Positions 1 through 53,785 of a DNA stretch of 53,785 bases are shown here, in pieces. The stretch is taken from assembly GCA_031384385.1 (NCBI GenBank), contig JANNAN010000019.1, positions 1 through 53,785 of the forward strand. Reading direction: 5' to 3'. How positions within the stretch are numbered: the stretch's first letter is position 1; every line of letters starts with the position of its first letter. The DNA is from Candidatus Tayloriibacteriota bacterium (GTDB lineage Bacteria; Patescibacteriota; Minisyncoccia; Phycocordibacterales; PALSA-1337). The notes beneath the pieces are model-generated. The model was not told the DNA's origin. It saw only the letters and a list, made by a program, of their open reading frames with translations, and made no database searches. The position numbers and the translations under genes were made by a program.

Positions 1-4
1 GTTA

Positions 5-829
5 ATGATTCTTATAGCCATCCTACTAGTTGGAGGTGCTTTTCTGATTGCAGAATACAGAAATAAAAAGGCGGAACTTATATATAACAGCGTAACAGTA
101 TCGACATCAACAACCTCAGATTATATAGAAAATAGTGATGATTGGAAAAAAATACTTCTAGATAATGATAAAAGTAGCTCAACAACGACAAAAGATTTAA
201 CGAAAAGGATAGCCGAGGAGCTAACTCAAACTGATTTTATAAGTCGTGATTTTTTTGCTAAATATATGGAGTTAAAACAAGTAGGTGATCCAAAAGACAA
301 ACTAAGCCAACAAGAGTTAATCAATGGAACACTTAGTAAATTAATTCTTGAAAAACCAACTTTGTACAAAATAGACATAGTTATTACCAATCCAAATAAT
401 AGTACTGAGTCCATAAAAAGCTATGGAAATAGTATAGGAACAATATTTAAAAAATATGTTGTTCGTGCAAGAAATGAAGCCCTTATAGCCAAGGAAGCTC
501 TCCAAAGAGACGGACTTGAAACACTGACAGAATTAGACCCAATCATTTTGAGTTATAAAAATATATTGGATGCTTTTATTAAAACTAGCGTCCCACAAAC
601 AATAGCAAGTACTCATCTTGATTTGATAAACTCAATAAGTAATGCTCTATTTATTGTACAATCTCTAAGAAAAATAGATAACGATCCCATCTTTGCTGTG
701 CAAGCATTAGGTCTTTATGCGGCTACATCTAGAAAACTTATTGATACACTTAAATCAATAAAGAATTATTCTACTCAGCTTCAAATAACATATGGCACAG
801 AAGAACCTGGATATTTTTTCTTAAAATAA
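5..829 (+). CDS. hypothetical membrane-anchored protein, first visible gene of the T4SS-like operon (the operon may continue upstream of the window edge)
   Basis: 274-aa ORF with an N-terminal hydrophobic helix MILIAILLVGGAFLIAEY. Its stop is 1 nt before the next start (829/831). No family recognised. Confidence 0.5.
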   Translation: MILIAILLVGGAFLIAEYRNKKAELIYNSVTVSTSTTSDYIENSDDWKKILLDNDKSSSTTTKDLTKRIAEELTQTDFISRDFFAKYMELKQVGDPKDKLSQQELINGTLSKLILEKPTLYKIDIVITNPNNSTESIKSYGNSIGTIFKKYVVRARNEALIAKEALQRDGLETLTELDPIILSYKNILDAFIKTSVPQTIASTHLDLINSISNALFIVQSLRKIDNDPIFAVQALGLYAATSRKLIDTLKSIKNYSTQLQITYGTEEPGYFFLK

Positions 830-830
830 A

Positions 831-2477
831 ATGATAAATCCAATATACAAAAAAATAGTTGCATTGATACTGATAATTTCTTTTATACTACCATATGCTC
901 TTATACCACAAAGAGCCAAGGCCACTGCACTAGTTTTTGACTACGCTAATTTAGGAACAAACCTTCTAAGTCTAATAGAAGAAGCTATCGATGCTGTAGC
1001 TAGTGTTGCGACAGAGATATCAGCCTATTTAAACTGGTTAAAAGAATATACACTAGACCCTCTAGCATTCCTTGTCGCCAAACAAATAGTGCGGCAAGTT
1101 AGTGCAAGTATTATAAACTGGATTAATAATGGTTTTGATGGAAGTCCATCATTCGTACAAAATCCTGGAGCATTCTTTCTTGATCTGGCAGATCAAATGA
1201 CTGGAGAATTTCTTGCCAAGAATGGAGGTCCCTTATCTGAATTGTGTTCTCCTTTTAGTATCGAATTAAAATTAGCATTAGCATTTAAGTATCACAGTAA
1301 GGGCCAGAAAAGATATGCCTGTACTTTAGGTACAATAATAAAAAATACAAAAAGTGCAGTAAAGAATGCATCAATAAATGGTTTCACCGCTGGTGATTTT
1401 AGACAAGGGGGTTGGCCAGCATTCACATCGATGACAATGGAGCCACAGAATAATATCTATACAGCTTATATGCAAACCGATGGAGAGCTTACTATACGAG
1501 TAGGAAATCTACAAATACAGAAGAAAGAGCAATTATCACAAGGTTCTGGATTTCTTTCATTCCCAGATCCATCATGTAGAAAACTAAGAAAAGCTGAAGC
1601 GGCAAGAGCACAAGACATTTATGATAATGGGGCAGAAGGTGAAGTTGACCCAAATTTGATTACGTTTAATGAAAAGAAAGAAACATGGTCTGCAGATACA
1701 TCATCCTGCCCTGTTACAACACCTGGGAGAGTCATCGCACAATCTCTTCAGAAGCAACTTGATTCTCCAACAGATGTTTTAAATCTTGCAGATGAATTTG
1801 CTGAAATAATTGATGCCCTAATTACACAACTTGTGACACAAATCCTACAAGCAGGTCTAAGTGCTGTAAGTGATAAAAATTCTTCTGGAACATCCTACAT
1901 AGACGAAACGATAAAAGATTTAAATGAAAATACACCAGAAGTAGAACAATTGAAGAAAGATTTATTAGGAAGAATGCCAGAATTTATAGATACAACCCTA
2001 AAATACAAGACCAATCGAGATGCGTCATTGAAATTCATGACTGATATTAATGATAATTATAAATTAGCAAAAGTATGTTATGAAAATAAGATTGCTATCG
2101 TGCCACAATACCTAACATCATATGAAATTAATATTGCCCAATCAAGAATTAGTGATATCGAGATAATACTATCTGAAAAACTTTCAACGACTACAGCACA
2201 CTTCTTAAGTCTCGCACAAAATGCACAATTTAGACTAGACAAACTTGCAAAAATGCAAACTGACATTACAGGAACAAAAACAATGATACAACTAAACGCT
2301 GTAAGCACAGAGTACATGAGACTTATAAGAAGTAGCGTACTGACGACTGCAATAGACGTAAAAAATTCTGCAGCTGATCTAACAAAAGTTAAAACTGACT
2401 TCGAAAATTATAATAGAGATGCAATAAATAAAGTTAATGAATGTCAAGGTTTTCCAGAAAATATTAGGGGAAATTAA
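831..2477 (+). CDS. hypothetical secreted/anchored protein of the T4SS-like operon
   Basis: 548-aa ORF with an N-terminal signal/anchor (IVALILIISFILPYALIPQRAKA). Tightly packed with its neighbours. No family recognised. Confidence 0.55.
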   Translation: MINPIYKKIVALILIISFILPYALIPQRAKATALVFDYANLGTNLLSLIEEAIDAVASVATEISAYLNWLKEYTLDPLAFLVAKQIVRQVSASIINWINNGFDGSPSFVQNPGAFFLDLADQMTGEFLAKNGGPLSELCSPFSIELKLALAFKYHSKGQKRYACTLGTIIKNTKSAVKNASINGFTAGDFRQGGWPAFTSMTMEPQNNIYTAYMQTDGELTIRVGNLQIQKKEQLSQGSGFLSFPDPSCRKLRKAEAARAQDIYDNGAEGEVDPNLITFNEKKETWSADTSSCPVTTPGRVIAQSLQKQLDSPTDVLNLADEFAEIIDALITQLVTQILQAGLSAVSDKNSSGTSYIDETIKDLNENTPEVEQLKKDLLGRMPEFIDTTLKYKTNRDASLKFMTDINDNYKLAKVCYENKIAIVPQYLTSYEINIAQSRISDIEIILSEKLSTTTAHFLSLAQNAQFRLDKLAKMQTDITGTKTMIQLNAVSTEYMRLIRSSVLTTAIDVKNSAADLTKVKTDFENYNRDAINKVNECQGFPENIRGN

Positions 2478-2480
2478 AAT

Positions 2481-4805
2481 ATGAAAAAACTATTAAATAC
2501 AGTACTTATAATAATAATTACATTCACAATAGCTAGTGTGGCTTTGATGCCGGAACAGGCGAATGCAAGTTGGTATTGTATATTTGCTCCAGGAGCATGT
2601 ATTGCTTCAGCTGGAATGGCCTTAATTCTAAACAGTTTCCTTGCTGATCTTGGCCAGATAATACTTAGTGTGTTTGCTGGTATTCTAAGTATTGCTGGTC
2701 TAGTATTAAATGTTTCTATAATATTATCAATGAATATTAAAGCTATATATGAAGCAACTCCAGCAATTGAAGATCTGTGGATAATAACAAGAAATCTATC
2801 GAGCATATTTATTATATTTGCTCTTATTTATACTTCTATAGCCACAATATTAGGTGTAGGCAGTACTGGCATAAAAAAATTAATCAGTAATATTATATTA
2901 GCTGGCCTATTAATAAACTTCAGTTTATTTTTTACAAAAGTATTAATCGATGGTTCAAATTTAATATCTTTACAATTTTATAGAGCAATAGCACCAGAAT
3001 CTCAAACAGCTAGTATTACAAAAGATACAATAGGAGACGTACTTACTAAATCATTTACAGATGGTGGAATCTCTAATGTATTCATGCATGGACTTAAAAT
3101 TCCAAAAATATATGGTAATAAGAAGGGGTTATTCGAAGTACAAGGAACAGAGTATTTTAAGATAATATTATCCACACTAATTGGATCAATATTGATGTTA
3201 TTCGCTGCCCTAAGTTTCTTCGCCGCAGCATTAATGTTTATTATCCGCTTGGTAATTCTTTTACTTCTTATGGGATTCTCTCCAGTATACTTTGCTGGAA
3301 TGATATTCCCAGACATAAAAAAAGATATGTCTGACAAGTGGGCTGAGTACTTAAAGCAACAACTTATTTTTATGCCTGTTTATCTATTCTTTATGTACTT
3401 TGCACTTCGTTTCATAAGCACAATAAATGCGAGTACCGGGGCAGAAGAAGGATTTTTTTCCGCTCTTGATAATGCACAAACAAAAGCATCAAAATCTGGC
3501 ACATCGGGAATCATGCTTTCTGTTGTTGGATTATGTTTACAATACACAATTGCTTTTATTTTGATAAATATCCCTCTAATAGCAGCAATAAAAACAGGTG
3601 GCAGCAAATGGTCTGAAAATTTTACAAAAAAAGCAGGGAAAACTATTGGTGGCTTCATCGGCCAACACTCAGTCGGCAGAGCAGCCAAGTTGGCGGGAGA
3701 TAAGGTGGCAACATCTAAGTGGGCAAGAAGTATGCCGAATCTTGCAACATTTGCAAATAAAAATCTTGCAAAAGTCTCTGGTGCTTCATTTGGTGGTTCA
3801 GCTAAGGGATATGATCAAAGATTTAAAAAATATTCCGAAGAAAGAAATAACTTTGTAACAAAGAGAATTGGCTTATCAGCAGATAAAGAAGAGGACATCG
3901 AAGAAAAAACTGGCGGCAAATTGGCAAAAGATCTAGTAGAACAACTAGCAGTACGCGATAAGGTGATGAACGAGAAGCAAGAAGAACTCTATAGCAAAAA
4001 TTTATCAGTTCTTGCCCAAGAAAAACAAACAGAACTGCACAATGATAATATTTCAGATATAGAGAATGGATACAACAATCAAATTTCTGCTCTTAACAAT
4101 AGAATTGCAGAAATGGAAAATGAACATAATAATAAAGTTAGTACACACAACAATAAGATTTCAGAAATTGAAAAAGAATACAACAGTCATGTTGATACAT
4201 TCGGATCCGGAACACCACTTGCTACAAATACAAAAGCAAAATTAGATCAAGCTCGAACAAATCTTGCTGCTGAAAATGCAGCATTTAAGAACAATGCTGC
4301 AAAAGCCCAATCAGATATTACATCTGCAAAAACAAGATTCAGAAATGACAATACAGAGGCTCAAGCAAATCTTGCAACAGCAAAAGCTGCACTAATTAAA
4401 ACTAACAGAGAAGCAGCTTCAGCAAAAGAAGAGGCAGATAAAGCGAAAACCGAAAGAGATAACTTATACAAATCCATAGAGGCAAAGGTAGAGCATGATA
4501 AAACGATCAAGGCAGGGGGGATAGTTAGCGAAAAAATAAAAGAAGAAATGAAATCAGTAAGCGATATTGAGGAAGCAATCAGAGTATCAATAAGAGAAGA
4601 AAAAAGAAAAGCCGTGTCCGAACAAATGGCGAAAGATCTAGACAGGGATTGGAATCCTTTTACTAGAGAGGCAAGTAAAGTAGCGGCGAATGAAATCAGA
4701 AAACAAAACAGTAAGAAGAGAGAACAGCTTGATATGGAAAAAATGTTCAAACAAGCATTTGAAGACAACAAACCCAAGGACGATAAGCCTAAAGACAGTA
4801 AATAA
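2481..4805 (+). CDS. VirB6/TrbL-like polytopic membrane protein with a long C-terminal coiled-coil/charged tail
   Basis: 774 aa. The first ~400 aa contain many hydrophobic helices, as in TrbL/VirB6 channel subunits. The last ~330 aa are Lys/Glu/Asn-rich heptad-like sequence (NGYNNQISALNNRIAEMENEHNNKVSTHNNKISEIEKEY...KPKDDKPKDSK). The gene lies in an operon with VirB4. Confidence 0.6.
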   Translation: MKKLLNTVLIIIITFTIASVALMPEQANASWYCIFAPGACIASAGMALILNSFLADLGQIILSVFAGILSIAGLVLNVSIILSMNIKAIYEATPAIEDLWIITRNLSSIFIIFALIYTSIATILGVGSTGIKKLISNIILAGLLINFSLFFTKVLIDGSNLISLQFYRAIAPESQTASITKDTIGDVLTKSFTDGGISNVFMHGLKIPKIYGNKKGLFEVQGTEYFKIILSTLIGSILMLFAALSFFAAALMFIIRLVILLLLMGFSPVYFAGMIFPDIKKDMSDKWAEYLKQQLIFMPVYLFFMYFALRFISTINASTGAEEGFFSALDNAQTKASKSGTSGIMLSVVGLCLQYTIAFILINIPLIAAIKTGGSKWSENFTKKAGKTIGGFIGQHSVGRAAKLAGDKVATSKWARSMPNLATFANKNLAKVSGASFGGSAKGYDQRFKKYSEERNNFVTKRIGLSADKEEDIEEKTGGKLAKDLVEQLAVRDKVMNEKQEELYSKNLSVLAQEKQTELHNDNISDIENGYNNQISALNNRIAEMENEHNNKVSTHNNKISEIEKEYNSHVDTFGSGTPLATNTKAKLDQARTNLAAENAAFKNNAAKAQSDITSAKTRFRNDNTEAQANLATAKAALIKTNREAASAKEEADKAKTERDNLYKSIEAKVEHDKTIKAGGIVSEKIKEEMKSVSDIEEAIRVSIREEKRKAVSEQMAKDLDRDWNPFTREASKVAANEIRKQNSKKREQLDMEKMFKQAFEDNKPKDDKPKDSK

Positions 4806-4811
4806 ACAATC

Positions 4812-5423
4812 ATGGATATAAAACAAATAATTAGTGAGAGATACAAAGTCCTACCTCGCAATATCCAAGCTGCGATTACTAGTACTGACCTTGCACCAAA
4901 ATTTCAAAAGATAGCTGACAAGCATAGTCTACATATTGATCAGAACAGTAATCTACAAACAGAAACAATACTGGTAATGCTTGGCCTTGAAACAGTTGAT
5001 GATTTCCTTGATAATGTACAAAAAGGACTAGAAATAAATCGAGAAAAAGCTATTCTAATTGCAAAAGATGTAAACACTGAAATATTAGATAGTATTCGTG
5101 AATCTCTTAAAAAAATACAGAAAGAACAAGAGGCGAGTAGTGCAAAGGAAGTAGAGAAGCTCAACATAACAAAGAGTGAGACCTCTGATTCATTAGATAG
5201 ATTTGCAGGAATTAAAATTGAAGAAAATCCACCATCTTCTTCGCCTCAATATAAAGAAGAGGGAATAAACAAGGATATTTTATTAAAAAACATAGAGGAC
5301 AAAGCTATTCCTATGGTTGATCATCTTCTAGAAAATCATATAAATAACCCTGTGCAAATAGAAATAAAAAAAGTTGAAGAAAAAAAACCATACACAACTG
5401 ATCCGTACAGGGAACAGTTTTAA
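4812..5423 (+). CDS. hypothetical acidic protein (T4SS-like operon)
   Basis: 203-aa ORF with no TM segment, Glu/Lys-rich. No family recognised. Confidence 0.5.
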   Translation: MDIKQIISERYKVLPRNIQAAITSTDLAPKFQKIADKHSLHIDQNSNLQTETILVMLGLETVDDFLDNVQKGLEINREKAILIAKDVNTEILDSIRESLKKIQKEQEASSAKEVEKLNITKSETSDSLDRFAGIKIEENPPSSSPQYKEEGINKDILLKNIEDKAIPMVDHLLENHINNPVQIEIKKVEEKKPYTTDPYREQF

Positions 5424-5444
5424 TAAGTATGTTAAAATAAAAGA

Positions 5445-5870
5445 ATGCAATATCAAGTTCCACAATTTATTGAAGTTGAGGACAAGATCTTTGGACCATT
5501 AACTCTAAAGCAATTCATTTATATTGCTGGAGGAGCAGGATTGGCATTCGTTGTTTATCAATTTTTGCCATCTATTCTCTTTTCAGCAATTCCAATAATT
5601 ATAATATTGGCATTCGCAGCTACATTGGCTTTCTATAGAGTAAATAATAAGCCATTTATTTACTTAGTAGAGTCTGCATTCAAATATTATACTTCAGCAA
5701 AATTATATATTTGGAAAAAGCAAGATAAAAAACCTAATGACAATCCAATTCAGGAGGCAAAACAATACGCAGGAATTATGGTTCCAAAAATATCAGATAG
5801 CAAACTAAAAGATCTTACATGGAGTTTGGATATAAAAGAAAGTATGTATAGTAATAAAAATCAAAAATAA
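5445..5870 (+). CDS. PrgI-family / VirB3-like small membrane protein
   Basis: 141 aa. The N-terminus YQVPQFIEVEDKIFGPLTLKQFIYIAGGAGLAFVVY is followed by a second TM helix, the typical PrgI/VirB3 architecture. It sits just upstream of VirB4, as in Gram-positive T4SSs. Confidence 0.65.
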   Translation: MQYQVPQFIEVEDKIFGPLTLKQFIYIAGGAGLAFVVYQFLPSILFSAIPIIIILAFAATLAFYRVNNKPFIYLVESAFKYYTSAKLYIWKKQDKKPNDNPIQEAKQYAGIMVPKISDSKLKDLTWSLDIKESMYSNKNQK

Positions 5871-5871
5871 A

Positions 5872-6504
5872 ATGACAGCAGTATCCAAAACAACACAAGA
5901 TTTTGTACCAATACAAGAAATACGAGATGGTATTGTGGTTCTTAAAGATGGTTCAATGAGATCACTTGTTCTCGCTTCATCTTTAAATTTCGCATTAAAG
6001 TCTGCAGATGAACAGACAGCCATAATTTCTCAATTTCAAAATTTTCTAAACTCCCTTGATTTCTCAGTACAAATATTCATCCAATCGAAAAGACTTGATA
6101 TAAGGCCATATATTGCTTTTCTTGAAGAAAGATACAAAGAGCAAGCAACCGAATTAATGAAAATACAAACAAGAGAATATATAGAATTTATAAGAACATT
6201 TGTTGATAATTCTAGTATTATGACAAAAAGTTTCTTTATTGTTATACCATATAGTCCTGCTGTGATATCCGCAAGTAAAAATCCACTAAGTTCTTTTCTT
6301 CATAAAGGGAAAAACGACAAGGAATTAATAAATACTCAATTTGAAGAGAGTAGGAGTCAGCTTGAGCAAAGAGTGGGTGTAGTAGAGCAAGGCTTGGTGC
6401 GTTGTGGAATACGCGTAGCAGAACTTGGAACGGAGGAAGTGGTAGAATTATATTATAAAATATTTAATCCTGGAGAAACAGAGAAGCCAATTCAAATAAA
6501 TTAA
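5872..6504 (+). CDS. hypothetical protein, resembles a detached VirB4 N-terminal domain
   Basis: 210 aa. The pattern FVPIQEIRDGIVVLKDGSMRSLVLASSLNFALKSADEQTAIISQFQNFLNSL resembles the N-terminal region of VirB4/PrgJ-type ATPases. The gene lies directly upstream of VirB4, with a 4-nt gap. Confidence 0.45.
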   Translation: MTAVSKTTQDFVPIQEIRDGIVVLKDGSMRSLVLASSLNFALKSADEQTAIISQFQNFLNSLDFSVQIFIQSKRLDIRPYIAFLEERYKEQATELMKIQTREYIEFIRTFVDNSSIMTKSFFIVIPYSPAVISASKNPLSSFLHKGKNDKELINTQFEESRSQLEQRVGVVEQGLVRCGIRVAELGTEEVVELYYKIFNPGETEKPIQIN

Positions 6505-6508
6505 AACT

Positions 6509-8341
6509 ATGAGTATATTTTCAAAATTATTTGGTAAAAAAGAAGAGTCTCCAATAGTCTCATTGATGCCACAAGAGATTTACGAGGCTGGAGTCCTTGA
6601 ATTAAAGGATGTTATTGCTCCTTCTGCCTTAAAAATAAGTCCAAAAGAACTAAATCTAGGCGAAAAAGTTGCTAGAACTTTCTTTGTTATTTCATATCCA
6701 AGATTTCTTACAGAAAGTTGGTTCGCTCCGATTATTAATCTTGATAAAATCTTTAATATTTCAATATTTATTCATCCAGTAGATACTGTAAAGATTCTGA
6801 GACATTTCCAAAAAAAAGTAGCAGAAGTTCAAAGTCAGATATCTACAAGAGAGGATAAGGGTCTAGTACGCGATCCAATGCTTGATACTGCATATCAAGA
6901 CCTTGAAGCACTTAGAGACAATCTAATGCAGGCTCAAGAGAAAATCTTTGATGTAGGAGTTTACATCACAATTTTTGGAGATAATAGTAATGAACTTGAT
7001 AAAATAGAATCCGAAGTAAAATCTATTCTCGAATCAAAACTTGTTTATCTTAAACCAGCCCTATTTCAACAAGAAAGTGGATACAAGAGTGTACTTCCAA
7101 TAGGGGATGATCAATTAGCAATACATTCAAAATTAAATTCATCACCACTTTCTAGTCTTTTCCCATTTGTTTCATTTGACCTTACATCTGATAAGGGAAT
7201 TTTATATGGAATAAATCGCCACAATTCTTCACTTGTGCTTTTTGATAGATTCTTGCTTGAAAATTATAACTCTGTAACATTTGCAAAAGCTGGATCTGGA
7301 AAATCATACTGTACAAAATTAGAAATACTTAGAACATTAATGTTTGATACAGAAGTTATTGTTATTGATCCAGAAAAAGAATACGAGTATATGGCGGAAG
7401 CAACTGGGGGTAAATATTTTAATATTTCTCTAAATTCAGAGCATCATATTAATCCATTCGATCTTCCAATTCCTCGTGAAGATGAGTCTGCTGCTGATGT
7501 TCTAAGATCAAATATTATAAACCTTGTTGGTCTATTTAGAATCATGCTTGGAGGTCTTTCCCAAGAGGAGGACGCTATTATTGACCGAGCCATCTCAGAG
7601 ACATATGCCTTAAAAGATATTTCTCCAGAATCCGACTTCAGAAATGTTGAGCCACCACTTCTTTCAGACTTTGAACTTGTACTTGCTGGTATGGAAGGTG
7701 CGCAATCACTTGTAGAAAGACTTACAAAGTATACAAAAGGAACATGGTCAGGATTTATTAATCGTCCATCAAATGTTGATATCGATAAGAAATTCGTAGT
7801 TTTCTCACTCAGAGATATGGAAGACGAATTGAAACCAGTGGCAATGTATATCGTTACTCATTATATTTGGAATGCAGTTAGAAAAGTTCTAAAAAAGAGA
7901 CTGCTGGTTATTGATGAGGCATGGTGGATGATGAAATCAGAAGATACAGCTTCATTTTTGCTTGGTCTAGCAAAAAGAGGAAGAAAATACTATCTAGGAC
8001 TAGCCACAATCACTCAAGATGTTGATGATTTCCTTAAATCTCCTTACGGGCTACCAATTATTACAAACTCTTCAATTCAAATTCTTCTTAAACAATCTCC
8101 ATCTTCTATTGATAATATTCAAAAGACATTCAACCTTACTGACGAAGAAAAATATCTACTATTAGAATCCGATGTAGGGGAGGGAATATTCTTTGTAGGA
8201 CTAAAGCATGTGGCACTAAAAGTTATTGCTTCATACACAGAAGATCAAATAATAACCACAAATCCCGCACAGGTTCTTCAAATTCAAAAAGCAAAAAGAG
8301 ATTTGGAGTCATCACAACAAGGCGGGGGAAGGGTACAATAA
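6509..8341 (+). CDS. virB4: VirB4/TraE/PrgJ-type type IV secretion ATPase
   Basis: 610 aa with Walker A FAKAGSGKSY and Walker B RLLVIDEAWWMM. Downstream GLATITQDVDDF is typical of VirB4-family AAA ATPases. Confidence 0.85.
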   Translation: MSIFSKLFGKKEESPIVSLMPQEIYEAGVLELKDVIAPSALKISPKELNLGEKVARTFFVISYPRFLTESWFAPIINLDKIFNISIFIHPVDTVKILRHFQKKVAEVQSQISTREDKGLVRDPMLDTAYQDLEALRDNLMQAQEKIFDVGVYITIFGDNSNELDKIESEVKSILESKLVYLKPALFQQESGYKSVLPIGDDQLAIHSKLNSSPLSSLFPFVSFDLTSDKGILYGINRHNSSLVLFDRFLLENYNSVTFAKAGSGKSYCTKLEILRTLMFDTEVIVIDPEKEYEYMAEATGGKYFNISLNSEHHINPFDLPIPREDESAADVLRSNIINLVGLFRIMLGGLSQEEDAIIDRAISETYALKDISPESDFRNVEPPLLSDFELVLAGMEGAQSLVERLTKYTKGTWSGFINRPSNVDIDKKFVVFSLRDMEDELKPVAMYIVTHYIWNAVRKVLKKRLLVIDEAWWMMKSEDTASFLLGLAKRGRKYYLGLATITQDVDDFLKSPYGLPIITNSSIQILLKQSPSSIDNIQKTFNLTDEEKYLLLESDVGEGIFFVGLKHVALKVIASYTEDQIITTNPAQVLQIQKAKRDLESSQQGGGRVQ

Positions 8342-8347
8342 TAGATT

Positions 8348-8770
8348 ATGGAAACAGAAAATCAACCCACAAAACCAAATTATAGAATGGGAAGAACATC
8401 AATAGTAATTATTGTATTCTTGGCTGGAGTGGCTGATCTTCTTTCTGTAATACCTTTTGTTGGAGATTTCATTAGTCCAATATTTTGGTTATTTGCTGCT
8501 GTATATTTTTGGAAAAATGGATTAGGAATGTTAAATCCCGGAAGACTTGCTACAAGCTTAATATCACTTGTAGCTGAAATTATACCATTTGTGCAAGCAT
8601 TGCCCACAATTTTTGCTGGTACTGTAGTAATAATAGTAATGTCTAGAATCGAAGATAGGACAGGTTTTTCTCTAAATCCATTGAAAAAGCCTGGGGTTAC
8701 TCCACCAAGAATGCAAAGAAGTGGGGTTAATACTACAGCGGGGATAAGACCACCTAATTCACAATTATAA
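8348..8770 (+). CDS. small polytopic membrane protein (T4SS-like operon)
   Basis: 140 aa with 3-4 hydrophobic helices (SIVIIVFLAGVADLLSVIPFV, ISPIFWLFAAVYFW, LISLVAEIIPFV, IFAGTVVIIVM). No family recognised. Confidence 0.5.
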   Translation: METENQPTKPNYRMGRTSIVIIVFLAGVADLLSVIPFVGDFISPIFWLFAAVYFWKNGLGMLNPGRLATSLISLVAEIIPFVQALPTIFAGTVVIIVMSRIEDRTGFSLNPLKKPGVTPPRMQRSGVNTTAGIRPPNSQL

Positions 8771-8790
8771 AGTGTGTTAAAATAAAGTAA

Positions 8791-9801
8791 ATGAAAAAGT
8801 TTTTAATTACAATTCTTACATTAATGTTTCTGCTCTCTTTTTCTTATACCAATGCTCAAATGAGTACATCGATTGATGGTATCACCATTACCAGTGTACC
8901 AATAAATCCTGAACCAGGAGAAAATGTAATAATATCTATTGAGAGTAGCTTGTTAGACTTAGATTCAGCTTCGACAGTGTGGCTTTCAAATGGTAAGAAT
9001 ATTTATAGTGGTATCGGTAAAAAAGAAATAATAGTGAAGGCACCTATGGGTGGTAAGAAATTAATCGTAACTGTTGTACTCAAAGATCATAACGGGAGAG
9101 AAGTACAAAAAGCAGTTGTTTTAAAATCTGGTTCAGTAGATTTAATATGGGAACCAATAAATTACACTCCTCCGTTCTACAAAGGAGTGGGGAATCTTGT
9201 ATATCAAAATAAAATTAAACTAATCGCAATTCCACATCTTTATTCAAGTGAGACAAAAGAATTAGATCCAAAAAATTTAGTCTATCAATGGAGATTGGGA
9301 GGTAAGTATATAGACGGAGCATCTGGTTATGGCAAACAAAGTATAACAATAGATGCTGGAGATATACCAAAACACCTAGATATCAGTATCGATGTTTATA
9401 ATCGTGAAGAAACACAAACCGCGGTTAAGAAAATTAGCCTTAAACCAAAAGAGCCTTCAGTATCGTTTTATGAAATGAATCCTCTCTATGGAATATATTT
9501 CAATAAAGCATTAAGCACGAAAATATCTTTAGAAGATTCAGAAATGACAATCCTATCCGCTCCCTTTGGTTTTAGCTTCAAAAAGAATCAATTAGTGTAT
9601 ACATGGTCAATAAATAATACAGAACAATCAAGTCTATCAAATAATCAGAGTATCACCCTTAGAAAAAAAGATGATACTAGCGGTTCTTCAGATATTAATG
9701 TTGAGGTAAGAAGCAATGAAAATATCATGCAAGGCGCACAATCTTCATTTGGTGTTGATTTCAAAAAAAAAGAAACGGTCAATAATAATAAAATATTTTA
9801 A
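8791..9801 (+). CDS. secreted protein with three tandem ~100-aa beta-rich repeats
   Basis: 336 aa with signal peptide MKKFLITILTLMFLLSFSYTNA. A recurring module is marked by STVWLSNGKNI / LVYQWRLGGKYI / LVYTWSINNTEQ. Confidence 0.55.
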   Translation: MKKFLITILTLMFLLSFSYTNAQMSTSIDGITITSVPINPEPGENVIISIESSLLDLDSASTVWLSNGKNIYSGIGKKEIIVKAPMGGKKLIVTVVLKDHNGREVQKAVVLKSGSVDLIWEPINYTPPFYKGVGNLVYQNKIKLIAIPHLYSSETKELDPKNLVYQWRLGGKYIDGASGYGKQSITIDAGDIPKHLDISIDVYNREETQTAVKKISLKPKEPSVSFYEMNPLYGIYFNKALSTKISLEDSEMTILSAPFGFSFKKNQLVYTWSINNTEQSSLSNNQSITLRKKDDTSGSSDINVEVRSNENIMQGAQSSFGVDFKKKETVNNNKIF

Positions 9802-9803
9802 AT

Positions 9804-10892
9804 ATGAAAAAGATATTCATTTATAGTTTAATAACATTACTTTTAATACCGCTAACAATAAAGACGGCAGATGCAAGAAATGATACATACACATTACTGG
9901 AGCCGTTGCCATGTATTGATGGAACAGAAAGTGAAAAATCAGCAAGCTGTGCTAAAAATAATACAGTTACAGATATGCCACTTGAAGATTATATAGGTTA
10001 TGTTTTTAAATTTGCTATTGCACTAGCAGCATTTTTGGCCGTAATTATGATTATATGGGGAGGATTTGAATATATGACCACAGAGGCCATAACAGGCAAG
10101 AGTGATGCTAGGAAAAGAATACAGGATGCTCTTACTGGATTATTAATGGTATTGGCTTCATATTTAATATTAAGAACAATAGACCCAAGATTGGTGGAGA
10201 TAAATACAAGCATACCAAAAATAGTTATCAAAACAGATGATGTTAGTAATTTTCTAGGTGCATTGGATCAAAGTTTGGCAGAAATAGCAAATGATGAAAG
10301 AGCGAAGATAAATGCGCTAGAGGACAAAATTGTTGCTAACAATTATAAAATTGAGGAATTAGAAAAAAAAGGGCTAAATTTAACGAGTGAAGAATTTATT
10401 GAGTTAGAAAATCTTAAACAAAAAAACGCGGACCACAAAAAAGAACAGGCGATAGTACTTACTGGGGGTACAGCAGCAAATCAAATGAGATTGATCGTAA
10501 ATTATGTAGACAATGCAACAGCCAAAGCAAGCATAGATAAAATGAATAACATATACGATAAAGCCATAGCGGGTTTGGATCCACAAAGAAATGCAGAAGA
10601 AATTAACGACCTTAAGACAAGGAAATCTTTCTTTGGTGAGCAAGGTGAATTTCAAAGAAACTTAGATGCAAATGGAACGGTTGTATATAAATCATATGCG
10701 ATAGGAGGAAGTGGTGGTAGTGAAATAATAAATAATACACCCTACTTAAAAGAGAAGCTGACTAACTATACAGCTCGTCTAGAAAATAATAAGAATTCAA
10801 GTATTAACGATCGAACATATACCGAGCTACTAAATACTAGAATAGAACAAATAAATAAAGTATTAGCGCCTAAAACACCTCCTAAACCCTAA
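9804..10892 (+). CDS. T4SS pilin-like (TrbC/VirB2-like, CPR T4SS_pilin type) protein with a ~230-aa C-terminal extension
   Basis: Signal peptide ...LTIKTADA, then a two-helix pilin core YIGYVFKFAIALAAFLAVIMIIWGGFEYMTTEAITGKSDARKRIQDALTGLLMVLASYLILRTI, then a long coiled-coil-like extension. Confidence 0.65.
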   Translation: MKKIFIYSLITLLLIPLTIKTADARNDTYTLLEPLPCIDGTESEKSASCAKNNTVTDMPLEDYIGYVFKFAIALAAFLAVIMIIWGGFEYMTTEAITGKSDARKRIQDALTGLLMVLASYLILRTIDPRLVEINTSIPKIVIKTDDVSNFLGALDQSLAEIANDERAKINALEDKIVANNYKIEELEKKGLNLTSEEFIELENLKQKNADHKKEQAIVLTGGTAANQMRLIVNYVDNATAKASIDKMNNIYDKAIAGLDPQRNAEEINDLKTRKSFFGEQGEFQRNLDANGTVVYKSYAIGGSGGSEIINNTPYLKEKLTNYTARLENNKNSSINDRTYTELLNTRIEQINKVLAPKTPPKP

Positions 10893-10897
10893 CCCCC

Positions 10898-12181
10898 ATG
10901 CGAAAATCATATTTCATCATCATAATAATTGTAGTAATCGGCCTGATAGCAACTGGTATGTATTATTTCTTTTACAAAAATGCAATACTAACTGATCCAA
11001 ATAATCCGCCACAACCATTTAGTTTTAATCCATTTAGCAGAGGAGGGGAAACAAATACATCAGTGCCAAAATATGCTTCAAGTACAGAAGTAGTTAAAAC
11101 AAATACTCAAAATGATACACCAGTAAAAATGCCTAAGTTAAGACAATTAAGCTCAACTCCAGTTGGTGGAATGTCTGCTAGTACAACAATGATAAGATCT
11201 CTTACTTTAGCCAGCACAACATACGAAGCAACTATTGTTAGATTTATTGATAGAGGAACAGGACATATATATCAAGCAAACGATATTAATCTTGGTATAA
11301 ATAAAATAACAAATACAACATTACCCAAGATTTATGAAAGTTACTGGAATAAAAATTCAAATACTTTAATATTACGATATTTAAAAGAAAATACAGATAA
11401 AATTACAAATTTTTATGCAGAAATAAGATCTGTGGGAAGTTCTACGGCATCAACAACTAATATATCTGAAATAAAAGGGAAGTATCTCTCTTCAGATATA
11501 AAGGAAATTGCTGTTTCACCAGCTGGTGACAAAATTTTCACATGGAATATAGAAAATGATAATGGAAATGGATATATTTCTTCTTTTGATGAAAAAAATA
11601 AAGTAAAAATAGTAGACTCACCATTAACGCAAGTAAATATTGCTTGGCCAGAAGCTTCTACTGTTACATTTACAACAAAAGGTAACTCCCAAACAGCTGG
11701 ATATGCTTACAGTGCGAATACAAAAACTGGAGAAATAAAAAAACTACTAGGCGGAGTACCAGGTTTATCTGTGAAATTAAGTGCAGATGCAAAAAAACTT
11801 CTATATTCTATCGGTGGTGAAAAATTATCAATGGGTGTATTAAATATTAAAGACGGTAGTTCTAAAGCAATGATATTTTCTACACTTGCTGATAAATGTA
11901 TTTGGAGTACCCTAAGAAAAAATGAACTTTATTGTTCAGTGCCAACAGAAATACCAACAGCTGCATACCCCGAAGACTGGTATAAAGGAACTTTATCATT
12001 TGTAGACCAAATATGGCATATAGATACAGATACAGGGGAAGTTCATTTGCTTGCCAATCTTTTAACCTTATCAAATCAACTAATAGATGCTCAAGAATTA
12101 TCATTAGATTCAAAAGAGAACTTCCTATACTTCATGAATAAAAGGAATTTGAGCCTGTGGTCATTGGATCTTAATCAATAA
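10898..12181 (+). CDS. membrane-anchored hypothetical protein, possibly beta-propeller-like; last gene of the T4SS-like operon
   Basis: 427 aa with N-terminal anchor YFIIIIIVVIGLIATGMYYFFY and a beta-rich remainder. No family recognised. Confidence 0.5.
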   Translation: MRKSYFIIIIIVVIGLIATGMYYFFYKNAILTDPNNPPQPFSFNPFSRGGETNTSVPKYASSTEVVKTNTQNDTPVKMPKLRQLSSTPVGGMSASTTMIRSLTLASTTYEATIVRFIDRGTGHIYQANDINLGINKITNTTLPKIYESYWNKNSNTLILRYLKENTDKITNFYAEIRSVGSSTASTTNISEIKGKYLSSDIKEIAVSPAGDKIFTWNIENDNGNGYISSFDEKNKVKIVDSPLTQVNIAWPEASTVTFTTKGNSQTAGYAYSANTKTGEIKKLLGGVPGLSVKLSADAKKLLYSIGGEKLSMGVLNIKDGSSKAMIFSTLADKCIWSTLRKNELYCSVPTEIPTAAYPEDWYKGTLSFVDQIWHIDTDTGEVHLLANLLTLSNQLIDAQELSLDSKENFLYFMNKRNLSLWSLDLNQ

Positions 12182-12188
12182 GAATCTT

Positions 12189-12908
12189 TTATAGTGGCTG
12201 ATGCTTATTTAAATGTCTTCTAACAATCAATTCTTGTCCTAATGTAAATAAACTACTAACTGTCCAGTAAAGTGCTACAATTGCTGAAATTTTATAAGAA
12301 ATAAAGAAAATCATAACTGGAAAAACATACTTCATATTTTTCATCATATTTTGCACCATATCAGCCTGAGAATTTGAAGCATTGTTTTGTGTTGAATTAG
12401 AAGAAACAGAGAAATGTAGTTGTAAGAACTGTGCTATCGCAGCTATTAGGGCCAGCGGGATACTTTTTAAACTGATATCAAACAAACCAAGAAAATGCAT
12501 GCTTATATTTGGGCTTATAGCAGAGTATAATAAACTTGTTTGTATTATGGGAAGCCCAGATCTAACAAAAATTGAATACAATGCAAAGATTATGGGAAGT
12601 TGTAAAAATAAAAACAAGAAACTAGATAATGGATTGACTCCTTTTTCTTTATAAAGAGCCATAACTTTTAATGCTTGTTGCTGTCGATCTGGAACAGTTT
12701 TTTTTAAATTTTCTAGGGCTGGCTGTATTTCTTTCATTCTAACTTGGGTAACGATTGCCTTTTTTGAAAGAGGGAAGAGAATAAGTCTAACTACAATTGT
12801 AAAAATTATAACAGCGATTCCCGCATCCATCCATGGAAATAAATGAATTAAATAAATAAGCCCATTATAAAGTGGGACAAAAACAAAGGTATTGTATAAA
12901 TATGACAT
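12189..12908 (-). CDS. yidC: membrane protein insertase YidC (short form)
   Basis: 239 aa, with LILFPLSKKAIVTQVRMKEIQPALENLKK...YKEKGVNPLSS typical of YidC/Oxa1. Conserved rpmH-rnpA-yidC synteny. Confidence 0.85.
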   Translation of the reverse strand: MSYLYNTFVFVPLYNGLIYLIHLFPWMDAGIAVIIFTIVVRLILFPLSKKAIVTQVRMKEIQPALENLKKTVPDRQQQALKVMALYKEKGVNPLSSFLFLFLQLPIIFALYSIFVRSGLPIIQTSLLYSAISPNISMHFLGLFDISLKSIPLALIAAIAQFLQLHFSVSSNSTQNNASNSQADMVQNMMKNMKYVFPVMIFFISYKISAIVALYWTVSSLFTLGQELIVRRHLNKHQPL

Positions 12909-12918
12909 AAAGATAATT

Positions 12919-13254
12919 CTACTTCAAAAGACCTGATTTAACAAAGATTTTTTCTATTTCATTAGATAATTCAGTAAAATCAACTTTCTCTGAGTCATTT
13001 TTCATTATAAAAACCACATTTTTACCAGAAATTAATTTACTTTGAAGCTTTCCAAGTATCGAATAAACTCTTCTTCTTGTCTTATTTCTTTCTACAGATG
13101 TCTTTGATACTTTCTTAGGGACAGATATACCAAAACGGCTTAAACCTTGAACATCCAAGCATCTTACAGTAAAAAAATGTCCATGAAAAGCTATACCTTT
13201 CTGTATAATTTCTTTAAAAAGTTTAGTGTTCAGCCTCTTTGATCTAGAGATCAT
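12919..13254 (-). CDS. rnpA: ribonuclease P protein component
   Basis: 111 aa, basic, with FGISVPKKVSKTSVERNKTRRRV. Lies immediately downstream of rpmH. Confidence 0.8.
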   Translation of the reverse strand: MISRSKRLNTKLFKEIIQKGIAFHGHFFTVRCLDVQGLSRFGISVPKKVSKTSVERNKTRRRVYSILGKLQSKLISGKNVVFIMKNDSEKVDFTELSNEIEKIFVKSGLLK

Positions 13255-13255
13255 A

Positions 13256-13390
13256 TTATACCGCTATCTTCTTTCGTCCCTTTGTTCGGCGGCGTCTAAG
13301 AACATTGCGTCCTCCTGGTGTCTTTGTACGAACAAGAAAACCGTGTGTTTTTGAGCGCTTTCTTTTCTTTGGTTGATATGTAAATGACAT
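13256..13390 (-). CDS. rpmH: 50S ribosomal protein L34 (missing from the ORF track because it is under 60 aa)
   Basis: Manual minus-strand translation gives [44 protein letters not shown] followed by a stop. This is a canonical L34 sequence in the canonical position upstream of rnpA. Confidence 0.9.
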
Positions 13391-13528
13391 AGTTCAGATA
13401 CTATACATTATGACAGATAAAAATTCAAGGTTTAGTATAAGCGTGAGAAGTTCGTAAGCGAAAAGTTGCTTTTTTCGGAACTTGTGAGAAAAAACAACCT
13501 TTTCGCATTAAAGAACTTTCAAAATTGG

Positions 13529-13567
13529 TTGTCCACAACTTATCAACATGGTTATAAGATTTCCACA
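13529..13567. promoter_or_regulatory. cluster of three same-orientation DnaA-box-like 9-mers upstream of dnaA (oriC part 1 / dnaA autoregulation)
   Basis: TTGTCCACA (13529-13537), TTATCAACA (13540-13548) and ATTTCCACA (13559-13567), compared with the consensus TTATCCACA. All lie within 75 nt of the dnaA ATG. Confidence 0.55.
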
Positions 13568-13603
13568 AGTTTGCTATTTTACAAACAAGTATATAATTGC
13601 CTC

Positions 13604-14950
13604 ATGAAAGATTATACAGAACTATGGGAAAGAGCTCTTGTCGAAATAGAATTAGCAGTTTCTCATGCAAACTTTTCTACTTGGTTTAATGGAACTTATA
13701 TTATAAAACAAGAAGAGGGTGTGATATTTTTAGGTGTTCCCAATCCATTTATACAAGAATGGTTATATAAAAAATTTCACAATGTTATTTTAAGAACATT
13801 GAGACAGCTGAATGATCAAGTTCGCGGTTTAGAATATACAATTGCTAAGGATTCTGATAAGAAAAAAGAGGGTGATGACAAAAAAACTAATCCTAGCCCA
13901 ACAATATCAATGCCTCTGCAAGATTTTTATATAAATAAAGATGATAATCTAAATCCTAGATATCTTTTTGACAATTTTGTTGTTGGACCATTCAATGAAC
14001 TAGCCCACGCTGCTTCAAAAAGTGTTATAAAAAACCCAGGCTTTGCTTATAATCCATTATTCATTTATGGAAATACCGGCCATGGAAAAACTCATCTTAT
14101 ACAAGCAATAGGAAATCATATTAAGAAAGATTTTCCACAAAAAAAAGTATTCTACCTGACATCCGAAAGATTTGGTTCAGAATATTTTTCTTCACTCCAA
14201 ACAAATACAGCACAGAAGTTTAAAGAGAAGTATAGAAAATACGATGTTATTATAATGGATGATATTCAGTTTTTTGCTAGTAAAGAAAAATTTCAAGAAG
14301 AACTATTTCATTTATTTGAAACTTTTTACCAATCAAATAGGCAATTAGTATTTTCTTCTGATAAACATCCAAATTTTATACCTGGTCTTGAAGATAGACT
14401 TAAGTCTCGTTTTGGACAGGGAATGATTATAGATATTCCTGCTCCAGATCATGAATCAAGAATGGCTATACTAAAGGCCAAAGCATTATTAAGTAATATA
14501 GATTTGGAGTCTGAAATTCTTGATTTTCTAGCTGTAAATATAGAGAGCAATGTAAGAGAGCTTGAGGGTGTTGTTAATGCTATTGTTTGTCAAACTCAAT
14601 TAAAAAATCGACCACCGACATTATTGGAGGTAAAGAATTTAATTAAAAATAATACGAAACCAAAGAAAAATATACCAATCAAAGATGTTATAAAGTTAGT
14701 TTCTAGTTTTTATAATATTTCTGAAGAAAATGTATTCAATAAAACTAGAAAAAAGGAGGTTGTTAAACCGAGACAGGTAATTATGTATATTCTTCGAGAA
14801 GATTTTAATATTTCATTCCCATCTATAGGTGAGAAGCTTGGTGGTAGAGATCATACGACGGTTATTCACTCTTGTGAGAAAATAAAAGAGGATTTAAAAA
14901 CAAACAGTTTGCTTATGGATGAAATTTCTCAGATACGCGCAATGCTCTAA
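13604..14950 (+). CDS. dnaA: chromosomal replication initiator DnaA
   Basis: Walker A GNTGHGKTHL, Walker B VIIMDDIQFF, and C-terminal DNA-binding helix GGRDHTTVIHSCEKI. I moved the start to the ATG at 13604 (MKDYTELWERAL...) because the ORF-track extension to 13466 would run through the DnaA boxes. Confidence 0.9.
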   Translation: MKDYTELWERALVEIELAVSHANFSTWFNGTYIIKQEEGVIFLGVPNPFIQEWLYKKFHNVILRTLRQLNDQVRGLEYTIAKDSDKKKEGDDKKTNPSPTISMPLQDFYINKDDNLNPRYLFDNFVVGPFNELAHAASKSVIKNPGFAYNPLFIYGNTGHGKTHLIQAIGNHIKKDFPQKKVFYLTSERFGSEYFSSLQTNTAQKFKEKYRKYDVIIMDDIQFFASKEKFQEELFHLFETFYQSNRQLVFSSDKHPNFIPGLEDRLKSRFGQGMIIDIPAPDHESRMAILKAKALLSNIDLESEILDFLAVNIESNVRELEGVVNAIVCQTQLKNRPPTLLEVKNLIKNNTKPKKNIPIKDVIKLVSSFYNISEENVFNKTRKKEVVKPRQVIMYILREDFNISFPSIGEKLGGRDHTTVIHSCEKIKEDLKTNSLLMDEISQIRAML

Positions 14951-14963
14951 TTGTTTAAAAGTA

Positions 14964-15167
14964 TGTGGAAAAGATGTGAATGACTGTTGATTAGTTGGTA
15001 ATAAAATAATAAATTAAAAAATTAATAAAAAGTTATGAGAAATATAAAAAAAATAATCCACAACATAGGAAACAATTATAAGCCTAAAGAAAAGGGTATT
15101 GTGGAGTTATCACCATATCCACAGGACTAATAATAATAATAAGTATTTATATATATAAAAAACAAAT
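14964..15167. promoter_or_regulatory. candidate oriC (dnaA-dnaN intergenic): DnaA boxes plus AT-rich unwinding-element candidates
   Basis: Boxes: TGTGGAAAA (14964-14972, reverse complement TTTTCCACA), TAATCCACA (15054-15062) and ATATCCACA (15115-15123). Almost pure A/T stretches at 15001-15053 and 15127-15167. Confidence 0.6.
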
Positions 15168-16274
15168 ATGAAAATAGAATGTGTACAAGAAAAATTAAAA
15201 ATAGCGATAGGGTATGCAGAGAAAATTGCAGGTAAACATATGACATTGCCTGTCTTGTCATGTCTCCTTATTGATGCTTCTTCAAAAAATAATTTAATTA
15301 TTAAAGCTACGAATCTAGATTTGGGTATTGAAATTTCAATACCAGCCAAAATTGACGAAATAGGAGTTGTTGCTGTTCCAGCTCAAATTATAAATTCTTT
15401 CGTAGGAGGCGTTATAAGAGATGAAAAAGGAGTTTCATTGATAATGGAGCAAAGTAATCTTAAAGTAACAACCTCGCACAGTTCTGGGGTTATAAAGACC
15501 ATGCCAGCAGACGACTTCCCAAGTATTCCTAGAATATCAGATGAAAATAATTTTTATATAAATGGAAGTGATTTTGTTAAGGGATTAAAATCTGTGGCTT
15601 ACAGTTCTTCTATTTCAAGTATTAAACCAGAATTATCCAGTGTTTATATATACTGCGAAGATGAATTTGTTGTATTTGTTGCTACAGATTCGTTTAGACT
15701 TGCAGAAAAAAGAATTAAAATTAAAAAAAGTAAGGATTTTGGACAAATTCTTATTCCGTTCAAGAACATTCCAGAAATTATAAGAATTTTAGAATTAATA
15801 AACGATGAAGTTGAGGTTAATCTAAATAAAAATCAAATATCATTTAATTATAAAGGTATTTACTTGGTTTCAAGAGTAATAGATGGTGTTTTTCCAGATT
15901 ATAAACAAATTATTCCAAAAACAAATACAACAGAAATCACTCTATTGAAACAAGACCTTATAAGTGCTCTAAAATTATCAAATATTTTTTCTGATAAATT
16001 TAATCAAATCAATTTTAAAATTGATTCTATAAATAAAAAATGCGAAATTAAAACAAAAAATAGTGATATTGGAGAAAATACAACAGTACTGGAAGCTTCT
16101 ATTTCGGGAGATGGTATAGAGATAAATTTTAATTATAAATATATTATTGATTGTTTTCAATCTATAGATTCAGATAGTGTTACTTTATATTTTGGAGGAT
16201 TGAACAGACCTATGGTTATTAGTCCTGTTTCTGATAATTCTTTTAGATATTTAGTAATGCCAATGAATAGATAA
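15168..16274 (+). CDS. dnaN: DNA polymerase III beta sliding clamp
   Basis: 368 aa. The position after dnaA, the three-domain length and the C-terminal RYLVMPMN all fit DnaN. Confidence 0.85.
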   Translation: MKIECVQEKLKIAIGYAEKIAGKHMTLPVLSCLLIDASSKNNLIIKATNLDLGIEISIPAKIDEIGVVAVPAQIINSFVGGVIRDEKGVSLIMEQSNLKVTTSHSSGVIKTMPADDFPSIPRISDENNFYINGSDFVKGLKSVAYSSSISSIKPELSSVYIYCEDEFVVFVATDSFRLAEKRIKIKKSKDFGQILIPFKNIPEIIRILELINDEVEVNLNKNQISFNYKGIYLVSRVIDGVFPDYKQIIPKTNTTEITLLKQDLISALKLSNIFSDKFNQINFKIDSINKKCEIKTKNSDIGENTTVLEASISGDGIEINFNYKYIIDCFQSIDSDSVTLYFGGLNRPMVISPVSDNSFRYLVMPMNR

Positions 16275-16279
16275 TATTT

Positions 16280-16531
16280 ATGAAAGAAATAGGTCAGTTT
16301 TTTAATAAATTTAATTCAGTTGCTATAATAGAGATAAAAAAAAGGGAATTGATTTGCGATATTATTAAAAAGGTAATAAAACAAGAGATTAATATAGAAG
16401 ATATATCATTCTCAAATAGAGTAATTAAAATAAAAGGCTCGCCTGTTTTTAAAAGTCAGATTTTAATTAAAAAAGACATTCTAATTAAAAAAATATCAGA
16501 AAAAATACCTAATTTTATTGATATAAAATAA
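16280..16531 (+). CDS. small protein, possibly DUF721/DciA-like
   Basis: 83 aa, directly after dnaN. ISFSNRVIKIKGSPVFKSQILIKKDILIKKI loosely resembles the DUF721 core. Weak assignment. Confidence 0.35.
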   Translation: MKEIGQFFNKFNSVAIIEIKKRELICDIIKKVIKQEINIEDISFSNRVIKIKGSPVFKSQILIKKDILIKKISEKIPNFIDIK

Positions 16532-16533
16532 TT

Positions 16534-19089
16534 TTAATTATTCAGATTGCTTAAAGAGAAAACAAAAGAAGTGTCAATATGATTTAGAACAATATCATAA
16601 GAAATAATTTTAATAATATTTTTTTCTTGGATACCTTTTATGTCAGCAGGAATAAAGCTTAAGGAATTTGGTGTTTTTTCATTTGTATTAACATATTTGT
16701 CATTTATGTATAATTCAGATTTTTTTAAAGGATATTTACCACTAGAAGATATATTTATTGTTAATCTTGAATTAGCGTCTACTACAGAATCTGGTTTTGG
16801 TGACAAAATAGATATCTTTGGAAAATTTTCCAATATGTGTACATTGTCCATTTCTGTTGGAATCACTGTGTCTTTTGTTTCTATGAAGGTGGGATTTTCT
16901 TTTTGCCATTTATCAAACCATTTTCTAATACCATACTCCCAGTATTCATATTGAGGGTCTTGTTTTGGATCACTAAGTGTCAGTCCCCTTGGATCATCTT
17001 TATTAATCCAATTTAAAATAGTGTGTACATCATTAAATACTATTGTTTTTTCTAATTCTGTAGGTGTTAAATCTGTTGCAACTTTTCCAGAAATTGTGTC
17101 AATTTTGTAAGAAATACCACCCCTCCACTCTCCATTTAATACAGGTTTGAGATTTGTCGGCTCTGGATCTGGTTTTTTGAAATATTCCTTAGGTAATGTG
17201 TCATTTATTTCTGCCATGAATGCTCCCCATATTGGTGCAATAATTAGTCCAGCAACTTTTTTCCCCATTGATGTATTGTCATTTTTTCCAGCCCAAGCTC
17301 CAACAACTAAATTTGGTGTGTATCCTTCGATCCATACGTCTCGAAAATCATTTGTTGTACCAGTTTTCATTGCCACCTCTCTACCGCCTAAATTGTCTGC
17401 TATTGGGTTTAGATATGAAAGACGAGCTTTTCTATCAGAAAGAATATCCGTTATCTGGCGGGCTGGTTGTGTCGGTATTGCTTGAACTGGATTTATTTTT
17501 GTTTCTTCTAAAATATTTCCTTTATTATCTTCTATTTTTAATATTGATCTATATGGATTTCTAATTCCATCATTTGCGAATACTCCATAAGCACTAGTTA
17601 ATTCAAGTAGGGAAACCTCACCACCACCAAGAACAAGAGTTAATCCGTATTGATTGGCATCTTTTAGACTTGTTATTCCCATTGCTTCTGCTGTTGAGAT
17701 TGAATCTTGAATACCAGTTAAGTATAGCGCCTTAACAGCTGGAACATTTCTTGAATGTGCTAAGGCTTGGCGTATAGTCATTGGACCTTCAAAAATAGAA
17801 TCATATTCTTCAGGTGAATAACAGACTTTAGTTACATCATCTGTTGGATTTTTAGGCTTACCATCAATAGTACATTTTGTTGAAAATTCAGTTTCAGCAT
17901 CAAAAAGTATTGTATCTGGTGTATATCCTTTCATAAAAGCTGTAGCATAAACGAATGGCTTGAATGTTGAACCTGGTTGTCTATATGCTGTGGCGATATT
18001 GAAATTTCCTTGTATTTTTTTATCAAAATAATTTCTTGAGCCAACCATTGTTAGAATATCTCCATTTTTTGGATCGATTGCTACCATCGCGGTATTACTT
18101 GCATTGAATTGTGACTCTAGACTTGCTGAGAAATTTGATACAACTTTTTCAGCTTTTTCTTGCATATTATAATCAAGAGTTGTTATAACCTTTAGACCGC
18201 CTTGCTCAACGACATCTTCACCATATTTTTTAACCAAATAATCTTTTACATATAAAGAAAAATGGGGAGCTCTAATACCGATAGTATTTTTTTCCAAAAA
18301 TTTTATATTTTCTTTTACTGCATTTTCATATTCTTGATTGGTAATAAACTTATTCTCCTTCATCTTTTGAAGAACAAGTTTATGTCTAGCATCTAGTCTG
18401 TTTAGATTTGCACCATAAGGTGAATAGAATGTTGGTGCTTGTGGAATGGCAGCTAAATAAGCAGCTTCTGCTAATGTGATATCTTTTGCAGATTTACCAA
18501 AAAAGGTTTTAGTTGCTTCTTCTATGCCGTATATACTTCCACCAAAAGGAGTTTCATTTAAATATGTATTTAAAATCTGATCTTTTGATAAAACTTTCTC
18601 TAATTTTATAGCCAAAACCCATTCTTTCAATTTTCTAGTAATAGTTTTATCTTTTGTTAGTACGGAGTTTTTTATAACTTGCTGTGTTATTGTTGATCCC
18701 CCCTGAGTTAATCCAGAGCCAGGAGTTATATTTGATAGAACAGCACGAAGGATTGAAGTTGGTTCAATTCCAAAATGTTGGTAAAATCTTGAATCCTCAA
18801 TTGCTATAACTGCATTTTTTATATTTGCAGAAATTTCTGTGAAAGGAACAACTGTTCTTTTTGCATCACTATGAATATCATAAAGTAATATCTGACCTGT
18901 TTTATCAAATATTTTTGTTGATTGGGCGACCTCTCTTGCTTCAAAAGCGCTTAAATCTGGAATTTGTAATGTTGAAAACCAAAGTATGGCAATACTAGAA
19001 CTTATTAGACCAGCAGATATTATAAGGATTATGAGTGTTTTTACTAATTTCCACTTCTTTGTATGAAAGAACTTTTTCCTATGTGTCAT
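16534..19089 (-). CDS. class A penicillin-binding protein (transglycosylase/transpeptidase) with an extra C-terminal domain
   Basis: 851 aa with an N-terminal TM segment. GT51 motif IEDSRFYQHFGI; transpeptidase motifs STFKPF (SxxK) and KTGTTND. Confidence 0.9.
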   Translation of the reverse strand: MTHRKKFFHTKKWKLVKTLIILIISAGLISSSIAILWFSTLQIPDLSAFEAREVAQSTKIFDKTGQILLYDIHSDAKRTVVPFTEISANIKNAVIAIEDSRFYQHFGIEPTSILRAVLSNITPGSGLTQGGSTITQQVIKNSVLTKDKTITRKLKEWVLAIKLEKVLSKDQILNTYLNETPFGGSIYGIEEATKTFFGKSAKDITLAEAAYLAAIPQAPTFYSPYGANLNRLDARHKLVLQKMKENKFITNQEYENAVKENIKFLEKNTIGIRAPHFSLYVKDYLVKKYGEDVVEQGGLKVITTLDYNMQEKAEKVVSNFSASLESQFNASNTAMVAIDPKNGDILTMVGSRNYFDKKIQGNFNIATAYRQPGSTFKPFVYATAFMKGYTPDTILFDAETEFSTKCTIDGKPKNPTDDVTKVCYSPEEYDSIFEGPMTIRQALAHSRNVPAVKALYLTGIQDSISTAEAMGITSLKDANQYGLTLVLGGGEVSLLELTSAYGVFANDGIRNPYRSILKIEDNKGNILEETKINPVQAIPTQPARQITDILSDRKARLSYLNPIADNLGGREVAMKTGTTNDFRDVWIEGYTPNLVVGAWAGKNDNTSMGKKVAGLIIAPIWGAFMAEINDTLPKEYFKKPDPEPTNLKPVLNGEWRGGISYKIDTISGKVATDLTPTELEKTIVFNDVHTILNWINKDDPRGLTLSDPKQDPQYEYWEYGIRKWFDKWQKENPTFIETKDTVIPTEMDNVHILENFPKISILSPKPDSVVDANSRLTINISSSGKYPLKKSELYINDKYVNTNEKTPNSLSFIPADIKGIQEKNIIKIISYDIVLNHIDTSFVFSLSNLNN

Positions 19090-19134
19090 TTCGAAATTTT
19101 ATCATAAATATGTTACATTACATAGTATAAACAT

Positions 19135-20373
19135 ATGTTTAATTTTAATAAAAAAGAGATAATAACCGACGAAGCAAAAATCGAATCTTTCCTTACTCGT
19201 GGAGTAGAAGCTATTTTCCCAAATAAAGACTTCTTAAAGAGTAAATTAATTAAAGGAGAAAGATTAACTTTTTATCTTGGAATTGATCCTACAGGACCAA
19301 CTCTTCATCTTGGTCATATAATACCCATGAAAAAATTGGGTGAACTTCAAAAACTGGGACATCAGATTATTCTTTTGATTGGAGATTTTACTGCAATGAT
19401 TGGTGATCCAAGTGATAAAAATGCCGCAAGAAAAAAACTTACAAAAGAAGAAGTTCTAAATAACTGTAAAGAATATAAGAAACAGGCATCTTCATTTATT
19501 TCTTTTGCTGGACAAAATAAGGCTTTGCTTAAATTTAATTCAGAATGGTTAGGAAAAATGGATTTCAGTGATGTCCTTGAATTGACATCTCTTATGACTG
19601 TAGAGCAAATGTTAAAAAGAGATATGTTCGCTAGAAGAATTGAAGAAAAGAAGCCTATTTATATACATGAATTTCTATATCCGCTAATGCAGGGTTATGA
19701 TTCTGTGGCTATGGATGTAGATGGGGAAATAGGAGGTAATGATCAGACATTCAATATGTTGACAGGTAGAGATTTGGTGAAATTTTTTAAAAATAAGGAA
19801 AAGTTTGTTCTAACTTCTAAACTATTGGTAGATTCTTCTGGTAAGAAAATGGGAAAGACAGAGGGCAATATGGTAAATCTAGATCAGACTCCAGAAGAAA
19901 TTTTTGGAAGGGTAATGAGTTGGTCAGACAATCTTATTATTCCAGGATTTGAAATTATTACAGACATTTCATTAAATGAAATTAAATCAATTCAAGAATC
20001 TCTAAACTCAGGTTCAAATCCAAAAGATTTTAAAATTCGTCTTGCAAAAGAAATAGTTACCATGATTCATAGTGTAGAATCTGCTGAAAAGGCCTATTTA
20101 TCTTTTGATAAGGCTTTCTCAAAAGGGGAAATACCAGATGATATAAAAGAAATTGAAATTCCACATGGTTCTTATATTAAAGATTCCCTTATAAGTAGTG
20201 GTTTAGTAAGCTCAAATGCTGATTGGAGACGCTTAATCGAAGGGAAAGCAATATCTATTGTGGGTACTGAGGAATCTATTACAGATAGTCATATAAAAGC
20301 AGATAAGGATATAGTTCTTCGTATTGGTAAAAAGAGATTTGCGAAAATTATTATTCTTCCCACTTATCTTTAA
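19135..20373 (+). CDS. tyrS: tyrosine--tRNA ligase
   Basis: HIGH-type motif HLGH, GDFTAMIGDPSDKNAARKKL, YPLMQGYD, KMSKS-type motif KMGKT, and a C-terminal S4-like domain. Confidence 0.85.
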   Translation: MFNFNKKEIITDEAKIESFLTRGVEAIFPNKDFLKSKLIKGERLTFYLGIDPTGPTLHLGHIIPMKKLGELQKLGHQIILLIGDFTAMIGDPSDKNAARKKLTKEEVLNNCKEYKKQASSFISFAGQNKALLKFNSEWLGKMDFSDVLELTSLMTVEQMLKRDMFARRIEEKKPIYIHEFLYPLMQGYDSVAMDVDGEIGGNDQTFNMLTGRDLVKFFKNKEKFVLTSKLLVDSSGKKMGKTEGNMVNLDQTPEEIFGRVMSWSDNLIIPGFEIITDISLNEIKSIQESLNSGSNPKDFKIRLAKEIVTMIHSVESAEKAYLSFDKAFSKGEIPDDIKEIEIPHGSYIKDSLISSGLVSSNADWRRLIEGKAISIVGTEESITDSHIKADKDIVLRIGKKRFAKIIILPTYL

Positions 20374-20566
20374 AGGGATCAACCTCATCATCATCTAGTA
20401 GAGAATTTTCTTCATCTTCTTCCTCCTTTTCTTCTTCAATATCATTTGGAACTATTTCATCCCCAAGTAAAAGCTCTGGATCTAATTCTTTCTCTCCGTC
20501 TTTATCAACCTCCTTTGGTACAATTTTATTTTGTAATTTTTCTATTTTTGCTTTCATTTTTGACAT
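20351..20566 (-). CDS. small highly acidic hypothetical protein
   Basis: 71-aa ORF (…EEEKEEEDEENSLLDDDEVDPFKDKWEE) downstream of ruvC on the same strand. Overlaps the tyrS 3' end by 23 nt. Unverified. Confidence 0.35.
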   Translation of the reverse strand: MSKMKAKIEKLQNKIVPKEVDKDGEKELDPELLLGDEIVPNDIEEEKEEEDEENSLLDDDEVDPFKDKWEE

Positions 20567-20638
20567 ATATCTTAATTATTAAAATTATATTATAAGATTT
20601 CATATTTGTAACAAAACTATTTAAATTTTGCAACCCCT

Positions 20639-21124
20639 TTAAATTGTGGATAAAATTTTAATTTTAGATCCAATATGTGCTTGGCAAGTTAATGCCACGG
20701 CAATAGCATCATATTCATCATCTAGGGCTTTCTTGGCTTTTATTTTTAATAATAAAGGTATCATTTTAATAATTTGTGATTTGTCACTTCCTCCATGACC
20801 AGTAACAGCAACTTTTATTTGTGGTGGGCTATATTCATAAATTGGAATATTTTTTAATGATGCTTCATAAGATATTACACCACGCGCCTCAGAAACCTTC
20901 ATGGCTGTTTTTTGATTTTTAGTAATAAATAGAGATTCTATCGCCATTATATTGGGTGAAAATTCTCTTATTATATTATTAATTTTTTGGCCAACTTCTT
21001 TTAATCTTTTGTGAAATTCATCTTTTGAGGAAGTGGAAAAACATTCAGAGTGTATTAAAACTCCATTTTCAATTATTGCAATTCCCACTCGATCATATCC
21101 TGGATCTATGCCAAGAATTTTCAT
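20639..21124 (-). CDS. ruvC: crossover junction endodeoxyribonuclease RuvC
   Basis: MKILGIDPGYDRVGIAIIE start, 161 aa, in a ruvB-yebC-ruvC arrangement. Confidence 0.85.
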   Translation of the reverse strand: MKILGIDPGYDRVGIAIIENGVLIHSECFSTSSKDEFHKRLKEVGQKINNIIREFSPNIMAIESLFITKNQKTAMKVSEARGVISYEASLKNIPIYEYSPPQIKVAVTGHGGSDKSQIIKMIPLLLKIKAKKALDDEYDAIAVALTCQAHIGSKIKILSTI

Positions 21125-21147
21125 ATATATATTATATAAATTTAAAT

Positions 21148-21681
21148 TTATTCCGCATTGGTATAAACCTCTTGAACCTCATCATTTTCCTCGAGGGCTT
21201 CAACTAGCACATGAAGTTTTTCAATATCGGCATCTTCTAATGGCATAGTCATATTTGCTGTTATTGTTCCATCAGGACCTTTGCTGAAAGCCCAAGCAGC
21301 ACTTCCTGGGGAAGCCAGTTCTGAGCCATGTTGTGAAAGAATGGCTTTTATTTCCTGTGCAGCCTTATTTCTATTATCAGTTAAAGATTCAATGAGAATT
21401 GCAATTCCACCCGGCCCATATGATTCATAAGTAATATTTTCCATCACCGTACTGTTATCAGTAGTGGCTTTCTTCACCGCTCGGTCGATAGTGTCATTTG
21501 GCATATTTTCCTTTTTTGCTTTTTCTATAGCCAAAGCTAGACCGGGAGATTTTAGATTTCCTTCAGCTTTCTTTGCTTCTACCGTAATAAAACGCACAAG
21601 TTTTCCAAAGACTTTACTTTTTTGTCCGTCATTCTTTGCTTTTTGATGTTTAATTTTTGAAAATTTATTATGTCCTGACAT
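21148..21681 (-). CDS. yebC: YebC/PmpR-family protein (short, 177 aa)
   Basis: MSGHNKFSKIKHQKAKNDGQKSKVFGKLVRFITVEAK...NMPNDTIDRAVKKA and YESYGPGGIAILIESLTDNRNK are typical YebC motifs. Confidence 0.8.
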   Translation of the reverse strand: MSGHNKFSKIKHQKAKNDGQKSKVFGKLVRFITVEAKKAEGNLKSPGLALAIEKAKKENMPNDTIDRAVKKATTDNSTVMENITYESYGPGGIAILIESLTDNRNKAAQEIKAILSQHGSELASPGSAAWAFSKGPDGTITANMTMPLEDADIEKLHVLVEALEENDEVQEVYTNAE

Positions 21682-21690
21682 ATATTTAAT

Positions 21691-22683
21691 TTAGATTAAT
21701 TTATTTGATTTAATATTTAAATGTCCGAATGCTTTTTCTGTTGCGATTCTACCTCTCGCTGTTCTCTCGAGCAATCCTAATTGAATAAGATAAGGCTCGT
21801 AAACCTCTTCTATGGTGGCTTGCTCTTCAGAAAGTGCCGCAGCTATTGTATTGAGCCCGACTGGACCCCCACCAAACTTTTCAATCATTGTTTTTAAAAT
21901 ATCTCTATCTGCACCATTTAGTCCAAGTGTATCAACCCCGAGCATTTTCAAAGCTTTCTCAACAGCATCTTTTGTTAGTGAAGTTTTTTTTATTTGAGCA
22001 TAATCACGACATCTTTTTAAAAAATAATTTGCAGTTCGTGGCGTGAAGCGACTTCTTGATGAAATTTCTTTTATTGCATCTTTATCAATTTCAATGTCAA
22101 GTATTTTTGCTGATCTATTTATTATTTCTCCTATTTCATTTTCTGTATAAAATTCAAGTTTAAATACTCCTCCAGAAAATCTAGATCGAAGTGGTGAAGA
22201 AATCATTGCAATACGAGTTGTAGCTGCGATAAGTGTGAAAGAGGGAAGCTCTAATTGTATAGTCCTTGCAGAAGGGCCTTTACCAATGATAATATCTAGA
22301 ACCCCAGATTCCATGGCTGGATAAAGTACTTCTTCTATCGCTTTATTCAGTCTATGTATTTCGTCAATAAAAAGTATATCCCCATGTGCAAGATTTGTGA
22401 GTATAGAAGCAAGGTCTCCAACCTTGAGGATGGCTGGACCAGATGTAACCTTCATTTGAGCGCCAGTTTCTTTTGCAATAAGATGTGCAAGTGTTGTTTT
22501 ACCCAGTCCCGGAGGACCATAAAACAAAATATGCTCTGGTGGATGCTTTCTTTCTTGTGCCGCAGTTAGAAGTATATGTAGATTATCCTTAATTGATTGT
22601 TGACCAATATAATCAGCCCAACGAGATGGGCGTAGGGTTTGGTCTAAATAGCCAGTTTCTTTCTCTATTGTATCACTTGACAT
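21691..22683 (-). CDS. ruvB: Holliday junction branch migration ATPase RuvB
   Basis: Walker A GPPGLGKTTLA, Walker B LFIDEIHRL, 330 aa. Confidence 0.9.
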   Translation of the reverse strand: MSSDTIEKETGYLDQTLRPSRWADYIGQQSIKDNLHILLTAAQERKHPPEHILFYGPPGLGKTTLAHLIAKETGAQMKVTSGPAILKVGDLASILTNLAHGDILFIDEIHRLNKAIEEVLYPAMESGVLDIIIGKGPSARTIQLELPSFTLIAATTRIAMISSPLRSRFSGGVFKLEFYTENEIGEIINRSAKILDIEIDKDAIKEISSRSRFTPRTANYFLKRCRDYAQIKKTSLTKDAVEKALKMLGVDTLGLNGADRDILKTMIEKFGGGPVGLNTIAAALSEEQATIEEVYEPYLIQLGLLERTARGRIATEKAFGHLNIKSNKLI

Positions 22684-22748
22684 AATTATTAATGTATGCT
22701 AAGCTACTACTGTTAGCAAATTACAGGATTAAGTATAGCACTTCTACA

Positions 22749-22915
22749 GAATCTTTCGGATTCATAAATCTCTAAACAATATAGCTCGTTTACTCGAACT
22801 ATCTGATATAGATTTGAGGACATTCTGGTTATAAACCTCGTGTTTATTTACTGGTATTATCCTTGGTTCTATCTTTAACTTTTGGTGACATCATTGAAAG
22901 TATTGTTTAGAGATT
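22749..22915. other. candidate structured non-coding element inside an unusually long (326 nt) intergenic gap
   Basis: A perfect 15-nt inverted repeat, aatctctaaacaata (22767-22781) with tattgtttagagatt (22901-22915), encloses 119 nt. An adjacent small hairpin gaatc-tttcg-gattc lies at 22749-22763. No ORF is present. Confidence 0.3.
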
Positions 22916-23009
22916 CATGCATCCGACACGGACTTTTCTTTTCTGAACTTAATACTACTCTTCTTAATTTAAAATTCAATTGACACTAGTTTTTTTTCAG
23001 TTTCTAACA

Positions 23010-24707
23010 CTAATCTTCAATAGAAATCACTCTTTCAAGTTCGTCAAAGGATGTGATTCCTTGTAATATTTTTATAATACCATCTTGCTTCAATGTTAGG
23101 AGAGATTGAGGAGCTGCGACTTTTTCAATCTCATCTGCACTTGGATTATTTTCTATAACCGCATTAACTTCTGGTGTCATTTTTATTCCCTCATAAATAC
23201 CGATTCTTCCTTTGTATCCAGTATGATTGCATTTTTCACAGCCATTTGATTCGGCTATAAAAATATTTGTAGGTATTGGTGGAATATCATTTTTATCAAA
23301 AATTGTAGCTACAATTTTATCTATTTGAATTTTCACATTATTTTCCATAGCAACTGGTTTTTTGCAGAATTCACAAAGTTTTCTTACAAGTCTTTGTGCT
23401 AGAACAATATTTATTGCAGAACTCATAATTTTAGGATTTATTTTTAGATCAATGAGTCTTGGAAAAGCACCAGCAGCACTATTCGTGTGAAGGGTAGAGA
23501 AAACTAGGTGGCCTGTAAGAGCAGAGTTGATGGCGATTGCCGCTGTTTCTCCATCTCGAATCTCGCCGACCATAATAATATCTGGATCTTGTCTAAGGGC
23601 CGCGCGTAGACCATCTAGAAAAGAATATCCCTTATCATTTACTTGGGTCTGAACAATACCCGGAAGATGGTATTCTATAGGATCTTCGATTGTGATAATT
23701 TTTACTGTTGGATTGTGAGTTTTTTTTAAGAAAGCGTAAAGAGTTGTTGTTTTTCCAGATCCAGTTGGTCCTGTTGTTAATAACATACCATTTGGCTTTT
23801 CTATTTCTTTTAAAATGATATTTAGAAGTTTTGGTGGAATACCAAGTTCTTCAAGTGGAACTCCGATAGATTTTGGATTCAGAATACGCATAACAATAGA
23901 CTCATTGTATGCCCCAGGTAGAATAGAAGTACGAATTTCAATATTTGTATCTTTAACATGAACACTGAATCTTCCATCTTGCGAATCTTTTTTAATATTT
24001 AATTTTAATCCTGAAAGTAATTTTACACGAGAAAGTAGAAGATTGTATGTATCTTTGTCGAAATCTAAAACTTTCACAAGTACACCATCAAGGCGATATC
24101 TAAGTCTTATATATTCTTCTTCTGGTTCAATGTGCACATCGGATGCTCTTGTTGCTAGAGCTCCAGCAAGAATAGTTTCCAGAATTCTTGAAACTCGATA
24201 GCTCTTTTTCATAGAAAGAGTATTTTCTAGTATGGAAATAATAGTCGGTAGACCTTCAGCTTTTTCAATTATTTCTGAAATTTCATCACTATTTACTTCT
24301 AGAGAACCCGCCTTACTTTCATATGCGAACGAAAGATCTTTGAAACTACTCCACGCCCTTTCAAGTCCTGCTGTAGAAGCAATACAAAGTATTACTGTAT
24401 ATCCTTTTGTTTTTAAACCATCAATAACTTCTTTAGTTCCTTGATCTTCTGGTAAACGCACTGCAACTTTAAGCTTCTTATCTGTAAGGTGAAATGCTGC
24501 CATTTTATTTTCTCTAGATGTTTTCTCGTCTATTAATCTTAATGCATCAGAATTGATTAATGTTACAGATAGATCAACATATTCGATGCCATATTTGGCA
24601 GAAAGTAATTGAACTAATTCCTCCTCCTCTTTTTTTAGTAGATCTGAAACTTTTCTATTTTGCTTATCTTCGTCAAATTGAATCATTTGTCTTTTATTAT
24701 AGCCCAT
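23010..24707 (-). CDS. pilB: PilB/GspE-family type II/IV secretion (type IV pilus assembly) ATPase
   Basis: 565 aa with Walker A GPTGSGKTTTLYA, a tetracysteine motif CEFCKK...CEKCNHTGYKGRIGIYE, and an N-terminal T2SSE_N-like region. Confidence 0.85.
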   Translation of the reverse strand: MGYNKRQMIQFDEDKQNRKVSDLLKKEEEELVQLLSAKYGIEYVDLSVTLINSDALRLIDEKTSRENKMAAFHLTDKKLKVAVRLPEDQGTKEVIDGLKTKGYTVILCIASTAGLERAWSSFKDLSFAYESKAGSLEVNSDEISEIIEKAEGLPTIISILENTLSMKKSYRVSRILETILAGALATRASDVHIEPEEEYIRLRYRLDGVLVKVLDFDKDTYNLLLSRVKLLSGLKLNIKKDSQDGRFSVHVKDTNIEIRTSILPGAYNESIVMRILNPKSIGVPLEELGIPPKLLNIILKEIEKPNGMLLTTGPTGSGKTTTLYAFLKKTHNPTVKIITIEDPIEYHLPGIVQTQVNDKGYSFLDGLRAALRQDPDIIMVGEIRDGETAAIAINSALTGHLVFSTLHTNSAAGAFPRLIDLKINPKIMSSAINIVLAQRLVRKLCEFCKKPVAMENNVKIQIDKIVATIFDKNDIPPIPTNIFIAESNGCEKCNHTGYKGRIGIYEGIKMTPEVNAVIENNPSADEIEKVAAPQSLLTLKQDGIIKILQGITSFDELERVISIED

Positions 24708-24810
24708 AAGGGTATTTTGACTTCTATTGACTTTGTATCTCTATATGGTATAATGCTCTTTAGCAGTCGTTAGGGCTATTGTTGTCCTAACAAAAAAGAA
24801 AGTTTGTATT

Positions 24811-25221
24811 ATGAAAAAAATATTGTTCCCGTTAGTTTTGTTGGTATTGGTTGTTCTAACCAATGGTTGCGTTTCTGATCGTGGTTATCAACAAGGCGGC
24901 TATCAGCAAGGTGGTTTTCGATACGGAATACCTCCTGCTGGATGTGAACCCATATCAAATGTGGATGATCGGTATGGATATGATCAACAAGCCCCAGTCT
25001 ACCAGCAGAAGAGAAGTTCATGGAGCTTTCTCCCAAACCTCTCGATTGCCTTCCCACTAGTAAGTGGACAGGGTGGGTATAATGGTGGCTATCATGGTGG
25101 AGGACATCATGATGGTGGATATTATCCACCAATGCGTCCGCGCATTGTGCAGTTACCGCCAAGGCATGTCGTATTGCCTCCAATATATGTTCCAAGTGGT
25201 GGTCAATACCGGCGGTATTAG
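24811..25221 (+). CDS. small secreted (possibly lipo-) protein, Gly/Tyr/Gln/His/Pro-rich and low-complexity
   Basis: Signal peptide MKKILFPLVLLVLVVLTNG followed by Cys. Mature part: GYQQGGYQQGGFRYG...GGYNGGYHGGGHHDGGYYPP. A plus-strand intrinsic terminator follows. Locally GC-richer than the flanks. Confidence 0.55.
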   Translation: MKKILFPLVLLVLVVLTNGCVSDRGYQQGGYQQGGFRYGIPPAGCEPISNVDDRYGYDQQAPVYQQKRSSWSFLPNLSIAFPLVSGQGGYNGGYHGGGHHDGGYYPPMRPRIVQLPPRHVVLPPIYVPSGGQYRRY

Positions 25222-25240
25222 CCATACGAAATCGTCTCGA

Positions 25241-25277
25241 ACACTCTGTCTGCTTAATAGCGCAGGGTGTTTTTTTA
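25241..25277 (+). terminator. intrinsic terminator after the Gly/Tyr-rich protein gene
   Basis: Stem acactctg (25241-25248) pairs with cagggtgt (25263-25270), including one G-U pair, followed by TTTTTTT. Confidence 0.6.
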
Positions 25278-25310
25278 TTTATTTTTTAATACCTGTGTTA
25301 TATTTTAAAT

Positions 25311-25748
25311 ATGAAAACTATTATAAGTAAGTCATTAGATGAAACAAAAAATTTTGCAAAAGAATGGCTTGCTTCTTTATCATTAAAAAATGATGAAGCT
25401 ACTATCGTTGGTCTATATGGCAATCTCGGATCTGCTAAAACAGCGTTTACACAATTTATTGCGAAGGAATTGGGAATAAGTGAGACAATTACAAGTCCAA
25501 CTTTTGTAATCGAAAAAATTTATAATACAAATCATAAATATTTCGCTAGATTAATTCATATTGACGCATATCGTTTGGAGAGTGGAAGAGAATTGCAGGT
25601 ATTAGATTTTGAAGAATTAGTAAAAAATCCAAATAATTTAATAATTATAGAGTGGCCAGAAAATATAAAAGAGATTTTACCCGAAAATCATTTGAAAATA
25701 TATTGTGAATTTGTCGATGAGAAAACTCGCAAATTTAAGGTACAATAG
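25311..25748 (+). CDS. tsaE: tRNA t6A biosynthesis ATPase TsaE (YjeE)
   Basis: 145 aa with P-loop GLYGNLGSAKTAFTQ, then SPTFVIEKIY and HIDAYRL, typical of TsaE. Confidence 0.8.
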   Translation: MKTIISKSLDETKNFAKEWLASLSLKNDEATIVGLYGNLGSAKTAFTQFIAKELGISETITSPTFVIEKIYNTNHKYFARLIHIDAYRLESGRELQVLDFEELVKNPNNLIIIEWPENIKEILPENHLKIYCEFVDEKTRKFKVQ

Positions 25749-25754
25749 GGGTAA

Positions 25755-28142
25755 ATGAAAGATATTAAAGACAATAAAGTAATAAATACAAAGCGTTTGG
25801 TTTTGCTTGATGCTCATGCGATTTTACATAGGGCTTATCATGCTTTACCCGACTTTGTATCTGCAAAAGGCGAACCGACTGGTGGGCTTTATGGTGTTAC
25901 AACTATGTTAATTAAAATAATCGATGAATTAAAACCAGATTATATTGTGGCTTGCTATGATCTTCCCGGACCAACTTTTAGAAATGAAGTTTATAAAGAT
26001 TATAAAGCTGGAAGAAAAAAAGCTGAGGACGATTTGATTTCCCAAATGAAACGATCTAGAGATATTTTTAAAGCATTTAATATTCCAATTTATGATAAAC
26101 CAGGTTTCGAAGCTGATGATATGCTGGGAACTATTGTAGAACAATTGAAAGATAATTTAGAAATTGAAATTGTAATTGCTTCTGGAGATATGGATACATT
26201 ACAGCTTGTTTCTGGCAAAAAAGTACAAGTTTATACCTTGAAGAAGGGTATTAAGGATACAATTATTTATGATGAAAAAGCTGTAAACGAAAGATTCGGT
26301 TTTGGGCCATTACTTTTACCAGATTATAAAGGACTTCGTGGTGATCCATCAGATAATATAATTGGCATAGCAGGAATTGGTGAAAAAACTGCCACTATTC
26401 TGATTACGACTTTTGGAAGTATTGAAAATATTTATAAGGAGCTTGCTAAAGATGAAGAAAAATTTAAGAAAGTAGGAATTACTGAAAGAATAATTAAATT
26501 ATTAAAAGACGGCCAAGAAGAAGCAGATTTTAGTAAAATGCTAGGAACAATCCGTCGAGATGCGCCAGTTCAATTTATTTTGCCTGAAGAATTTAAGAGG
26601 GGAATTAATATTGAAAAAACATTAGAATTATTTAATGAATTAGACTTCCGTGTTTTAGGCAATAGACTAAAAAGTGTTTTGGGTATAGAAACTTCAGTAA
26701 AAGAAATTGAAGAAAAAAAAGAAGCTGAACAAAATATTGATCAAATTGAACTTAAAAATACCACGATAGCTCTTTGGCTAATTAATTCAAATGTAACAAA
26801 TCCAACTCTTGATGATATTTTTGCTTTTGCTAAAACTAAAGATTTTACCAATGCTGCAAAAATTATTTATGCCGAATTAGATAAAAGAGGATTAAGAAAA
26901 GTATATGAAAATATTGAATTACCGATTGTTCCGATTATAGATAAAATGTATGAAAAAGGTGTAAAAATAGATGTAGAATTTCTGAAAGATCTTTCAAAAA
27001 AATATCATATTGAATTAGATAAATTGGAAAAGAAAATTTGGGAATATGCCGGAATAGAATTTAATATAAATTCCCCAAAACAATTGGGCGAGATACTTTT
27101 TGATAAAATGGCCTTAACTGCCAAGGGTTTAAAAAAGACCACTGGTGGTGCTAGATCTACTCGTGAATCAGAATTAGAAAAACTTAGAGATATTCATCCG
27201 ATAGTTCCATTACTTTTTGAATACAGAGAATTTCAAAAATTGCTCTCTACTTATATAGATACAATTCCTACATTGGTAGATAAAAATAGTCGCTTGCATG
27301 CCCATTTTTTACAAACTGGAACAACAACAGGTCGAATGTCTTCTCAAGGTCCAAATCTTCAGAATATTCCAATTAAAACTGAATTAGGAAAAGCAATTAG
27401 AAAATCATTTATTGCTGAAAAAGGTTTTATTTTAACTGCTTTAGATTATTCACAAATTGAATTAAGAATAGCTGCATTTTTATCTGGAGATGAAAAATTG
27501 ATTGAAATATTTTCTAATGGCGAAGATGTCCATACAGCTGTAGCTTCGCAGGTTTTTGAAGTTCCCTTAGACAAGGTTGATAAAGAAATGCGTAGAAAAG
27601 CTAAAGTTATAAATTTTGGAATTCTTTATGGAATGGGAGTTAGTGCTTTAAGACAAAATCTTGGAGAGGGTACAGACCGTGCAGAAGCTCAGAAATTCTA
27701 TAATGATTATTTCATTAAATTTTCTGGTTTGGCAAAATATCTTGATAATGTAAAAGCTGATACATCAAGAAAGGGTTATACAGAAACTTTTTTTGGGCGT
27801 AGAAGATATTTTGAGGGTATAAATTCGAAGTTACCATTTATTCGAGCGATGGCTGAGAGAATGGCGATTAATGCTCCTATTCAGGGCACAAGCGCTGATA
27901 TTGTTAAAATTGCTATGAAAAAAATTGATGATTATTTTCTTGAAAAAAAATATGAAAATGATGCATATTTAATTCTTCAAGTGCATGATGAATTGGTCTA
28001 TGAAATAAAGGAAAGTTTAGCAGGTGAAATTGTTCCAGAAATTAAAAAAATAATGGAAAGTATTATCGATAAAAAAGAAATTAAAGAAATTCCGCTAACT
28101 GCTAATAGTGCGATGGGGAAAAATTGGGGCGAACTTAAATAA
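25755..28142 (+). CDS. polA: DNA polymerase I (5' nuclease plus polymerase domains)
   Basis: 795 aa. 5'-nuclease motifs GDPSDNIIGIAGIGEKTA; polymerase motifs DYSQIELRI and QVHDELV. Confidence 0.9.
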   Translation: MKDIKDNKVINTKRLVLLDAHAILHRAYHALPDFVSAKGEPTGGLYGVTTMLIKIIDELKPDYIVACYDLPGPTFRNEVYKDYKAGRKKAEDDLISQMKRSRDIFKAFNIPIYDKPGFEADDMLGTIVEQLKDNLEIEIVIASGDMDTLQLVSGKKVQVYTLKKGIKDTIIYDEKAVNERFGFGPLLLPDYKGLRGDPSDNIIGIAGIGEKTATILITTFGSIENIYKELAKDEEKFKKVGITERIIKLLKDGQEEADFSKMLGTIRRDAPVQFILPEEFKRGINIEKTLELFNELDFRVLGNRLKSVLGIETSVKEIEEKKEAEQNIDQIELKNTTIALWLINSNVTNPTLDDIFAFAKTKDFTNAAKIIYAELDKRGLRKVYENIELPIVPIIDKMYEKGVKIDVEFLKDLSKKYHIELDKLEKKIWEYAGIEFNINSPKQLGEILFDKMALTAKGLKKTTGGARSTRESELEKLRDIHPIVPLLFEYREFQKLLSTYIDTIPTLVDKNSRLHAHFLQTGTTTGRMSSQGPNLQNIPIKTELGKAIRKSFIAEKGFILTALDYSQIELRIAAFLSGDEKLIEIFSNGEDVHTAVASQVFEVPLDKVDKEMRRKAKVINFGILYGMGVSALRQNLGEGTDRAEAQKFYNDYFIKFSGLAKYLDNVKADTSRKGYTETFFGRRRYFEGINSKLPFIRAMAERMAINAPIQGTSADIVKIAMKKIDDYFLEKKYENDAYLILQVHDELVYEIKESLAGEIVPEIKKIMESIIDKKEIKEIPLTANSAMGKNWGELK

Positions 28143-28151
28143 ATTTAATTT

Positions 28152-28811
28152 ATGATTTATTTTTATTATGGAACTGATATAAAAAAGACTCATCTTAAAT
28201 CATATGAACTTATAAATTCTTTACTAAAAAAGAAGCCTGATGCATCATTTTTTAAAATAGATACAGAAAATTTTGATGTGATTACCTTGAAAGAATATGT
28301 CGGTAGTCAAGGATTATTTTCAGATAAATATATAGTTTTATTGGATAGACTTTGTGAAAAAAAAGATATAAAAGAAGAGTACATTGATTTATTAAAAGAA
28401 ATTTCTGGATCTGATAATATTTTCATAATTCTTGAGGGTAAAATAGACAAAGTTACAGCCACAAAAATTGAGAAAAAATCAGAAAAAACGATCAAATTTG
28501 ATCTTGAAGAATCTTTTAATAAAAAAAGTGATTCGAATGCATTTGAAATTGCTAATGCCTTAGGTAGAAGAAATAAAAAAGAGATATGGATATTATATCG
28601 TAAGTATATTGATTCTGGATCTGCACCAGAGGAATTGCACGGCATTTTATTTTGGAAAGCCAAAAATATGCTTCTTATAAAAGATTTCTCTTCTTGGAAA
28701 GAAGAAGAATTATTAAATTTAATAGATAAATTAATAACCATTTATCATGAAGCAAGAAGAGGGAATGGAGAGTTGGAAACAAGTCTTGAGGCCCTAATAC
28801 TTATTATTTAA
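28152..28811 (+). CDS. holA: DNA polymerase III delta subunit-like (short)
   Basis: 219 aa. The N-terminal pattern IYFYYGTD...LFSDKYIVLLD...NIFIILEGKIDK resembles HolA domain I. Shorter than typical HolA. Confidence 0.45.
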   Translation: MIYFYYGTDIKKTHLKSYELINSLLKKKPDASFFKIDTENFDVITLKEYVGSQGLFSDKYIVLLDRLCEKKDIKEEYIDLLKEISGSDNIFIILEGKIDKVTATKIEKKSEKTIKFDLEESFNKKSDSNAFEIANALGRRNKKEIWILYRKYIDSGSAPEELHGILFWKAKNMLLIKDFSSWKEEELLNLIDKLITIYHEARRGNGELETSLEALILII

Positions 28812-30365
28812 TGGTAATGAGAAACTAAAAGTACTTCCTTTCTCTAGTCCCTCTGAGTTTGCCCATATTTTACCTTTATGGCGCGAGATAATTTCTTTTG
28901 CAATAAATAATCCAATTCCCATACCCTCAGTATCTGCTTTTCTAGCTTCATGCGTTCTATAAAATTTTGAAAATATAAGATTAAATTCTTCTTTGCTTAT
29001 ACCCATGCCTGTATCATGTATAGAGAATATCATATCTTCACTATTCTTTTTAAACCCTATGGATATAATCCCATTATCCTTTGTGTAATGGATAGCATTC
29101 TCTATTAAGGTTTGAATTACAAATTTTATTCTTGCGAGATCACATTTAGTTTCTATTCCAGTCTCTATAGATTCAGTTATGTTTAATTGCTTGGCTTTGA
29201 TTTGATCAGATACAGATTCCAAAACATTTTCTACTGCCTTACTTATATCATTTTTTTCAAATTTATATTTGTATGAACTGTGCTCTGCTTCAGATGTTGT
29301 AACTAATAAGTCAGTTAATTCTATAAGTTTTTCATTTGCATTTTTTATATAACCCACCTGTGTAGACATTTCTGGAGTTAGTTGATAATTCTTTAGATTT
29401 TCTATTGCCCACTTTATTCCAGTTAAAGGTGTGCGGAATTTATGAGTAACTGTAGTAAGAAATTCATATTTTAATAAATCATTTTCTCTTAATGTTTTCC
29501 AAACGACAGTACTGATTGTTACAAAAAAAACAGCAGATATTACAGCCGTAACCCATGTTGGATAATTTGGTAAAAAACTTGTTATTATTCCATTAGAAAA
29601 ATTTAATAGGATGATTATTCCACCAACTATGATAATGCCAATTGCATAAAAGAATGCTTGTTTCGCGACGATCTTCACATCGAATAATTCATATTTGATA
29701 GCTCCATATAAGAACGGGGGTATGAAGATAAGCGGAAACAGCATACCAATTAGTGGATCTATTGGAATATTATAAATAAGAAAATTTGGTACGAAGCCCG
29801 GTATAAAAGCAACTATCAGCGTTATGATTAAGTATTTGTATTGATTCTTCTTAATTTCAGAGCTAGCTTCTTTGCGAGTTTTAAATAATAAGTATATAGA
29901 ATAGGGCACACAAACTCCATACAAAAAGGGAACTCTTATCCAATTTAGTATCCCCGGATTATAATAATTTGGAAAATACATTTTAGGGACTGATGACAGT
30001 AAGAAAATATCTGGAAATATTGAAAAGAAAATTACAATGATGATTGCTGATAAATGTATTAATATTATTGTCCATTTATTTTCTTTTTCCTTACCTATCA
30101 TATAAATGACTGAATGGACCAAGAAACTACCAATAAAAAATAAAGATAGATTGAACATTAGAAAAAATTTGGATAAATCTGGATTAGTAACATTTACTCC
30201 AATTACATGAGATATTGTGAATATTACTACGAACAATGCTGAAAATGCGAATGTAATATTTGTAATTTTATTTCTACCATTCAAAAAAGAAAATAAAGAA
30301 ACTCCTAATAATAATAAAGTCGACATCACTGATGTAATATTATGAGCGATTAGGTGGATATTCAT
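28794..30365 (-). CDS. sensor histidine kinase with a ~8-TM N-terminal domain (no response regulator in the window)
   Basis: H-box HKFRTPLTGI, N/G boxes HDTGMGIS and GMGIGLFIAKEI. Its start overlaps the stop of the upstream cohesin-like gene (CAATGAAT, ATGA overlap at 30362-30365). Confidence 0.85.
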   Translation of the reverse strand: MNIHLIAHNITSVMSTLLLLGVSLFSFLNGRNKITNITFAFSALFVVIFTISHVIGVNVTNPDLSKFFLMFNLSLFFIGSFLVHSVIYMIGKEKENKWTIILIHLSAIIIVIFFSIFPDIFLLSSVPKMYFPNYYNPGILNWIRVPFLYGVCVPYSIYLLFKTRKEASSEIKKNQYKYLIITLIVAFIPGFVPNFLIYNIPIDPLIGMLFPLIFIPPFLYGAIKYELFDVKIVAKQAFFYAIGIIIVGGIIILLNFSNGIITSFLPNYPTWVTAVISAVFFVTISTVVWKTLRENDLLKYEFLTTVTHKFRTPLTGIKWAIENLKNYQLTPEMSTQVGYIKNANEKLIELTDLLVTTSEAEHSSYKYKFEKNDISKAVENVLESVSDQIKAKQLNITESIETGIETKCDLARIKFVIQTLIENAIHYTKDNGIISIGFKKNSEDMIFSIHDTGMGISKEEFNLIFSKFYRTHEARKADTEGMGIGLFIAKEIISRHKGKIWANSEGLEKGSTFSFSLPLNNKY

Positions 30366-32077
30366 TGTGATATATCTTTTATTTCTTTGGTAATTGTGTT
30401 CTCTGATTCATCAAGATTTTTTTCAAAATGTTCTAGAAAAGCAATTTCTTCAGTAGTTAGTTTGCGTTTCGACTTCATAGATTTTAGTTTTGCTATATGT
30501 TCATCAATATCTTTTCTTAAAATGCTAAAAGATTTCCTTAGAATATATTCAGCTTCTCTAGCTTCGCGACGAAGAAGACGTAAAACTCTGAATAGGCGAT
30601 ACCAAAGAAATATACCCAGACCAATAATGCCACCTAGGGCAAGAATTGCGAATATTATTGCAGACATATATTTAAGTGCAAGATCTGTGATTTTGGTAAG
30701 GAATGGTGAATTAACGATAAGATTTAGGGGTTGAGTTTCATTGCTACGCGCACCTCTTGTGTCGATTACTCTTGCAGTGAATGTATACACTCCTGGCGGT
30801 AGAAGTTTTGTTGTGACTATAACAAAATCTCCAAATTCATTACTTTTTGTATATTCTTCAGATAGAATTTTGTTGTTTTGTTTAATAGAAATAGTAATAT
30901 CAGAATTTTTATAAGTTGTACCAAGAATCTTTATGATATCTCCAGATTCAATCTCTTCTTTATAATATTTTATTGTTGGAGCTTCAATATTTTCAATGGT
31001 GAAATCGGCAGAAGCACTTACAGTATTTCCCGCCTCATCAATAGCAGTAGCAATGACAGTGTGTGTACCTGGAAATTGTGAGGTGAGTGTATATGGGCTT
31101 GAAACTTCTGATGGCTCTACGCGTATAGGACTACTTCCTTCAACTTTAATATCGTAGTGACTGATACCAGAATCATCATCTGTTGTGCTAAAAATAAGTA
31201 CTGGCCTTGGTTCAAAACCCTTTGCTCCATGAGGAAAAGTAATAGAGAAGGGGTTCGGTGGCTTATTATCAATATTTACTCTATAACGAGCAATGTCACT
31301 CCAACCTTCGGCATTGCGTATCTGTAAAGAGAAATAATATGTTCCATTTGGAAGTGTATCAACTTTCTTCTTTGAAATGGGTGATGTATATAAAACAGTT
31401 GGAGTGATATTGGCAGATTTACCAATAAAAGTTCTCACCTCGATTGCATTTGGTGGAAGAGTCCATGAAAACTCAGGTGTATTGTTTGAATACCATTTGG
31501 CTTGATCTGAATGCGTTATTGATGAAATTGTCGGAGTATTTTTATTAGAATTATTTGCAGGTACAATAACTTTTTCGTTTATACCAGAATTTACAACAAA
31601 ACTAGCTGTACCCATACCATCAAGAATATCCGCACCAGATCCATCATTGGCGAGTATAGATCCAGAAGAAAAGCTTATATTTGCAAGACCAGCAGACTTT
31701 GCTCTAAAAACAACTGTAATGACATTCCCTTGAATACCAGTATAGCCGGGATTAAGAATTACTCCTTCAAAGTTCACCTTACCTTGAGTATTTGAAAAAG
31801 AAGGCTCTTGCACCCAAAGATTCACAATTGAATTGGATTTTGAAAGACTTATTACTTCAATTTTATCTTGTGGAAAAGATACAATTCCAGAAGCAGCATT
31901 TGCTGATTTATTAGGGCTAGAGACATATACATTTACCGAGAAAATATCTCCAATATTCCTTGAGACAGTTGATGGAGAAAATCCTAGAGTTGCAGCACTA
32001 GAGATATAAGGAAGACAGAAAAAAATAATAAATATAAAAACAATTTTAATTAATTTTGTGAATTCTTTTTTCTGCAT
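30362..32077 (-). CDS. cohesin-like domain surface protein with Ig-like repeats, a C-terminal TM anchor and a cytoplasmic coiled-coil tail
   Basis: Signal peptide IVFIFIIFFCLPYISSA. Cohesin-like module: IGDIFSVNVYVSS...ASGIVSFPQDKIEVISL...GKVNFEGVILNPGYTGIQGNVITVVFRAKSAGLANISF. TM segment AIIFAILALGGIIGLGIFLWY. I placed the start at MQKKEF (32077) rather than the ORF-track 32131. Confidence 0.6.
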   Translation of the reverse strand: MQKKEFTKLIKIVFIFIIFFCLPYISSAATLGFSPSTVSRNIGDIFSVNVYVSSPNKSANAASGIVSFPQDKIEVISLSKSNSIVNLWVQEPSFSNTQGKVNFEGVILNPGYTGIQGNVITVVFRAKSAGLANISFSSGSILANDGSGADILDGMGTASFVVNSGINEKVIVPANNSNKNTPTISSITHSDQAKWYSNNTPEFSWTLPPNAIEVRTFIGKSANITPTVLYTSPISKKKVDTLPNGTYYFSLQIRNAEGWSDIARYRVNIDNKPPNPFSITFPHGAKGFEPRPVLIFSTTDDDSGISHYDIKVEGSSPIRVEPSEVSSPYTLTSQFPGTHTVIATAIDEAGNTVSASADFTIENIEAPTIKYYKEEIESGDIIKILGTTYKNSDITISIKQNNKILSEEYTKSNEFGDFVIVTTKLLPPGVYTFTARVIDTRGARSNETQPLNLIVNSPFLTKITDLALKYMSAIIFAILALGGIIGLGIFLWYRLFRVLRLLRREAREAEYILRKSFSILRKDIDEHIAKLKSMKSKRKLTTEEIAFLEHFEKNLDESENTITKEIKDISQ

Positions 32078-32928
32078 AATTTTTTTATTAAGAATAACAA
32101 GATGAAGAGTACACTTATAATAATAAACCAATATTGTATATTCTCATAATGGCTTGGTGGATACTTTGGTTCAATTTCAATAATTCGTTCATTACCAAGC
32201 TTGTCGATTGCCTTTAGAAATATTTTCTTGCTAAGAGTTTGGTCTTTTAACAAATATGGACTTTCTACAACAGTAAACCAATCTAATATTCCTTCACGAA
32301 CTTTGTAGTTGGCTATGCCAGATATTTTATCTTGTGTGGCGAAAACAAGAAAATATTTTCCATCAAATATATTTGGATCTTTCTCAATAGTAGGGAAGAA
32401 GTTCTCTGGTAAGTCTTTATCAGTTAATATTTCTTCCGAGGCATTACTAATTCCTGATTTTATATAGACAGCTGTATTATTTAGTTTAAGTTCTACGGGG
32501 CTACCTAATCCATCATTTTTTAAAGCTTTCAAATCTTCTAATACAATAGAAGTTAAGCCTGTACCTTTTGCCTCAAAAACTACAGAAAAAATACTCTTAT
32601 TTGCCCCATTAAATCCTCCAGGGGTAATGCCAGAAAACAAAACAGAACCTGATTTTTCAATATGTGGTTTTTCAATCCAAAAGTTTATAACAGAATTACC
32701 ATCACGGATCTCCTTAATGGATAGCTTATCTGTTGGAAATACTAATCTACCACTGATAGCATTCAATGATTCTTCGGAATGAACTATGATATCTAGTGAA
32801 AATTGCTCATCAGAATTGACCTCTGATTTATGTGTATCAAGACGAATCTCAGCAGCAAAAACTGATTCAGCAATAAAAAATAAAGATATTAAAAGAAAAA
32901 CAGATGTTATTTTTGTATAAATATTCAT
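32050..32928 (-). CDS. cohesin-like domain surface protein with a C-terminal TM anchor
   Basis: Signal peptide ...IAESVFA. Cohesin-like module: EQFSLDIIVHSEESLNAISGRLVFPTDKLSIKEI...SGSVLFSGITPGGFNGANKSIFSVVFEAKGTGLTSIVL. C-terminal TM segment YWFIIISVLFILLFLI. Confidence 0.6.
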   Translation of the reverse strand: MNIYTKITSVFLLISLFFIAESVFAAEIRLDTHKSEVNSDEQFSLDIIVHSEESLNAISGRLVFPTDKLSIKEIRDGNSVINFWIEKPHIEKSGSVLFSGITPGGFNGANKSIFSVVFEAKGTGLTSIVLEDLKALKNDGLGSPVELKLNNTAVYIKSGISNASEEILTDKDLPENFFPTIEKDPNIFDGKYFLVFATQDKISGIANYKVREGILDWFTVVESPYLLKDQTLSKKIFLKAIDKLGNERIIEIEPKYPPSHYENIQYWFIIISVLFILLFLIKKLCRKKNSQN

Positions 32929-32932
32929 GATA

Positions 32933-33946
32933 TTATCCTGTCCAATTAAATGCCATTATTGAAAAATCTATAAGGTTTACTTTGCCATCTCCATTTAAAT
33001 CAATCAATGTTGGAGGATTGGCTCTTTTATACCAATACGCAATAATAGAAAAATCTATAAGGTTTACTTTGCCATCCTTGTTTAAGTCTGATTTTGAGAT
33101 AATCTTTTCTAGTGATTGTAAGAGTACATTCTTTGTACCCACAATAAAAGCTGCAACCTTACTAAAAGAGCTGATCTCACCATCTAGATATACTTTTGAT
33201 TTGGTGCTATGTTGTCCCATTTCAAGTACGGAGGTATCAAAGTTCAGTAAGTATACTCCATTTGCATCAGATTTTTTTTTTACAAAAAATTCTTCCTCGG
33301 AATTAATATTAACTGTTATTTCGGATAAAGGTGCGCTTTGTCCAAAAATAGCAATATTATCTCCACGACGCACTTCACTTTTATCAACAGCAATAGATGG
33401 TGCTATAAAGATATTACCGATTTTTGTGGTTACTCCAGCAGTAACACTTATTGGAAAAGTAAAGAGTGATGATCTGACACCTTTATCATCTTCTGAATAG
33501 ACACTAAAAATATAATTTCCACCAGAAAGACTTGATATTGTCATTTGAAAATTTGCACCTGCATCAGCAATCGTTGTTGCTGCAACCTGAGCATCTTTTA
33601 GAAGGGTAACTGTACTTCTTGGGTATGCTTTACCTGTAAAAACAACATTGGTGTTTGGAATAGTAGGAGTATTATTTCCTCCGCCTCCACCACCAGAATT
33701 AGAGCTACACATCGAAGTATTTAATGTACATGATGCTGTGCAAGAAAGAGTTCCTCCGGTAAAACCTTGTAAAGTACAAGATCCACCACCAAGATTTGAG
33801 CCGTCACATTGCTCACCGACAGAAATTATACCGTCTCCACATCCAGGTACTATTGCCGATATTTCAACAGTAATAGCTAAAACACTAAATGGAAAGAAAA
33901 ACAGAGAGAGTAAAAAAATGATTGATAGTGGATAAAATGATCTCAT
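32933..33946 (-). CDS. secreted dockerin-containing protein with an N-terminal Cys-rich repeat and an Ig-like middle region
   Basis: The C-terminus holds two canonical dockerin calcium-binding repeats, DLNKDGKVNLIDFSII and DLNGDGKVNLIDFSIM. The N-terminus CGDGIISVGEQCDGSNLGGGSC...SCTASC resembles the CGDG...EQCD cysteine-rich repeat. Confidence 0.75.
   Translation of the reverse strand: MRSFYPLSIIFLLSLFFFPFSVLAITVEISAIVPGCGDGIISVGEQCDGSNLGGGSCTLQGFTGGTLSCTASCTLNTSMCSSNSGGGGGGNNTPTIPNTNVVFTGKAYPRSTVTLLKDAQVAATTIADAGANFQMTISSLSGGNYIFSVYSEDDKGVRSSLFTFPISVTAGVTTKIGNIFIAPSIAVDKSEVRRGDNIAIFGQSAPLSEITVNINSEEEFFVKKKSDANGVYLLNFDTSVLEMGQHSTKSKVYLDGEISSFSKVAAFIVGTKNVLLQSLEKIISKSDLNKDGKVNLIDFSIIAYWYKRANPPTLIDLNGDGKVNLIDFSIMAFNWTG
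32961..33076 (-). repeat. 29-nt perfect direct repeat encoding the two dockerin segments
   Basis: gaaaaatctataaggtttactttgccatc occurs at 32961-32989 and again at 33048-33076 (87-nt period, 29 codons). Confidence 0.9.
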
Positions 33947-34930
33947 TCATTTTTGTTGTTGTGCTTGAGCAATAATCCAACGATTATATTTTTTGAGTGC
34001 TATTTTTCCTAAAAATCCAATGATAGAAGCTATGATAAGAACAATTATGAGTAGTTGCCAAGGGATAACAAAGAAGTTGTAGCTAGCCCTTGCTATCTGA
34101 TTTGTTGCTCCCCATGTAATATTTAGTTTTGCTGTATACCAACCGAAATGAAAATTATTCCATTGTTGTCCAACCATCTCAAAAAATCCAGGAATAGCAA
34201 TCTCTTCTTTGGAATTAGTTGGTTTTTGTATTTCTTGCCCCCATAGTACTTCAAATTTTCTGGCACTTCCTGGCAATACACTACCCTCATTTTTATTTGC
34301 TAAAAGTTTGGCTGAGGTATACTGTACTGTATTTTTAATTTTGATTTCACCCAAAGGCACAACACGATCTCCACCGGTATTATTTAGACGATAGGTAAAT
34401 GCTATTGGCAGGGTAGTAAAAAATCTCTGTTTTTCTTTGGTGTTAAACTCTAGTAGACCACCTCCTTCTTCTACATCACCAGAAACACGCAAAAGTATCA
34501 AAACACCTATTTTTCCACCGACAGATACTTGTCCTCCACCTTGTATGCCGGGCTCTTGGCTACCAAAAAATATTGCAGCAAAATGACCCCCTGGCTCAGC
34601 ATTTTTGGGAATAGTAATAGAATATGGAATGATAGTACGATTACCTGATTCTAGTATAACTTTACTTTTTGAATTTATCCATGTAGCGAGACCATCTTTT
34701 GCGCCAATAAAATGAGGAGCACCAGTATCTCCACTTGGTTCAAAATTTTCAAATGAAGTATAGAAGGTTCTTGCCCCCTCCTGCTCGTTAAAAAGCTCTA
34801 TTTCACCCTCAAGTTTTGCTCCTGGATCACCAGTAATCTCAACTCTTGCTGGGGATACTGTTAAAGCAAATACCGGACTTGCTATGCTTGCAATTACTAT
34901 AACTAGAATTGTATAAAATAAATTTCGCAT
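33947..34930 (-). CDS. DUF916/DUF3324-like (CscA-like) surface protein with a C-terminal TM anchor
   Basis: Signal peptide, then LTVSPARVEITGDPGAKLEGEIELFN and ...IIPYSITIPKNAEPGGHFAAIFF (DUF916-like pattern). A second beta domain contains TYRLNNTGGDRVVPLGEIKIKN. C-terminal TM segment LLIIVLIIASIIGFLG. Its stop abuts the next start (TGAATG). Confidence 0.55.
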   Translation of the reverse strand: MRNLFYTILVIVIASIASPVFALTVSPARVEITGDPGAKLEGEIELFNEQEGARTFYTSFENFEPSGDTGAPHFIGAKDGLATWINSKSKVILESGNRTIIPYSITIPKNAEPGGHFAAIFFGSQEPGIQGGGQVSVGGKIGVLILLRVSGDVEEGGGLLEFNTKEKQRFFTTLPIAFTYRLNNTGGDRVVPLGEIKIKNTVQYTSAKLLANKNEGSVLPGSARKFEVLWGQEIQKPTNSKEEIAIPGFFEMVGQQWNNFHFGWYTAKLNITWGATNQIARASYNFFVIPWQLLIIVLIIASIIGFLGKIALKKYNRWIIAQAQQQK

Positions 34931-34971
34931 TGGATATATGTTGGGAATAAACGCTTATATTTTAGATACTT

Positions 34972-36024
34972 CTAAAAGTTAGCAGTTGTTACATATGTAA
35001 GGGTAGAAGTGTATGCTCCCGCTTCTGTGTTTGAGGCGATGTTCGCAATATATCTTGCTGAGTAAGTGGTATTTGCAGAACTACCAGAAGCCGAAGCTAC
35101 TTGACTGGGGAAGGATGCTGTATTAAGTGCAAATCCTGATGCTGCATAAGGAGCAGTTACTGTACCAGAACCTCCTGTAGCAGTCATACGCAAACCAAAT
35201 TGTTCCGTACCAATAGCAGATGCTGTGTTTGATGCACCAATCGCAGTTATAGTGAATGCACCACTAGTTAGTGTAGTTCCATTCAGTGTCATACTGTAAC
35301 CACTTCCTGCATTTGTACCAACAATAACATTGTGTGCTTCTACTTCTGATGCTGAACAAGCAGCAGTACCTTGTGCATAACAAGCTGCTGATGATGAAAG
35401 ACTTCCAAAACCGATAGTGTTATCTGAAATACTGAATGTTAGAGATTGATCAACAGTAGCCGTAACTGCTACTTGGTCATCAGTTAAAATATTCACTGTT
35501 ATGTTTCCTGTGTCTGTAAATGTACCAGAAATAGCTATTACCTTTGAACCATTAGAAGTGGTGTTGGTGATCTGTCTAACCCCAGTTGATTGGTTGGTAG
35601 CATTTGTACCAATTTTAATTCTCATTACACTACCAGCTGTAACTACGGTTGTACCGTTTGTAAGAGTTATTACTGTTGCTGAAGTACGAACCGCTCCCCA
35701 TGTAGCACCAGATGGAGAGGCTGCCAAAGTAACATTTGATGCATCATCAAGCACATCCATATCAGTAAAATCCATGGCAGCTGCTATAGAAAAATCAGAT
35801 GGCAAAGTAATAATAATAGTTTGGCCTGAGGCAACACCGGTAGGCGTTGTAAATTGGATATCATGGTTAGCTAGAGTGCTGACCTTTTGTGAAGATAGGG
35901 TATCAGAGGCAGCAGTGATCGCGGCAGCATAGGCCGTCTGTACCCCACTTGAGAGTGTAAGTAATCCTATAACAAGATAAAGACTTGTTAGAAAATGTAC
36001 TCTTGAAATAAATGTTCTGTTCAT
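34972..36024 (-). CDS. secreted beta-rich surface/fibre subunit candidate (paralog A)
   Basis: Signal peptide ...GVQTAYA; Thr/Ser/Ala/Gly-rich. Its C-terminal ~155-aa module (QSLTFSISDNTIGFGSL...GTEQFGLRM...AGAYTSTLTYVTTANF) is shared with the next gene. The module ending resembles SCPU/WxL-type subunits. Confidence 0.6.
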   Translation of the reverse strand: MNRTFISRVHFLTSLYLVIGLLTLSSGVQTAYAAAITAASDTLSSQKVSTLANHDIQFTTPTGVASGQTIIITLPSDFSIAAAMDFTDMDVLDDASNVTLAASPSGATWGAVRTSATVITLTNGTTVVTAGSVMRIKIGTNATNQSTGVRQITNTTSNGSKVIAISGTFTDTGNITVNILTDDQVAVTATVDQSLTFSISDNTIGFGSLSSSAACYAQGTAACSASEVEAHNVIVGTNAGSGYSMTLNGTTLTSGAFTITAIGASNTASAIGTEQFGLRMTATGGSGTVTAPYAASGFALNTASFPSQVASASGSSANTTYSARYIANIASNTEAGAYTSTLTYVTTANF

Positions 36025-36133
36025 AAAAATTATTTGCTTGTAAATATTAGTTTAATAAAAATTTTGTAGTAACTTAAATAGTATAGCATATTTTTTATTG
36101 TCAATGCTAGCAAAAATGTGGGTAAGTTTTATA

Positions 36134-37138
36134 TTAAAAAGTTGCTGTTACAGTATATGTTAAAACTGAAGAATAACTTCCATTTTCAGTATTAGCAGAA
36201 ATATTACTTATATAACGAACTCCAAATTGACTGGTTACTCCATCTCCAGCACCTGATGTAACCTGATCTGGAAATGTAGCAGTATCCATTGCCCAATTTG
36301 AACCATTGTATGGAGCGCTCACTGAACCTGTCCCAGAATTTACAATCGCACGCAAACCAAATTGTTCAGTTCCTGAGCTTCCTGCTACGGCTGTACCACC
36401 TATTGCTGTAACAGTATTTCCGCCAGATGTAAGTGTATTCCCATTGAGCGTCATTGTGTAACCGCTAGATGCATTGGTTGATATTGATATAGTATGAGCA
36501 TCACTTGTATCAGATGCAGAACCATTTGTATCTCCTGTGGCATATCGAGCTCCTGAAGCCACAAGTGTGCCAAAACCAATAGTATTATCTGAAATACTAA
36601 ATGTTAATGATTGACTTCCTCCAACAGCAGTGGCACATATTTTAGTAGTGTAGGCACTTCCATCTCCGACATGAGAATTTGTAGTTGCATTTAAAGAGCC
36701 AAGAGTTGTATCAAATCCAGAACAATTAGTTGCCTGATAACCAACTGATACAGAACCTCCTGATGGTACTGATATACAAGCATTGTTAGCATAATTTACT
36801 TGACTGTTTTGTTCCACATGAGCGTTACTTGTTCCAGATAATTTAAGTACCGTAGCAAATGTACCAGAGCAAGAATTACCGAGACTACTTACTCCGCTAC
36901 AACAAATAACATTATTGCTATAATTTCCATTTGCTTGACTAGGAAGTTCCGCATGAGCATTTGATGATCCGGACATGCGCAAAATCACTGTATTAGTACA
37001 AGCAGCAGCAGTTGTAATAGAGCAAGATAAAGTACCAGCATGAGAAATATGTTCAAATGATAATGCAAAGAAAAAGATGGTCAAAAATAAAACTGTAATC
37101 CTTTGTTTCTTATTAAAAAGTTGTAGTAGTTGTACCAT
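36134..37138 (-). CDS. secreted beta-rich surface/fibre subunit candidate (paralog B) with a triple Cys-containing N-terminal repeat
   Basis: Three copies of an SNAH-type motif: MSGSSNAHAELPSQANGNYSNNVICC, LSGTSNAHVEQNSQVNYANNACIS and LNATTNSHVGDGSAYTTKICAT. The C-terminal module QSLTFSISDNTIGFGTL...GTEQFGLRA...NGSYSSVLTYTVTATF is paralogous to 34972-36024. Confidence 0.6.
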   Translation of the reverse strand: MVQLLQLFNKKQRITVLFLTIFFFALSFEHISHAGTLSCSITTAAACTNTVILRMSGSSNAHAELPSQANGNYSNNVICCSGVSSLGNSCSGTFATVLKLSGTSNAHVEQNSQVNYANNACISVPSGGSVSVGYQATNCSGFDTTLGSLNATTNSHVGDGSAYTTKICATAVGGSQSLTFSISDNTIGFGTLVASGARYATGDTNGSASDTSDAHTISISTNASSGYTMTLNGNTLTSGGNTVTAIGGTAVAGSSGTEQFGLRAIVNSGTGSVSAPYNGSNWAMDTATFPDQVTSGAGDGVTSQFGVRYISNISANTENGSYSSVLTYTVTATF

Positions 37139-38030
37139 TGGTGTTTATGTTTTCACTTAGAGAGGGTAGAGCTTCAATAACATTAGCTGTCATATCAGGC
37201 AGAGAATTTGAAGAAAAACTAGAAGGTGTAGTCGTTTCAGTGATAGTTTCAGAAATCAAAACTCCATCTATTGGAGCAGTAACAATTTGTCCATCAATTA
37301 AGTCTGATTTTATAGAAGTGATAGCTGTATCTTCTTGTATAATTTCTTCTGTAACTAGTTCAATATTTTGTGGTATTGGTTTAATATCACTAAATCCAGA
37401 CATTGCCATTTCTCCTGTACTATCTGAACCAAAAACCATATGTGCAAAATCAAAAACCGTACTCTCTGGATTGTCATATGTATATTCTTTGTAAATTCCA
37501 TCATCAATTTTTATTTTGAAAGTTCCTGCCTCTCCTATTTTTTGATCAAAATTGATTGTGAAAAGATACCATTTATCAGCATCATAATCTGAAAGTAAAG
37601 AAATTTGTTGGTCTGCTTCTTCTAATATAATACCTTTTGATTCAGTAAATTTAATACTAAATAACATCTGACTACTAGCATCTGATGTTAGAGCATTAAA
37701 ATAAAACAATCCTTTTTTATTATGACGCATTCTTAATTGAAAAATTCCGCTATTTAATGGTGTGATATCGTGAACAGCTGTGATAAAACCATCATGAATC
37801 ATTTCTACATATTTTGTATCTCCATCTGGATATGTCGTAGAAACATTGGCAATCCCATTAGAATTTCCTGAATGATTTGTTACCACCCAACCACCTTGCC
37901 CATTAAGATTGCCAAGACTGTATGATTCAAAAGTATCTTCAAATGCCCAATTACTATTTGCAGATACAAAATTTACAGTAAAAAACATCAAAACTAGAGG
38001 AAATAAAAATTTTGTAAAAAGTTTCTTCAT
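37113..38030 (-). CDS. secreted LamG/concanavalin-like lectin-fold candidate
   Basis: Signal peptide ...FTVNFVSA. The beta-sandwich-like sequence WAFEDTFESYSLGNLNGQGGW...KWYLFTINFDQ...FKIKIDDG resembles LamG-type domains. Thr-rich C-terminus. Overlaps the next gene by 26 nt. Confidence 0.45.
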   Translation of the reverse strand: MKKLFTKFLFPLVLMFFTVNFVSANSNWAFEDTFESYSLGNLNGQGGWVVTNHSGNSNGIANVSTTYPDGDTKYVEMIHDGFITAVHDITPLNSGIFQLRMRHNKKGLFYFNALTSDASSQMLFSIKFTESKGIILEEADQQISLLSDYDADKWYLFTINFDQKIGEAGTFKIKIDDGIYKEYTYDNPESTVFDFAHMVFGSDSTGEMAMSGFSDIKPIPQNIELVTEEIIQEDTAITSIKSDLIDGQIVTAPIDGVLISETITETTTPSSFSSNSLPDMTANVIEALPSLSENINTNGTTTTTF

Positions 38031-38064
38031 AACTAATATAAACTATGCAATATTTTATACTTTT

Positions 38065-39591
38065 TTACCAAGAGTAGATGAAAATAGCACCTCTACCACC
38101 CGCGCCACCAGCACCACCTAATCCTGGGTTCATTCCCACTCCACCTCCACCTCCTCCACCACCATGTATGCCACCAGCACCACCAGCACCACCAGCGGTT
38201 GAGGCAGTAACAGTCGTGCCTCCTCCTCCACCACCCGCGCCACCTTTTGTAGAATTACCCGCTGCACCAGCAGTTCCAGCGGTTGGAGAAGCTCCATCAG
38301 TACCTACCGCTCCTCCTCCAGCCGCAATGTAAGAAGTAACTCTACCTCCTGCTGAACCAGCAACTATAGCTGGGGTAACATTGTGATGCCCACCTGAACC
38401 CCCACCTCCACCGCCAAAAATAGAACCACCTCCCACAACACTTGCTGGAGCTGAAGTACTTCCACCACCACCTGCACCACCATATTCAGCATTGTGTGTA
38501 GTAACAACAGTGATTGGGCCCTGAGAACCAGTTCCTCCTGTAACACCAGTAACATTACTTGTTCCAGGAAGTCCTCCAGCTCCTACTGCTGTACTACCTG
38601 TACCACCGGCACCTCCATTACCCCCACCTCCACCTCCACCACTTGCAACAGCCGAAATAGCTCCCCCTCGACCACCACCACCTCCAAATGCTGAAAGTAT
38701 AACTGTTGTACCAAATGTAGAATTGCCACCGATTCCTCCATCACCACCTGCTGCACCAGCGGCTCCAGCTGCACCAGCAGTTCCACCAACACCCACATTC
38801 AAACTTTCAGTTGATCCTAAATCTGAGGCTCTGTAGAGTCTACTTACGAATACACCACCTCCACCACCTGCACCACCTTTTGCTACGACAGCTGTAGCAA
38901 GTGATGCACCTGCTCCACCTCCACCACCACCACCCCACATAACAACCTCTACGAAGTCTGGAATAAAAGTAGTCGGTTTTGTCCATGTTCCAGCACCTGT
39001 AGATGTGAACGCCTGTACATCGGATAAAGGAGAGCTCGACCATGTAGTACCGTTAGAAGTAAGCACATTACCTGAAGTTCCTGGAGCAACAAATGTAGGA
39101 TTACTCGTTCCATTTCCGAGAATAACATTGTTCGCTGTAAGTGTGGCAAGACCAGTACCTCCTTGTGCAACCGTTACAGCAGAGTCTGAAGTAAGAACAG
39201 TGGCATTGGCATTTGGAAATGTGAAAGTTTTAGCAGTTGAAGCTGGTCCAGCAGCAGTGAAGAATGCCATACCTGTACCTCCGTTTGCACTTGGTAAAAT
39301 ACCAGTTATACCATTTGTTAAATCGATCTGTGCCCATGCGGGATTATTTGATGAACCTGTATTGGAAAGATATCTTGTGGCGGAAGTATTTTTTGCCAAA
39401 GCTGTAAGTGTGTCTGCTGCTGATCCATAAAAAATATCACCCTGTGCTGCTCCACCACCAATAGCACTAAAATCATGTCCGGGATTTGGAGTTACAGCGA
39501 ATGCGATACTGATTATGGAAAATGAAATTAGAAGAAGCCAAAAAATACTTAGAGCTTTATTTGTATTTGAAACGAGAGATAACTTTTTCAT
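38065..39591 (-). CDS. secreted tail-fibre-like protein with a glycine-rich C-terminal domain
   Basis: Signal peptide ...IISIAFA. Repeats ITGILPSANGGTG and VTVAQGGTGLATLTANNVILGNG are the GGTG motifs seen in phage tail-fibre-like proteins. FTSTGAGTWTKPTTFIPDFVEVVMWGGGGGGGAG starts a ~280-aa Gly/Ala-rich domain. Confidence 0.65.
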   Translation of the reverse strand: MKKLSLVSNTNKALSIFWLLLISFSIISIAFAVTPNPGHDFSAIGGGAAQGDIFYGSAADTLTALAKNTSATRYLSNTGSSNNPAWAQIDLTNGITGILPSANGGTGMAFFTAAGPASTAKTFTFPNANATVLTSDSAVTVAQGGTGLATLTANNVILGNGTSNPTFVAPGTSGNVLTSNGTTWSSSPLSDVQAFTSTGAGTWTKPTTFIPDFVEVVMWGGGGGGGAGASLATAVVAKGGAGGGGGVFVSRLYRASDLGSTESLNVGVGGTAGAAGAAGAAGGDGGIGGNSTFGTTVILSAFGGGGGRGGAISAVASGGGGGGGNGGAGGTGSTAVGAGGLPGTSNVTGVTGGTGSQGPITVVTTHNAEYGGAGGGGSTSAPASVVGGGSIFGGGGGGSGGHHNVTPAIVAGSAGGRVTSYIAAGGGAVGTDGASPTAGTAGAAGNSTKGGAGGGGGGTTVTASTAGGAGGAGGIHGGGGGGGGVGMNPGLGGAGGAGGRGAIFIYSW

Positions 39592-39699
39592 AAGATTTAT
39601 AATTAAATTATAACATCTTCTATATAAAATGCGAAACCTTAATTTTATTTATCTAAATAAAATTAGATGAGAATTATGTCTGAATAGTTACAAAGCAAT

Positions 39700-39797
39700 T
39701 GTGCGCCCAGTTGGAATCGGTCACGGATATTCGCCTACTGGCGAATTCCTTGACCACGCCTCCTTCGCCTTCGCTCAGTCCGGCTTTCGATTCCAAC
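39700..39797 (-). other. tRNA-Lys 3'-end fragment plus a GC-rich hairpin element (possible att-site scar or tRNA-derived element)
   Basis: The 20 nt at 39700-39719 (tgtgcgcccagttggaatcg) are identical to 39845-39864, the 3' end of the intact tRNA-Lys. An inverted copy cgattccaac lies at 39788-39797. An imperfect 14-bp hairpin lies at 39720-39754. Confidence 0.5.
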
Positions 39798-39808
39798 AAT
39801 GCAATAAT

Positions 39809-39834
39809 AAAAAACCAGAGACCAAAGTCTCCAG
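39809..39834 (-). terminator. intrinsic terminator after tRNA-Lys
   Basis: Minus strand reads CTGGAGAC-TTTG-GTCTCTGG (8 bp including 2 G-U pairs) followed by TTTTTT. Confidence 0.55.
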
Positions 39835-39846
39835 TTTTTAATTATG

Positions 39847-39919
39847 TGCGCCCAGTTGGAATCGAACCAACGACCCACTCCTTAAAAGGGAGTTGCTCTA
39901 CCGACTGAGCTATGGGCGC
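39847..39919 (-). tRNA. tRNA-Lys (anticodon TTT)
   Basis: Manual cloverleaf: GCGCCCA TA GCTC AGTCGGTA GAGC A ACTCC CTTTTAA GGAGT GGGTC GTTGG TTCGATT CCAAC TGGGCGC A. 73 nt; CCA not encoded. Confidence 0.9.
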
Positions 39920-39975
39920 AATGTGGCAAAACTATAACATAATTGTGCCAAATTTCAATAATAAATTCATTTTAA

Positions 39976-40347
39976 TTAAATTGGTAGATCAAAAGCCAAG
40001 AAACCTGGTCCTGTAAATAATAATGATAATGCCATAGCCAAAAGTAGAAGATAGTAATTTATTCCATTAGTTAAGAATGCTTTGAGTGTAATTTTGTGGC
40101 CGATTTTTATTGTTAAAATAATTACATTTATAAGCGAGGCAAGTTGAGTATAAAGTCCGACGATAAGAAATATTGCTGTAATTATTTCTATAATTCCGTA
40201 AGCTTTAGAATTACTTCCTGAACTTTTTCCTTCGCTGATTGTTTTTTTGTAGCCAAAATAGAAAAGTGTAATACCTAAAATTAGGCGAATGATCAAAGGT
40301 GCAAAACCTTGATAACTTAGTAAAGATGGGAAAATTGATAGTACCAT
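39976..40347 (-). CDS. DoxX-family small membrane protein
   Basis: 123 aa with 4 TM helices. APLIIRLILGITLFYFGYKK is typical of DoxX. Confidence 0.55.
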   Translation of the reverse strand: MVLSIFPSLLSYQGFAPLIIRLILGITLFYFGYKKTISEGKSSGSNSKAYGIIEIITAIFLIVGLYTQLASLINVIILTIKIGHKITLKAFLTNGINYYLLLLAMALSLLFTGPGFLAFDLPI

Positions 40348-40388
40348 ATTGATATTTAATTAAATTACTATAGAGTAATAATATAATT

Positions 40389-40856
40389 ATGGTATCACAA
40401 ATATATTTATTACTCCACAATATCAGAAGCACACATAATGTTGGGGCTATTTTTCGTACAGCAGATGCTGTGAAAGTTTCTAAAATCTTCATATCTGGCT
40501 ATACTCCAGCGCCTATTGATCGTTTTGGTAGAGTAAGACAAGATATCTCTAAGACATCATTGGGTGCTGAAAAAACTGTTGCTTGGGAAAGTATAGAAAA
40601 TATTAAATATCTAATTAAAAAATTAAAAAAAGAAGGATTTCAAATTGTTGGTTTGGAGCAAGATAAAAAATCTATTGATTATAGAAAAATCTCAAAGAAA
40701 GAAAAAATGTTGATTATCTTGGGGACTGAAGTTAGTGGTATAGAAAAAGAAATTTTGGATTTATGTGATGAAATAATCGAGATCCCAATGTTGGGCGAGA
40801 AAGAATCATTAAATGTTTCTGTTGCAACTGGAATTGTTCTGTATCAATTAATTTAA
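40389..40856 (+). CDS. SpoU/TrmH-family RNA 2'-O-methyltransferase
   Basis: 155 aa. HNIRSTHNVGAIFRTADA, LGTEVSGI and ESLNVSVATGIVLYQL match SpoU motifs 1-3. Confidence 0.8.
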   Translation: MVSQIYLLLHNIRSTHNVGAIFRTADAVKVSKIFISGYTPAPIDRFGRVRQDISKTSLGAEKTVAWESIENIKYLIKKLKKEGFQIVGLEQDKKSIDYRKISKKEKMLIILGTEVSGIEKEILDLCDEIIEIPMLGEKESLNVSVATGIVLYQLI

Positions 40857-41743
40857 TTTTCGCGTAGATTTTTTGTAGATAGTTTCTGATGAATATTGCA
40901 GAAATGTGTACCCCTAGTCCCTAGTACTATTCTAATAATTTTACCCTTGCATCCTTTTTTTGAACAAGGAGTTCCTGTTTTTCTGTATGCCCTATGTCGT
41001 TCTTGAAATTTTCCACGCTCGCCGTCTATGTTTCTATAATCAGACATTGAATCACCACCCAAATCTATTCCTTTTGAAAGAGTTAATTGTATAGATTTAT
41101 ATAGTTTCTTTAATTGTTGATTATTTAATTTCGAAATAAGTTCTTCTGGATGTATTTCCGCACGCCATAAACTTTCATCTGCATAAATATTTCCAATTCC
41201 AGCTATAATTGATTGATCCATTAAGACCATTTTTATTTTTCCTTTTAGTTTCTTATTTAATTGTTCTCTGAAAATATTGAAAGTAAATTCTTTTTCAAGT
41301 GGTTCTGGCCCAATTCCTTTCAAATGAAGCGTTTCGTTCATTGTTTCTGTTGAAATCATAGTAACCTTGGCAAATTTTCTCATATCACATAATTCCATTG
41401 TTTTCCCATTTGATAAATAGAATATTAAACGAATATGACGATTAAAAGGATCTTTTCTATTATAATTACCGTACATTATATGACCAGTCATTTTCATATG
41501 TATTAAAATGGTCTTGTTTTTTGAAAGATGAATCAGTACATTTTTTGCTCTACGATTTACACTTAATATTTTTAAACCTATTATTTCTTTTTTAAAATAT
41601 TTAAAGTATTCAGGATCTTTTATTGTGTCTGATCCTTTAAAATATGAACTATTATACTCACTCCATATATCAGTTATTATTAAGCCCGGCAAAACTCCGT
41701 TCAGACCCGAGGCTGTAGTTTGTACTTCTGGTAATTCTGGCAT
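40853..41743 (-). CDS. mutM: formamidopyrimidine-DNA glycosylase (Fpg/MutM)
   Basis: MPELPEVQT N-terminus; I placed the start at 41743, not the ORF-track 41761. H2TH region and a C-terminal zinc-finger-like CSKKGC-x16-CNIH. Confidence 0.85.
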   Translation of the reverse strand: MPELPEVQTTASGLNGVLPGLIITDIWSEYNSSYFKGSDTIKDPEYFKYFKKEIIGLKILSVNRRAKNVLIHLSKNKTILIHMKMTGHIMYGNYNRKDPFNRHIRLIFYLSNGKTMELCDMRKFAKVTMISTETMNETLHLKGIGPEPLEKEFTFNIFREQLNKKLKGKIKMVLMDQSIIAGIGNIYADESLWRAEIHPEELISKLNNQQLKKLYKSIQLTLSKGIDLGGDSMSDYRNIDGERGKFQERHRAYRKTGTPCSKKGCKGKIIRIVLGTRGTHFCNIHQKLSTKNLREN

Positions 41744-41763
41744 ACAATTCTTATAGCACACAA

Positions 41764-43026
41764 ATGAAATATTTTAAATACAAAATAGTTGCTTTCATTG
41801 CCGTAATTCTTCTTGGAGTTCCTTGGCTTATTAATACTTATCCAAATACAACTCAGTTTATCGATACTGTTTTTAGTTCTTTTGAAAATAATTTTGCGGC
41901 TGTGATTACCCGTAATGTCATTACAATGAATCAATTACAAGAGAAATATAAGGCTGTTTCAGAAGGGAATCCAAAAGTTCATATTATGATAGTCCCGGGA
42001 CATGAGCCAGATTATGGAGGGACAGAGTTTGATAGTTTAAAAGAAAGAGATTTGAATGTTCAATTGGCAAAAGATTTGCAGTCTTTTTTTGAGGGAAATG
42101 ATCATTATGAAATTACATTAGCACGAGACAAAAATACTTGGAATTCTGATTTAAAAAAATATTTTAATGAAAACTGGTCTAGTATAAAAACATTTTCTGA
42201 TGAAAGTAAAAAGAAAATTGTATCTTTGGTGAAAGATGGAGGCTTTGAAATAAAAACTGATGGTGTTTATCATAATTCAGCCAGAAAAGATGTTGTACTC
42301 AGACTTTACGGAATAAATAAATGGGTAAATGAAAATAAAATAGATATTGCTATTCATATTCATTTCAATGATTATCCAAGAAAAAATATTTCAAAAAAAG
42401 GTGAATATTCTGGTATTGCTATTTATGTACCAGAAAAACAATATTCGAATAGTCTTACTACAAGAACTCTTGCGGACGCTGTTTTTAAAAGACTAATTAA
42501 ATATAGTCCAAGTAGTAATTTGCCAAAAGAAAATATTGGTGTAATTGAAGATCAAGATTTGATTGCTATAGGTTCAAATAATACAGTCGATGCGCCAAGT
42601 ATGTTGATTGAGTATGGATATATTTATGAAACACAATATGCTGATCAAGTAGCTCGAGATTTAATTATAAAAGATTTGGCCTTTCAGACTTATTTAGGAA
42701 TTCAGGATTCTTTTGGTAGTGGAAATGATGTTTCATTTAAATATGATACTTTGCTTTTACCATATAATTTTAAAGAAATTATAAATAAAAATAGTACAGA
42801 TAAAGAATCAATTTTGGCCTTACAGACAGCGTTCTTACTCGAAGGATTGTATCCAGATAAAGGAGATACAAAAAAAGAATGTCCAAGAACAGGTAGATTT
42901 GATCCATGCACTTTATCTGCTCTAGAATCTTTTCAAAAGAAATATAATATTAGTGGTGAGGGGGGAATTGTAGGTAAAAAAACTTTAGAAGTATTAAATA
43001 GTAAATATTCTATTAAGGTAATTTAA
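41764..43026 (+). CDS. N-acetylmuramoyl-L-alanine amidase (Amidase_3-like) with a C-terminal peptidoglycan-binding domain
   Basis: N-terminal TM segment. VPGHEPDYGG and IAIHIHFNDYP resemble Amidase_3. The C-terminal LQTAFLLEGLY...ALESFQKKYNISGEGGIVGKKTLEVLN resembles PG_binding_1. Confidence 0.65.
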   Translation: MKYFKYKIVAFIAVILLGVPWLINTYPNTTQFIDTVFSSFENNFAAVITRNVITMNQLQEKYKAVSEGNPKVHIMIVPGHEPDYGGTEFDSLKERDLNVQLAKDLQSFFEGNDHYEITLARDKNTWNSDLKKYFNENWSSIKTFSDESKKKIVSLVKDGGFEIKTDGVYHNSARKDVVLRLYGINKWVNENKIDIAIHIHFNDYPRKNISKKGEYSGIAIYVPEKQYSNSLTTRTLADAVFKRLIKYSPSSNLPKENIGVIEDQDLIAIGSNNTVDAPSMLIEYGYIYETQYADQVARDLIIKDLAFQTYLGIQDSFGSGNDVSFKYDTLLLPYNFKEIINKNSTDKESILALQTAFLLEGLYPDKGDTKKECPRTGRFDPCTLSALESFQKKYNISGEGGIVGKKTLEVLNSKYSIKVI

Positions 43027-44295
43027 TTATCTATTTAGCATCTTCTCTATTTCTTCTTTTGTAATCTGTGCATCATTCCATGGAGTTTTTTCTCCGTAAG
43101 CACCCATGATATATGGATCAGTGCCTTTGCCAGTTATCAACAAGCTATCCCCAGTTTTTGCACTTTTTAATGCAGTAACTATGGCTTCTCTTCGATCCAT
43201 TATTATTCGTGGAGTTTGATTTTTAATACCACTTGCTACATCAGCTACTATTTTATTTGGATCTTCATCATAAGGATCTTCATTTGTAAGAATAATTTCA
43301 TCACAATATGAATCTGCTATTCTACCCATTTCTTTTCTTTTCCAATTGTCTCTTCCACCCCCAGTGCCACCTAAAACACAAATATTTTTTGAATTTTTAA
43401 ATATCTGATAAAGTTTCTCTAGAGAATCTGGAGTGTGTGCATAGTCTACTATTACGGTAAAATCTTGACCGGCATTTATTCTTTCAACTCTTCCTTTTAC
43501 TCCATTAAATTTTTCAATTGCACGAATAATTGTTTCTTCAGAAATTCCTAAATTTTTTGTACAAGAAATTCCTGCTAATAAATTGTATAGATTAAATAAT
43601 CCAGAAAGAGCAGAGTGTACAGACTTGCTCGCAAGAGTAAAATCAATACCTTCTGATTTGATTGTATAAGGTTCAGCATCTTTTATACTGTAAGTAGCTT
43701 TTTTATCTGAATCACATGCTAGAAACTTTTCTGCTTCTTTATCATCAGCATTAACCACGATAAGCCTGTTCTCTTTTTTAGATTTAACCATTTCATCAGC
43801 GATTTTTAATTTTGCTTTTACATATTTTTCATATGAACCATGAGAATCTAAATGTTCTGGCGAAAGATTGGTAAATACAAAAGCATCTAACTGAATAAAT
43901 TTATGACGGAATTGGAGCGTTCCCTGAGAAGTCATTTCTAGAATAATATAGTCACACTTTGCATTGACTGCCTTTCGAATAAGTCTTTGTAAGAACATTC
44001 TGCCGGGCATAGACATTTTGAATTTATTGTCTGTACTTTCATTATTAACTTTATAACGAATTGTATTTGAAAGAGCTGTTTTGTAACCAGCTTCTTCAAG
44101 AATAGCATTTATTATTTCTGTAGTAGTACTTTTGCCTTTTGTACCAGTAATACCAATAACCTTTATCTTTCTGGAGGGGAAGCGATAGATAATTGCGCCA
44201 AGTAAATTTGTTGAATAATGATAAAGGGGATTAAATATATTGAATATTTTTTTGGGTGTGTATTTTTTGATTTTATTTAATATATTGTCTAACAT
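43027..44295 (-). CDS. Mur ligase family protein (MurE-like)
   Basis: ATP-binding motif GITGTKGKSTT, plus DYAHTPDSL and GGTGGGRDNWKR. 422 aa, with a shorter N-terminus than typical MurE. Confidence 0.7.
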   Translation of the reverse strand: MLDNILNKIKKYTPKKIFNIFNPLYHYSTNLLGAIIYRFPSRKIKVIGITGTKGKSTTTEIINAILEEAGYKTALSNTIRYKVNNESTDNKFKMSMPGRMFLQRLIRKAVNAKCDYIILEMTSQGTLQFRHKFIQLDAFVFTNLSPEHLDSHGSYEKYVKAKLKIADEMVKSKKENRLIVVNADDKEAEKFLACDSDKKATYSIKDAEPYTIKSEGIDFTLASKSVHSALSGLFNLYNLLAGISCTKNLGISEETIIRAIEKFNGVKGRVERINAGQDFTVIVDYAHTPDSLEKLYQIFKNSKNICVLGGTGGGRDNWKRKEMGRIADSYCDEIILTNEDPYDEDPNKIVADVASGIKNQTPRIIMDRREAIVTALKSAKTGDSLLITGKGTDPYIMGAYGEKTPWNDAQITKEEIEKMLNR

Positions 44296-44305
44296 TTAAT
44301 TTTAA

Positions 44306-44884
44306 TTATTTACCTAGTATTTTTAATGCTTCTTTTATTTTATCATTAGTCTTTGTGAATGTTTTGGCAACTTCTTTCAATGCATCTCTTGCTTCATTTT
44401 GATTGTATCCAAGTGATTTAAGTGCCTCAAGCGCATCAGAATCATTTCGCATAGCACTCTTTGATTCTGGAGTATGCTCTATTTTATCCACTTTATCTTT
44501 CAATTCCATTACAATTTTCTCAGCAACTTTTTTACCGATTCCAGAAACCTTTGTTAAATGAGAAGTATCTCCAGTTTGAATTGCTGTTTCTAAAGAATGT
44601 ACAGAAGCAGAATTTAATATTCCGAGTGCTGTTTTTGGTCCAATACCTGAAATGGTAATAAGTAATTCAAAAAAACTAAGCTCTGAAAGGCTTAAAAAGC
44701 CGTATAGATCAAGGGCATTCTCTCGTACTGCAAGATATGTCCAAACCGTAACGGTCTTCTCGTCCTTGTTAAGTTTTGAGATTATGTCAACAGTTGTGGC
44801 GACTTTATAGCCAACCCCATTTACATTAAGAATTATGTATTTAAGATCAAAATGCACTATTTCACCTGTAAGTCTTGATATCAT
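44306..44884 (-). CDS. ruvA: Holliday junction DNA helicase subunit RuvA
   Basis: MISRLTGEIV start, HhH motifs ISGIGPKTALGIL and VSGIGKKVAEKI, 192 aa. Confidence 0.85.
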   Translation of the reverse strand: MISRLTGEIVHFDLKYIILNVNGVGYKVATTVDIISKLNKDEKTVTVWTYLAVRENALDLYGFLSLSELSFFELLITISGIGPKTALGILNSASVHSLETAIQTGDTSHLTKVSGIGKKVAEKIVMELKDKVDKIEHTPESKSAMRNDSDALEALKSLGYNQNEARDALKEVAKTFTKTNDKIKEALKILGK

Positions 44885-44942
44885 ACCTCTATCATAGCTG
44901 AAACCTTGTCTTTTTTAAAGGTATATGTTAGTTTTTAAATAT

Positions 44943-45206
44943 ATGGCAATAACATCATCAGCAAAAAAAGCTCTAAGAGCTGGTACAAGAAAGAGAGTAA
45001 ATAACCTTAGAACAAAGGCGGCTATTGATGTTCCTATGAAGAAATTTCGAAAATTTGTAGAAGAAAAGAAAGTAAAGGAAGCAAAGGCATTAATTCCAAT
45101 TCTTTACAAAGCATTAGATAAAGCAGCAAAGAGAAATTTTATAAAGTTCAATGCAGCATCAAGATACAAGTCTCGTATAATGAAAGCAGCAAAGAAATTA
45201 GGATAA
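44943..45206 (+). CDS. rpsT: 30S ribosomal protein S20
   Basis: MAITSSAKKALRAGTRKRVNNLRTKAAI..., basic, 87 aa. I placed the start at the second ATG (44943). Confidence 0.85.
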   Translation: MAITSSAKKALRAGTRKRVNNLRTKAAIDVPMKKFRKFVEEKKVKEAKALIPILYKALDKAAKRNFIKFNAASRYKSRIMKAAKKLG

Positions 45207-45207
45207 C

Positions 45208-45234
45208 AAAAAAACCGCATTATGCGGTTTTTTT
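45208..45234. terminator. bidirectional intrinsic terminator between rpsT and tRNA-Arg
   Basis: aaaaaaa-ccgca-tta-tgcgg-ttttttt: a hairpin flanked by an A-run and a T-run. Confidence 0.6.
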
Positions 45235-45259
45235 GTTATGAAATAAAGATTTAAAACTG

Positions 45260-45331
45260 TGCTCTCAGTAGGAATCGAACCTACATTACAACTTCCGCAA
45301 AGTTGAGTCCTATCCATTGAACGATGAGAGC
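45260..45331 (-). tRNA. tRNA-Arg (anticodon GCG)
   Basis: Manual cloverleaf: GCTCTCA TC GTTC AATGGATA GGAC T CAACT TTGCGGA AGTTG TAAT GTAGG TTCGATT CCTAC TGAGAGC A. 72 nt; CCA not encoded. Confidence 0.85.
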
Positions 45332-45348
45332 GTAGAAGTAGACTAGCA

Positions 45349-45807
45349 TTAGAAACCAAAACGCTCAAGTAATTTTTGAAAAAGAGATTCACTGTGTTCT
45401 GTTTCAGAAATGTAATTTAAAAGAATGTCTCGCACTTGTTCTGGATCTACTTCTTCAATTGGGATTATGATATAAGGCATAAAGGTCTTATGGGATTTTA
45501 TCATTACTTTAGGATTTTGCTCTTCTGGATCAATCCAAAAAGAATCTAGTGTTAGAAAAGGGTAGAGAATATTATTTATAATAACTCCACGATCATTTAT
45601 TTCACAGTGAACAATTTTGGGCTTTTTTGATGCATGAACAATTAGAGCAAATGCACTAACTAAAATGAGTATTCCAAAAATTACATTATTTAAAATAAAA
45701 GCTAAAACAGCGGCAGTTATGGTAATAATACCAACTGACCAATACCAGTCATTATCTTTTTCGATATGTATATGTTCGGGTGCGTCCCAAGAGATAAGTG
45801 GTTGCAT
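45349..45807 (-). CDS. hypothetical two-TM membrane protein
   Basis: 152-aa ORF with TM helices WSVGIITITAAVLAFILNNVIFGILILVSAFALIV. No family recognised. Confidence 0.5.
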   Translation of the reverse strand: MQPLISWDAPEHIHIEKDNDWYWSVGIITITAAVLAFILNNVIFGILILVSAFALIVHASKKPKIVHCEINDRGVIINNILYPFLTLDSFWIDPEEQNPKVMIKSHKTFMPYIIIPIEEVDPEQVRDILLNYISETEHSESLFQKLLERFGF

Positions 45808-45889
45808 AGAAATAGTATAACATTATATTAAATCTTTTTTAAAGAGGTTGTTCACAGTTTTGAAGAATCAATTATGATATAATTTTATT

Positions 45890-46582
45890 ATGTTTTCTTA
45901 CTTATATTTTTTGGGAAGTATATACTTTCTTTTGTGGTGGTTTGTTTTATTTTTCTTTGGTAAAAAATGTAGAAAAGAGATATTTTTAATGAGTATCATC
46001 GGCTTAGTTTTTGCCCCCATGGTGCAATATATGCATCTTATTGATTGGTGGAGTCCAGTTTTTATACACAAAACCTTTCTTCATATCGAAGACTTAATTT
46101 TTGGTTTTAGTATTGTGGGCATAAGCACCTCCTTATATCATGTTTTTGTTAATTCTCATGAGAAAAAATATAAAAAACTTATTCCATCTAAAAAATATGA
46201 ATTAGTAATGTGGATTTTGGGTACGTTTTTATTATTCGGTCTATTTTTTGTATTTAGAGTGCATTCATTTTGGACTTCAATTATTGCGCTTATATTTACA
46301 TTTACTTTAACAATAATTAAAAGACACGATTTATTAATGCCCATGTTATTATCAGGAATTTTTCTAACAATTATTGCTACTCCTTTTTATTTATATGCGC
46401 TTTACATAAATCCTATGTGGATTAATCAAGAATGGTTTGTTGAAAGTCTTTCTGGCTACGGTTTTTGGGGTATACCAATTGAAGAATTAAGTTGGTATTT
46501 TTTCATTGGACTTTCTTTCTCAGCTTTATGGGAATTTATGAATGGACTTGTATTTATAAAGACAAGTAAAAAGAAGGTTTAA
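45890..46582 (+). CDS. polytopic membrane protein, lycopene-cyclase-domain-like
   Basis: 230 aa with ~7 TM helices. GIPIEELSWYFFIGLSF resembles the hPhEE motif of the CrtYc/d-type lycopene cyclase domain. Tentative. Confidence 0.4.
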   Translation: MFSYLYFLGSIYFLLWWFVLFFFGKKCRKEIFLMSIIGLVFAPMVQYMHLIDWWSPVFIHKTFLHIEDLIFGFSIVGISTSLYHVFVNSHEKKYKKLIPSKKYELVMWILGTFLLFGLFFVFRVHSFWTSIIALIFTFTLTIIKRHDLLMPMLLSGIFLTIIATPFYLYALYINPMWINQEWFVESLSGYGFWGIPIEELSWYFFIGLSFSALWEFMNGLVFIKTSKKKV

Positions 46583-46599
46583 ATGCGGGAACTATTTTG

Positions 46600-46686
46600 C
46601 GGATGGGGTGAGATTCGAACTCACGGCCCACTTGCGCGGGCGACAGTTTTCAAGACTGTTGCTTTAGACCACTCAGCCACCCATCC
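46600..46686 (-). tRNA. tRNA-Ser (anticodon TGA)
   Basis: 87 nt with acceptor GGATGGG/CCCATCC, anticodon stem-loop ACAGT CTTGAAA ACTGT, a long variable arm and T-arm GTGAG TTCGAAT CTCAC. CCA not encoded. Confidence 0.85.
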
Positions 46687-46747
46687 TTGGTGTATGAAGA
46701 TATTCTCACATTTTGCTACAAATTTCAACATAGAGTACACTGTCAGC

Positions 46748-47134
46748 ATGAGAATACTCGGAATTGACTATGGATCTAAGCGTGTAGGGATTGCACTTTC
46801 TGATGAAGGAAGACAATTTGGTATTCCTTTAATTACAATAAATAATTCAAAAAATACCCTAAAAGAGGTAATAGAAATTGCAAAAATAAACAATGTAAAA
46901 GAAATAGTAATAGGTGAATCAAAAAATTATAAAGGAGAAGCTAATACTATTCTTCCCGAAAGTTTAAACTTTAAAATGGATTTAGAAAAAGAAGGGTATA
47001 CGGTTTTTTTGGAGCCAGAATTCATGACAAGTATGAATGCGGAGAGATTTCAAGGTAAAACTGATATGCTTGATGCTTCAGCCGCAGCATTGATATTACA
47101 AAGTTTTTTGGATAAGGAAATGGCAAAGAATTAG
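46748..47134 (+). CDS. ruvX: putative pre-16S rRNA nuclease / Holliday junction resolvase-like YqgF (RuvX)
   Basis: MRILGIDYGSKRVGIALSD start. I placed the start at 46748 because the ORF-track N-terminal extension runs antisense through tRNA-Ser. Confidence 0.8.
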   Translation: MRILGIDYGSKRVGIALSDEGRQFGIPLITINNSKNTLKEVIEIAKINNVKEIVIGESKNYKGEANTILPESLNFKMDLEKEGYTVFLEPEFMTSMNAERFQGKTDMLDASAAALILQSFLDKEMAKN

Positions 47135-47160
47135 TATTATAATATATTAAAAATAAAATT

Positions 47161-47550
47161 ATGATTTCAATTGATGATTTTTCAAAAGTAGAATTAAGAG
47201 CTGGTAAAATTTTATCTGCTGAAAAAGTTCCAGATACAGATAAATTATTAAAATTATGTGTAGATTTTGCTGAAACTACTGAGTTTGTAAATGAACAGGG
47301 AATTAAAAGTATAATTTCAAAAACACGTCAAATAGTTTCTGGTATTTCTATATATTTCCCAGATCCTCAAACTTTGGTCGGCAGAACAGTGATGTTTGTT
47401 GCAAATCTTGAGCCTAGAATCATTCGTGGTCTAGAAAGTCAGGGCATGATACTTGCTGTTTCCACACCATCAACAGAAGAAAATCCATCTGGTGGTTTTT
47501 CTTTGCTTGAACCAAATTCAACAATTCCACCAGGCACTAAAGCAAAATAA
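47161..47550 (+). CDS. tRNA-binding domain protein (CsaA/Trbp111-like)
   Basis: 129 aa. FSKVELRAGKILSAEKVPDTDKLLKLCVDF and GLESQGMILA are typical of the OB-fold tRNA-binding domain. Confidence 0.75.
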   Translation: MISIDDFSKVELRAGKILSAEKVPDTDKLLKLCVDFAETTEFVNEQGIKSIISKTRQIVSGISIYFPDPQTLVGRTVMFVANLEPRIIRGLESQGMILAVSTPSTEENPSGGFSLLEPNSTIPPGTKAK

Positions 47551-47552
47551 AA

Positions 47553-48152
47553 ATGTCACTAATTTCTTATCTCGAACCATTAATAATAATTAAAACTCTA
47601 GGTCTTATAGGTGTTTCTTTAATTATTTTTGCTGAGTCAGGTCTTTTTTTTGGCTTCTTCCTTCCTGGAGATTCTTTACTTTTTACAGCAGGATTTATTG
47701 CGTCTCAGAATTTAATTTCAATTTGGTGGCTACTGTCTCTATCCTTTATTGCTGCTGTTTTGGGTGATAATTTGGGATATGCTTTTGGTAAAAAAACTGG
47801 GCCAATGATTTTTAAAAGAGAAGATTCTCTATTTTTTCATAAAAAACATATAGAAACAGCTTATAAATTTTATGAAAAATATGGCAAGAAAACTATCATT
47901 TTATCTAGATTCATACCTATTATTAGAACTTTTTCGCCTATAGTAGCTGGAATTGCACAAATGAATTATCAGACTTTCTTTATTTTTAATCTTTTGGGTG
48001 GTTTTCTATGGACATGGGGTATTCTTGGTCTCGGATATTTATTGGGTAATTTAATTCCAAATGCGGATAAATATTTAACACCGATTGTGTTGTTCATTAT
48101 TATCATTTCTTTCCTGCCTCCAATTGTTGAATTCTTAAAATATAAGAAATAA
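47553..48152 (+). CDS. DedA-family membrane protein
   Basis: FAESGLFFGFFLPGDSLLFTAGFIAS and SRFIPIIRTFSPIVAG are DedA/SNARE-associated motifs. Confidence 0.85.
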   Translation: MSLISYLEPLIIIKTLGLIGVSLIIFAESGLFFGFFLPGDSLLFTAGFIASQNLISIWWLLSLSFIAAVLGDNLGYAFGKKTGPMIFKREDSLFFHKKHIETAYKFYEKYGKKTIILSRFIPIIRTFSPIVAGIAQMNYQTFFIFNLLGGFLWTWGILGLGYLLGNLIPNADKYLTPIVLFIIIISFLPPIVEFLKYKK

Positions 48153-48194
48153 TTACTGTGGTATAATATTTAATAAATACTTGCATATTTACTT

Positions 48195-49133
48195 ATGTTA
48201 ACAAAAAAATTTTTTAAATTATTTCCTCCACCAAAATTTCTGAACACACCTTATGCTGGGCTAGATATTTCTAGTGACGCTATTTATTGTATTGAATACG
48301 CAGAAAATATAAAAGGGTATTCGATTCATCGATACGGTAAAAGAATTTTAGCCCCTGGAATAATAGAATCTGGACATATAAAAAATGAACCAGAATTGAT
48401 TAAGGCTATTACTTCACTTGCTCAAGAATTAAAAATTAAAACTGTTAGAGCATCCTTACCAGAAGAAAGAATGTATCTTTTTAAAACAGAAGTGCCTACT
48501 AGATATGAAAATGAAATCCGTCAAAATATAGAATTTAAACTTGAGGAAAATGTTCCTCTTTCTCCAGAAGATGCACTTTTCTTTTTTGATTTTATTCCAG
48601 AATCAATTACTAATCATAAACCCAATGTAAGTGTGTCTGTTGCGCCTAAAGATTTGGTTGAAAATTATTTAAGAATAATAAAATCTTCAGGACTAGATGT
48701 TATTGCTTTTGAAATTCAACCCAAAGCTATTGCTCACGCTGTTGTTCCAGATTTTTCTACGGAAACACAAATATTGGTTCATACCATGAATAAAAAAGTT
48801 GGTATTTATATTGTTTCTGGAGGGGTTGTTTGTTTCACTTCTACTATTGTTATGGATAAGGGTTCAGAAATTACGCTTCTTCAAAAAGAATTGAGTAGAG
48901 TTTATTCATACTGGATAGATTATGGTGGTGGTAAGCCTATCAATAGAATTATTTTGTCTGGATGTGATGCTTCTAGAATAGTTAAATCTTCACATATTTC
49001 TCCAGCACCTAATATTCCAGTGGAACTTGCCCAAGTATGGAGAAATGCTTTTTCAAGTGATCAATATATTCCAAAATTAAATTTTGAAGAATCATTAGAG
49101 TATGCTGTAGCTGCAGGATTAGCATTACCATAA
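48195..49133 (+). CDS. pilM: type IV pilus assembly protein PilM
   Basis: 312 aa, actin-like. GLDISSDAIYCIEY...ASLPEERMYLFKTEVP fits the PilM pattern. Followed by PilN/O-like bitopic proteins. Confidence 0.65.
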   Translation: MLTKKFFKLFPPPKFLNTPYAGLDISSDAIYCIEYAENIKGYSIHRYGKRILAPGIIESGHIKNEPELIKAITSLAQELKIKTVRASLPEERMYLFKTEVPTRYENEIRQNIEFKLEENVPLSPEDALFFFDFIPESITNHKPNVSVSVAPKDLVENYLRIIKSSGLDVIAFEIQPKAIAHAVVPDFSTETQILVHTMNKKVGIYIVSGGVVCFTSTIVMDKGSEITLLQKELSRVYSYWIDYGGGKPINRIILSGCDASRIVKSSHISPAPNIPVELAQVWRNAFSSDQYIPKLNFEESLEYAVAAGLALP

Positions 49134-49138
49134 TTTTT

Positions 49139-49696
49139 ATGTATTTTATTAGTCATTACACATTATTGCCAGAAAAAGAAATTAAATCTCTGAAAATAGA
49201 GTATCGAATTCGTATTTTAGTCGTTCTCCTTTTTTTCATTTCTTGTGCGATGATTATCGGTATCTGTTCTTTATTGCCATCATATATACTTTCATATGCT
49301 CAGGAGAAAAATTCAGTTCAAAAGGTTCAATCAATAAATGAATCTTTAGATAAGGACCATGATATTTTTTCAGCAGATTTACTTGGTAGTTATAAGATAA
49401 TAAAAAAAATTAAACTAGAACAAAATAATATTATTTTTTCAAACTATCTTAAGAAGATTGATTCATATAAGAATGATTTTATTGTATTTAATTCATTTCA
49501 ATTATCAAAATCTCAAGAAACATCTTCTTCTACTTCTGAAATGATTTTGCAGGGCAAAGCGAAAACTCGTAATTCTATTTTGCAATTCAAAAAAGTCTTA
49601 GAGAGTAATTCTGAAATTCTAAAAGTAGAATTACCCTTATCTGATCTTACAAAGAATAAGGATATAGATTTTGCTTTTCGAATAAAATTTAAATAA
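49139..49696 (+). CDS. pilN: PilN-like bitopic membrane protein
   Basis: 185 aa. An N-terminal LLPEKEIKS motif is followed by a single TM segment (ILVVLLFFISCAMIIGICSLL). Lies directly after pilM. Confidence 0.45.
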   Translation: MYFISHYTLLPEKEIKSLKIEYRIRILVVLLFFISCAMIIGICSLLPSYILSYAQEKNSVQKVQSINESLDKDHDIFSADLLGSYKIIKKIKLEQNNIIFSNYLKKIDSYKNDFIVFNSFQLSKSQETSSSTSEMILQGKAKTRNSILQFKKVLESNSEILKVELPLSDLTKNKDIDFAFRIKFK

Positions 49697-49700
49697 AAAC

Positions 49701-50240
49701 ATGAAGACAAATTCCAAACACTATACAGTAATAACTTTAGCGATAGGATCAGTGTTCCTATCTTCTTTCGGATATTGGTATATATATGGAATTGTTATAA
49801 AGCAGGCTGAAAATTACTCAAAAAGCCTTCAGGAAATTGCTTTGGTTGATACAAAAAAGCAGCAAATAAAAGATATTGCTAAAATGCATGAAGATACATT
49901 AAAAGCTCGAGAGCGTCTTTCAACATTTGTTCTAACAGATGATAAATTAATTAATTTTATAGAATTTGTTGAATCTATTGGTAATAGATCTTCTACTGAT
50001 ACCACTATTTCTTCTATAAAGAATGATGACTTATCTTCTGCAGAGAAGGGTACATTCGGACATTTGAAAGCAAGAATTGATATTAAAGGTTCATGGACAA
50101 ATATTATGAGAGCTCTTGTTTTGATTGAGAATCTTCCATATAGTCTTTCACTAAACAATATTGATTTAAATTTTAATAAGGCTGATAAAAATCCACAGTG
50201 GAATGTTCGCCTAGATATAGAAGTTTTAACAATAAAATAA
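49701..50240 (+). CDS. pilO: PilO-like bitopic membrane protein
   Basis: 179 aa with a single N-terminal TM segment, then a coiled coil and an alpha/beta domain. Assigned by position after pilMN. Confidence 0.4.
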   Translation: MKTNSKHYTVITLAIGSVFLSSFGYWYIYGIVIKQAENYSKSLQEIALVDTKKQQIKDIAKMHEDTLKARERLSTFVLTDDKLINFIEFVESIGNRSSTDTTISSIKNDDLSSAEKGTFGHLKARIDIKGSWTNIMRALVLIENLPYSLSLNNIDLNFNKADKNPQWNVRLDIEVLTIK

Positions 50241-50241
50241 T

Positions 50242-50526
50242 ATGAATTTATTTAAACAAAAATTTCTTCGTGTACCGCACCTCTCAATTTTAGCTAGTTT
50301 GCGTGAGAGTACAAAAAATCCCTTCGTAGATTGGATATTGATTCTTATTATCAGTGGTGTAATAGTATTATTGCTTATTATTAATAGTATAAATTTGCAT
50401 AAAAAAGTAGTTAATGGAGAAATTCAAAGTTCTGAAAATACAAATCTTAATTCTCCAAAAATATTTGATCAAAATGAATTAAAATCAATAATCAGTAAAT
50501 TTGACTCAAAAGCTTTGAATTTCTAG
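50242..50526 (+). CDS. small single-TM protein (pilus operon tail)
   Basis: 94 aa with TM segment WILILIISGVIVLLLIINSI. Its start is 1 nt after the previous stop. Confidence 0.4.
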   Translation: MNLFKQKFLRVPHLSILASLRESTKNPFVDWILILIISGVIVLLLIINSINLHKKVVNGEIQSSENTNLNSPKIFDQNELKSIISKFDSKALNF

Positions 50527-50635
50527 TATTTTCTGATATATTTTTAAATGAGGATGGAAAAGGGTAGATTGCTATAGTATTGTAGGGAATTAGTATTAAG
50601 AGAAATAAGTAAATGTGAGATTTCTTTTAAATCAT

Positions 50636-50710
50636 GCTCTTGTAGTTCAATGGATAGAACAGAACTCTTCTAAGGTTTTGATGTAGGTTCGATTCCTACC
50701 AAGAGCACCA
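50636..50710 (+). tRNA. tRNA-Arg (anticodon TCT), CCA encoded
   Basis: GCTCTTG TA GTTC AATGGATA GAAC A GAACT CTTCTAA GGTTT TGAT GTAGG TTCGATT CCTAC CAAGAGC A CCA. Confidence 0.9.
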
Positions 50711-50830
50711 AAATATAGCATATAACTGTTGATTAACTGTGGATTGTAAGTGGATAAATCATTGTATTTGCTATGAACATTGTTATATAATAGTAGTAGT
50801 GAATATTTATTATTAGTTAATATAAAGAAA

Positions 50831-51052
50831 ATGAAAGCATTACACTCAGTTGCATTTATGTTGGTTGTTATCGGAGGTTTGAATTGGTTACTAGTTGGTA
50901 TTGGCGTGGGAGATATCGTTGAATACCTTCCAGCTGTATTGGCTAAGATCGTTTACATTATTATTGGTCTATCAGCAATTCTTCTTGTTGTTACACACAA
51001 AAAATCATGTAAGGATTGTTGTTCAATGACTCCAGAAACTCCAACTGTTTAA
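50831..51052 (+). CDS. DUF378-family small membrane protein
   Basis: MKALHSVAFMLVVIGGLNWLLVGI...IVYIIIGLSAILLVV fits DUF378. I placed the start at 50831. Confidence 0.6.
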   Translation: MKALHSVAFMLVVIGGLNWLLVGIGVGDIVEYLPAVLAKIVYIIIGLSAILLVVTHKKSCKDCCSMTPETPTV

Positions 51053-51072
51053 ATAAGATAGTTAGAGAAAAC

Positions 51073-51099
51073 AAAAAACCCTCTGTATGAGGGTTTTTT
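51073..51099. terminator. bidirectional intrinsic terminator
   Basis: aaaaa-accctc-tgtat-gagggt-ttttt, between a plus-strand CDS and the minus-strand tRNA-Val. Confidence 0.65.
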
Positions 51100-51120
51100 G
51101 TTTTACTCAATGTTTAATTG

Positions 51121-51193
51121 TGCGCCCTAAGAGACTCGAACTCCTGACCTTCCCAGTGTAAATGGGTTGCTCTACCAACTGAGCTAAGGGCGC
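51121..51193 (-). tRNA. tRNA-Val (anticodon TAC)
   Basis: GCGCCCT TA GCTC AGTTGGTA GAGC A ACCCA TTTACAC TGGGA AGGTC AGGAG TTCGAGT CTCTT AGGGCGC A. 73 nt; CCA not encoded. Confidence 0.9.
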
Positions 51194-51248
51194 ATATAAT
51201 TAGACTTATCATAGATTATCGTATATTGTACTATTTATCAAGACTCAA

Positions 51249-52025
51249 ATGAAAAAAATAGAAAAATTAGACATATTATATGAAGACAAAGATATAGTGG
51301 CCGTTAATAAGCCCACTGGTATTGTTGTACATCCTGACGGAAAATCAAAAGGACCTTTTCTTACTGACTGGATTATAAAAAACTATCCAAAGACAAAAAA
51401 TGTTGGTGAGAAAATTGAAACAAAAGAATATGGAATAATAGAAAGACCAGGAATTGTACATAGATTGGACAGAGATACTTCTGGAGTAATTTTGATTGCA
51501 AAAACAAAAAAAGGTCATGCTTGTCTGAAAGAACAATTTCAAGATAGAACTTTAATTAAAAAATACTTAGCTTTTGTATATGGTGAAATTAAAGATCAAT
51601 ATGGAATTATAAATAGACCAATTGGTAGAAGTCCAAAAGATTTTCGTAGATGGTCTGCCACTCGAGGGGCAAGAGGGGAGATGAGAGATGCAGAAACTTG
51701 GTATAATGTTTTTTCATATAGATCAGGCTTCTCTTTTGTTGAAGTAGAGCCTAAAACAGGCCGTACTCATCAGATCCGTGTGCACTTTAAGGCTATTAAC
51801 CACCCCATAGTTTCAGATGGACTGTACGCATCTGAAAGGTTTGTGGATTCACAACCTGAAGATAATCTTGGTTTTAAACGCAATGCACTCCATGCATATT
51901 CAATAGATTTTACTAATACATTAGGAAAGAGGGTTTTGGTAAAAGCTCCTATTCCAAAAGATTTCATTAAAGCTTTAAAGGAGTTAGGTATCACAGAAGT
52001 TGCGAAAAAGAAGGGTCTGTGTTAG
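51249..52025 (+). CDS. RluA-family pseudouridine synthase
   Basis: Catalytic motif HRLDRDTSGVILIAKT, plus GRTHQIRVH. 258 aa with no S4 domain. Confidence 0.85.
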   Translation: MKKIEKLDILYEDKDIVAVNKPTGIVVHPDGKSKGPFLTDWIIKNYPKTKNVGEKIETKEYGIIERPGIVHRLDRDTSGVILIAKTKKGHACLKEQFQDRTLIKKYLAFVYGEIKDQYGIINRPIGRSPKDFRRWSATRGARGEMRDAETWYNVFSYRSGFSFVEVEPKTGRTHQIRVHFKAINHPIVSDGLYASERFVDSQPEDNLGFKRNALHAYSIDFTNTLGKRVLVKAPIPKDFIKALKELGITEVAKKKGLC

Positions 52026-52054
52026 ATTTGTGCTTACATTACAACATAATATTT

Positions 52055-52459
52055 ATGGCAACAAATACTAATATAATTTCATCTGTTAAGGTAGAAGAGC
52101 GAAAAACTCTGGATATTCGTCCTGGAGATACAGTTAAGGTTTGGCAAAAAATCCAAGAAAAAGGGAAGACAAGACTTCAGGCATTCGAGGGTCTAGTTCT
52201 TGCAAGAAAACACGGTACAGAGGCTGGTGCAACTTTTACAGTTAGAAAAGTTATTGACAGTGTTGGTGTTGAAAAGATTTTTCCATTATATTCTCCTATG
52301 ATTGATAAAGTTGAACTTCTCCGCCGTTCAAAGGTTCGTCGTGCAAAACTATACTTCGTAAGAGAAAAAGCTGCAAAAGAAATCCGAAAACAAATGAGAA
52401 GAATGTTAAATATTGAAAAGGCTGAATCAAGTACAGACACAAAAGAAGTAGTTGCTTAA
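52055..52459 (+). CDS. rplS: 50S ribosomal protein L19
   Basis: IRPGDTVKVWQKIQEKGKTRLQAFEGLVLARKHG...FTVRK are typical L19 motifs. I placed the start at the ATG at 52055. Confidence 0.85.
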   Translation: MATNTNIISSVKVEERKTLDIRPGDTVKVWQKIQEKGKTRLQAFEGLVLARKHGTEAGATFTVRKVIDSVGVEKIFPLYSPMIDKVELLRRSKVRRAKLYFVREKAAKEIRKQMRRMLNIEKAESSTDTKEVVA

Positions 52460-52464
52460 ATTTG

Positions 52465-52992
52465 ATGTTATATACTCGAAAGGGTGATAAGGGTACAACT
52501 AAAACATTTGGGTGTAATCAAAGAATTTCAAAGAGTTCAGCAATAGCTGAAGCGCTTGGTTCTCTTGATGAAATAAATTCTTTTTTAGGATTAGTCAAAG
52601 TAGAGGCTGATAAAAAAATATCAAAGGTGGTGCATTCTATTCAAGAAAATCTTTTCATAATTCAGGCAGAAGTTGCCGGATTTCCAAAACCATTATCAAA
52701 GGGTAAGGTAGAAGAAATAGAAAAAATAATTGATGATATAGAAAAGAAATTACCACCAATAAAAACCTTCTTTATTTCTGGTGGAACAAAAATGGGTGCA
52801 TTATTTGATACATCACGCACAATAGCTCGTCGAGCAGAAAGAAGAGTGGTTGAAATCTCAGAAGAGGGAAAACACAAAATATCAGATGAGACATTGGCAT
52901 ATTTAAATCGTCTTTCTAGTTTGTTGTATGCACTAGCTAGACTAAGTAACCATAAATCTGGTATAAATGAGGTATCACCGAAATATGAGTAG
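52465..52992 (+). CDS. PduO-type ATP:cob(I)alamin adenosyltransferase family protein
   Basis: MLYTRKGDKGTT N-terminus, plus ...RTIARRAERR... and LNRLSSLLYALAR helices. Confidence 0.8.
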   Translation: MLYTRKGDKGTTKTFGCNQRISKSSAIAEALGSLDEINSFLGLVKVEADKKISKVVHSIQENLFIIQAEVAGFPKPLSKGKVEEIEKIIDDIEKKLPPIKTFFISGGTKMGALFDTSRTIARRAERRVVEISEEGKHKISDETLAYLNRLSSLLYALARLSNHKSGINEVSPKYE

Positions 52993-53003
52993 GTGAGTTA
53001 TAT

Positions 53004-53078
53004 GGTGGCTATGGTGTAGCGGTAGCACAGAAGCTTGTGGAGCTTTTAGTCTGGGTTCAACTCCCAGTAGTCACCCCA
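53004..53078 (+). tRNA. tRNA-His (anticodon GTG) with genome-encoded G-1 and CCA
   Basis: G GTGGCTA ... GAAGC TTGTGGA GCTTT ... TAGTCAC C CCA. The extra 5' G opposite discriminator C is the tRNA-His identity feature. Confidence 0.85.
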
Positions 53079-53259
53079 AGAAAGAATTAGGTGAGCGAAA
53101 GCGACATTTCGCACCTCAACAGAACTGTATTCTTTCAGTCCTAACATCTCAAATTCAGCCCTAAATTTAGGGTATGCTTCCTAATACAATCATCTGTTCC
53201 TCATTGAATATTCTCTTGCTCATATATTTGATCTATTAATTATATATTAATTGTAATGT

Positions 53260-53293
53260 AAAAAGTGGGCACTTTATTTAGTGTCCACTTTTT
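53260..53293. terminator. intrinsic terminator hairpin (usable from both sides)
   Basis: aaaa-agtgggcac-tttattta-gtgtccact-tttt: a 9-bp stem (one G-U pair on the plus strand) with flanking A and T runs. Confidence 0.55.
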
Positions 53294-53342
53294 GGGGTAC
53301 AGATCAGAATGAGGTAGTCTTTTATTTCTAATTATTAATTAT

Positions 53343-53765
53343 CTATTTTCTTATTGGCGTGGGAGATGTAGGTATCTTATCGGAAGGAAGTGGTAATGGG
53401 GAAGGATTTGGTGTTCCTGGCTTAGTCACTCTTTTGCTAGCAGTATTATTTGTTCCAGCAATTTTATTTAAGAAATTTCCAAATCCACCTAGTATCCCTC
53501 CTACAACCCTCACTCCACCCTTACCGATATCGACTATTCCGCCAACCACAGGTCCATTGAATATATTACTGATAGACCCTGATGGTGGTGCCTGAATTAC
53601 TCCATTAGTAATTGAATTTGTCTGTGCAAGTAGTCCCGAATTATCTGTCGTATCAATATATGCCGTACCATTTGTACTATTTGAAAAGATAATTCCAATA
53701 ATAATAAGAATTACAATAATCCCCCCCCCCCACAAAACAATCTTTCTAATTAAATTTTTATTCAT
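53343..53765 (-). CDS. small secreted/anchored Gly- and Pro-rich protein carrying a poly-G tract in codons 12-15
   Basis: 140 aa with N-terminal anchor IVLWGGGIIVILIIIGIIF and a C-terminal Pro-rich tail PGTPNPSPLPLPSDKIPTSPTP. Confidence 0.55.
   Translation of the reverse strand: MNKNLIRKIVLWGGGIIVILIIIGIIFSNSTNGTAYIDTTDNSGLLAQTNSITNGVIQAPPSGSISNIFNGPVVGGIVDIGKGGVRVVGGILGGFGNFLNKIAGTNNTASKRVTKPGTPNPSPLPLPSDKIPTSPTPIRK
53721..53731 (-). repeat. 11-nt homopolymeric G tract (C on the plus strand) within a coding sequence
   Basis: Plus strand reads aat-ccccccccccc-acaaaac, encoding W-G-G-G (TGG GGG GGG GGG) on the minus strand. It is the only long G/C homopolymer I noticed in the window. Confidence 0.9.
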
Positions 53766-53785
53766 TTCAATAATTTTTTTGATAA

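Follow-up and report, generated by a model that had tools for sequence, protein, structure and literature searches.

A chromosomal, relaxase-free type IV secretion gene cluster of the Patescibacteria kind next to dnaA in Candidatus Tayloriibacteriota

The eleven genes (g1 to g11) that open the window, i.e. the whole stretch of 53,785 nucleotides analysed, form, in an ultrasmall Paceibacteria (CPR) bacterium, a chromosomal, relaxase-free type IV secretion system (T4SS) typical of Patescibacteria, in the arrangement of Paceibacteria (Parcubacteria). We consider it very probable that this system is inherited vertically, derives from the MPF-FATA/CD1110 machinery of monoderm bacteria and serves a host-attached life. 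The original prediction of a minimal, non-conjugative T4SS-like operon, of a type widespread in CPR genomes and linked to host-dependent growth, fits the synteny of the relatives, the genes lying upstream in them and two published studies (PMC12102498, PMC10633639); the novelty that it implied fails, such systems having been published from 2023 to 2025 (Wang 2023; Quinonero-Coronel 2025). All eleven genes are on the plus strand and tightly packed, with spacers of 1-21 nt according to the ORF coordinates. These spacers had been predicted correctly, but not the count of twelve ORFs, the gaps being too small for an extra gene.

The ATPase module comprises g5, g6 and g7. The product of g7 (6509..8341, plus strand) is a VirB4-family ATPase with central and C-terminal ATPase domains: it matches NF045971, the model of the CD1110 family, over model positions 178-732 (2.4e-110, 370 bits, cut-off 325) and PF19044 (8.8e-27), and both Walker motifs are intact (A, AKAGSGKS, residues 259-266; B, LLVIDE, residues 465-470). 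CD1110 is the best curated model for this VirB4, which, judged from its sequence, is related to those of the MPF-FATA systems. Just before it, g6 (5872..6504, plus strand) is TrsD-like (NF041427 TrsD, 2.7e-7) and matches the N-terminal parts of VirB4 models (VirB4_plasma positions 101-282, CD1110 positions 1-147); it is kept as a separate ORF in 79 loci, with a median identity of 66%. We thus take g6 as the separately encoded equivalent of the N-terminal domain of a full-length VirB4, which would here be split into g6 and g7. The VirB4 genes adjoin a small VirB3-like membrane partner, g5 (5445..5870, plus strand), a PrgI/VirB3-like protein with two TM helices (PF12666, 8.2e-11, 42.7 bits, cut-off 27), whose orthologues are 48-92% identical. 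The VirB4 with its Walker motifs, the PrgI/VirB3-like protein and a “VirB4-N-domain-like” protein, the latter being the TrsD-like g6, had all been recognised beforehand, and the profile searches bear them out.

Upstream of this module, g3 (2481..4805, plus strand) encodes a polytopic membrane protein in the VirB6 position: hydropathy gives about 8-10 TM helices in residues 1-375, followed by a long, charged, coiled-coil C-terminal tail, and the AF2 model is all-helical (pLDDT 81, pTM 0.74). The order polytopic protein, PrgI, VirB4 matches the VirB6-PrgI-x-VirB4 order of pCDC3875. Foldseek with the AF2 model gave no match with E < 0.4; the TrwI/VirB6 chains of R388 came at ranks 2, 3, 21 and 23, all non-significant (E 0.6-2, TM 0.17-0.29). 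The protein of the window has no TrbL match in Pfam, one orthologue matching TrbL at E 0.05; hhalign against a CD1112 VirB6 profile, built from the C. botulinum plasmid protein, found no similarity (0.3% probability), and the PDB profile search returned nothing significant. Precomputed PF19590 marks on 14 of 120 g3 homologues disappeared in all six marked homologues that were rescanned. The “VirB6/TrbL-like” protein announced at 2481-4805 is therefore sustained for its polytopic topology and its position, but not for homology, the profile and fold comparisons being non-significant; g3 bears the VirB6 label for its place and topology only.

The pilin gene g10 (9804..10892, plus strand) codes for a signal peptide and a two-helix hairpin (residues about 58-125), to which a C-terminal extension is fused, hydrophilic, variable and about 240 amino acids long. 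The window copy matches PF18895 (T4SS_pilin) weakly and below the cut-off (3e-4, 21.1 bits, cut-off 26.6); 43 of 45 orthologues match this family, at best with 4.7e-10, and three also match TrbC/VirB2, so that the expected T4SS_pilin-type protein at 9804-10892 is upheld by its orthologues, its own score alone falling short. Conservation is confined to the N-terminal domain, and the orthologues range from 106 to 628 amino acids. The cluster carries one VirB2-type pilin, with a long and variable C-terminal extension.

Around these core components lies a fixed set of accessories, exported or anchored in the membrane: g8 and four larger products. The first of the four, g1 (1..829, ORF 5-829, plus strand), is a bitopic membrane protein, in which an N-terminal TM helix precedes about 250 amino acids of extracytoplasmic domain; its 5' end is probably cut by the window edge, since the ORF is open at positions 2-4 and the N-termini of the relatives are several residues longer. 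It is kept in position in 43 loci (identity 23-47%), and 8 of 32 orthologues contain TSP3_bac repeats. Pfam and PDB-profile searches gave no family (best PDB entry, a de novo designed protein, E 0.083). By its bitopic topology and its size g1 would suit the VirB8-like NTF2-fold protein that we sought, but no profile match links the two. The secreted 548-aa protein g2 (831..2477, plus strand) has a Cys-containing N-terminal domain with a conserved motif WINxGFxGSPxF and invariant Cys and Trp (alignments A2 and A6), and a C-terminal three-helix bundle; its AF2 model is confident at residues 369-540 only, and Foldseek and PDB-profile searches found nothing significant, the bundle giving generic three-helix-bundle matches. 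The N-termini of g2 orthologues match DUF4141 (P0135: 31.7 bits, cut-off 30) and one matches TrbJ (E 0.017), hence the idea of a VirB5/TrbJ-like protein, which the sequences neither support nor exclude. In g9 (8791..9801, plus strand), also secreted, three Ig-like beta-sandwich repeats of about 105 amino acids align with each other by hhalign (93.8, 93.1 and 77.3%), so that the “three-repeat beta protein” of the original prediction is real; its orthologues have weak Ig_3, Big_2 and TIG matches, the PDB profile search with g9 gave nothing significant, and the gene is present in 71 loci. Lastly g11 (10898..12181, plus strand), the last gene of the cluster and present in 54 loci, encodes a 427-aa extracytoplasmic protein anchored by an N-terminal TM helix (residues 1-19). 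Faint TolB, PD40 and DPPIV_N hints, and TolB as best PDB profile (E 0.2, non-significant), suggest that it is possibly a beta-propeller.

A gap of 7 nt separates the last stop of the cluster from that of the convergent yidC (12189-12908, minus strand; PF02096, 1.8e-39), exactly as predicted. Next come, also convergent with the cluster, rnpA (12919-13254, minus strand; PF00825, 1.8e-19) and rpmH (13256-13390, minus strand), a 44-aa L34-like ORF, then on the plus strand dnaA (listed as 13466-14950, its true start being probably downstream of 13466) and dnaN (15168-16274), the two occupying the flank 13466..16274. The cluster had been placed next to the origin: the adjacency to dnaA and dnaN holds, but the origin itself is deduced from gene order, and the three DnaA-box-like 9-mers of the dnaA-dnaN spacer belong to a window in which such boxes are in no excess above chance. 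Promoter and terminator scans of the operon likewise found sites no more numerous than in shuffled sequence, and cluster and flanks are equal in GC content.

This organization is widely shared. The gene order and the yidC-rnpA-dnaA neighbourhood recur in all 80 related species-level genomes of Paceibacteria listed, of at least 590 matches; the closest relatives among the matches listed are MAGs of Paceibacteria, Parcubacteria or Patescibacteria with the same synteny. The g7 VirB4 is 78-96% identical in the 80 species genomes listed, and for the best species-level relative among these matches VirB4 is 96% identical while the accessory proteins reach only 34-54%. In 49 of 49 genomes the identity of VirB4 exceeds that of DnaA (medians 82% and 60%). 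Synonymous sites of VirB4 are saturated (pS 0.69-1.08) with a pN of only 0.04-0.15, compared with a pN of 0.27-0.53 for the exported g2, g9 and g11; this saturation rules out recent horizontal transfer as the cause of the high VirB4 identity. As VirB4 is more conserved than DnaA and its synonymous sites are saturated, the comparison indicates vertical inheritance with strong purifying selection on VirB4.

Might the cluster nevertheless be an ordinary integrated conjugative element or its remnant, with relaxase, coupling protein and oriT lying just outside the window? Its VirB4 is of the CD1110 type, a family characteristic of ICEs and plasmids of Firmicutes, and the window begins within the first gene, the sequence upstream being unseen. 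We therefore read the upstream genes from the loci of relatives, where a relaxase or T4CP was to be looked for: in 39 of 39 loci the neighbour is ksgA, in the same orientation, and 35 of them have uvrD/pcrA beyond it. Some relatives have, upstream of g1, a protein with a peptidoglycan-binding motif seen by eye; as a possible VirB1 analogue it was discarded, having only Ig-like matches and no hydrolase domain. Within the cluster, Pfam, NCBIfam and PDB-profile searches matched no relaxase, T4CP, VirB8-11 or hydrolase, the same result as the one originally announced (no recognisable relaxase, VirD4/TraG, VirB8-11 or hydrolase); neither the cluster nor the ten largest of the remaining ORFs in the window yield a relaxase, T4CP, integrase or hydrolase. 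The genome might still encode a relaxase or T4CP beyond these 53.8 kb: according to PMC12102498, many Patescibacteria genomes have VirD4 homologues, mostly far from virB4, and no more than 15 genomes of the Patescibacteria dataset of that study have a relaxase near virB4. Those 15 genomes, the ksgA upstream in relatives, the constant place of the cluster next to rpmH-rnpA-yidC and dnaA in every locus retrieved, the lack of integrase or composition shift, and a constraint on VirB4 exceeding that on DnaA with saturated synonymous sites all speak against a conjugative element, which is largely refuted and in our opinion most improbable. Conjugative DNA transfer is thus presumably not the function of the cluster.

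Among the systems described, the closest is the clade of Quinonero-Coronel et al. 2025 (PMC12102498), which is described as relaxase-less, pilin-bearing T4SS clusters with TrsD, PrgI and VirB2 pilins near dnaA, rnpA, rpmH and ksgA. Both combine an MPF-FATA-related VirB4 with PrgI/VirB3, a neighbouring TrsD homologue and a VirB2-like pilin gene close to virB4, lack a relaxase in the cluster, and lie near dnaA, dnaN, rnpA, rpmH and ksgA (the latter seen here in relatives only). We see no essential difference: the window holds another genome's copy. The single pilin with its long extension, the fixed set g1, g2, g9 and g11, and a VirB4 more conserved than DnaA, measured here, were not found in the accessible part of that paper.

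The cluster SEML1_0005-0019 of Southlakia epibionticum (Saccharibacteria; Wang et al. 2023, PMC10633639), which Tn-seq showed to be essential for epibiotic growth, is alike in its VirB4, PrgI, T4SS_pilin-type pilins, large polytopic VirB6-like proteins and Ig-like exported protein, and no relaxase or coupling protein is recognisable inside it. The hypothetical protein SEML1_0009 beside its VirB4 is taken to be the TrsD homologue reported in PMC12102498, which also states that the T4CP homologue of Southlakia sits elsewhere in the genome and is not essential. Where Southlakia has an array of six short pilins, the window has one long pilin. The Southlakia cluster also encodes lysozyme-like proteins and an NTF2-like (VirB8-like) protein; in the window neither a hydrolase nor a VirB8-like protein is detectable, and the accessories (g1, g2, g4, g8, g11) are different ones. 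Patescibacteria T4SSs are reviewed in PMC12857230.

The likeness to monoderm MPF-FATA conjugation systems (CTn2/CD1110 type, e.g. C. botulinum pCDC3875; pGO1 Trs; pCF10 Prg/Pcf) is apparent in the CD1110 model of VirB4, in the shared order polytopic protein-PrgI-x-VirB4 (VirD4, VirB6, PrgI, x, VirB4, x, SLT in pCDC3875) and in the TrsD-like g6, TrsD being a pGO1-type component; the nearest plasmid VirB4s are CD1110-family proteins of Firmicutes and Actinobacteria (28-37% identity). These conjugative systems have VirD4, a relaxase, an SLT/amidase hydrolase and a full-length VirB4 (797 aa in pCDC3875), and no VirB2 pilin; the cluster, by contrast, lacks VirD4, relaxase and hydrolase, includes a pilin gene and encodes VirB4 in two separate parts. 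The H. pylori ComB and crenarchaeal Ced importers likewise combine a VirB4-type ATPase with the lack of relaxase and coupling protein, but no ComB- or Ced-specific subunit was recognised here.

Patescibacteria account for much of the diversity of bacteria, and the means by which they draw resources from their hosts are of interest. The preferred reading of the cluster is that g3, g5, g6 and g7 would form a cytoplasmic-membrane translocon, in which ATP hydrolysis by VirB4 would drive the extraction of the g10 pilin and its polymerisation into a putative surface tube or filament, displaying the variable C-terminal domain of the pilin outside; g1, g2, g9 and g11 would provide wall-spanning and host-contact parts, and their fast evolution is what one would expect where a cell meets its host. 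How the parts would span the envelope is a guess, as neither a VirB8-like protein nor a wall hydrolase was found. Most likely the system serves an obligate host-attached lifestyle by macromolecule traffic between parasite and host cell, perhaps exporting effectors or taking in host material; the substrate had been called unresolved, in agreement with the literature.

Two other functions deserve to be weighed against this one. A dedicated nucleic-acid uptake machine like ComB or Ced, importing DNA or RNA of the host as food for a cell unable to make nucleotides, would fit the missing relaxase and T4CP, and a core nutritional role would suit the extreme conservation of VirB4. A T4SS has indeed been proposed as candidate route for nucleotide acquisition, because comEC is dispensable (PMC11665869), and the cultured strain OT8 (Minisyncoccota/Patescibacteriota) takes up host RNA, tubular structures, possibly T4SS pili, piercing the host envelope (bioRxiv 10.64898/2026.06.21.733656). 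That study itself leaves the uptake mechanism unresolved, g7 matches the CedB DNA-import model far below its cut-off (8e-08, 31 bits, cut-off 700), and the missing ComB- or Ced-specific components count against such a machine, which we regard as tentative and somewhat unlikely. Still a little less likely is a T4SS-derived feeding conduit in which a tube of the VirB2 type, bearing on its surface the variable C-terminal domain of the single pilin, would pierce the host envelope and import host macromolecules, for instance RNA or nucleotides; if true, VirB4 would be a core nutritional protein, which would explain its slower evolution than DnaA across Paceibacteria. Finally, the VirB2-type filament might just bind the host through the variable C-terminal domain of its pilin, without any translocation: the presence of one pilin only, whose large and variable extension is exposed at the surface, fast-evolving extracellular partners and no coupling protein agree with an adhesion pilus. 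But these genomes already have type IV pili for adhesion (a PilB-like ATPase is encoded at 23010-24707), and the conserved polytopic channel-like protein with a full VirB3/VirB4 module suggests translocation, so that adhesion only seems to us quite improbable.

Although nothing in the window is categorically new, it offers a clear-cut Paceibacteria case of a relaxase-free T4SS, syntenic throughout and with its 11 genes defined; in the only species of Patescibacteria amenable to genetics, the relaxase-free T4SS is essential. An ATPase module more constrained than DnaA, exported parts that diverge fast and one pilin whose extension is large and variable may help in selecting targets for structure prediction, cryo-ET and genetic work on newly cultured Paceibacteria.

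Two small accessory genes complete the cluster. The acidic soluble 203-aa protein g4 (4812..5423, plus strand; pI 5.2) has a conserved C-terminal DPYRE motif and belongs to no family according to Pfam and PDB-profile searches, which gave nothing significant. The small basic polytopic protein g8 (8348..8770, plus strand), with 3 TM helices, is neither a second pilin nor a VirB3 paralogue (hhalign < 2% against pilin and PrgI); it is a variable accessory gene, a related small polytopic ORF following virB4 in 49 of 53 tested loci and being absent in about nine.

The eleven plus-strand genes of window 1-12181, g1 to g11, form a real T4SS cluster, which the original prediction had correctly read as a minimal, non-conjugative T4SS-like operon and which is of an already published kind. 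Some details of that prediction had to be changed. It counted twelve genes, one more than we find, and no spacer is large enough for a twelfth (in order 1, 3, 6, 21, 1, 4, 6, 20, 2 and 5 nt); of its three large secreted proteins, two candidates only were retained. The g1 ORF (5-829), with an in-frame TTA at positions 2-4, is open at the window edge and begins several codons further upstream in relatives, so that its 5' end is probably cut by the edge. At the other extremity, 7 nt separate the stop of g11 (10898-12181) from the convergent yidC (12189-12908, minus strand), as had been stated. In GC content the cluster (0.32-0.36) is similar to the remaining window (mostly 0.29-0.36, with the exception of a GC-rich part at about 33-40 kb), and promoter-like or terminator-like sites within the cluster are not more frequent than in shuffled sequence.

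The ATPase module is the best defined part. For g7 (6509-8341) the predicted VirB4 ATPase was confirmed by the NCBIfam CD1110 model—370 bits for a cut-off of 325, E 2.4e-110—as well as by the Pfam TraG P-loop (8.8e-27), and both the Walker A (AKAGSGKS) and Walker B (LLVIDE) motifs are present. The match of g7 starts at position 178 of the CD1110 model; g6 (5872-6504), already suspected to resemble a VirB4 N-terminal domain, matches TrsD (NF041427, 2.7e-7) and aligns to the N-terminal 150-280 positions of three VirB4 models. Judging from these alignments, g6 and g7 together are a full-length VirB4 split over two genes; this split is kept in 79 loci and is thus no sequencing artefact. The neighbouring g5 (5445-5870) is a PrgI/VirB3 protein, as proposed (8.2e-11, above cut-off).

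The pilin g10 (9804-10892) is of the VirB2 type. The window protein itself remains below the T4SS_pilin cut-off (21 bits), but 43 of 45 orthologues match this family (best 4.7e-10), which upholds the initial assignment; three also match TrbC/VirB2. Conservation is confined to the N-terminal part, i.e. a signal peptide, a YTLLxPLP motif and two hydrophobic helices, and is followed by a C-terminal extension of 240 aa, variable in sequence and length; orthologues range from 106 to 628 aa. Weak CHAP and Peptidase_M15_4 matches of one orthologue in the g10 alignment, A5 (E about 2.5e-3), hint that wall hydrolases are now and then fused to this type of pilin.

The identity of g3 (2481-4805) as VirB6 is the weak point among the core assignments. 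The proposed VirB6/TrbL likeness is in keeping with its polytopic nature—the AF2 model of residues 1-450 is all-helical, pLDDT 81, pTM 0.74—and with its place, which is that of VirB6 in the Clostridium plasmid order VirB6, PrgI, x, VirB4. On the other hand Pfam TrbL is not matched by g3, one orthologue only reaching E 0.05, and the profile-profile comparison with the CD1112 VirB6 family was negative. A Foldseek search with the model ranked R388 TrwI/VirB6 chains 2, 3, 21 and 23, but at non-significant values (E 0.6-2, TM 0.17-0.29). The polytopic part is followed by a long coiled-coil tail, overlapped by a Ser/Leu-rich, low-complexity antisense ORF of 166 aa (4361-4861, minus strand); this ORF is most likely no gene but a side effect of the repetitive, Lys/Glu/Ala-rich sequence on the coding strand of g3.

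The accessory proteins are more diverse. The bitopic membrane protein g1 has calcium-binding TSP3_bac repeats in 8 of the 32 orthologues of its alignment, A9 (best 2.8e-10). The secreted g2 (831-2477, 548 aa) possesses a strongly conserved Cys/Trp-rich N-terminal domain, modelled by AlphaFold with low confidence, and a C-terminal three-helix bundle modelled confidently; Foldseek retrieved generic bundles only, and the N-termini of its orthologues match DUF4141, one of them above cut-off. The acidic, soluble g4 (4812-5423) ends with a conserved DPYRE. The small, basic g8 (8348-8770), with three TM helices, was considered as a relative of the pilin or of PrgI and found unrelated to either. It follows virB4 in most loci, and is missing in about nine (L034, L035, L038, L040, L041, L051, L055, L057 and L076), as the gap between virB4 and g9 measures there only about 26-64 nt. 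The predicted three-repeat beta protein was recovered in g9 (8791-9801), whose three repeats of about 105 aa are homologous (hhalign 94, 93 and 77%) and whose orthologues have weak Ig-like matches. Membrane-anchored g11 gave only faint hints of a beta-propeller.

The lack of conjugation parts was also borne out: in the eleven proteins, domain searches detected no relaxase, VirD4/TcpA, VirB11, VirB8/9/10 or peptidoglycan hydrolase. Neither relaxase, VirD4/TcpA, VirB11 nor VirB8/9/10 was found in the ten largest other ORFs of the window: dnaN, PBP1-type, class I aaRS, PilB-like ATPase, PolA, histidine kinase, Ig-domain, Gly-rich, amidase and Mur ligase. The sole peptidoglycan hydrolase among the tested ORFs, an Amidase_3 and PG_binding_1 protein (41764-43026, plus strand), is found among genes for Mur ligases, 30 kb away from the T4SS, and hence is probably a housekeeping enzyme and no VirB1 substitute. 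A relaxase or coupling protein could have been located just upstream of the window; in the related loci this place is occupied by ksgA, on the same strand, in 39/39 cases, preceded in 35 by a UvrD/PcrA helicase. We conclude that the T4SS-specific part starts at g1, with neither of these conjugation genes upstream. In 19 of the 39 loci, including the four closest relatives, ksgA directly adjoins g1. In about 20, more distant, a minus-strand gene pair is inserted (e.g. L072, 1740-3212; L063, 2411-3845; L048, 1041-2570), absent beside g1 in the four closest relatives. Both products of the pair are secreted. The larger, about 350 aa long, starts with a PG-binding-type motif (seen by eye) and has Ig-like PDB matches, no hydrolase domain being found in it; the smaller, of about 125 aa, is Cys-rich and carries the motif PFGG...PCTC...FTPLY.

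A scan in which each GTDB species was represented by one genome gave at least 590 relatives of VirB4. The best 80 of these, 78-96% identical, belong to MAGs with the labels Paceibacterota, Parcubacteria, Taylor-, Zambryski-, Kaiser-, Wolfebacteria, generic Patescibacteria or “Saccharibacteria”; among them, every sufficiently long locus keeps the order g1 to g11, yidC(-), rnpA(-), dnaA(+). Median amino-acid identity to the window is 82% for VirB4, 65% for TrsD, 60% for DnaA, 57% for PrgI, 46% for YidC and 29-39% for g1, g2, g3, g4, g9, g10 and g11. VirB4 exceeds DnaA by 12-26 points in all 49 loci having both; VirB4 similarity had served to rank the loci, but the two proteins are compared genome by genome, so that little bias is expected. 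Such an identity might have reflected a recent transfer. This is rejected, since synonymous differences are saturated in all genes, the closest relative included (pS 0.62-1.14); together with the low pN of VirB4 (0.04-0.15), this saturation indicates purifying selection. With a pN of 0.27-0.53 for g2, g9 and g11, the exported proteins are evolving rapidly, in the way one would expect of a surface that faces the host. The cluster contains identified core components at a chromosomal location that is fixed, vertically inherited and strongly constrained.

The closest plasmid VirB4s, annotated as CD1110 family, are Firmicutes and Actinobacteria proteins with 28-37% identity. Clostridium botulinum pCDC3875 encodes VirD4, VirB6 (CD1112), PrgI, a full-length VirB4, an SLT hydrolase and a MOBP relaxase; the core order is common to both, whereas VirD4, the hydrolase and the relaxase are on the plasmid only. 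The unusual T4SS of Southlakia epibionticum, essential by Tn-seq, has pilins and neither coupling protein nor relaxase (Wang et al. 2023, PMC10633639). The Saccharibacterial cluster differs from that of the window: it encodes six short pilins instead of a single long one, it includes lysozyme-like proteins along with an NTF2/VirB8-like protein, and the accessory set is not the same. In a Patescibacteria survey (Quinonero-Coronel et al. 2025, PMC12102498), VirB4s form a monophyletic clade related to MPF-FATA, TrsD and PrgI are abundant, VirB2-like pilins lie near virB4 in 1135 assemblies, relaxases are almost absent, and the usual T4SS neighbours in Paceibacteria are dnaA, dnaN, rnpA, rpmH and ksgA.

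In the mechanism that we propose, g3, g5, g6 and g7 would form a membrane translocon powered by the split VirB4, the g10 pilin would be assembled into a surface tube, and g1, g2, g9 and g11 would provide the wall-spanning and host-contact parts, the whole serving obligate host association rather than conjugation. Its role may be effector export, import of host nucleic acids, or adhesion only. A 2025 review lists Patescibacteria T4SSs as notable newcomers of unknown function (PMC12857230), and a 2024 perspective suggested nucleotide acquisition (PMC11665869). In a cultured representative, a 2026 preprint describes feeding on host RNA and tubular structures which may be T4SS pili, the uptake mechanism being called unresolved (bioRxiv 10.64898/2026.06.21.733656).

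The proposed position next to the origin stands as regards gene order. Beyond yidC come rnpA (12919-13254, minus strand) and a 44-aa minus-strand ORF (13256-13390) which by eye looks like ribosomal protein L34 (rpmH); divergent from them are dnaA (13466-14950) and then dnaN. With this rpmH ORF the classic rpmH-rnpA-yidC / dnaA-dnaN arrangement is complete. The other signs did not follow: the count of DnaA boxes over the whole window is not above chance and cumulative GC skew has no clear minimum at dnaA. Five DnaA-box-like 9-mers surround dnaA, three in the dnaA-dnaN spacer (14964-15123) and two (13529-13548) within the first 30 codons of the listed dnaA ORF. As the latter begins with TTG and contains these two sites, and its DnaA_N domain only starts at residue 52, the true start is probably further downstream, at an ATG near 13604.

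Elsewhere in the window, a PilB-like T2SSE/MshEN ATPase (23010-24707, minus strand, 6e-116), with neighbouring ORFs at 20639-22683 on the same strand, is probably the sign of a gene cluster for type IV pili, at a distance of about 11 kb from the T4SS. GC rises locally at about 37000-40000 (0.41-0.45 versus about 0.31, GC skew -0.22 to -0.27); no rRNA is found there, Rfam detecting tRNAs only in the window, and the rise coincides with a minus-strand ORF (38065-39591) for a 508-aa protein with a Gly_rich_2 domain.

Follow-up and report, generated by a model that had tools for sequence, protein, structure and literature searches.

Our analysis covered a window of 53,785 nucleotides from Candidatus Tayloriibacteriota bacterium (assembly GCA_031384385.1, contig JANNAN010000019.1, positions 1-53,785 of the forward strand), which GTDB places in Bacteria; Patescibacteriota; Minisyncoccia; Phycocordibacterales; PALSA-1337. 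Nine minus-strand open reading frames, here named G1 to G9, are present at 28794-39591, and all further coordinates refer to features on the same strand. The junctions from G1 to G9, taken from the coordinates, are +34, -26, +109, +41, 0, +4, -28 and -4 nt. They bear out the tight spacing described in the original prediction, including a 26-nt overlap at 37113-37138, a 109-nt gap, a TGAATG junction at 33944-33949 and an ATGA overlap of G8 and G9 at 30362-30365, while the 28-nt overlap between G7 and G8 holds on the condition that the cohesin gene G8 starts at the ATG at 32077. On inspection, the N-termini of the eight non-kinase products likewise agree with the predicted signal peptides, each opening with a basic residue that precedes a hydrophobic stretch. 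C-terminal transmembrane (TM) anchors had been predicted for three products and were found for G5 and G7, but G8 does not end in an anchor, since its TM segment at residues 475-493 is followed by a cytoplasmic tail of 78 aa. Upstream of G1 lies a possible promoter (39607-39635; TTCGCA, 17-nt spacer, TG, TATAAT) that scored 10/12 in a consensus scan; it is a candidate only, because the region holds fewer consensus matches than its shuffles.

G3 (334 aa, 36134-37138) and G4 (350 aa, 34972-36024) are, by sequence, members of the Pam pilin family. They match the NCBIfam model NF058581 (CPR_Pam_pilin_C, "Pam pilus system pilin subunit") with 66.7 and 78.1 bits, respectively, at a curated cutoff of 55 bits. 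The Pam pilus was described in 2026 in a cryo-EM preprint on Candidatus Mycosynbacter amalyticus (Saccharimonadia), where PamA and PamB, the founders of the pilin family, were solved as donor-strand-exchange filaments in which the donated strand is the inter-domain linker (bioRxiv 10.64898/2026.03.03.709456). The combination of modules at the locus had been taken for an unrecognised system; this no longer applies, as both paralogs are Pam-family pilins and the cluster is thus in part already characterised. G3 and G4 have exactly the linker and the C-terminal domain in common (56% identity in the last 159 residues, E 2e-51), and their N-terminal domains differ. The N-terminal domain of G3 is Cys-rich and contains repeats, and its position in related loci is occupied by proteins of 500-2392 aa matching the window pilins, making G3 a candidate for a minor or tip (adhesin) subunit. 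G4 is the most conserved subunit, with 1232 homologs, and is a candidate for the major pilin. Its AF2 model (pLDDT 90) shows an N-terminal beta-sandwich (residues 37-180), a linker and a C-terminal domain. The linker (residues 181-194, TDDQVAVTATVDQS; 35443-35484) might be the donor strand: it is a lower-confidence coil in the AF2 monomer (mean pLDDT 64 at residues 181-190) and its conservation alternates (V185 0.98, V187 0.90, A189 0.86, V191 1.0). Foldseek searches with the pilin model, against a PDB copy without PamA and PamB, returned only generic two-Ig-domain adhesins with TM scores of 0.2-0.28. That G3 and G4 polymerise we infer from the homology of the C-terminal domain.

G5 (327 aa, 33947-34930) is modelled as a pair of Ig-like domains followed by a TM helix at the C-terminus (residues 291-326 in the AF2 model, pLDDT 81). 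Its best PDB match by Foldseek was the Enterococcus WxLIP (9i25_C/9i1y, E 5e-11, TMt 0.52), followed by RbmA (E 1.5e-9) and the chaperones CsuC and CfaA (E ~5e-8, TMt 0.42-0.45). WxLIPs are composed of DUF916, DUF3324 and a TM helix and belong to the WxL/Csc clusters of Lactobacillales (PMC10599100; PDB 9i25, 9i1y); in Firmicutes they are the proposed holders of non-polymerising WxL proteins. G5 itself gave no significant match to PF06030 or PF11797 and none to the Pam-named NCBIfam models. PF06030 WxLIP_PGBD (the former DUF916) was weakly matched by 9 of 48 G5 homologs and is the most frequent weak Pfam family among them, which together with the fold match upholds the earlier DUF916-like assignment. 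G5 has 1123 homologs, with identities of 57-83% among the best 119 relatives listed. We regard G5 as a candidate membrane-anchored pilin chaperone analogous to PamC and PamD, which are TM-anchored PapD/FimC-like chaperones (bioRxiv 10.64898/2026.03.03.709456). Since its matches also include RbmA, whose fold has been assigned to the anchor PamR, chaperone and anchor roles are inseparable here.

These genes might alternatively encode a non-filamentous complex of the WxL/Csc type, in which the WxLIP-like G5 holds G3 and G4 by strand insertion without polymerisation, G3 and G4 are the 'short' and 'long' partners and the cohesin–dockerin set described below adds tethered surface proteins. As in WxL/Csc clusters, the envelope is monoderm and a gene for a TM-anchored tandem Ig-like protein lies beside those for a pair of secreted, beta-rich partners, of which one is short and conserved and the other has a large, very variable and sometimes giant N-terminal part (500-2392 aa). 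The best solved match of G5, moreover, includes an entry bound to a long WxL protein, PF06030 points the same way, and the WxLIP architecture and a predicted strand insertion between anchor and partner have been described (PMC10599100). However, G3 and G4 matched no WxL model, and the 50 best fold matches to the pilin model included no WxL chain. Both instead exceed the cutoff for the Pam pilin C-terminal domain, a family founded on proven filament subunits, and the alternating conservation of the inter-domain linker is typical of a donated strand. Unlike WxL/Csc clusters, the locus also has no LPXTG component and has added cohesin and dockerin proteins. On balance we consider such a complex unlikely.

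G6 (337 aa, 32933-33946) is a secreted protein without a TM segment that carries a C-terminal type I dockerin (residues 286-331, nt 32954-33091). The dockerin call is firm, with 39.4 bits to Dockerin_1 at a Pfam cutoff of 22.9. From the N-terminus, the protein comprises a signal peptide, a short beta-strand, a Cys-rich segment, one or more Ig-like (Big_6/Big_13) regions (Big_6 E 1.2e-5) and the dockerin, and two Ca-loop motifs, DLNKDGKVNLID and DLNGDGKVNLID, are present. The mature N-terminus, ITVEISAIV (33848-33874), is a candidate donor-strand mimic based on its likeness to the pilin linker: the N-terminal consensus of the G6 family, A-I-T-V-E-I-T-A-T-V-P-G-C-G-D, matches the pilin linker consensus V-x-V-[TS]-A-T-V. 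With a pilin-linker PSSM (threshold 10 bits, null rate 1.8e-4 per 7-mer), 36 of 75 G6 homologs reached at least 10 bits, and 32 of the 36 sites were located, as expected, at ORF residues 25-46; the copy in the window, VEISAIV, stayed under the threshold.

G7 (292 aa, 32050-32928) has a cohesin-like region (residues ~25-160), an Ig-like region and a C-terminal TM anchor (YWFIIISVLFILLFLI, then KKLCRKKNSQN). G8 (571 aa, 30362-32077) combines a cohesin-like domain with Ig-like domains (Big_13, 30.8 bits at a cutoff of 27, and Y_Y_Y) and the TM segment; its post-TM tail is helical, and tails of at least 50 aa occur in 42 of 59 G8 homologs, with a median of 78. The N-terminal cohesin-like domains of G7 and G8 are 30% identical over 160 aa (E 1e-17). 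The cohesin call is weak but consistent. Pfam Cohesin (PF00963) was matched by 11 of 49 G7 homologs (best E 3.2e-5), several G7 homologs carry the NCBI name 'cohesin domain-containing protein', the top PDB profile matches of G7 were scaffoldin cohesins of R. flavefaciens (E 0.14), and G8 homologs in two related loci (L002 and L004) have a precomputed weak PF00963 match, but in G7 and G8 of the window themselves the signal was sub-threshold only. We found no published account of a cohesin–dockerin trio in this system, or of a WxLIP link, in the literature.

Across Paceibacteria and further CPR lineages, the order pilin(s), G5, G6, G7, G8 recurs in 83 distinct related loci, 79 of which came from a one-genome-per-species scan. 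Where enough flank was available (65 loci), G6 follows G5 in 56 cases, and G6 together with a cohesin protein does so in 47. This conservation bears on a cellulosome-like interpretation, according to which G7 and G8 are membrane-anchored cohesin scaffoldins that present dockerin proteins in order to bind or degrade polysaccharides, the other genes being unrelated neighbours. The Dockerin_1 match, the cohesin signals obtained for homologs of G7 and G8 and a carbohydrate-binding module family matched by G2 relatives speak for it, and known cohesin–dockerin systems, cellulosomal and non-cellulosomal, similarly feature a secreted type I dockerin with two Ca-binding loops and cohesin-like domains on cell-anchored proteins whose genes adjoin the dockerin gene. 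Yet no glycoside hydrolase or other enzyme was found in the cluster, so that the clostridial scaffoldin logic invoked earlier does not apply in its enzymatic sense; the only dockerin protein lacks a catalytic domain, each anchor protein has one cohesin, and anchoring is by TM helix rather than by SLH domains or sortase. The 47 loci moreover keep the trio in synteny with the genes for G5 and the pilins, inside a pilus operon, which argues for one system, and we judge a cellulosome-like function very improbable.

G1 (508 aa, 38065-39591) is a Gly-rich protein, secreted or signal-anchored, whose earlier description as tail-fibre-like is supported by matches to Gly_rich_2 (PF21722, 29 bits, cutoff 24.3) and to PHROG 863 'tail fiber assembly' (E 1.9e-9). 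G1 is a frequent companion of the pilus genes, with a homolog beside the pilins in ~20 related loci, and a protein resembling tail fibres is central in Pam neighbourhoods (bioRxiv 10.64898/2026.03.03.709456). G2 (305 aa, 37113-38030) is secreted and was initially called LamG-like; a lectin/CBM-like domain of the concanavalin type is indeed indicated by PF22585 Sialidase-like_CBM, which was matched by 14 of 35 relatives (best E 6e-6) and by G2 of the window at E 0.028, but relatives are few, with only 41 representatives among 1.84 billion proteins. As G2 occurs in only 4 of the 83 related loci, it is a narrow accessory. Both G1 and G2 are probably accessory surface proteins for host-cell binding. 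G9 (523 aa, 28794-30365) is a polytopic sensor histidine kinase (HisKA 31.8 bits, HATPase_c 78.7 bits). Only 3 of the 83 loci contain weak matches to it (24-33% identity), and by this comparison it adjoins the cluster in this genome alone and is not a conserved member of the system, contrary to its former inclusion in the assembly.

GC content is raised across 33-40 kb (up to 0.51 at 38-39 kb, compared with ~0.30 in the background), and a tRNA-Lys(ttt) gene is located at 39846-39919. Both features had been pointed out before, but the hint of foreign origin they carried did not hold up. The nine genes have GC3 values (0.15-0.23) no different from those of polA, dnaA, dnaN, tyrS and others (0.15-0.21), and the GC excess sits in codon positions 1 and 2, so it reflects amino-acid composition. 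That an island gained by horizontal transfer, or the remains of a phage, at tRNA-Lys brought in the tail-fibre-like and adhesin genes is hardly credible and already largely refuted: the adjoining tRNA, an exact 19-nt repeat of its 3' end 127 nt downstream of it, the PHROG 863 match of G1 and the elevated GC would fit, but GC3 is that of housekeeping genes, neither integrase or phage genes in the cluster nor another copy of the repeat at the operon's far end were found, tRNA-Lys adjacency does not recur in the related loci, and gene order is kept across Paceibacteria, ABY1, Gracilibacteria-class and other CPR in varied chromosomal contexts.

Taken together, the locus is probably one for a Pam-type pilus in a CPR bacterium of the class Paceibacteria; pili of this type are thin surface filaments that assemble by donor-strand exchange without an usher. 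The locus resembles that of the Pam pilus in the C-terminal domain family NF058581, the pilin architecture (a sandwich at the N-terminus, a linker, then the C-terminal domain), several paralogous pilins per operon, Sec signal peptides throughout, the absence of an usher, a protein of two Ig domains and a C-terminal TM helix adjoining the pilins, a tail-fibre-like neighbour and a CPR host with an episymbiotic lifestyle. It differs in its distribution in Paceibacteria and relatives, whereas the emphasis of the preprint is on Saccharimonadia and Microgenomatia, and in having a single G5-type protein instead of PamC and PamD as in Mycosynbacter. Neither a PamT-like single-domain tip pilin nor a separate RbmA-like PamR was found within the window, and ATP synthase genes, which are typical Pam neighbours (bioRxiv 10.64898/2026.03.03.709456), are absent from it. 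The conserved dockerin protein and the two TM-anchored cohesin proteins, in turn, have no mention in the Pam paper. With chaperone-usher pili, classical as well as archaic (Pap/Fim, Csu, CFA/I), the system would share the principle of donor-strand complementation and exchange, the two-Ig-domain chaperone fold (CsuC, CfaA) and an operon with a major and a variable pilin. In contrast to these pili there is neither outer membrane nor usher, the putative chaperone is membrane-anchored, the pilins have two domains and the donor would be an internal linker instead of an N-terminal extension; Pfam PapD, Fimbrial and SCPU signals were not found in the cluster.

In such a Pam-type pilus all structural proteins would be exported by Sec, and the membrane-anchored G5 would hold newly exported pilins by strand complementation, as suggested by the fold that G5 has in common with the Enterococcus WxLIP and PapD-type chaperones. 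The linker of the next pilin would then displace the chaperone strand, and the filament would extend outward from the membrane. We further infer that the cohesin–dockerin trio anchors the pilus base: the secreted G6 would enter the base of the filament via its N-terminal strand resembling the pilin linker and dock onto the membrane-anchored G7 and G8, a tether that would fill the role assigned to PamR in Mycosynbacter. The attachment organelle envisaged in the original prediction is consistent with the function proposed for Pam pili, and the locus probably represents a widespread version of the Pam pilus with a cohesin–dockerin set that may fasten the filament to the cell.

The operon of nine consecutive minus-strand genes at 28794-39591 (G1 to G9, numbered in the order of transcription) is probably a Pam-type pilus locus. 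Its two paralogous pilins, G3 (36134-37138, minus strand) and G4 (34972-36024, minus strand), scored 66.7 and 78.1 bits, respectively, with the NCBIfam model NF058581, "Pam pilus system pilin subunit", for which the curated cutoff is 55. The original prediction had taken this combination of modules for an undescribed system, a view that the two pilin matches contradict. The definition of the Pam pilus dates from 2026 and is based on a single cultivated species of Saccharimonadia. According to the accessible text of the preprint, filaments of Ca. Mycosynbacter amalyticus, solved by cryo-EM, are made of PamA and PamB (bioRxiv 10.64898/2026.03.03.709456). The same text describes an operon with the TM-anchored, PapD/FimC-like chaperones PamC and PamD, the tip pilin PamT, and the RbmA-like PamR, for which a terminating role, through an N-terminal strand, and an anchoring role, through a TM helix, are proposed; a tail fibre-like gene and ATP synthase genes are named as typical neighbours (bioRxiv 10.64898/2026.03.03.709456).

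All nine ORFs of the predicted operon are present, with junctions computed, in order, as +34, -26, +109, +41, 0, +4, -28 and -4 nt, and the TGAATG and ATGA junctions could be read directly in the sequence. Signal peptides had been expected on every product except the kinase, and the N-termini of G1 to G8 are indeed signal-peptide-like by inspection. Of three predicted terminal membrane anchors, those of G5 and G7 were recovered as C-terminal TM helices; the TM segment of G8 lies at residues 475-493 and is followed by a tail of 78 aa, so that it is not terminal. Scans for promoters and terminators gave counts not above those in shuffled sequence and are uninformative on a single transcript.

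Neither pilin has a Pfam match. G3 and G4 share 56% identity across their C-terminal 159 residues, starting at a conserved QSLTFSIS motif just downstream of the linker, and their N-terminal domains are unlike. The AF2 model of G4 (pLDDT 90) has the architecture expected of a two-domain pilin, which is also that of the Pam pilins, with an N-terminal beta-sandwich (strands within residues 37-180), a linker (181-194) and a C-terminal domain (195-348). The model shows the linker as a lower-confidence coil, although its conservation alternates (V-x-V-x-A-x-V), which is what a donated strand would look like and makes it a candidate donor strand. The matches that Foldseek gave for this model were all generic two-Ig-domain adhesins (ClfA, FnBPA, SdrE; TM 0.2-0.28) and are uninformative on a likeness to PamA/PamB or to WxL domains, and a profile built from the C-terminal pilin domain alone had zero matches to PDB chains at E<=10; PamA and PamB are evidently absent from the PDB copy searched. 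Sequence searches of PDB chains with G4, G5, G7 and G8 gave nothing significant. The PamT equivalog model was matched by G3 and G4 below threshold (20.6 and 33 bits, cutoff 240), and the pilin C-terminal domain was absent from all other ORFs of the window, which therefore holds no single-domain tip pilin PamT.

Two observations concern the position and the domains of G3. Its N-terminal domain (residues ~50-175) carries, by eye, three Cys-bearing repeats around S-x-S/T-N-A/S-H-A/V-E/G, namely SGSSNAHAE, SGTSNAHVE and ATTNSHVG, and may be an adhesin or metal-binding module. Elsewhere, giant proteins of 1035-2392 aa that match the window pilins fill the G3 position upstream of the G4 homolog (L044, L046, L049, L054, L073 and other related loci); by analogy to "long WxL" proteins they are candidate tip adhesins.

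Directly downstream of the pilins lies G5 (33947-34930, minus strand), the only gene of its type at the locus. Among its 1123 homologs, the best ~120 listed are 57-83% identical; those that are named come from MAGs of Ca. Taylorbacteria and Ca. Kaiserbacteria (78-80% identity for these two groups) and of other Patescibacteria, and the best 119 relatives listed carry no precomputed Pfam domains. The AF2 model of G5 (pLDDT 81) consists of two beta-sandwich (Ig-like) domains and a C-terminal TM helix. Its first-ranking PDB matches in Foldseek were structures of the Enterococcus faecium WxLIP (9i25_C, a complex of WxLIP with a long WxL protein, and 9i1y; E 5e-11 to 3e-10, TMt 0.48-0.52), followed by RbmA (E 1.5e-9) and, third, by the chaperones CsuC and CfaA of chaperone-usher systems (E ~5e-8, TMt 0.42-0.45). 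PF06030 (WxLIP_PGBD, the former DUF916) was the commonest weak Pfam match among G5 homologs (9/48, best E 5.6e-4) and was not matched by the window protein itself. Since WxLIP is the top structural match and PF06030 recurs weakly in the family, the earlier DUF916-like assignment is right at the level of the fold. As modelled, G5 appears to share the fold class that is called chaperone in the Pam paper, where PamC and PamD enter the comparison by their description in the accessible text only. An apparent similarity between the G5 and G6 families was a clustering artefact caused by one chimeric ORF in a related locus (L042), and direct BLAST indicated no homology.

We evaluated the conservation of the locus in a scan of one genome per species, which returned only close relatives of G4 and yielded 102 matching stretches, of which 80 loci were kept. 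These loci derive from Paceibacterota/Parcubacteria, Kaiser-, Staskawicz-, Nomura-, Harrison-, Doudna-, Magasanik-, Gracili- and Peribacteria, and CPR2, and many of their source genomes are automatically labelled TPA MAGs. When the nine window proteins were compared by BLASTP with the ORFs of all loci fetched, nearly every sufficiently flanked locus had the order G1, G2, G3 (whose place may be taken by a protein of 500-2392 aa that has the pilin C-terminal domain), G4, G5, G6, G7 and G8, with the first three positions variably occupied. The expected synteny across CPR relatives was thus found from the pilins to G8, and independent look-ups with precomputed Pfam domains (Gly_rich_2, Dockerin_1, weak Cohesin) agree on the order. 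Among the 65 loci with at least 4.5 kb 3' of G5, G6 was present in 56, G7 in 46, G8 in 44, and G6 together with a cohesin protein in 47. Three Doudnabacteria loci (L060, L061, L064) are devoid of the dockerin and cohesin genes G6-G8 and instead show the order pilin, G5, a second divergent pilin (~370 aa, ending in ...VTYVTTATY) and a second G5-like TM protein, after which very large proteins (1146-1712 aa) follow. This layout is closer to the Mycosynbacter operon than the window locus is. In another relative (L002), T2SSE and T2SSF genes are located immediately upstream of the G1 homolog.

Part of the conserved order is the set G6-G7-G8, which the original prediction had described as a dockerin with two cohesins. 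The dockerin part was confirmed above cutoff: G6 (32933-33946, minus strand) matches the type I dockerin PF00404 with 39.4 bits (cutoff 22.9) and has two Ca-loop motifs, no TM segment, and Ig-like Big_6 and Big_13 matches below threshold. The cohesin part appears only weakly, through homologs and a family profile. Window proteins G7 (32050-32928, minus strand) and G8 (30362-32077, minus strand) have no match to Pfam Cohesin (PF00963) at E<=1. PF00963 was matched by 11/49 G7 homologs (best E 3.2e-5) and weakly, as a precomputed domain, by G8 homologs; several homologs carry the name of a cohesin protein at NCBI; scaffoldin cohesins were the top, weak PDB matches of the G7 family profile (E 0.14-0.8). 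G7 and G8 have paralogous N-terminal domains, and a single cohesin-like domain is present in each of these anchor proteins.

The mature N-terminus of the G6 family has the consensus A-I-T-V-E-I-T-A-T-V-P-G-C-G-D, in agreement with the pilin linker consensus V-x-V-[TS]-A-T-V. Sites scoring 10 bits or more with a pilin-linker PSSM were found in 36/75 G6 homologs (null 1.8e-4 per 7-mer), at ORF residues 25-46 in 32 of these 36; the window copy (VEISAIV) is weaker with respect to the motif. The tail of G8 behind the TM segment (residues 494-571, window 30365-30598) is charged, apparently helical and cytoplasmic, has a weak match to TIGR04561 (membra_charge, E 0.039), and is conserved, measuring at least 50 aa in 42/59 homologs (median 78 aa). 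Such a cytoplasmic tail is unexpected for a mere surface anchor.

For the outer genes of the operon the picture is mixed. G1 (38065-39591, minus strand) was correctly recognised as tail-fibre-like, with matches to Gly_rich_2 and to a PHROG tail-fibre-assembly family. Long ORFs in other frames overlap it on both strands within 38078-39430 (e.g. 38078-38332 and 39005-39430, plus strand); their products are Pro- or Val-rich and of low complexity, and they are most likely artefacts of a GGN/GCN-rich coding strand. The lectin/CBM-like G2 (37113-38030, minus strand) has only 41 representative relatives, and 14 of the 35 aligned match a Sialidase-like CBM domain. G9 (28794-30365, minus strand) is an ordinary HisKA/HATPase_c sensor kinase. 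It had been counted as a member of the system; a kinase match was seen in 3 related loci only, at 24-33% identity, and we exclude G9 because the kinase is not syntenic in relatives.

How the window locus relates to systems known so far can be judged from what is shared and what is lacking. With the Pam pilus it has in common the pilin family, the two-domain pilin architecture and the tail-fibre-like neighbour G1; however, PamT and a separate RbmA-like PamR are absent (G5 itself matches RbmA), PamC and PamD are faced by the single chaperone-like gene G5, no Pam-named NCBIfam model matched G5 or 48 of its relatives, and a scan of 30 other ORFs of the window revealed no ATP synthase. The likeness to WxL clusters lies in the fold of the anchor protein and in the pattern of short and long partners. 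For WxLIP, the protein of these clusters with DUF916 (PF06030), DUF3324 (PF11797) and a TM helix, insertion of a strand into the WxL partner is predicted (PMC10599100). However, the partners in the window are not WxL proteins: WxL had no Pfam match at E<=1 in G3, G4 or 51 members of the pilin alignment, these 51 relatives gave no WxL, SCPU, Fimbrial or TasA signal in Pfam, and no WxL chain was among the top 50 fold matches of the G4 model. A chaperone-usher pilus is approached only by the fold-level likeness of G5, with no usher or PapD Pfam match in the nine proteins. A cellulosome, suggested by the dockerin, lacks its counterparts here, as the nine proteins contain neither enzyme domains nor a multi-cohesin scaffoldin. 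The module calls of the original prediction were largely right, while the undescribed nature of the system, the membership of the kinase and the hints of a foreign origin were not borne out.

Composition and a neighbouring tRNA gene had been hints of a foreign origin. The tRNA-Lys is indeed located upstream of the operon, and GC climbs to 0.51 inside G1. However, GC3 of the nine genes (0.15-0.23) equals the value for the window's housekeeping genes (0.15-0.21), and the GC excess is confined to codon positions 1 and 2, following the Gly/Ala/Thr/Ser content. The tRNA-Lys adjacency is not kept in relatives, of which two close ones (L013, L022) instead each have a tRNA-Thr at a distance of a few kb on the upstream side of the pilin genes, and Pfam and NCBIfam revealed no integrase among the operon proteins. 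A genomic island or prophage was rejected because of the native GC3, the absent integrase and the unconserved tRNA adjacency. The last 19 nt of the tRNA-Lys(ttt), CGATTCCAACTGGGCGCAC, are exactly repeated 127 nt downstream of the tRNA (copies at 39701-39719 and 39846-39864, minus strand), and between the copies there are a hairpin resembling a terminator (39810-39839) and a stretch of higher GC; no third copy was found in the window or at the far end of the operon. This repeat may be an att-type scar or a partial duplication of the tRNA.

The window is a part of the chromosomal core, with dnaA, dnaN, polA, holA, ruvAB, tyrS and mur genes. Since yidC (12189-12908), dnaA (13466-14950) and dnaN (15168-16274) are present, the replication-origin region falls inside it, and the pilus locus is ~15-25 kb from dnaA. 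Further genes for surface or secretion machinery were seen. A cluster at 5-12181 (plus strand) contains a VirB4/TraG-type P-loop ATPase (6509-8341), a weak T4SS_pilin match (9804-10892) and otherwise ORFs without Pfam matches; the cluster is similar to the monoderm-type type IV secretion system that, judging by the title of PMC12102498, is reported from Patescibacteria. Type IV pilus genes, for a PilB-type T2SSE ATPase (23010-24707, minus strand, E 6e-116) and a PilM-like protein (48195-49133, plus strand), are present as well, so the organism would have at least two pilus systems.

Taken from sequence and models, the locus would work like a usher-free, chaperone-assisted donor-strand pilus. 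Homology and fold support a scheme in which the structural proteins would be exported by Sec, the pilins would polymerise via linker-strand exchange, and the membrane-anchored two-Ig-domain protein would cap the pilin groove until exchange. The set G6-G7-G8 may anchor the filament, with the two functions of PamR split such that G6 would provide the strand and the dockerin, whereas the cohesin and the TM helix would come from G7/G8; we propose this cohesin-dockerin anchoring tentatively. Equally doubtful, when taken as a whole, is the wider reading that in most Paceibacteria-type Pam loci the linker-mimic strand of G6 caps the filament base and its dockerin binds the G7/G8 cohesins, replacing PamR, that G5 and the Pam chaperones are homologous to WxLIP, and that Pam pili and WxL complexes are two branches of one monoderm-specific strand-complementation system. 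The accessible text of the Pam preprint makes no mention of cohesin, dockerin, WxL or Paceibacteria, and we found no paper in the literature that links cohesin-dockerin proteins to CPR pili. What is new is the conserved cohesin-dockerin trio, the wide spread outside Saccharimonadia/Microgenomatia, and the structural connection with WxLIP.

A large part of bacterial diversity may consist of CPR bacteria, which live attached to the cells of a host, and to our knowledge almost nothing is known about the structures by which they attach. In Paceibacteria and several further CPR lineages, a strongly conserved operon is built around the Pam pilin family. The dockerin protein and the two membrane-anchored cohesin proteins are parts not described for Pam pili, and they suggest a testable tether of a usher-free pilus to a single membrane. 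Lactic acid bacteria and enterococci have WxL surface clusters, to which the WxLIP fold match ties the CPR pili; this bears on the evolution of strand-complementation surface assembly in monoderm bacteria.

Follow-up and report, generated by a model that had tools for sequence, protein, structure and literature searches.

We found that the stretch of DNA analysed here (the window; 53,785 nt from a Candidatus Tayloriibacteriota bacterium) carries three adjacent genes that probably encode, at a probability of about 0.6, a non-cellulosomal cohesin-dockerin module that retains a surface protein at the cell envelope of CPR bacteria. Like all other features given with coordinates below, these genes lie on the minus strand. 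Gene A (32933..33946) encodes a secreted protein of 337 aa with a dockerin, and genes B (32050..32928) and C (30362..32077) encode anchored cohesin proteins, a short one of 292 aa and a long one of 571 aa, respectively. Dockerin and cohesin family HMMs, which we built and applied to the whole window and to related loci, identified one dockerin ORF and two cohesin ORFs in the window, and no others.

Protein A consists of a signal peptide (residues 1–24), a variable Cys-rich head (∼25–82), a Gly-rich linker, two Ig-like domains (∼96–180 and ∼181–270) and a C-terminal dockerin module (279–337; 32936..33112). The dockerin, which had been recognised in the initial annotation, was matched by Pfam Dockerin_1 at residues 286–331 with 39.4 bits (gathering cut-off, 22.9) and by our own dockerin HMM with 110 bits. 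It contains two segments, DLNKDGKVNLIDFSII (residues 287–302) and DLNGDGKVNLIDFSIM (residues 316–331), and its two EF-hand-like calcium loops, DLNKDGKVNLID (33053–33088) and DLNGDGKVNLID (32966–33001), are both intact, and each leads into a helix with the sequence FSI(I/M)A. The D-x-N-x-D-G...D pattern is retained among the A orthologs listed. Judged from these profile matches, the module is a real, canonical two-segment dockerin; it is internally symmetrical and type-I-like. Both Ig-like domains resemble the membrane-proximal Ig domain of C (hhalign probabilities of 96.8 and 95.5%), and Big_6 matched A with 25.9 bits, under its Pfam cut-off. Among 55 orthologs, residues 100–337 are conserved and the head is variable. 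The N-terminal region is the least conserved stretch of A and is replaced by other domains in some lineages, as is typical for a part that is displayed and faces a target. An alternating hydrophobic strand, ITVEISAIV, follows the signal peptide.

As had been noted previously, the two dockerin segments are encoded by a perfect direct repeat of 29 nt, GATGGCAAAGTAAACCTTATAGATTTTTC, the first copy of which lies at 33048..33076 and the second at 32961..32989, offset by 87 nt in the coding direction. The longest internal DNA repeat of 70 orthologous dockerins has a median length of 8 nt and reaches 29 nt or more in only three. The repeat exceeds what protein constraint alone would produce, and its rarity among the orthologs suggests that the two segments were homogenised recently in this lineage.

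Proteins B and C share a common layout. B contains a signal peptide (residues 1–25), a cohesin-like module (∼26–158; 32455–32853), one Ig-like domain (∼190–255), which matches the third such domain of C (hhalign probability of 98.8%), a TM helix (∼264–281; 32086–32139) and a short basic tail. C contains a signal peptide (1–28), a cohesin module (∼29–165; 31583–31993), a stalk of three Ig/FnIII-like domains (∼185–462; 30692–31525; Big_13, 30.6 bits), a TM helix (∼471–493; 30599–30667) and a charged cytoplasmic tail of 78 aa (494–571; 30365–30598). The previously proposed anchoring of both proteins by one C-terminal TM helix was thus recovered as a prediction from their hydrophobic stretches. 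The start codon of C is most likely the ATG at 32077, which gives a protein of 571 aa like its orthologs; the ORF is open as far as a TTG at 32131, but the orthologs fit the shorter form.

The N-terminal modules of B and C, both of ∼135 aa after the signal peptide, are 30% identical (E = 1e-17), and the B-family and C-family profiles were aligned by hhalign with a probability of 99.9% (E = 7.6e-36). An AF2 model of residues 22–182 of C had a pLDDT of 90.3 and a pTM of 0.81, and its top 42 Foldseek matches in the PDB are all cohesins (E-values down to 8e-9), including the non-cellulosomal cohesin 2xdh of Archaeoglobus. The module of C is therefore predicted by modelling to adopt a cohesin-type fold, and that of B is assigned to the same type through its profile homology to C, in agreement with the initial annotation. 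Of 726 homologs of B, some are named 'cohesin domain-containing protein' by NCBI. Detection with Pfam was only partly successful: the Cohesin model matched 17 of 31 C orthologs (25.6–31.7 bits in five that were checked; cut-off, 24.1) but neither B nor C of the window at E ≤ 1. Profile searches of PDB sequences with the modules also retrieved no cohesin. Therefore, the modules of B and C are distant from proven dockerin binders.

The arrangement of one dockerin and two cohesins, as originally described, proved to be conserved. In 57 of 60 related CPR loci, a dockerin ORF precedes C at a distance of no more than 3.5 kb; exactly two cohesin ORFs are present in 67 of 82 loci, and exactly one dockerin ORF is present in 66 of 82. 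The gene order (dockerin, short cohesin, long cohesin) is kept, and the triad was found again in most related genomes examined. Relatives counted in species-representative genomes number at least 444 for C and at least 533 for A; according to their record titles, almost all belong to CPR lineages, the exceptions being a few oddly labelled bins. These sequence comparisons indicate that the triad recurs across CPR/Patescibacteria, mainly of the Parcubacteria type, and the system appears to be confined to CPR bacteria. Such a conserved triad provides good contextual support for a plug-and-socket pair. The dockerin of A and the cohesin of C are the slowest-evolving parts of the triad (mean pairwise distances of 0.37 and 0.40), each being the most conserved segment of its protein, whereas the C stalk, the C tail and the B cohesin show distances of 0.59–0.65. 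Given the much lower conservation of the B cohesin, B and C may not share a partner.

The canonical dockerin-binding face of cohesins is the 8-3-6-5 sheet. In the C cohesin, strands assigned to this sheet by strand order in the canonical cohesin topology, and not by model coordinates, are more conserved than those of the other sheet (0.78 versus 0.63, p = 6e-4). A reading that denies mutual binding has to be weighed against these data. The cohesin-fold and dockerin-fold modules might be independent structural or ligand-binding domains, for example modules that bind host glycans or peptidoglycan and a dockerin that acts as a calcium-stabilised cap, and the adjacency of their genes would then reflect a shared surface role. 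This reading would account for the failure of Pfam Cohesin to detect B and C of the window and for how weakly dockerin and cohesin co-vary (rho = 0.40, partial r = 0.12). It also has precedents: an essential dockerin-domain protein of Southlakia has been read as glycan-targeting, and for many non-cellulosomal cohesin- or dockerin-like modules no partner is known (Peer et al. 2009). However, a nearly invariant triad is hard to explain without functional pairing, and conservation is concentrated in the dockerin, in the C cohesin and in the strands assigned to its canonical binding face. We therefore regard the absence of mutual binding as unlikely.

Non-cellulosomal cohesin-dockerin pairs, which that survey (Peer et al. 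2009) covers, offer the closest parallel to a surface-holding triad, examples being the toxin/glycosidase complexes of Clostridium perfringens (cohesins 2vo8, 2jh2, 2w1n) and the Archaeoglobus fulgidus cohesin 2xdh. As in those pairs, a single cohesin and a single dockerin are carried by proteins other than plant-cell-wall enzymes, the dockerin has two canonical calcium loops, and the model of the C module matches their structures with TM scores, normalised by target length, of up to 0.76. Unlike in those pairs, B and C are held by a TM helix at their C-terminus, the three genes occur as a fixed dockerin-cohesin-cohesin triad beside pilin genes, A contains no enzyme domain, and the sequence similarity of B and C to known cohesins is marginal.

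Contrary to what had been supposed, the triad is not self-contained in this genome. It lies in the 3′ portion of an operon of nine genes (39591 to 28794), which are separated by gaps of 0–109 nt or overlap. The first gene (38065..39591) encodes a glycine-rich protein of 508 aa (Pfam Gly_rich_2, 29.0 bits; cut-off, 24.3), which accounts for the local G+C content of 45%; it is closely preceded by a tRNA-Lys gene and a hairpin. It is followed by a gene for a secreted protein of 305 aa (37113..38030), with only a weak match to a Sialidase-like CBM (E = 0.028), and by two Pam-type pilins of 334 aa (36134..37138) and 350 aa (34972..36024), which matched NCBIfam CPR_Pam_pilin_C with 66.7 and 78.1 bits, respectively (cut-off, 55). 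The C-termini of the 305-aa protein and of both pilins are Thr-rich strands whose last residue is Phe (…TTTTTF). Directly upstream of A lies g327 (33947..34930, 327 aa), which contains a signal peptide, two beta-sandwich domains and a C-terminal TM helix. It has no Pfam or NCBIfam match but 1123 homologs, which lack annotation. The best Foldseek matches of its AF2 model (pLDDT, 83.7) are WxLIP (9i1y/9i25, E = 3e-11), followed by RbmA and the pilus chaperones CfaA, CsuC and DraB. On the basis of this model, g327 may be a chaperone or an anchor, itself fixed in the membrane, that resembles PamC/D/R or WxLIP.

The neighbouring genes invite comparison with two known systems. The Pam pilin model is passed by two genes that lie upstream of A, B and C, and g327 has the fold class reported for PamC and PamD (chaperone-like) and PamR (RbmA-like), together with a C-terminal TM helix. 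[quoted passage not shown] 2026, bioRxiv 10.64898/2026.03.03.709456). However, A, B, C and g327 gave no match to the NCBIfam Pam models at E ≤ 1, and the triad loci are of the Parcubacteria type, whereas Pam pilins are found mainly in Saccharimonadia and Microgenomatia (10.64898/2026.03.03.709456). The WxL/WxLIP clusters of Enterococcus and Lactobacillus (PMC10599100; 9i1y, 9i25) resemble g327 in its two Ig-like domains and TM helix, but there is no Pfam match to DUF916, DUF3324 or WxL, and the resemblance is limited to g327 and does not extend to the triad.

This neighbourhood raises another possibility, that A is the basal adaptor of a Pam-type filament. One end of A would join the last pilin, for example via the ITVEISAIV strand, and the dockerin would lock the filament onto B and C, so that the cohesin-dockerin joint would take the role proposed for PamR in Saccharimonadia. 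The position of the triad directly downstream of two pilins and g327 in one tight operon, an order found again in the closest relatives, favours such an adaptor, as does the presence of a protein with a signal peptide and a C-terminal TM helix directly upstream of A in 29 of 49 loci. The Pam paper also proposes a TM-anchored terminator and no envelope-spanning machinery (10.64898/2026.03.03.709456). It describes no cohesin or dockerin component, however (10.64898/2026.03.03.709456), and the conserved middle domains of A showed no relationship to the C-terminal domain of Pam pilins (hhalign probability of 0.2%). Furthermore, the variable, swapped head of A fits poorly with a conserved donor strand, and pilin or g327-type genes were detected beside the triad in only 19–22 of the 41 loci with enough upstream DNA, about half, indicating that the pilus link may be optional. 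A basal adaptor role is thus rather improbable.

The last gene of the operon (28794..30365) encodes a 523-aa histidine kinase that combines a multi-TM N-terminus with HisKA (31.8 bits) and HATPase_c (78.7 bits) domains. The overlap behind the previously claimed coupling of C to this kinase is real in this locus, where the TGA stop of C and the ATG start of the kinase overlap as ATGA. However, C is never followed by a kinase gene in more than 80 other loci, which comprise 80 from species-representative genomes and those of the closest relatives (58–60% identity). Judged from this comparison, the kinase link is local to this genome and is not a property of the triad system. Signalling of C cohesin occupancy to the kinase through the charged tail, which is conserved in length and has a recurring R-K-L-T..EE..FL motif, is therefore very improbable, no response regulator being found in the window, and as a general feature of such triads it is already largely refuted. 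Conservation of the tail also in loci that lack a neighbouring kinase means that the tail must have a different partner.

A minimal cellulosome, in which the cohesins would assemble dockerin-tagged carbohydrate-active enzymes, shares the two folds with the triad and could draw on glycoside hydrolase genes some kilobases away in two related loci, but its probability is negligible, because these hydrolases have no dockerin annotation, the sole dockerin of the window and of each related locus belongs to A, a protein without a catalytic domain, and each scaffold protein has one cohesin and no carbohydrate-binding module. The earlier description of the set as non-cellulosomal and devoid of a glycoside hydrolase thus holds. 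A functional parallel exists with the anchoring scaffoldins of Clostridia such as SdbA, OlpA, OlpB and OlpC (for example 4dh2 and 3ul4), in which a cell-bound cohesin captures the dockerin of another protein, as we infer for the triad; the OlpC and OlpA cohesins are among the best structural matches of the C model. Unlike cellulosomal scaffoldins, B and C use a TM helix and not SLH domains or sortase as the anchor and carry the cohesin N-terminally on an Ig-like stalk, and the triad includes no primary scaffoldin, CBM or enzymes.

In the surface-display module that we favour, A would be exported by Sec, and B and C would be exported and kept in the cytoplasmic membrane by their single C-terminal TM helices, each presenting one N-terminal cohesin at the far end of its stalk, short in B (one Ig-like domain) and long in C (three Ig/FnIII-like domains). 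The dockerin of A, folded round two calcium ions, would plug non-covalently into the C cohesin, the B cohesin or both, so that the variable head would be held on the envelope at one of two heights. In these bacteria, such a plug-and-socket would replace the anchoring by sortase or SLH domains that Firmicutes use. The triad is probably co-transcribed with the two Pam-type pilins and g327, and this shared operon suggests that all of them most likely serve a single adhesion or appendage apparatus on the cell surface.

The dockerin protein A (337 aa), the short anchored cohesin protein B (292 aa) and the long anchored cohesin protein C (571 aa) are encoded within a run of nine minus-strand genes extending from 39591 to 28794, in which neighbouring ORFs overlap or are spaced by 0-109 nt. 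The upstream edge of this operon is marked by a tRNA-Lys gene and a hairpin, and the downstream edge by the convergent holA. The first gene (38065-39591) encodes a glycine-rich protein of 508 aa (Pfam Gly_rich_2, 29 bits) and the second, located within 34972-38030 upstream of the pilins, a secreted protein of 305 aa. These are followed by two Pam-type pilins of 334 aa (36134-37138) and 350 aa (34972-36024), which scored 66.7 and 78.1 bits, respectively, against a cut-off of 55 for the NCBIfam Pam pilin C-terminal domain, and by the 327-aa protein g327 (33947-34930), whose gene lies between the latter pilin and A. A (32933-33946) was identified from its ORF and a Pfam Dockerin_1 match, B (32050-32928) from its ORF and homology to the module of C, and C (30362-32077) from its ORF, a structure model and the Pfam matches of orthologs. 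The last gene (28794-30365) encodes a histidine kinase with HisKA and HATPase_c domains (Pfam). The initial annotation had presented A, B and C as a self-contained set, a description that has to be abandoned for this genome because the triad sits within a nine-gene operon with Pam-type pilins and g327.

The window has a G+C content of approximately 32% and carries dnaA, dnaN, a T4SS-like cluster, type IV pilus genes and many small genes without annotation, a gene content typical of a chromosome of the CPR (Patescibacteria). The clustering of yidC, rnpA, dnaA and dnaN at 12189-16274 makes it probable that the chromosomal replication origin region is included in the window. The plus-strand ORF run at 1-12181, mostly without Pfam matches and arranged around a TraG/VirB4-like P-loop ATPase (6509-8341, 94 bits), is probably a monoderm-type type IV secretion cluster, which has been reported for Patescibacteria. 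A tRNA-Ser gene (minus strand, 46599-46686, ARAGORN) is located inside the 5' end of a RuvX-like ORF (46583-47134); the true start codon of this ORF is probably downstream of the tRNA, since the RuvX domain starts only at residue 56. Genes for a PilB-like T2SSE ATPase and PilM (23010-24707 and 48195-49133) are present elsewhere in the window, so the organism appears to encode type IV pili in addition to a Pam-type system. The glycine-rich gene at the head of the operon gives a local G+C content of 45% in a 32% genome, and in several related loci an ortholog likewise precedes the pilins. A conserved 'tail fibre-like' protein neighbours the pam operons described by Troman et al. (2026, bioRxiv 10.64898/2026.03.03.709456).

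The C-terminus of A matches the type I dockerin model of Pfam (PF00404, Dockerin_1) at residues 286-331 with 39.4 bits against a cut-off of 22.9. Type I dockerins consist of two tandem segments of approximately 22 residues, each comprising a 12-residue EF-hand-like loop (D-x-N/D-x-D-G-x-x-x-x-x-D) and a helix. Both are present in A as two near-identical segments, DLNKDGKVNLIDFSII and DLNGDGKVNLIDFSIM, with the calcium loops and helices DLNKDGKVNLID+FSIIAYWY and DLNGDGKVNLID+FSIMAFNW. This pattern is retained among the A orthologs listed, whose consensus at the C-terminal end is D-x-N-x-D-x-(R/K)-V-N-L-(V/I)-D-F-S … D-L-N-x-D-G-K-V-D-L-V-D-F-S-I-M-A-(F/Y)-x-W-T-G. The two canonical segments, as well as the 29-nt perfect DNA repeat encoding them (33048-33076 and 32961-32989, 87 nt apart), had already been described in the initial annotation and were both confirmed. 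The longest internal DNA repeat in 70 orthologous dockerins has a median of 8 nt and reaches 29 nt or more in only three; the 29-nt repeat is therefore lineage-specific and not a by-product of protein conservation. This pattern suggests that the two calcium-binding segments were homogenised recently by gene conversion within the gene, both here and in a few other lineages (related loci L075 and L084).

Recognition of the cohesin modules was less direct. The Pfam Cohesin model (PF00963) did not match B or C of the window at E <= 1, and no cohesin was among the matches when B and C were compared with PDB sequences by phmmer or when profiles of two family alignments were used. Since these direct sequence searches found none, the link to cohesins is made only by ortholog Pfam matches and the structure model. 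C has hundreds of full-length orthologs; the Pfam Cohesin model matches 17 of the 31 that were scanned (E <= 0.01), and five checked orthologs scored 25.6-31.7 bits against a cut-off of 24.1, covering model positions ~7-123 of 139. NCBI labels some of the C orthologs 'cohesin domain-containing protein', and precomputed Pfam matches are absent among the 120 B homologs listed. A Foldseek comparison of the AlphaFold2 model of C residues 22-182 (pLDDT 90.3, pTM 0.81) with the PDB placed cohesins in all of the first 42 positions, representing types I, II and III and including some non-cellulosomal ones (E 8e-9 to 7e-6; TM up to 0.76, normalised by target length). On this model, the N-terminal module of C is predicted to be a nine-stranded beta jelly-roll with the cohesin fold. 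The module of B is 30% identical to that of C (family hhalign probability 99.9%, E 7.6e-36), and the predicted cohesin fold of B is assigned through this homology alone. Taken together, the ortholog Pfam matches, the structure model of C and the B-C homology identify both modules as cohesin-type. The earlier proposal of a ~140-aa cohesin module in each protein thus holds for C by structural modelling and for B by homology, but not at the level of the Pfam Cohesin HMM, which misses both proteins of the window. With the family HMMs built here, exactly one dockerin ORF and exactly two cohesin ORFs were detected across the entire 53.8-kb window.

A consists of a signal peptide, a Cys-rich head, a Gly-rich linker, two Ig-like domains and the dockerin. 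In B, the signal peptide and cohesin are followed by one Ig-like domain, a transmembrane (TM) helix and a short basic tail, and in C by three Ig/FnIII-like domains, a TM helix and a charged tail of 78 aa. The C-terminal TM helix anticipated for both cohesin proteins was found in each. The three proteins have building blocks in common: the two Ig-like domains of A resemble the membrane-proximal domain of C (96.8% and 95.5%, hhalign), and the Ig-like domain of B resembles the third domain of C (98.8%, hhalign). C most likely starts at the ATG at 32077, as in its orthologs, rather than at an upstream TTG.

When one genome per species was scanned, at least 444 relatives of C and at least 533 of A were recovered. 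Nearly all record titles of these relatives name CPR lineages, including Kaiser-, Taylor-, Nomura-, Campbell-, Zambryski-, Wolfe-, Jorgensen-, Colwell-, Portnoy-, Uhr-, Magasanik- and Doudnabacteria, Minisyncoccia and others, and a few bins are oddly labelled. The three genes almost always occur in the order A-B-C. Of the 60 loci with sufficient flanking sequence, 57 have a dockerin ORF no more than 3.5 kb upstream of C, and exactly two cohesin ORFs and exactly one dockerin ORF are present in 67 and 66 of 82 loci, respectively. The slowest-evolving parts are the Ig-like domains of A, the dockerin of A and the cohesin of C (mean pairwise distances 0.42, 0.37 and 0.40), and the stalk and tail of C and the cohesin of B evolve faster (0.59-0.65). 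The head of A is variable, and larger, different N-terminal regions take its place in some lineages; the A homologs of L039, L046 and L066 (710, 602 and 460 aa) have much larger unrelated N-terminal regions and retain the C-terminal dockerin. Canonical cohesins bind dockerins on the 8-3-6-5 sheet. When the strands of the C cohesin were allotted to this sheet by their order, following canonical cohesin topology, the predicted 8-3-6-5 strands were more conserved than the opposite sheet (0.78 versus 0.63, p = 6e-4).

We consider that the triad most plausibly operates by a non-cellulosomal plug-and-socket mechanism, in which the dockerin of A plugs into a cohesin of C, of B or of both, and assign this reading a probability of roughly 60%. 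The binding, its need for calcium and the socket that is used are inferred from domain identity, the fixed synteny and the pattern of conservation. According to this model, A would be exported and its calcium-loaded dockerin would dock on the cohesin of C and/or B, both of which would be kept in the cytoplasmic membrane by their C-terminal helices. The stalk of C, with three Ig/FnIII-like domains, would hold its socket far out from the membrane, and the one-domain stalk of B would hold its socket near it. The variable head of A is likely the target-facing part. Alternatively, the cohesin and dockerin modules may not bind one another. The co-variation between them is indeed weak: in a mirror-tree comparison, rho was 0.40, but the partial correlation controlling for the other domains was only 0.12, too weak for the signal to be used. 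However, the fixed A-B-C synteny in 57 of the 60 loci argues against non-binding, which we regard as improbable.

The genes upstream of the triad suggest a more specific possible role for A, that of an adaptor securing a Pam-type filament to the membrane. Pam pili, described from Ca. Mycosynbacter amalyticus, are CPR-specific filaments assembled by donor-strand exchange, for which membrane-anchored PapD/FimC-like chaperones (PamC and PamD) and an RbmA-like anchor (PamR), all with a C-terminal TM helix, have been proposed; cohesin and dockerin are not mentioned in the text of that paper (Troman et al. 2026). The pilins at 34972-36024 and 36134-37138 pass the model of the Pam pilin C-terminal acceptor domain, and A, B and C do not match it. 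The order pilin(s), g327, A, B, C is repeated in the closest relatives. Among the 41 loci with at least 7 kb of upstream sequence, pilin-type genes are detectable in 19 and g327-type genes in 22. In 29 of 49 loci, the gene immediately preceding A encodes a protein with a signal peptide and a C-terminal TM helix, in a long (~320 aa) or a short (~200 aa) form. Some loci without HMM matches encode other large proteins that end in a similar T-rich C-terminal strand. From these counts, the triad is the most conserved core and is often, but not always, tied to donor-strand-type filament genes. The adaptor role is, in our judgement, unlikely. A pilin-like subunit role for A was rejected at the sequence level, as the middle region of A and the Pam pilin C-domain family gave an hhalign probability of 0.2%.

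The g327 protein has no Pfam or NCBIfam match, none of its 1123 homologs is annotated, and its family profile retrieved nothing from PDB sequences. Its AF2 model (pLDDT 83.7) contains two beta-sandwich domains and a C-terminal TM helix. The ranked Foldseek matches in the PDB were WxLIP of Enterococcus (E 3e-11), RbmA and the chaperone-usher chaperones CfaA, CsuC and DraB. On the basis of these structural matches, g327 probably shares a fold class with the proposed PamC, PamD and PamR, as they are described in the Pam paper. WxLIP binds its partner via an inserted beta-hairpin (PMC10599100).

Several further features of this region were observed. The C-termini of both pilins and of the 305-aa protein (34972-38030) are Thr-rich strands whose last residue is Phe (…YVTTANF, …YTVTATF and …GTTTTTF). 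In other loci, large proteins encoded upstream of A finish in similar strands (…MVLTITAN and …SITVTVQVVSQ); such strands may represent a shared C-terminal assembly signal. Immediately upstream of the A homolog, many loci (L001, L008, L010, L023, L030, L038, L040, L061 and L067) encode a shorter (~200 aa) g327 relative that appears to have one domain, shares the signal peptide and C-terminal TM helix of g327, and ends in …FRKFFSFNIAVRK; this suggests two size classes of g327-type membrane-anchored protein. In L011 (~6870-7830), an extra 319-aa ORF between the g327 and A homologs has an A-like start (…AITVEITALVPGCGDGIVSVG) and an end resembling g327 (…FFVVPWQLL…RYNRIIIARA), and may be a chimera or duplication of these neighbouring genes.

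A sensory function coupled to the histidine kinase deserves very little weight. The stop codon of C and the start codon of the kinase gene do overlap as ATGA, in line with the translational coupling noted initially; however, no kinase gene is located directly downstream of C in 80 species-representative loci or after C in three close relatives (58-60% identity in C), ruling out the coupling as a property of the system. Because related loci lack a kinase after C, the arrangement is a local gene-order accident or a lineage-specific addition. The window yielded no response regulator. The conserved cytoplasmic tail of C must have a partner other than the kinase.

A cellulosome likewise has very little in its favour and was rejected, as no enzyme in the window carries a dockerin and neither carrier has more than one cohesin. 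A cellulosome scaffoldin contains several cohesins and a carbohydrate-binding module (CBM) and is anchored by SLH domains or sortase. In contrast, B and C each contain a single cohesin, have no CBM match and end in a TM helix. The only dockerin in the window is that of A, which has no catalytic domain, so that no dockerin-bearing carbohydrate-active enzyme is present there, and the related loci contain one dockerin ORF or none in each. The non-cellulosomal nature of the arrangement, as originally proposed, is borne out by this absence of dockerin-bearing enzymes, multi-cohesin scaffoldins and CBMs.

Non-cellulosomal cohesins and dockerins are already known, with C. perfringens and Archaeoglobus as cases (Peer et al. 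2009), and database pipelines tag some of the present orthologs as cohesin-domain proteins. A full-text literature search on cohesins and dockerins in CPR, Parcubacteria and Patescibacteria returned no description of the triad; the nearest mention, made in passing, is an essential dockerin-domain envelope protein of the Saccharibacterium Southlakia identified by Tn-seq. Apparently new are the fixed triad of one dockerin and two TM-anchored cohesins, its wide spread in CPR and its place in Pam-type pilus operons.

CPR/Patescibacteria are ultra-small, single-membrane bacteria whose envelope proteins are mostly unannotated. To our knowledge, they have no outer-membrane usher and apparently no sortase anchoring. 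It is conceivable, if doubtful, that in many CPR the cohesin-dockerin joint fastens a pilus or adhesin apparatus to the cell, with A adapting a donor-strand-assembled Pam-type filament (or a variable adhesive head) to two membrane sockets at different heights and the tail of C coupling external load to an intracellular partner. If so, the joint would be load-bearing in host attachment, with an importance comparable to that of the essential Southlakia protein.

The analysis assigns folds to families unannotated in Pfam, namely those of g327 (1123 homologs) and B (726), and reveals a fixed triad with relatives in at least 444-533 species-representative genomes, often beside the newly described Pam-type pilins. 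Should the pair prove to bind, the triad would provide a concrete attachment mechanism that is testable with three small, readily expressed soluble modules, and a high-affinity natural tag with which surface complexes of uncultivated CPR lineages could be pulled down. Cohesin-dockerin biology would then reach well past polysaccharide degradation.

What the first reader, a model, noticed from the sequence alone, without database searches (positions are those of the whole stretch)
34972..37138. Two tandem paralogs sharing a ~155-aa C-terminal subunit module that ends in an aromatic residue, with different N-terminal heads (one a triple Cys-motif repeat)
Both proteins contain the near-identical block QSLTFSISDNTIGFG(S/T)L, later GTEQFGLR(M/A). 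They end ...AGAYTSTLTYVTTANF and ...NGSYSSVLTYTVTATF.

The alternating-residue terminal strand with a final Phe, and the FG-after-first-strand pattern, resemble SCPU/Csu-type pilin subunits and the second WxL motif region of WxL proteins, though no Trp is present.

Paralog B has an N-terminal region with three copies of a (S/T)(S/T)N(A/S)H-containing, Cys-bracketed motif. Paralog A instead has a Thr/Ala-rich beta domain.

A shared assembly module with variable heads is what I would expect of polymerising or anchor-docking surface subunits (inference).
Basis: partly seen in the sequence, partly recalled or inferred. Interest (0 to 1): 0.62.

Follow-up and report, generated by a model that had tools for sequence, protein, structure and literature searches.

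The report
Pam-type pilus subunits of a CPR bacterium
The two neighbouring genes most likely encode the shaft subunit and a probable tip adhesin of a recently described kind of thin surface fibre (Pam pilus) of ultrasmall CPR bacteria, and the shared C-terminal block is the module that lets subunits clip together.

Summary
Proteins A (34972-36024, minus strand) and B (36134-37138, minus strand) share a 158/159-aa C-terminal module (56% identity, E 1e-51) ending in Phe.

The module belongs to a family described in 2026. Both proteins pass NCBIfam NF058581 "CPR Pam pilus pilin C-terminal domain" (78 and 67 bits, cut-off 55). Cryo-EM of Ca. Mycosynbacter amalyticus showed that Pam pilins polymerise by donor-strand exchange.

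The next gene (33947-34930) is predicted to fold like PapD/CfaA pilus chaperones and like enterococcal WxLIP, and carries a C-terminal membrane helix.

In the 50 related genomes fetched, the usual order is [variable head + module] - [A-type] - [chaperone] - [dockerin protein] - [two membrane-anchored cohesin-like proteins].

Only A-type and head-less relatives carry a conserved alternating strand (DDQVAVTATVD) just before the module. B and the 320-3243-aa variable-head relatives lack it. The same core opens the mature dockerin protein.

I infer that A is the polymerising shaft, B an acceptor-only tip adhesin, and the dockerin protein a terminator or adaptor.

I rate this a new variant of a known kind.

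The parts
34972..36024 (-). Paralogue A, 350 aa: candidate major (shaft) Pam-type pilin. Signal peptide res 1-33, beta-rich head res 34-181, donor-type strand res 182-192, C-terminal pilin module res 193-350.
   Evidence: ORF. NF058581 78.1 bits against cut-off 55. More than 1200 homologues, the 120 listed at 55-85% identity over 89-100% of the query apart from three fragments. Sits immediately upstream of the chaperone in about 45 of 50 related loci.
35449..35481 (-). Candidate donor (linker) strand of A, DDQVAVTATVD (res 182-192): hydrophobic residues at alternate positions (V185, V187, A189, V191).
   Evidence: Conserved in A-type proteins and absent from B and variable-head proteins. Kept in head-less minimal pilins P0474 and P0480, directly after their signal peptide. 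Its role as the donor is inferred.
34975..35448 (-). C-terminal pilin module of A (res 193-350), from QSLTFSISDNTIGFG to TYVTTANF.
   Evidence: 56% identical to B's module. All 26 of 26 family modules hit NF058581, best E 2.1e-43. An exhaustive profile search finds 1416 clusters, and the module is C-terminal in all of the best 150.
36134..37138 (-). Paralogue B, 334 aa: candidate acceptor-only tip subunit or adhesin. Signal peptide res 1-34, Cys-rich head res 35-175, C-terminal pilin module res 176-334.
   Evidence: ORF. NF058581 66.7 bits against cut-off 55. No donor motif before the module. Occupies the 'gene 1' slot, which in other species holds unrelated heads of up to 2095 aa.
36614..37036 (-). 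Head of B: three N-(A/S)-H motifs, seven invariant Cys plus one nearly invariant (C47). Probable ligand-binding domain of unknown fold.
   Evidence: Invariant columns. Repeats 1 and 2 homologous at probability 96%, repeat 3 weak. The AlphaFold2 model is below pLDDT 50 here, so the fold is unresolved. No Pfam or NCBIfam hit.
36137..36613 (-). C-terminal pilin module of B (res 176-334).
   Evidence: Modelled at pLDDT about 75-85. The weak Foldseek hit list is dominated by chaperone-usher pilins: FimA, PapA, PapH, Caf1, CfaB, CsuA/B.
33947..34930 (-). 327-aa membrane-anchored chaperone candidate (PamC/D-like and WxLIP-like): signal peptide, two beta-sandwich domains, C-terminal transmembrane helix (res about 291-313).
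   Evidence: AlphaFold2 model. Foldseek: CfaA 6e-6, WxLIP 9i1y/9i25 6e-6 to 9e-6, plus CsuC, FaeE, PapD, EcpB. Six of 27 orthologues give weak hits to Pfam WxLIP_PGBD. More than 1100 homologues.
32933..33946 (-). 337-aa secreted protein: mature N-terminus ITVEISAIVPG (donor-like strand, 33845-33874), Cys-rich repeat, two Ig-like domains, C-terminal dockerin (about 32936-33112). Candidate terminator or adaptor.
   Evidence: Dockerin_1 39.4 bits against cut-off 22.9. Present directly downstream of the chaperone in 50 of 50 loci. The N-terminal strand matches the A donor motif in 24 of 51 orthologues against 15 of 1520 other ORFs, Fisher p 6e-29. Its role is inferred.
32050..32928 (-). 292-aa protein: cohesin-like domain, second beta domain, C-terminal transmembrane helix. 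Candidate membrane anchor for the dockerin protein.
   Evidence: Found in 39 of 50 loci at about +2 kb. The family profile hits only cohesin modules in the PDB (5aoz 0.009, 5m2o, 5g5d). Nine of 27 orthologues hit Pfam Cohesin, best E 7.7e-6.
30362..32131 (-). 589-aa protein: cohesin-like N-terminal domain, Ig-like domains (Big_13), transmembrane helix, cytoplasmic tail. Second candidate anchor.
   Evidence: Big_13 30.6 bits. Found in 39 of 50 loci, mostly about +2.8 kb from the chaperone. N-terminal region resembles the cohesin-like region of the 292-aa protein. The cohesin call was not separately tested.
37113..39591 (-). Two upstream genes co-oriented with B: a 305-aa secreted protein (37113-38030, overlapping B's start by 26 nt) and a 508-aa glycine-rich 'tail-fibre-like' protein (38065-39591). 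Accessory genes linked to the B-type head only.
   Evidence: Gly_rich_2 29 bits against cut-off 24.3. The glycine-rich protein occurs in 10 of 50 loci, 9 of which were seen to carry a B-type head (L029 is the exception). The 305-aa protein occurs in 3 of 50.

Best explanation
A and B are two subunits of a Pam-type pilus. This is a thin surface fibre of CPR/Patescibacteria built by donor-strand exchange without an outer-membrane usher.

The shared 158-aa C-terminal module is an incomplete Ig-like pilin domain with an open groove. After Sec export, the adjacent membrane-anchored PapD/WxLIP-like protein (33947-34930) caps that groove.

Subunit A also carries a donor strand, DDQVAVTATVD, between its head and its module. 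This strand would displace the chaperone from the groove of the previously assembled subunit, so A polymerises head-to-tail into the shaft.

B has the acceptor module but no such strand. It can therefore only sit at the distal end and present its Cys-rich, triple-motif head as the binding (adhesin) domain.

The downstream dockerin protein starts with the same donor-type strand. It probably plugs the last A subunit and ties the fibre to two membrane-anchored cohesin-like proteins.

Shown here: the homology of the module, its family membership, the chaperone-like fold, the conserved gene order, and the presence or absence of the strand motif. Inferred: polymerisation itself, which strand is the donor, B's tip position, and the dockerin-cohesin tether.
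For: Module and family
- Module homology is 56% over 159 aa, E 1e-51.
- NF058581 CPR_Pam_pilin_C is hit above the curated cut-off by A and B and by 26 of 26 family modules, best E 2.1e-43.
- The family's founders, PamA and PamB, are cryo-EM-resolved donor-strand-exchange filaments with membrane-anchored PapD-like chaperones.
- B's module gives weak Foldseek matches, almost all to chaperone-usher pilins. Five of 26 modules give weak hits to Pfam Fimbrial.

Chaperone
- The 327-aa neighbour matches CfaA, CsuC, FaeE, PapD, EcpB and WxLIP at E 6e-6 to 1e-3. It ends in a transmembrane helix.

Gene order
- [variable head + module] - [A-type] - [chaperone] holds in about 45 of 50 species loci.
- The dockerin protein follows in 50 of 50 loci and the 292-aa cohesin-like protein in 39 of 50.

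Donor motif
- The motif lies directly before the module in A-type proteins (PSSM +7 to +36) and in the head-less P0474, P0480 and P0406. It is absent (negative scores) from all B-type and 183-3243-aa variable-head representatives.
- The same core, V-x-[VI]-[ST]-A-T-V, sits at the mature N-terminus of the dockerin protein (odds ratio 89, p 6e-29).

Other
- Tip and shaft modules from the same genome are more alike than modules from different genomes.
- All three core proteins have more than 1100 homologues, and nearly all that carry a source name come from Patescibacteria MAGs.
Against: - No filament has been seen for this lineage, and no multimer model could be run.
- The B model is poor (mean pLDDT 58.9, head below 50). 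No Foldseek hit for it reaches E 1e-3.
- The chaperone model is of moderate quality (pLDDT 65) and its second domain is weak.
- The curated NCBIfam domain begins about 18 residues after QSLTFSIS. That is compatible with this universally conserved strand, rather than DDQVAVTATVD, being the exchanged linker. The preprint says the donated linker is among the most conserved regions. In that case B could also polymerise.
- B keeps a degenerate look-alike strand (KICATA) with an invariant Cys before its module.
- No PamT, PamE or PamR equivalogue was found in the window, and the ATP synthase neighbourhood described for pam operons is absent.
- The cohesin assignment rests on weak profile hits.
Confidence: 0.75

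Rival explanations
1. All module-bearing proteins, including B, are interchangeable pilins. The universally conserved QSLTFSISDNTIGFG strand would be the exchanged linker. A and B would then form blocks within one filament, as PamA and PamB do in M. amalyticus. The A-specific DDQVAVTATVD would simply be the last strand of A's head.
For: - QSLTFSIS... is the most conserved stretch between the paralogues (71% against 51% for the middle of the module).
- It lies just upstream of where the curated Pam C-terminal domain model begins.
- The preprint reports the donated linker as one of the most conserved regions, and reports PamA/PamB block co-polymers.
Against: - Head-less full-length pilins P0474 and P0480 keep a V-x-[VI]-[ST]-A-T-V strand between the signal peptide and QSLTF, so that strand is not part of a head domain.
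- The same core opens the mature dockerin protein.
- Proteins with heads of 1000-3000 aa are unlikely shaft units.
- From memory (not tested here): in chaperone-usher and Csu pilins the donor strand directly precedes the first strand of the fold and its FG motif.
Confidence: 0.2
2. This is not a fibre but a WxL-like display system. A and B would each be held singly and non-covalently on the cell surface. Their C-terminal module would dock by strand complementation onto the membrane-anchored WxLIP-like protein. The cohesin and dockerin proteins would form a separate surface scaffold.
For: - The partner protein matches the WxLIP structures 9i1y and 9i25 as well as it matches pilus chaperones, and over more columns (306).
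- Six of 27 orthologues give weak hits to Pfam WxLIP_PGBD.
- The commonest WxL cluster is one WxLIP plus two WxL proteins, with the docking domain always C-terminal and WxLIP completing the WxL sandwich (PMC10599100 and PMC9772566).
Against: - The module passes the Pam pilin model, and Pam pilins are proven filaments.
- No Pfam WxL hit and no dual WxL motif.
- A dedicated alternating strand in A-type and head-less relatives has no role in a pure docking model.
Confidence: 0.12
3. The similarity is incidental, arising from low-complexity Thr/Ala/Ser/Gly-rich beta sequence, or the module is an enzyme or a disordered tail.
For: The composition is strongly biased towards T, A, S and G. Pfam gives no hit.
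Against: - E 1e-51 with compositional adjustment.
- 15 columns are invariant and 15 nearly invariant across 26 diverse modules.
- The curated family hit is above its cut-off.
- The module is modelled as an ordered beta domain at pLDDT 75-85.
- No enzymatic family matches.
Confidence: 0.01

Closest known systems
Pam pilus of Candidatus Mycosynbacter amalyticus (PamA/PamB pilins, PamC/PamD chaperones, PamT, PamE, PamR). bioRxiv 10.64898/2026.03.03.709456; NCBIfam NF058581 and NF058579.
   Same: - The C-terminal pilin domain is homologous, above the curated cut-off.
- Both use Sec signal peptides.
[quoted passage not shown]
- Both have an adjacent PapD-like chaperone with a C-terminal membrane helix and no usher.
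- Both are CPR-restricted.
- A glycine-rich 'tail-fibre-like' gene lies nearby.
   Different: - This system is found in Paceibacteria/Parcubacteria-type genomes, not the Saccharimonadia or Microgenomatia highlighted in the preprint.
- It has one chaperone rather than two.
- No PamT, PamE or PamR equivalogue was found. PamT scores 21-41 bits against a cut-off of 240.
- The tip is apparently a fused head-plus-module protein with heads from 140 to about 3000 aa. B's head is a Cys-rich triple-motif domain, not the nine-strand sandwich.
- The putative terminator carries a dockerin and is followed by cohesin-like membrane proteins. The preprint mentions neither dockerin nor cohesin.
- There is no ATP synthase neighbourhood.
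Chaperone-usher pili of Gram-negative bacteria (Fim, Pap, CFA/I, Caf1, archaic Csu/SCPU)
   Same: - The same operating logic is proposed: an incomplete Ig-like pilin domain, a donor strand with alternating hydrophobic residues directly before the domain, a two-domain tip adhesin lacking the donor strand, and a PapD-fold chaperone.
- Foldseek matches the chaperone model to CfaA, CsuC, FaeE, PapD and EcpB and, weakly, the pilin model to FimA, PapA, Caf1, CfaB and CsuA/B.
- The module ends in a G-x-Y...aromatic strand like Csu/SCPU pilins (the Csu/SCPU pattern is from memory).
   Different: - No Pfam Fimbrial or SCPU membership: 5 of 26 sub-threshold Fimbrial hits and no SCPU hit.
- No usher and no outer membrane.
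- The chaperone is membrane-anchored.
- The shaft subunit has an extra N-terminal head, with the donor strand internal (a linker) rather than N-terminal.
WxL surface-protein clusters of Firmicutes (small WxL, large WxL, WxLIP = DUF916-DUF3324-TM). PMC9772566, PMC10599100; PDB 9i1y, 9i25.
   Same: - The cluster grammar matches: two or more secreted proteins sharing a C-terminal docking domain of about 160-180 aa, one of them with variable adhesin-like heads, plus one two-Ig-domain protein with a C-terminal membrane helix.
- That helix-anchored protein is predicted to insert a strand to complete the partner's sandwich.
- The 327-aa protein matches WxLIP structures at E 6e-6. Six of 27 orthologues touch Pfam WxLIP_PGBD.
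   Different: - No Pfam WxL hit and no dual WxL motif. A has none. B has a single W282 (NWAMD; the B-orthologue consensus reads NWALD).
- Different phylum.
- WxL proteins are thought to dock on peptidoglycan and WxLIP rather than polymerise.
- Homology between the Pam module and the WxL domain could not be tested here.
Cohesin-dockerin surface anchoring (cellulosome-type scaffoldins)
   Same: A canonical duplicated Ca-binding dockerin closes the 337-aa protein (Dockerin_1 above cut-off). The two following membrane proteins have cohesin-like N-terminal domains.
   Different: There are no enzymes or carbohydrate-active modules. The genes are strictly syntenic with a pilus operon (50 of 50 loci). 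The cohesin signal is weak, and the binding is not shown.

Membership tests
Pam pilus pilins (CPR; NCBIfam NF058581) | C-terminal domain matches the curated CPR_Pam_pilin_C model above its cut-off (55 bits) | tested here: met
   A scores 78.1 bits and B 66.7 bits. All 26 of 26 family modules match, best E 2.1e-43.
Pam pilus pilins (CPR; NCBIfam NF058581) | N-terminal Sec signal peptide | tested here: met
   Read directly from the sequence. A: hydrophobic core then AYA|A at res 31-34. B: hydrophobic core then SHA|G at res 32-35. The same pattern is conserved in orthologues. No dedicated predictor was run.
Pam pilus pilins (CPR; NCBIfam NF058581) | [quoted passage not shown] | tested here: inconclusive
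   A's head (about 148 aa) has the right size and alternating beta-type sequence, but it was not modelled. B's head is a Cys-rich triple-motif domain modelled below pLDDT 50. It looks different from the published head.
Pam pilus pilins (CPR; NCBIfam NF058581) | Single linker or donor strand between head and C-terminal domain | tested here: inconclusive
   A has a conserved alternating strand, DDQVAVTATVD, directly before the module. B does not. Which strand is actually exchanged could not be determined without multimer models.
Pam pilus pilins (CPR; NCBIfam NF058581) | Operon-encoded PapD-like chaperone with a C-terminal transmembrane helix | tested here: met
   The adjacent 327-aa protein matches CfaA, CsuC, FaeE, PapD and EcpB by Foldseek at E 6e-6 to 1e-3. 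Its model ends in a helix at res 291-326. The model is of moderate quality (pLDDT 65).
Pam pilus pilins (CPR; NCBIfam NF058581) | Assembly into helical filaments by donor-strand exchange | not testable with these tools
   This needs multimer prediction, EM or biochemistry.
Pam pilus pilins (CPR; NCBIfam NF058581) | Restriction to CPR/Patescibacteria | tested here: met
   Nearly all homologues that carry a source name come from Patescibacteria/Parcubacteria-type MAGs. A few records labelled Bacillota, Syntrophomonadaceae or Gammaproteobacteria sit on contigs with the same operon, so they are probably mislabelled.
PamT (NF058579 equivalog) | Score at or above 240 bits; single-domain tip pilin | tested here: not met
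   A scores 33-41 bits and B 20.6 bits. Both have N-terminal heads.
Chaperone-usher pilins (Pfam Fimbrial PF00419, SCPU PF05229) | Profile match above the gathering score | tested here: not met
   A and B give no hit at E<=1. Five of 26 modules hit Fimbrial at best E 0.006, and none hits SCPU.
Chaperone-usher pilins (Pfam Fimbrial PF00419, SCPU PF05229) | Incomplete Ig-like pilin fold | tested here: inconclusive
   The B model matches FimA, PapA, PapH, Caf1, CfaB and CsuA/B at E 0.03-0.5, with TM-scores of 0.36-0.49 when normalised to the target. None reaches E 1e-3.
Chaperone-usher pilins (Pfam Fimbrial PF00419, SCPU PF05229) | Outer-membrane usher in the operon | tested here: not met
   None of the eight operon proteins matches an usher family. 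None of the ORFs scored in the 50 fetched loci fills such a role.
WxL proteins (Pfam PF13731) | WxL domain profile match and two conserved WxL motifs in the C-terminal domain | tested here: not met
   No Pfam WxL hit for A, B or 26 modules at E<=1. A has no Trp in the module. B has one (W282, NWAMD).
WxL proteins (Pfam PF13731) | Cluster partner WxLIP (DUF916-DUF3324 plus a transmembrane helix) | tested here: inconclusive
   Foldseek matches WxLIP 9i1y and 9i25 at E 6e-6 to 2.5e-5. Six of 27 orthologues hit WxLIP_PGBD, best E 5.6e-4, below threshold.
   No such family appears at E<=1 for A, B or the 26 modules, and none appears among the Foldseek hits.

The most novel reading that the evidence does not exclude
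The locus would be the core of a very widespread Paceibacteria surface-fibre system, with at least 1416 protein clusters at 50% identity.

In this reading a Pam-type donor-strand-exchange shaft carries interchangeable tip adhesins of 140 to about 3000 aa, which act as host-specificity determinants. The fibre is tethered to the cell by a dockerin-cohesin bridge rather than by a transmembrane terminator.

Its membrane-anchored chaperone would be homologous to WxLIP of Firmicutes. CPR Pam pili and WxL clusters would then be two branches of one ancient monoderm 'chaperone without usher' strand-complementation machinery.
Probability: 0.3. Interest if true: 0.8.

Novelty: new variant of a known kind. 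Interest (0 to 1): 0.55.

Why it matters
Almost nothing is known about how uncultivated Paceibacteria/Parcubacteria attach to hosts. These bacteria make up a large share of CPR diversity.

This locus points to a conserved, probably abundant fibre. Its shaft pilin (A) is highly conserved, while its first gene is swapped between species for unrelated heads. That is the pattern expected of host-recognition adhesins.

The result extends the Pam pilus, described in 2026 from a single cultivated Saccharimonadia parasite, to another major CPR class. It gives concrete candidates for host-range determinants, B's Cys-rich head among them. It also suggests two testable ideas missing from the founding paper. 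One is a dockerin-cohesin tether. The other is kinship with the WxL/WxLIP systems of Gram-positive gut bacteria.

Tried and rejected
- Pfam on A and B gave nothing.
- PDB sequence searches gave nothing useful. This covers a single-sequence search with A and profile searches with the A family and the chaperone family. Pam pilus structures are therefore either absent from this PDB copy or too distant.
- AlphaFold2 on B, with a 26-sequence alignment, left the head unresolved. Foldseek on that model gave only weak hits, so the fold of B's head remains unknown.
I used the chaperone alignment instead.
- I could not obtain the M. amalyticus Pam sequences, so I made no direct alignment to PamA, PamB, PamC, PamD or PamR and could not map their linker residues.
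- I could not obtain WxL domain sequences, so homology between the Pam module and the WxL domain is untested.
- The ATP synthase neighbourhood reported for pam operons is absent here. Genes at 43-52 kb are Mur ligase, RuvA, RuvX, PilM and others.
- The chaperone loop QVSVGG does not score as a donor motif (-7.3).
- No RNA runs hold this sequence. It occurs only in freshwater-sediment metagenome DNA, so there is no expression evidence.
- The promoter and terminator scan was at background level.
- I rejected chance or low-complexity similarity, an enzymatic role and a disordered tail.


Full report
**1. The observation**

On the minus strand, ORF A (34972-36024, 350 aa) and ORF B (36134-37138, 334 aa) lie 109 nt apart.

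BLASTP aligns A193-350 with B176-334 at 56% identity (89/159, one gap, E 1e-51).

All quoted strings are present. Both proteins end in Phe, and an aromatic C-terminus is kept in all 54 aligned orthologues.

B's head (res 35-175) has three N-(A/S)-H motifs and seven invariant Cys, plus a nearly invariant C47, across 26 orthologues. Profile-profile comparison supports homology of repeats 1 and 2 (probability 96%, E 2.6e-9). Repeat 3 is weak (probability 27-34%).

One detail is wrong. B's module does contain a Trp: W282 in NWAMD, where the B-orthologue consensus reads NWALD.

**2. What the shared module is**

Pfam finds nothing in A or B.

NCBIfam release 20 does. NF058581 "CPR_Pam_pilin_C, Pam pilus system pilin subunit" scores 78.1 bits for A and 66.7 bits for B, against a curated cut-off of 55. 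All 26 diverse modules tested match it, best E 2.1e-43.

The family comes from a 2026 preprint (bioRxiv 10.64898/2026.03.03.709456). Cryo-EM of filaments from the CPR parasite Ca. Mycosynbacter amalyticus identified PamA and PamB.
- The Ig-like domain accepts the linker strand of the neighbouring subunit (donor-strand exchange).
- The operon also encodes PapD-like chaperones with a C-terminal membrane helix (PamC, PamD) and a single-domain tip pilin (PamT).
- It further encodes a membrane-anchored terminator with an N-terminal strand (PamR).

An AlphaFold2 model of B gives the module pLDDT about 75-85 but leaves the head below 50. Foldseek against the PDB finds no hit at E<=1e-3. The weak list is nevertheless dominated by chaperone-usher pilins: FimA, PapA, PapH, Caf1, CfaB, CsuA/B and CupE. 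Five of 26 modules give sub-threshold hits to Pfam Fimbrial. None hits SCPU, WxL, TasA or Ena.

**3. The neighbour is a chaperone-like membrane protein**

The next gene downstream (33947-34930, 327 aa) has a signal peptide, two beta-rich regions and a C-terminal helix at res 291-326 (pLDDT 65).

Foldseek matches it to pilus chaperones CfaA (6e-6), CsuC, FaeE, PapD and EcpB. It matches the enterococcal WxL-interacting protein WxLIP equally well (9i1y and 9i25, 6e-6 to 2.5e-5, up to 312 aligned columns).

Six of 27 orthologues weakly hit Pfam WxLIP_PGBD (ex-DUF916), best E 5.6e-4. This is the only family hit by more than one member.

WxLIP is itself a two-Ig-domain protein with a C-terminal membrane helix. 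It is predicted to insert a strand that completes the sandwich of the C-terminal WxL domain (PMC10599100). The Pam preprint never mentions WxL or DUF916.

**4. Family-wide anatomy**

A, B and the chaperone each have more than 1100 homologues. All are unnamed or called "hypothetical". Nearly all that carry a source name come from Parcubacteria/Paceibacteria-type MAGs such as Taylor-, Kaiser-, Nomura-, Staskawicz- and Harrisonbacteria.

The window itself is found in a freshwater-sediment metagenome, with no RNA data.

An exhaustive HMMER search with the module profile finds 1416 clusters (50% identity) at E<=1e-3 and 252 at E<=1e-30. In all of the best 150, the module is the extreme C-terminus of a protein of 183-3243 aa.

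I scored HMMs for the module, both heads and the chaperone in 50 species-level loci fetched with the chaperone profile. The order is almost invariably [variable protein of 320-2095 aa ending in the module] - [A-type pilin of about 350 aa] - [chaperone].

The B-type head fills the first slot in about 10 loci. Other species have unrelated heads there.

Downstream synteny is just as strict.
- The 337-aa dockerin protein follows in 50 of 50 loci.
- The 292-aa protein follows in 39 of 50.
- The 589-aa protein is found in 39 of 50 loci, mostly about 2.8 kb downstream of the chaperone start.

The glycine-rich 508-aa protein occurs in 10 loci, 9 of which were seen to carry a B-type head. The 305-aa protein occurs in 3 loci.

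**5. Two classes of module-bearing proteins**

Directly before the module, A-type proteins carry a conserved strand. It reads D-D-Q-V-(A/S)-(V/I)-(S/T)-A-T-V-x, which in the window is DDQVAVTATVD (res 182-192). Hydrophobic residues sit at alternate positions. B and all other variable-head proteins have unrelated sequence there.

I built a PSSM of this 11-mer and applied it to 147 diverse representatives. It separates them cleanly.
- A-type proteins score +7 to +36.
- Every B-type and every long-headed protein scores negative.

Two full-length head-less relatives are informative. P0474 and P0480 consist of signal peptide, then this strand (VTQDVNISATVA; IVSVAATVD), then the module. The strand is therefore not part of a head domain. 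It occupies the position of the N-terminal extension of classical pilins.

QSLTFSISDNTIGFG is present in every module-bearing protein. It is more likely the first strand of the fold. This assignment is an inference. The rival view, that QSLTFSIS is the exchanged linker, keeps about 20%.

I then scanned 1571 other ORFs from the loci. The strand motif is found at the mature N-terminus of the dockerin protein (consensus A|ITV(E/D)(I/V)(T/S)ATVPGCGDG) in 24 of 51 orthologues. It is found in only 15 of 1520 other ORFs, several of which are divergent A-types (odds ratio 89, p 6e-29).

Tip and shaft modules from the same genome are more alike than modules from different genomes. The genome's own partner ranks in the top 3 of 35 in 12 of 36 loci. 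This fits co-adaptation to one donor strand and one chaperone, or gene conversion.

**6. The downstream genes**

The 337-aa protein has a canonical duplicated dockerin (Dockerin_1 39.4 bits against cut-off 22.9) and Ig-like domains.

The 292-aa family profile hits only cohesin modules in the PDB (5aoz 0.009, 5m2o, 5g5d). Nine of 27 orthologues hit Pfam Cohesin, best E 7.7e-6.

Both the 292-aa and the 589-aa proteins end in a membrane helix.

The preprint mentions neither dockerin nor cohesin.

**7. Proposed mechanism**

*Shown here:*
- the module's homology and its Pam-family membership
- the chaperone-like fold with a membrane anchor
- the six-gene synteny
- the donor-motif dichotomy

*Inferred:*
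- After Sec export, the chaperone caps the open groove of each module.
- B, which can accept a strand but not donate one, starts the fibre and presents its Cys-rich head.
- A subunits add at the base, each inserting DDQVAVTATVD into the previous module.
- The dockerin protein inserts its N-terminal strand into the last A subunit.
- The dockerin protein then ties the fibre to the cohesin-like membrane proteins.

This would be a split version of PamR's "strand plus membrane helix".

**8. Comparison and novelty**

The system works like chaperone-usher pili, but it fails their membership tests: no profile match and no usher.

It resembles WxL clusters in overall grammar and in the partner protein, but the module is not a WxL domain by the available tests.

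By the curated test it is a member of the Pam pilin family.

It differs from the described Pam operon in several ways.
- lineage (Paceibacteria-type rather than Saccharimonadia or Microgenomatia)
- a single chaperone
- fused, hypervariable tip heads in place of PamT
- B's unusual head
- the dockerin-cohesin genes in place of PamR
- no ATP synthase neighbourhood

I rate it a new variant of a known kind.

**9. Limits**

- I could run no multimer prediction.
- The monomer models are of moderate to poor quality.
- I could not retrieve M. amalyticus Pam sequences or WxL sequences for direct comparison.
- There are no expression data.
- The cohesin evidence is weak.

Noticed in passing
window 48195-50240 (+): There is a PilM_2 hit (E 4e-13), followed by two small ORFs that look like type IV pilus assembly genes. 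If so, this organism encodes both a type IV pilus and the Pam-type system.
   Followed up: no
window 38065-39591 (-): A 508-aa glycine-rich protein (Pfam Gly_rich_2, 29 bits) causes a local GC spike to 0.45. It co-occurs almost only with B-type-head loci (10 of 50 loci, 9 with a detected B-type head). The Pam preprint notes a 'tail fibre-like protein' at the centre of pam neighbourhoods.
   Followed up: partly
window 37113-38030 (-): A 305-aa secreted protein overlaps B's start codon region by 26 nt, which suggests translational coupling. It has a weak lectin/CBM-like hit (Sialidase-like_CBM, E 0.028) and ends in TTTTF. It is present in only 3 of 50 related loci.
   Followed up: partly
window 36025-36133 (minus strand, B-A intergenic): The spacer contains a perfect TTGACA and a TGcTATACT extended -10-like element, but they are only 13 nt apart. 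The consensus scan did not call it. It could be an internal promoter that boosts expression of the shaft pilin.
   Followed up: no
window B residue 282 (about 36293-36295); orthologues in alignment A1: B's module has Trp in NWAMD, where the B-orthologue consensus reads NWALD, a literal W-x-L tripeptide. A-type modules have F or Y at that position.
   Followed up: partly
proteins P0474 and P0480: These are full-length head-less minimal pilins: signal peptide, then the donor-type strand, then the module. They have the same layout as classical FimA/PapA-type pilins.
   Followed up: yes
P0204, P0202, P0227 (alignment A1); loci L001-L050: Some B-head proteins carry an A-like module (for example P0204). 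Same-genome tip and shaft modules are more similar than cross-genome pairs. This suggests recombination, gene conversion or co-adaptation of the module.
   Followed up: partly
L007:10976-11935 and L032:7749-9936: L007 has a second, partial chaperone paralogue directly after the first. L032 has two tandem A-type pilins.
   Followed up: no
window chaperone residues about 130-151 (about 34478-34543): The highly conserved loop QGGGQVSVGGKIGVLILLRVSG is disordered in the model (pLDDT below 50 at res 130-139) and is followed by a long strand with alternating hydrophobic residues. It is a candidate groove-filling hairpin, like the ordering hairpin described for WxLIP.
   Followed up: partly
loci L002, L010, L021, L033, L038, L040, L041 and protein P0261: These records are labelled Bacillota, Syntrophomonadaceae or Gammaproteobacteria, yet they carry the same CPR-type operon. 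The MAG or contig taxonomy labels are probably wrong.
   Followed up: no
window 28794-30365 (-): A histidine kinase gene overlaps the end of the 589-aa gene by 4 nt. It is not syntenic in related loci (2 of 50).
   Followed up: partly
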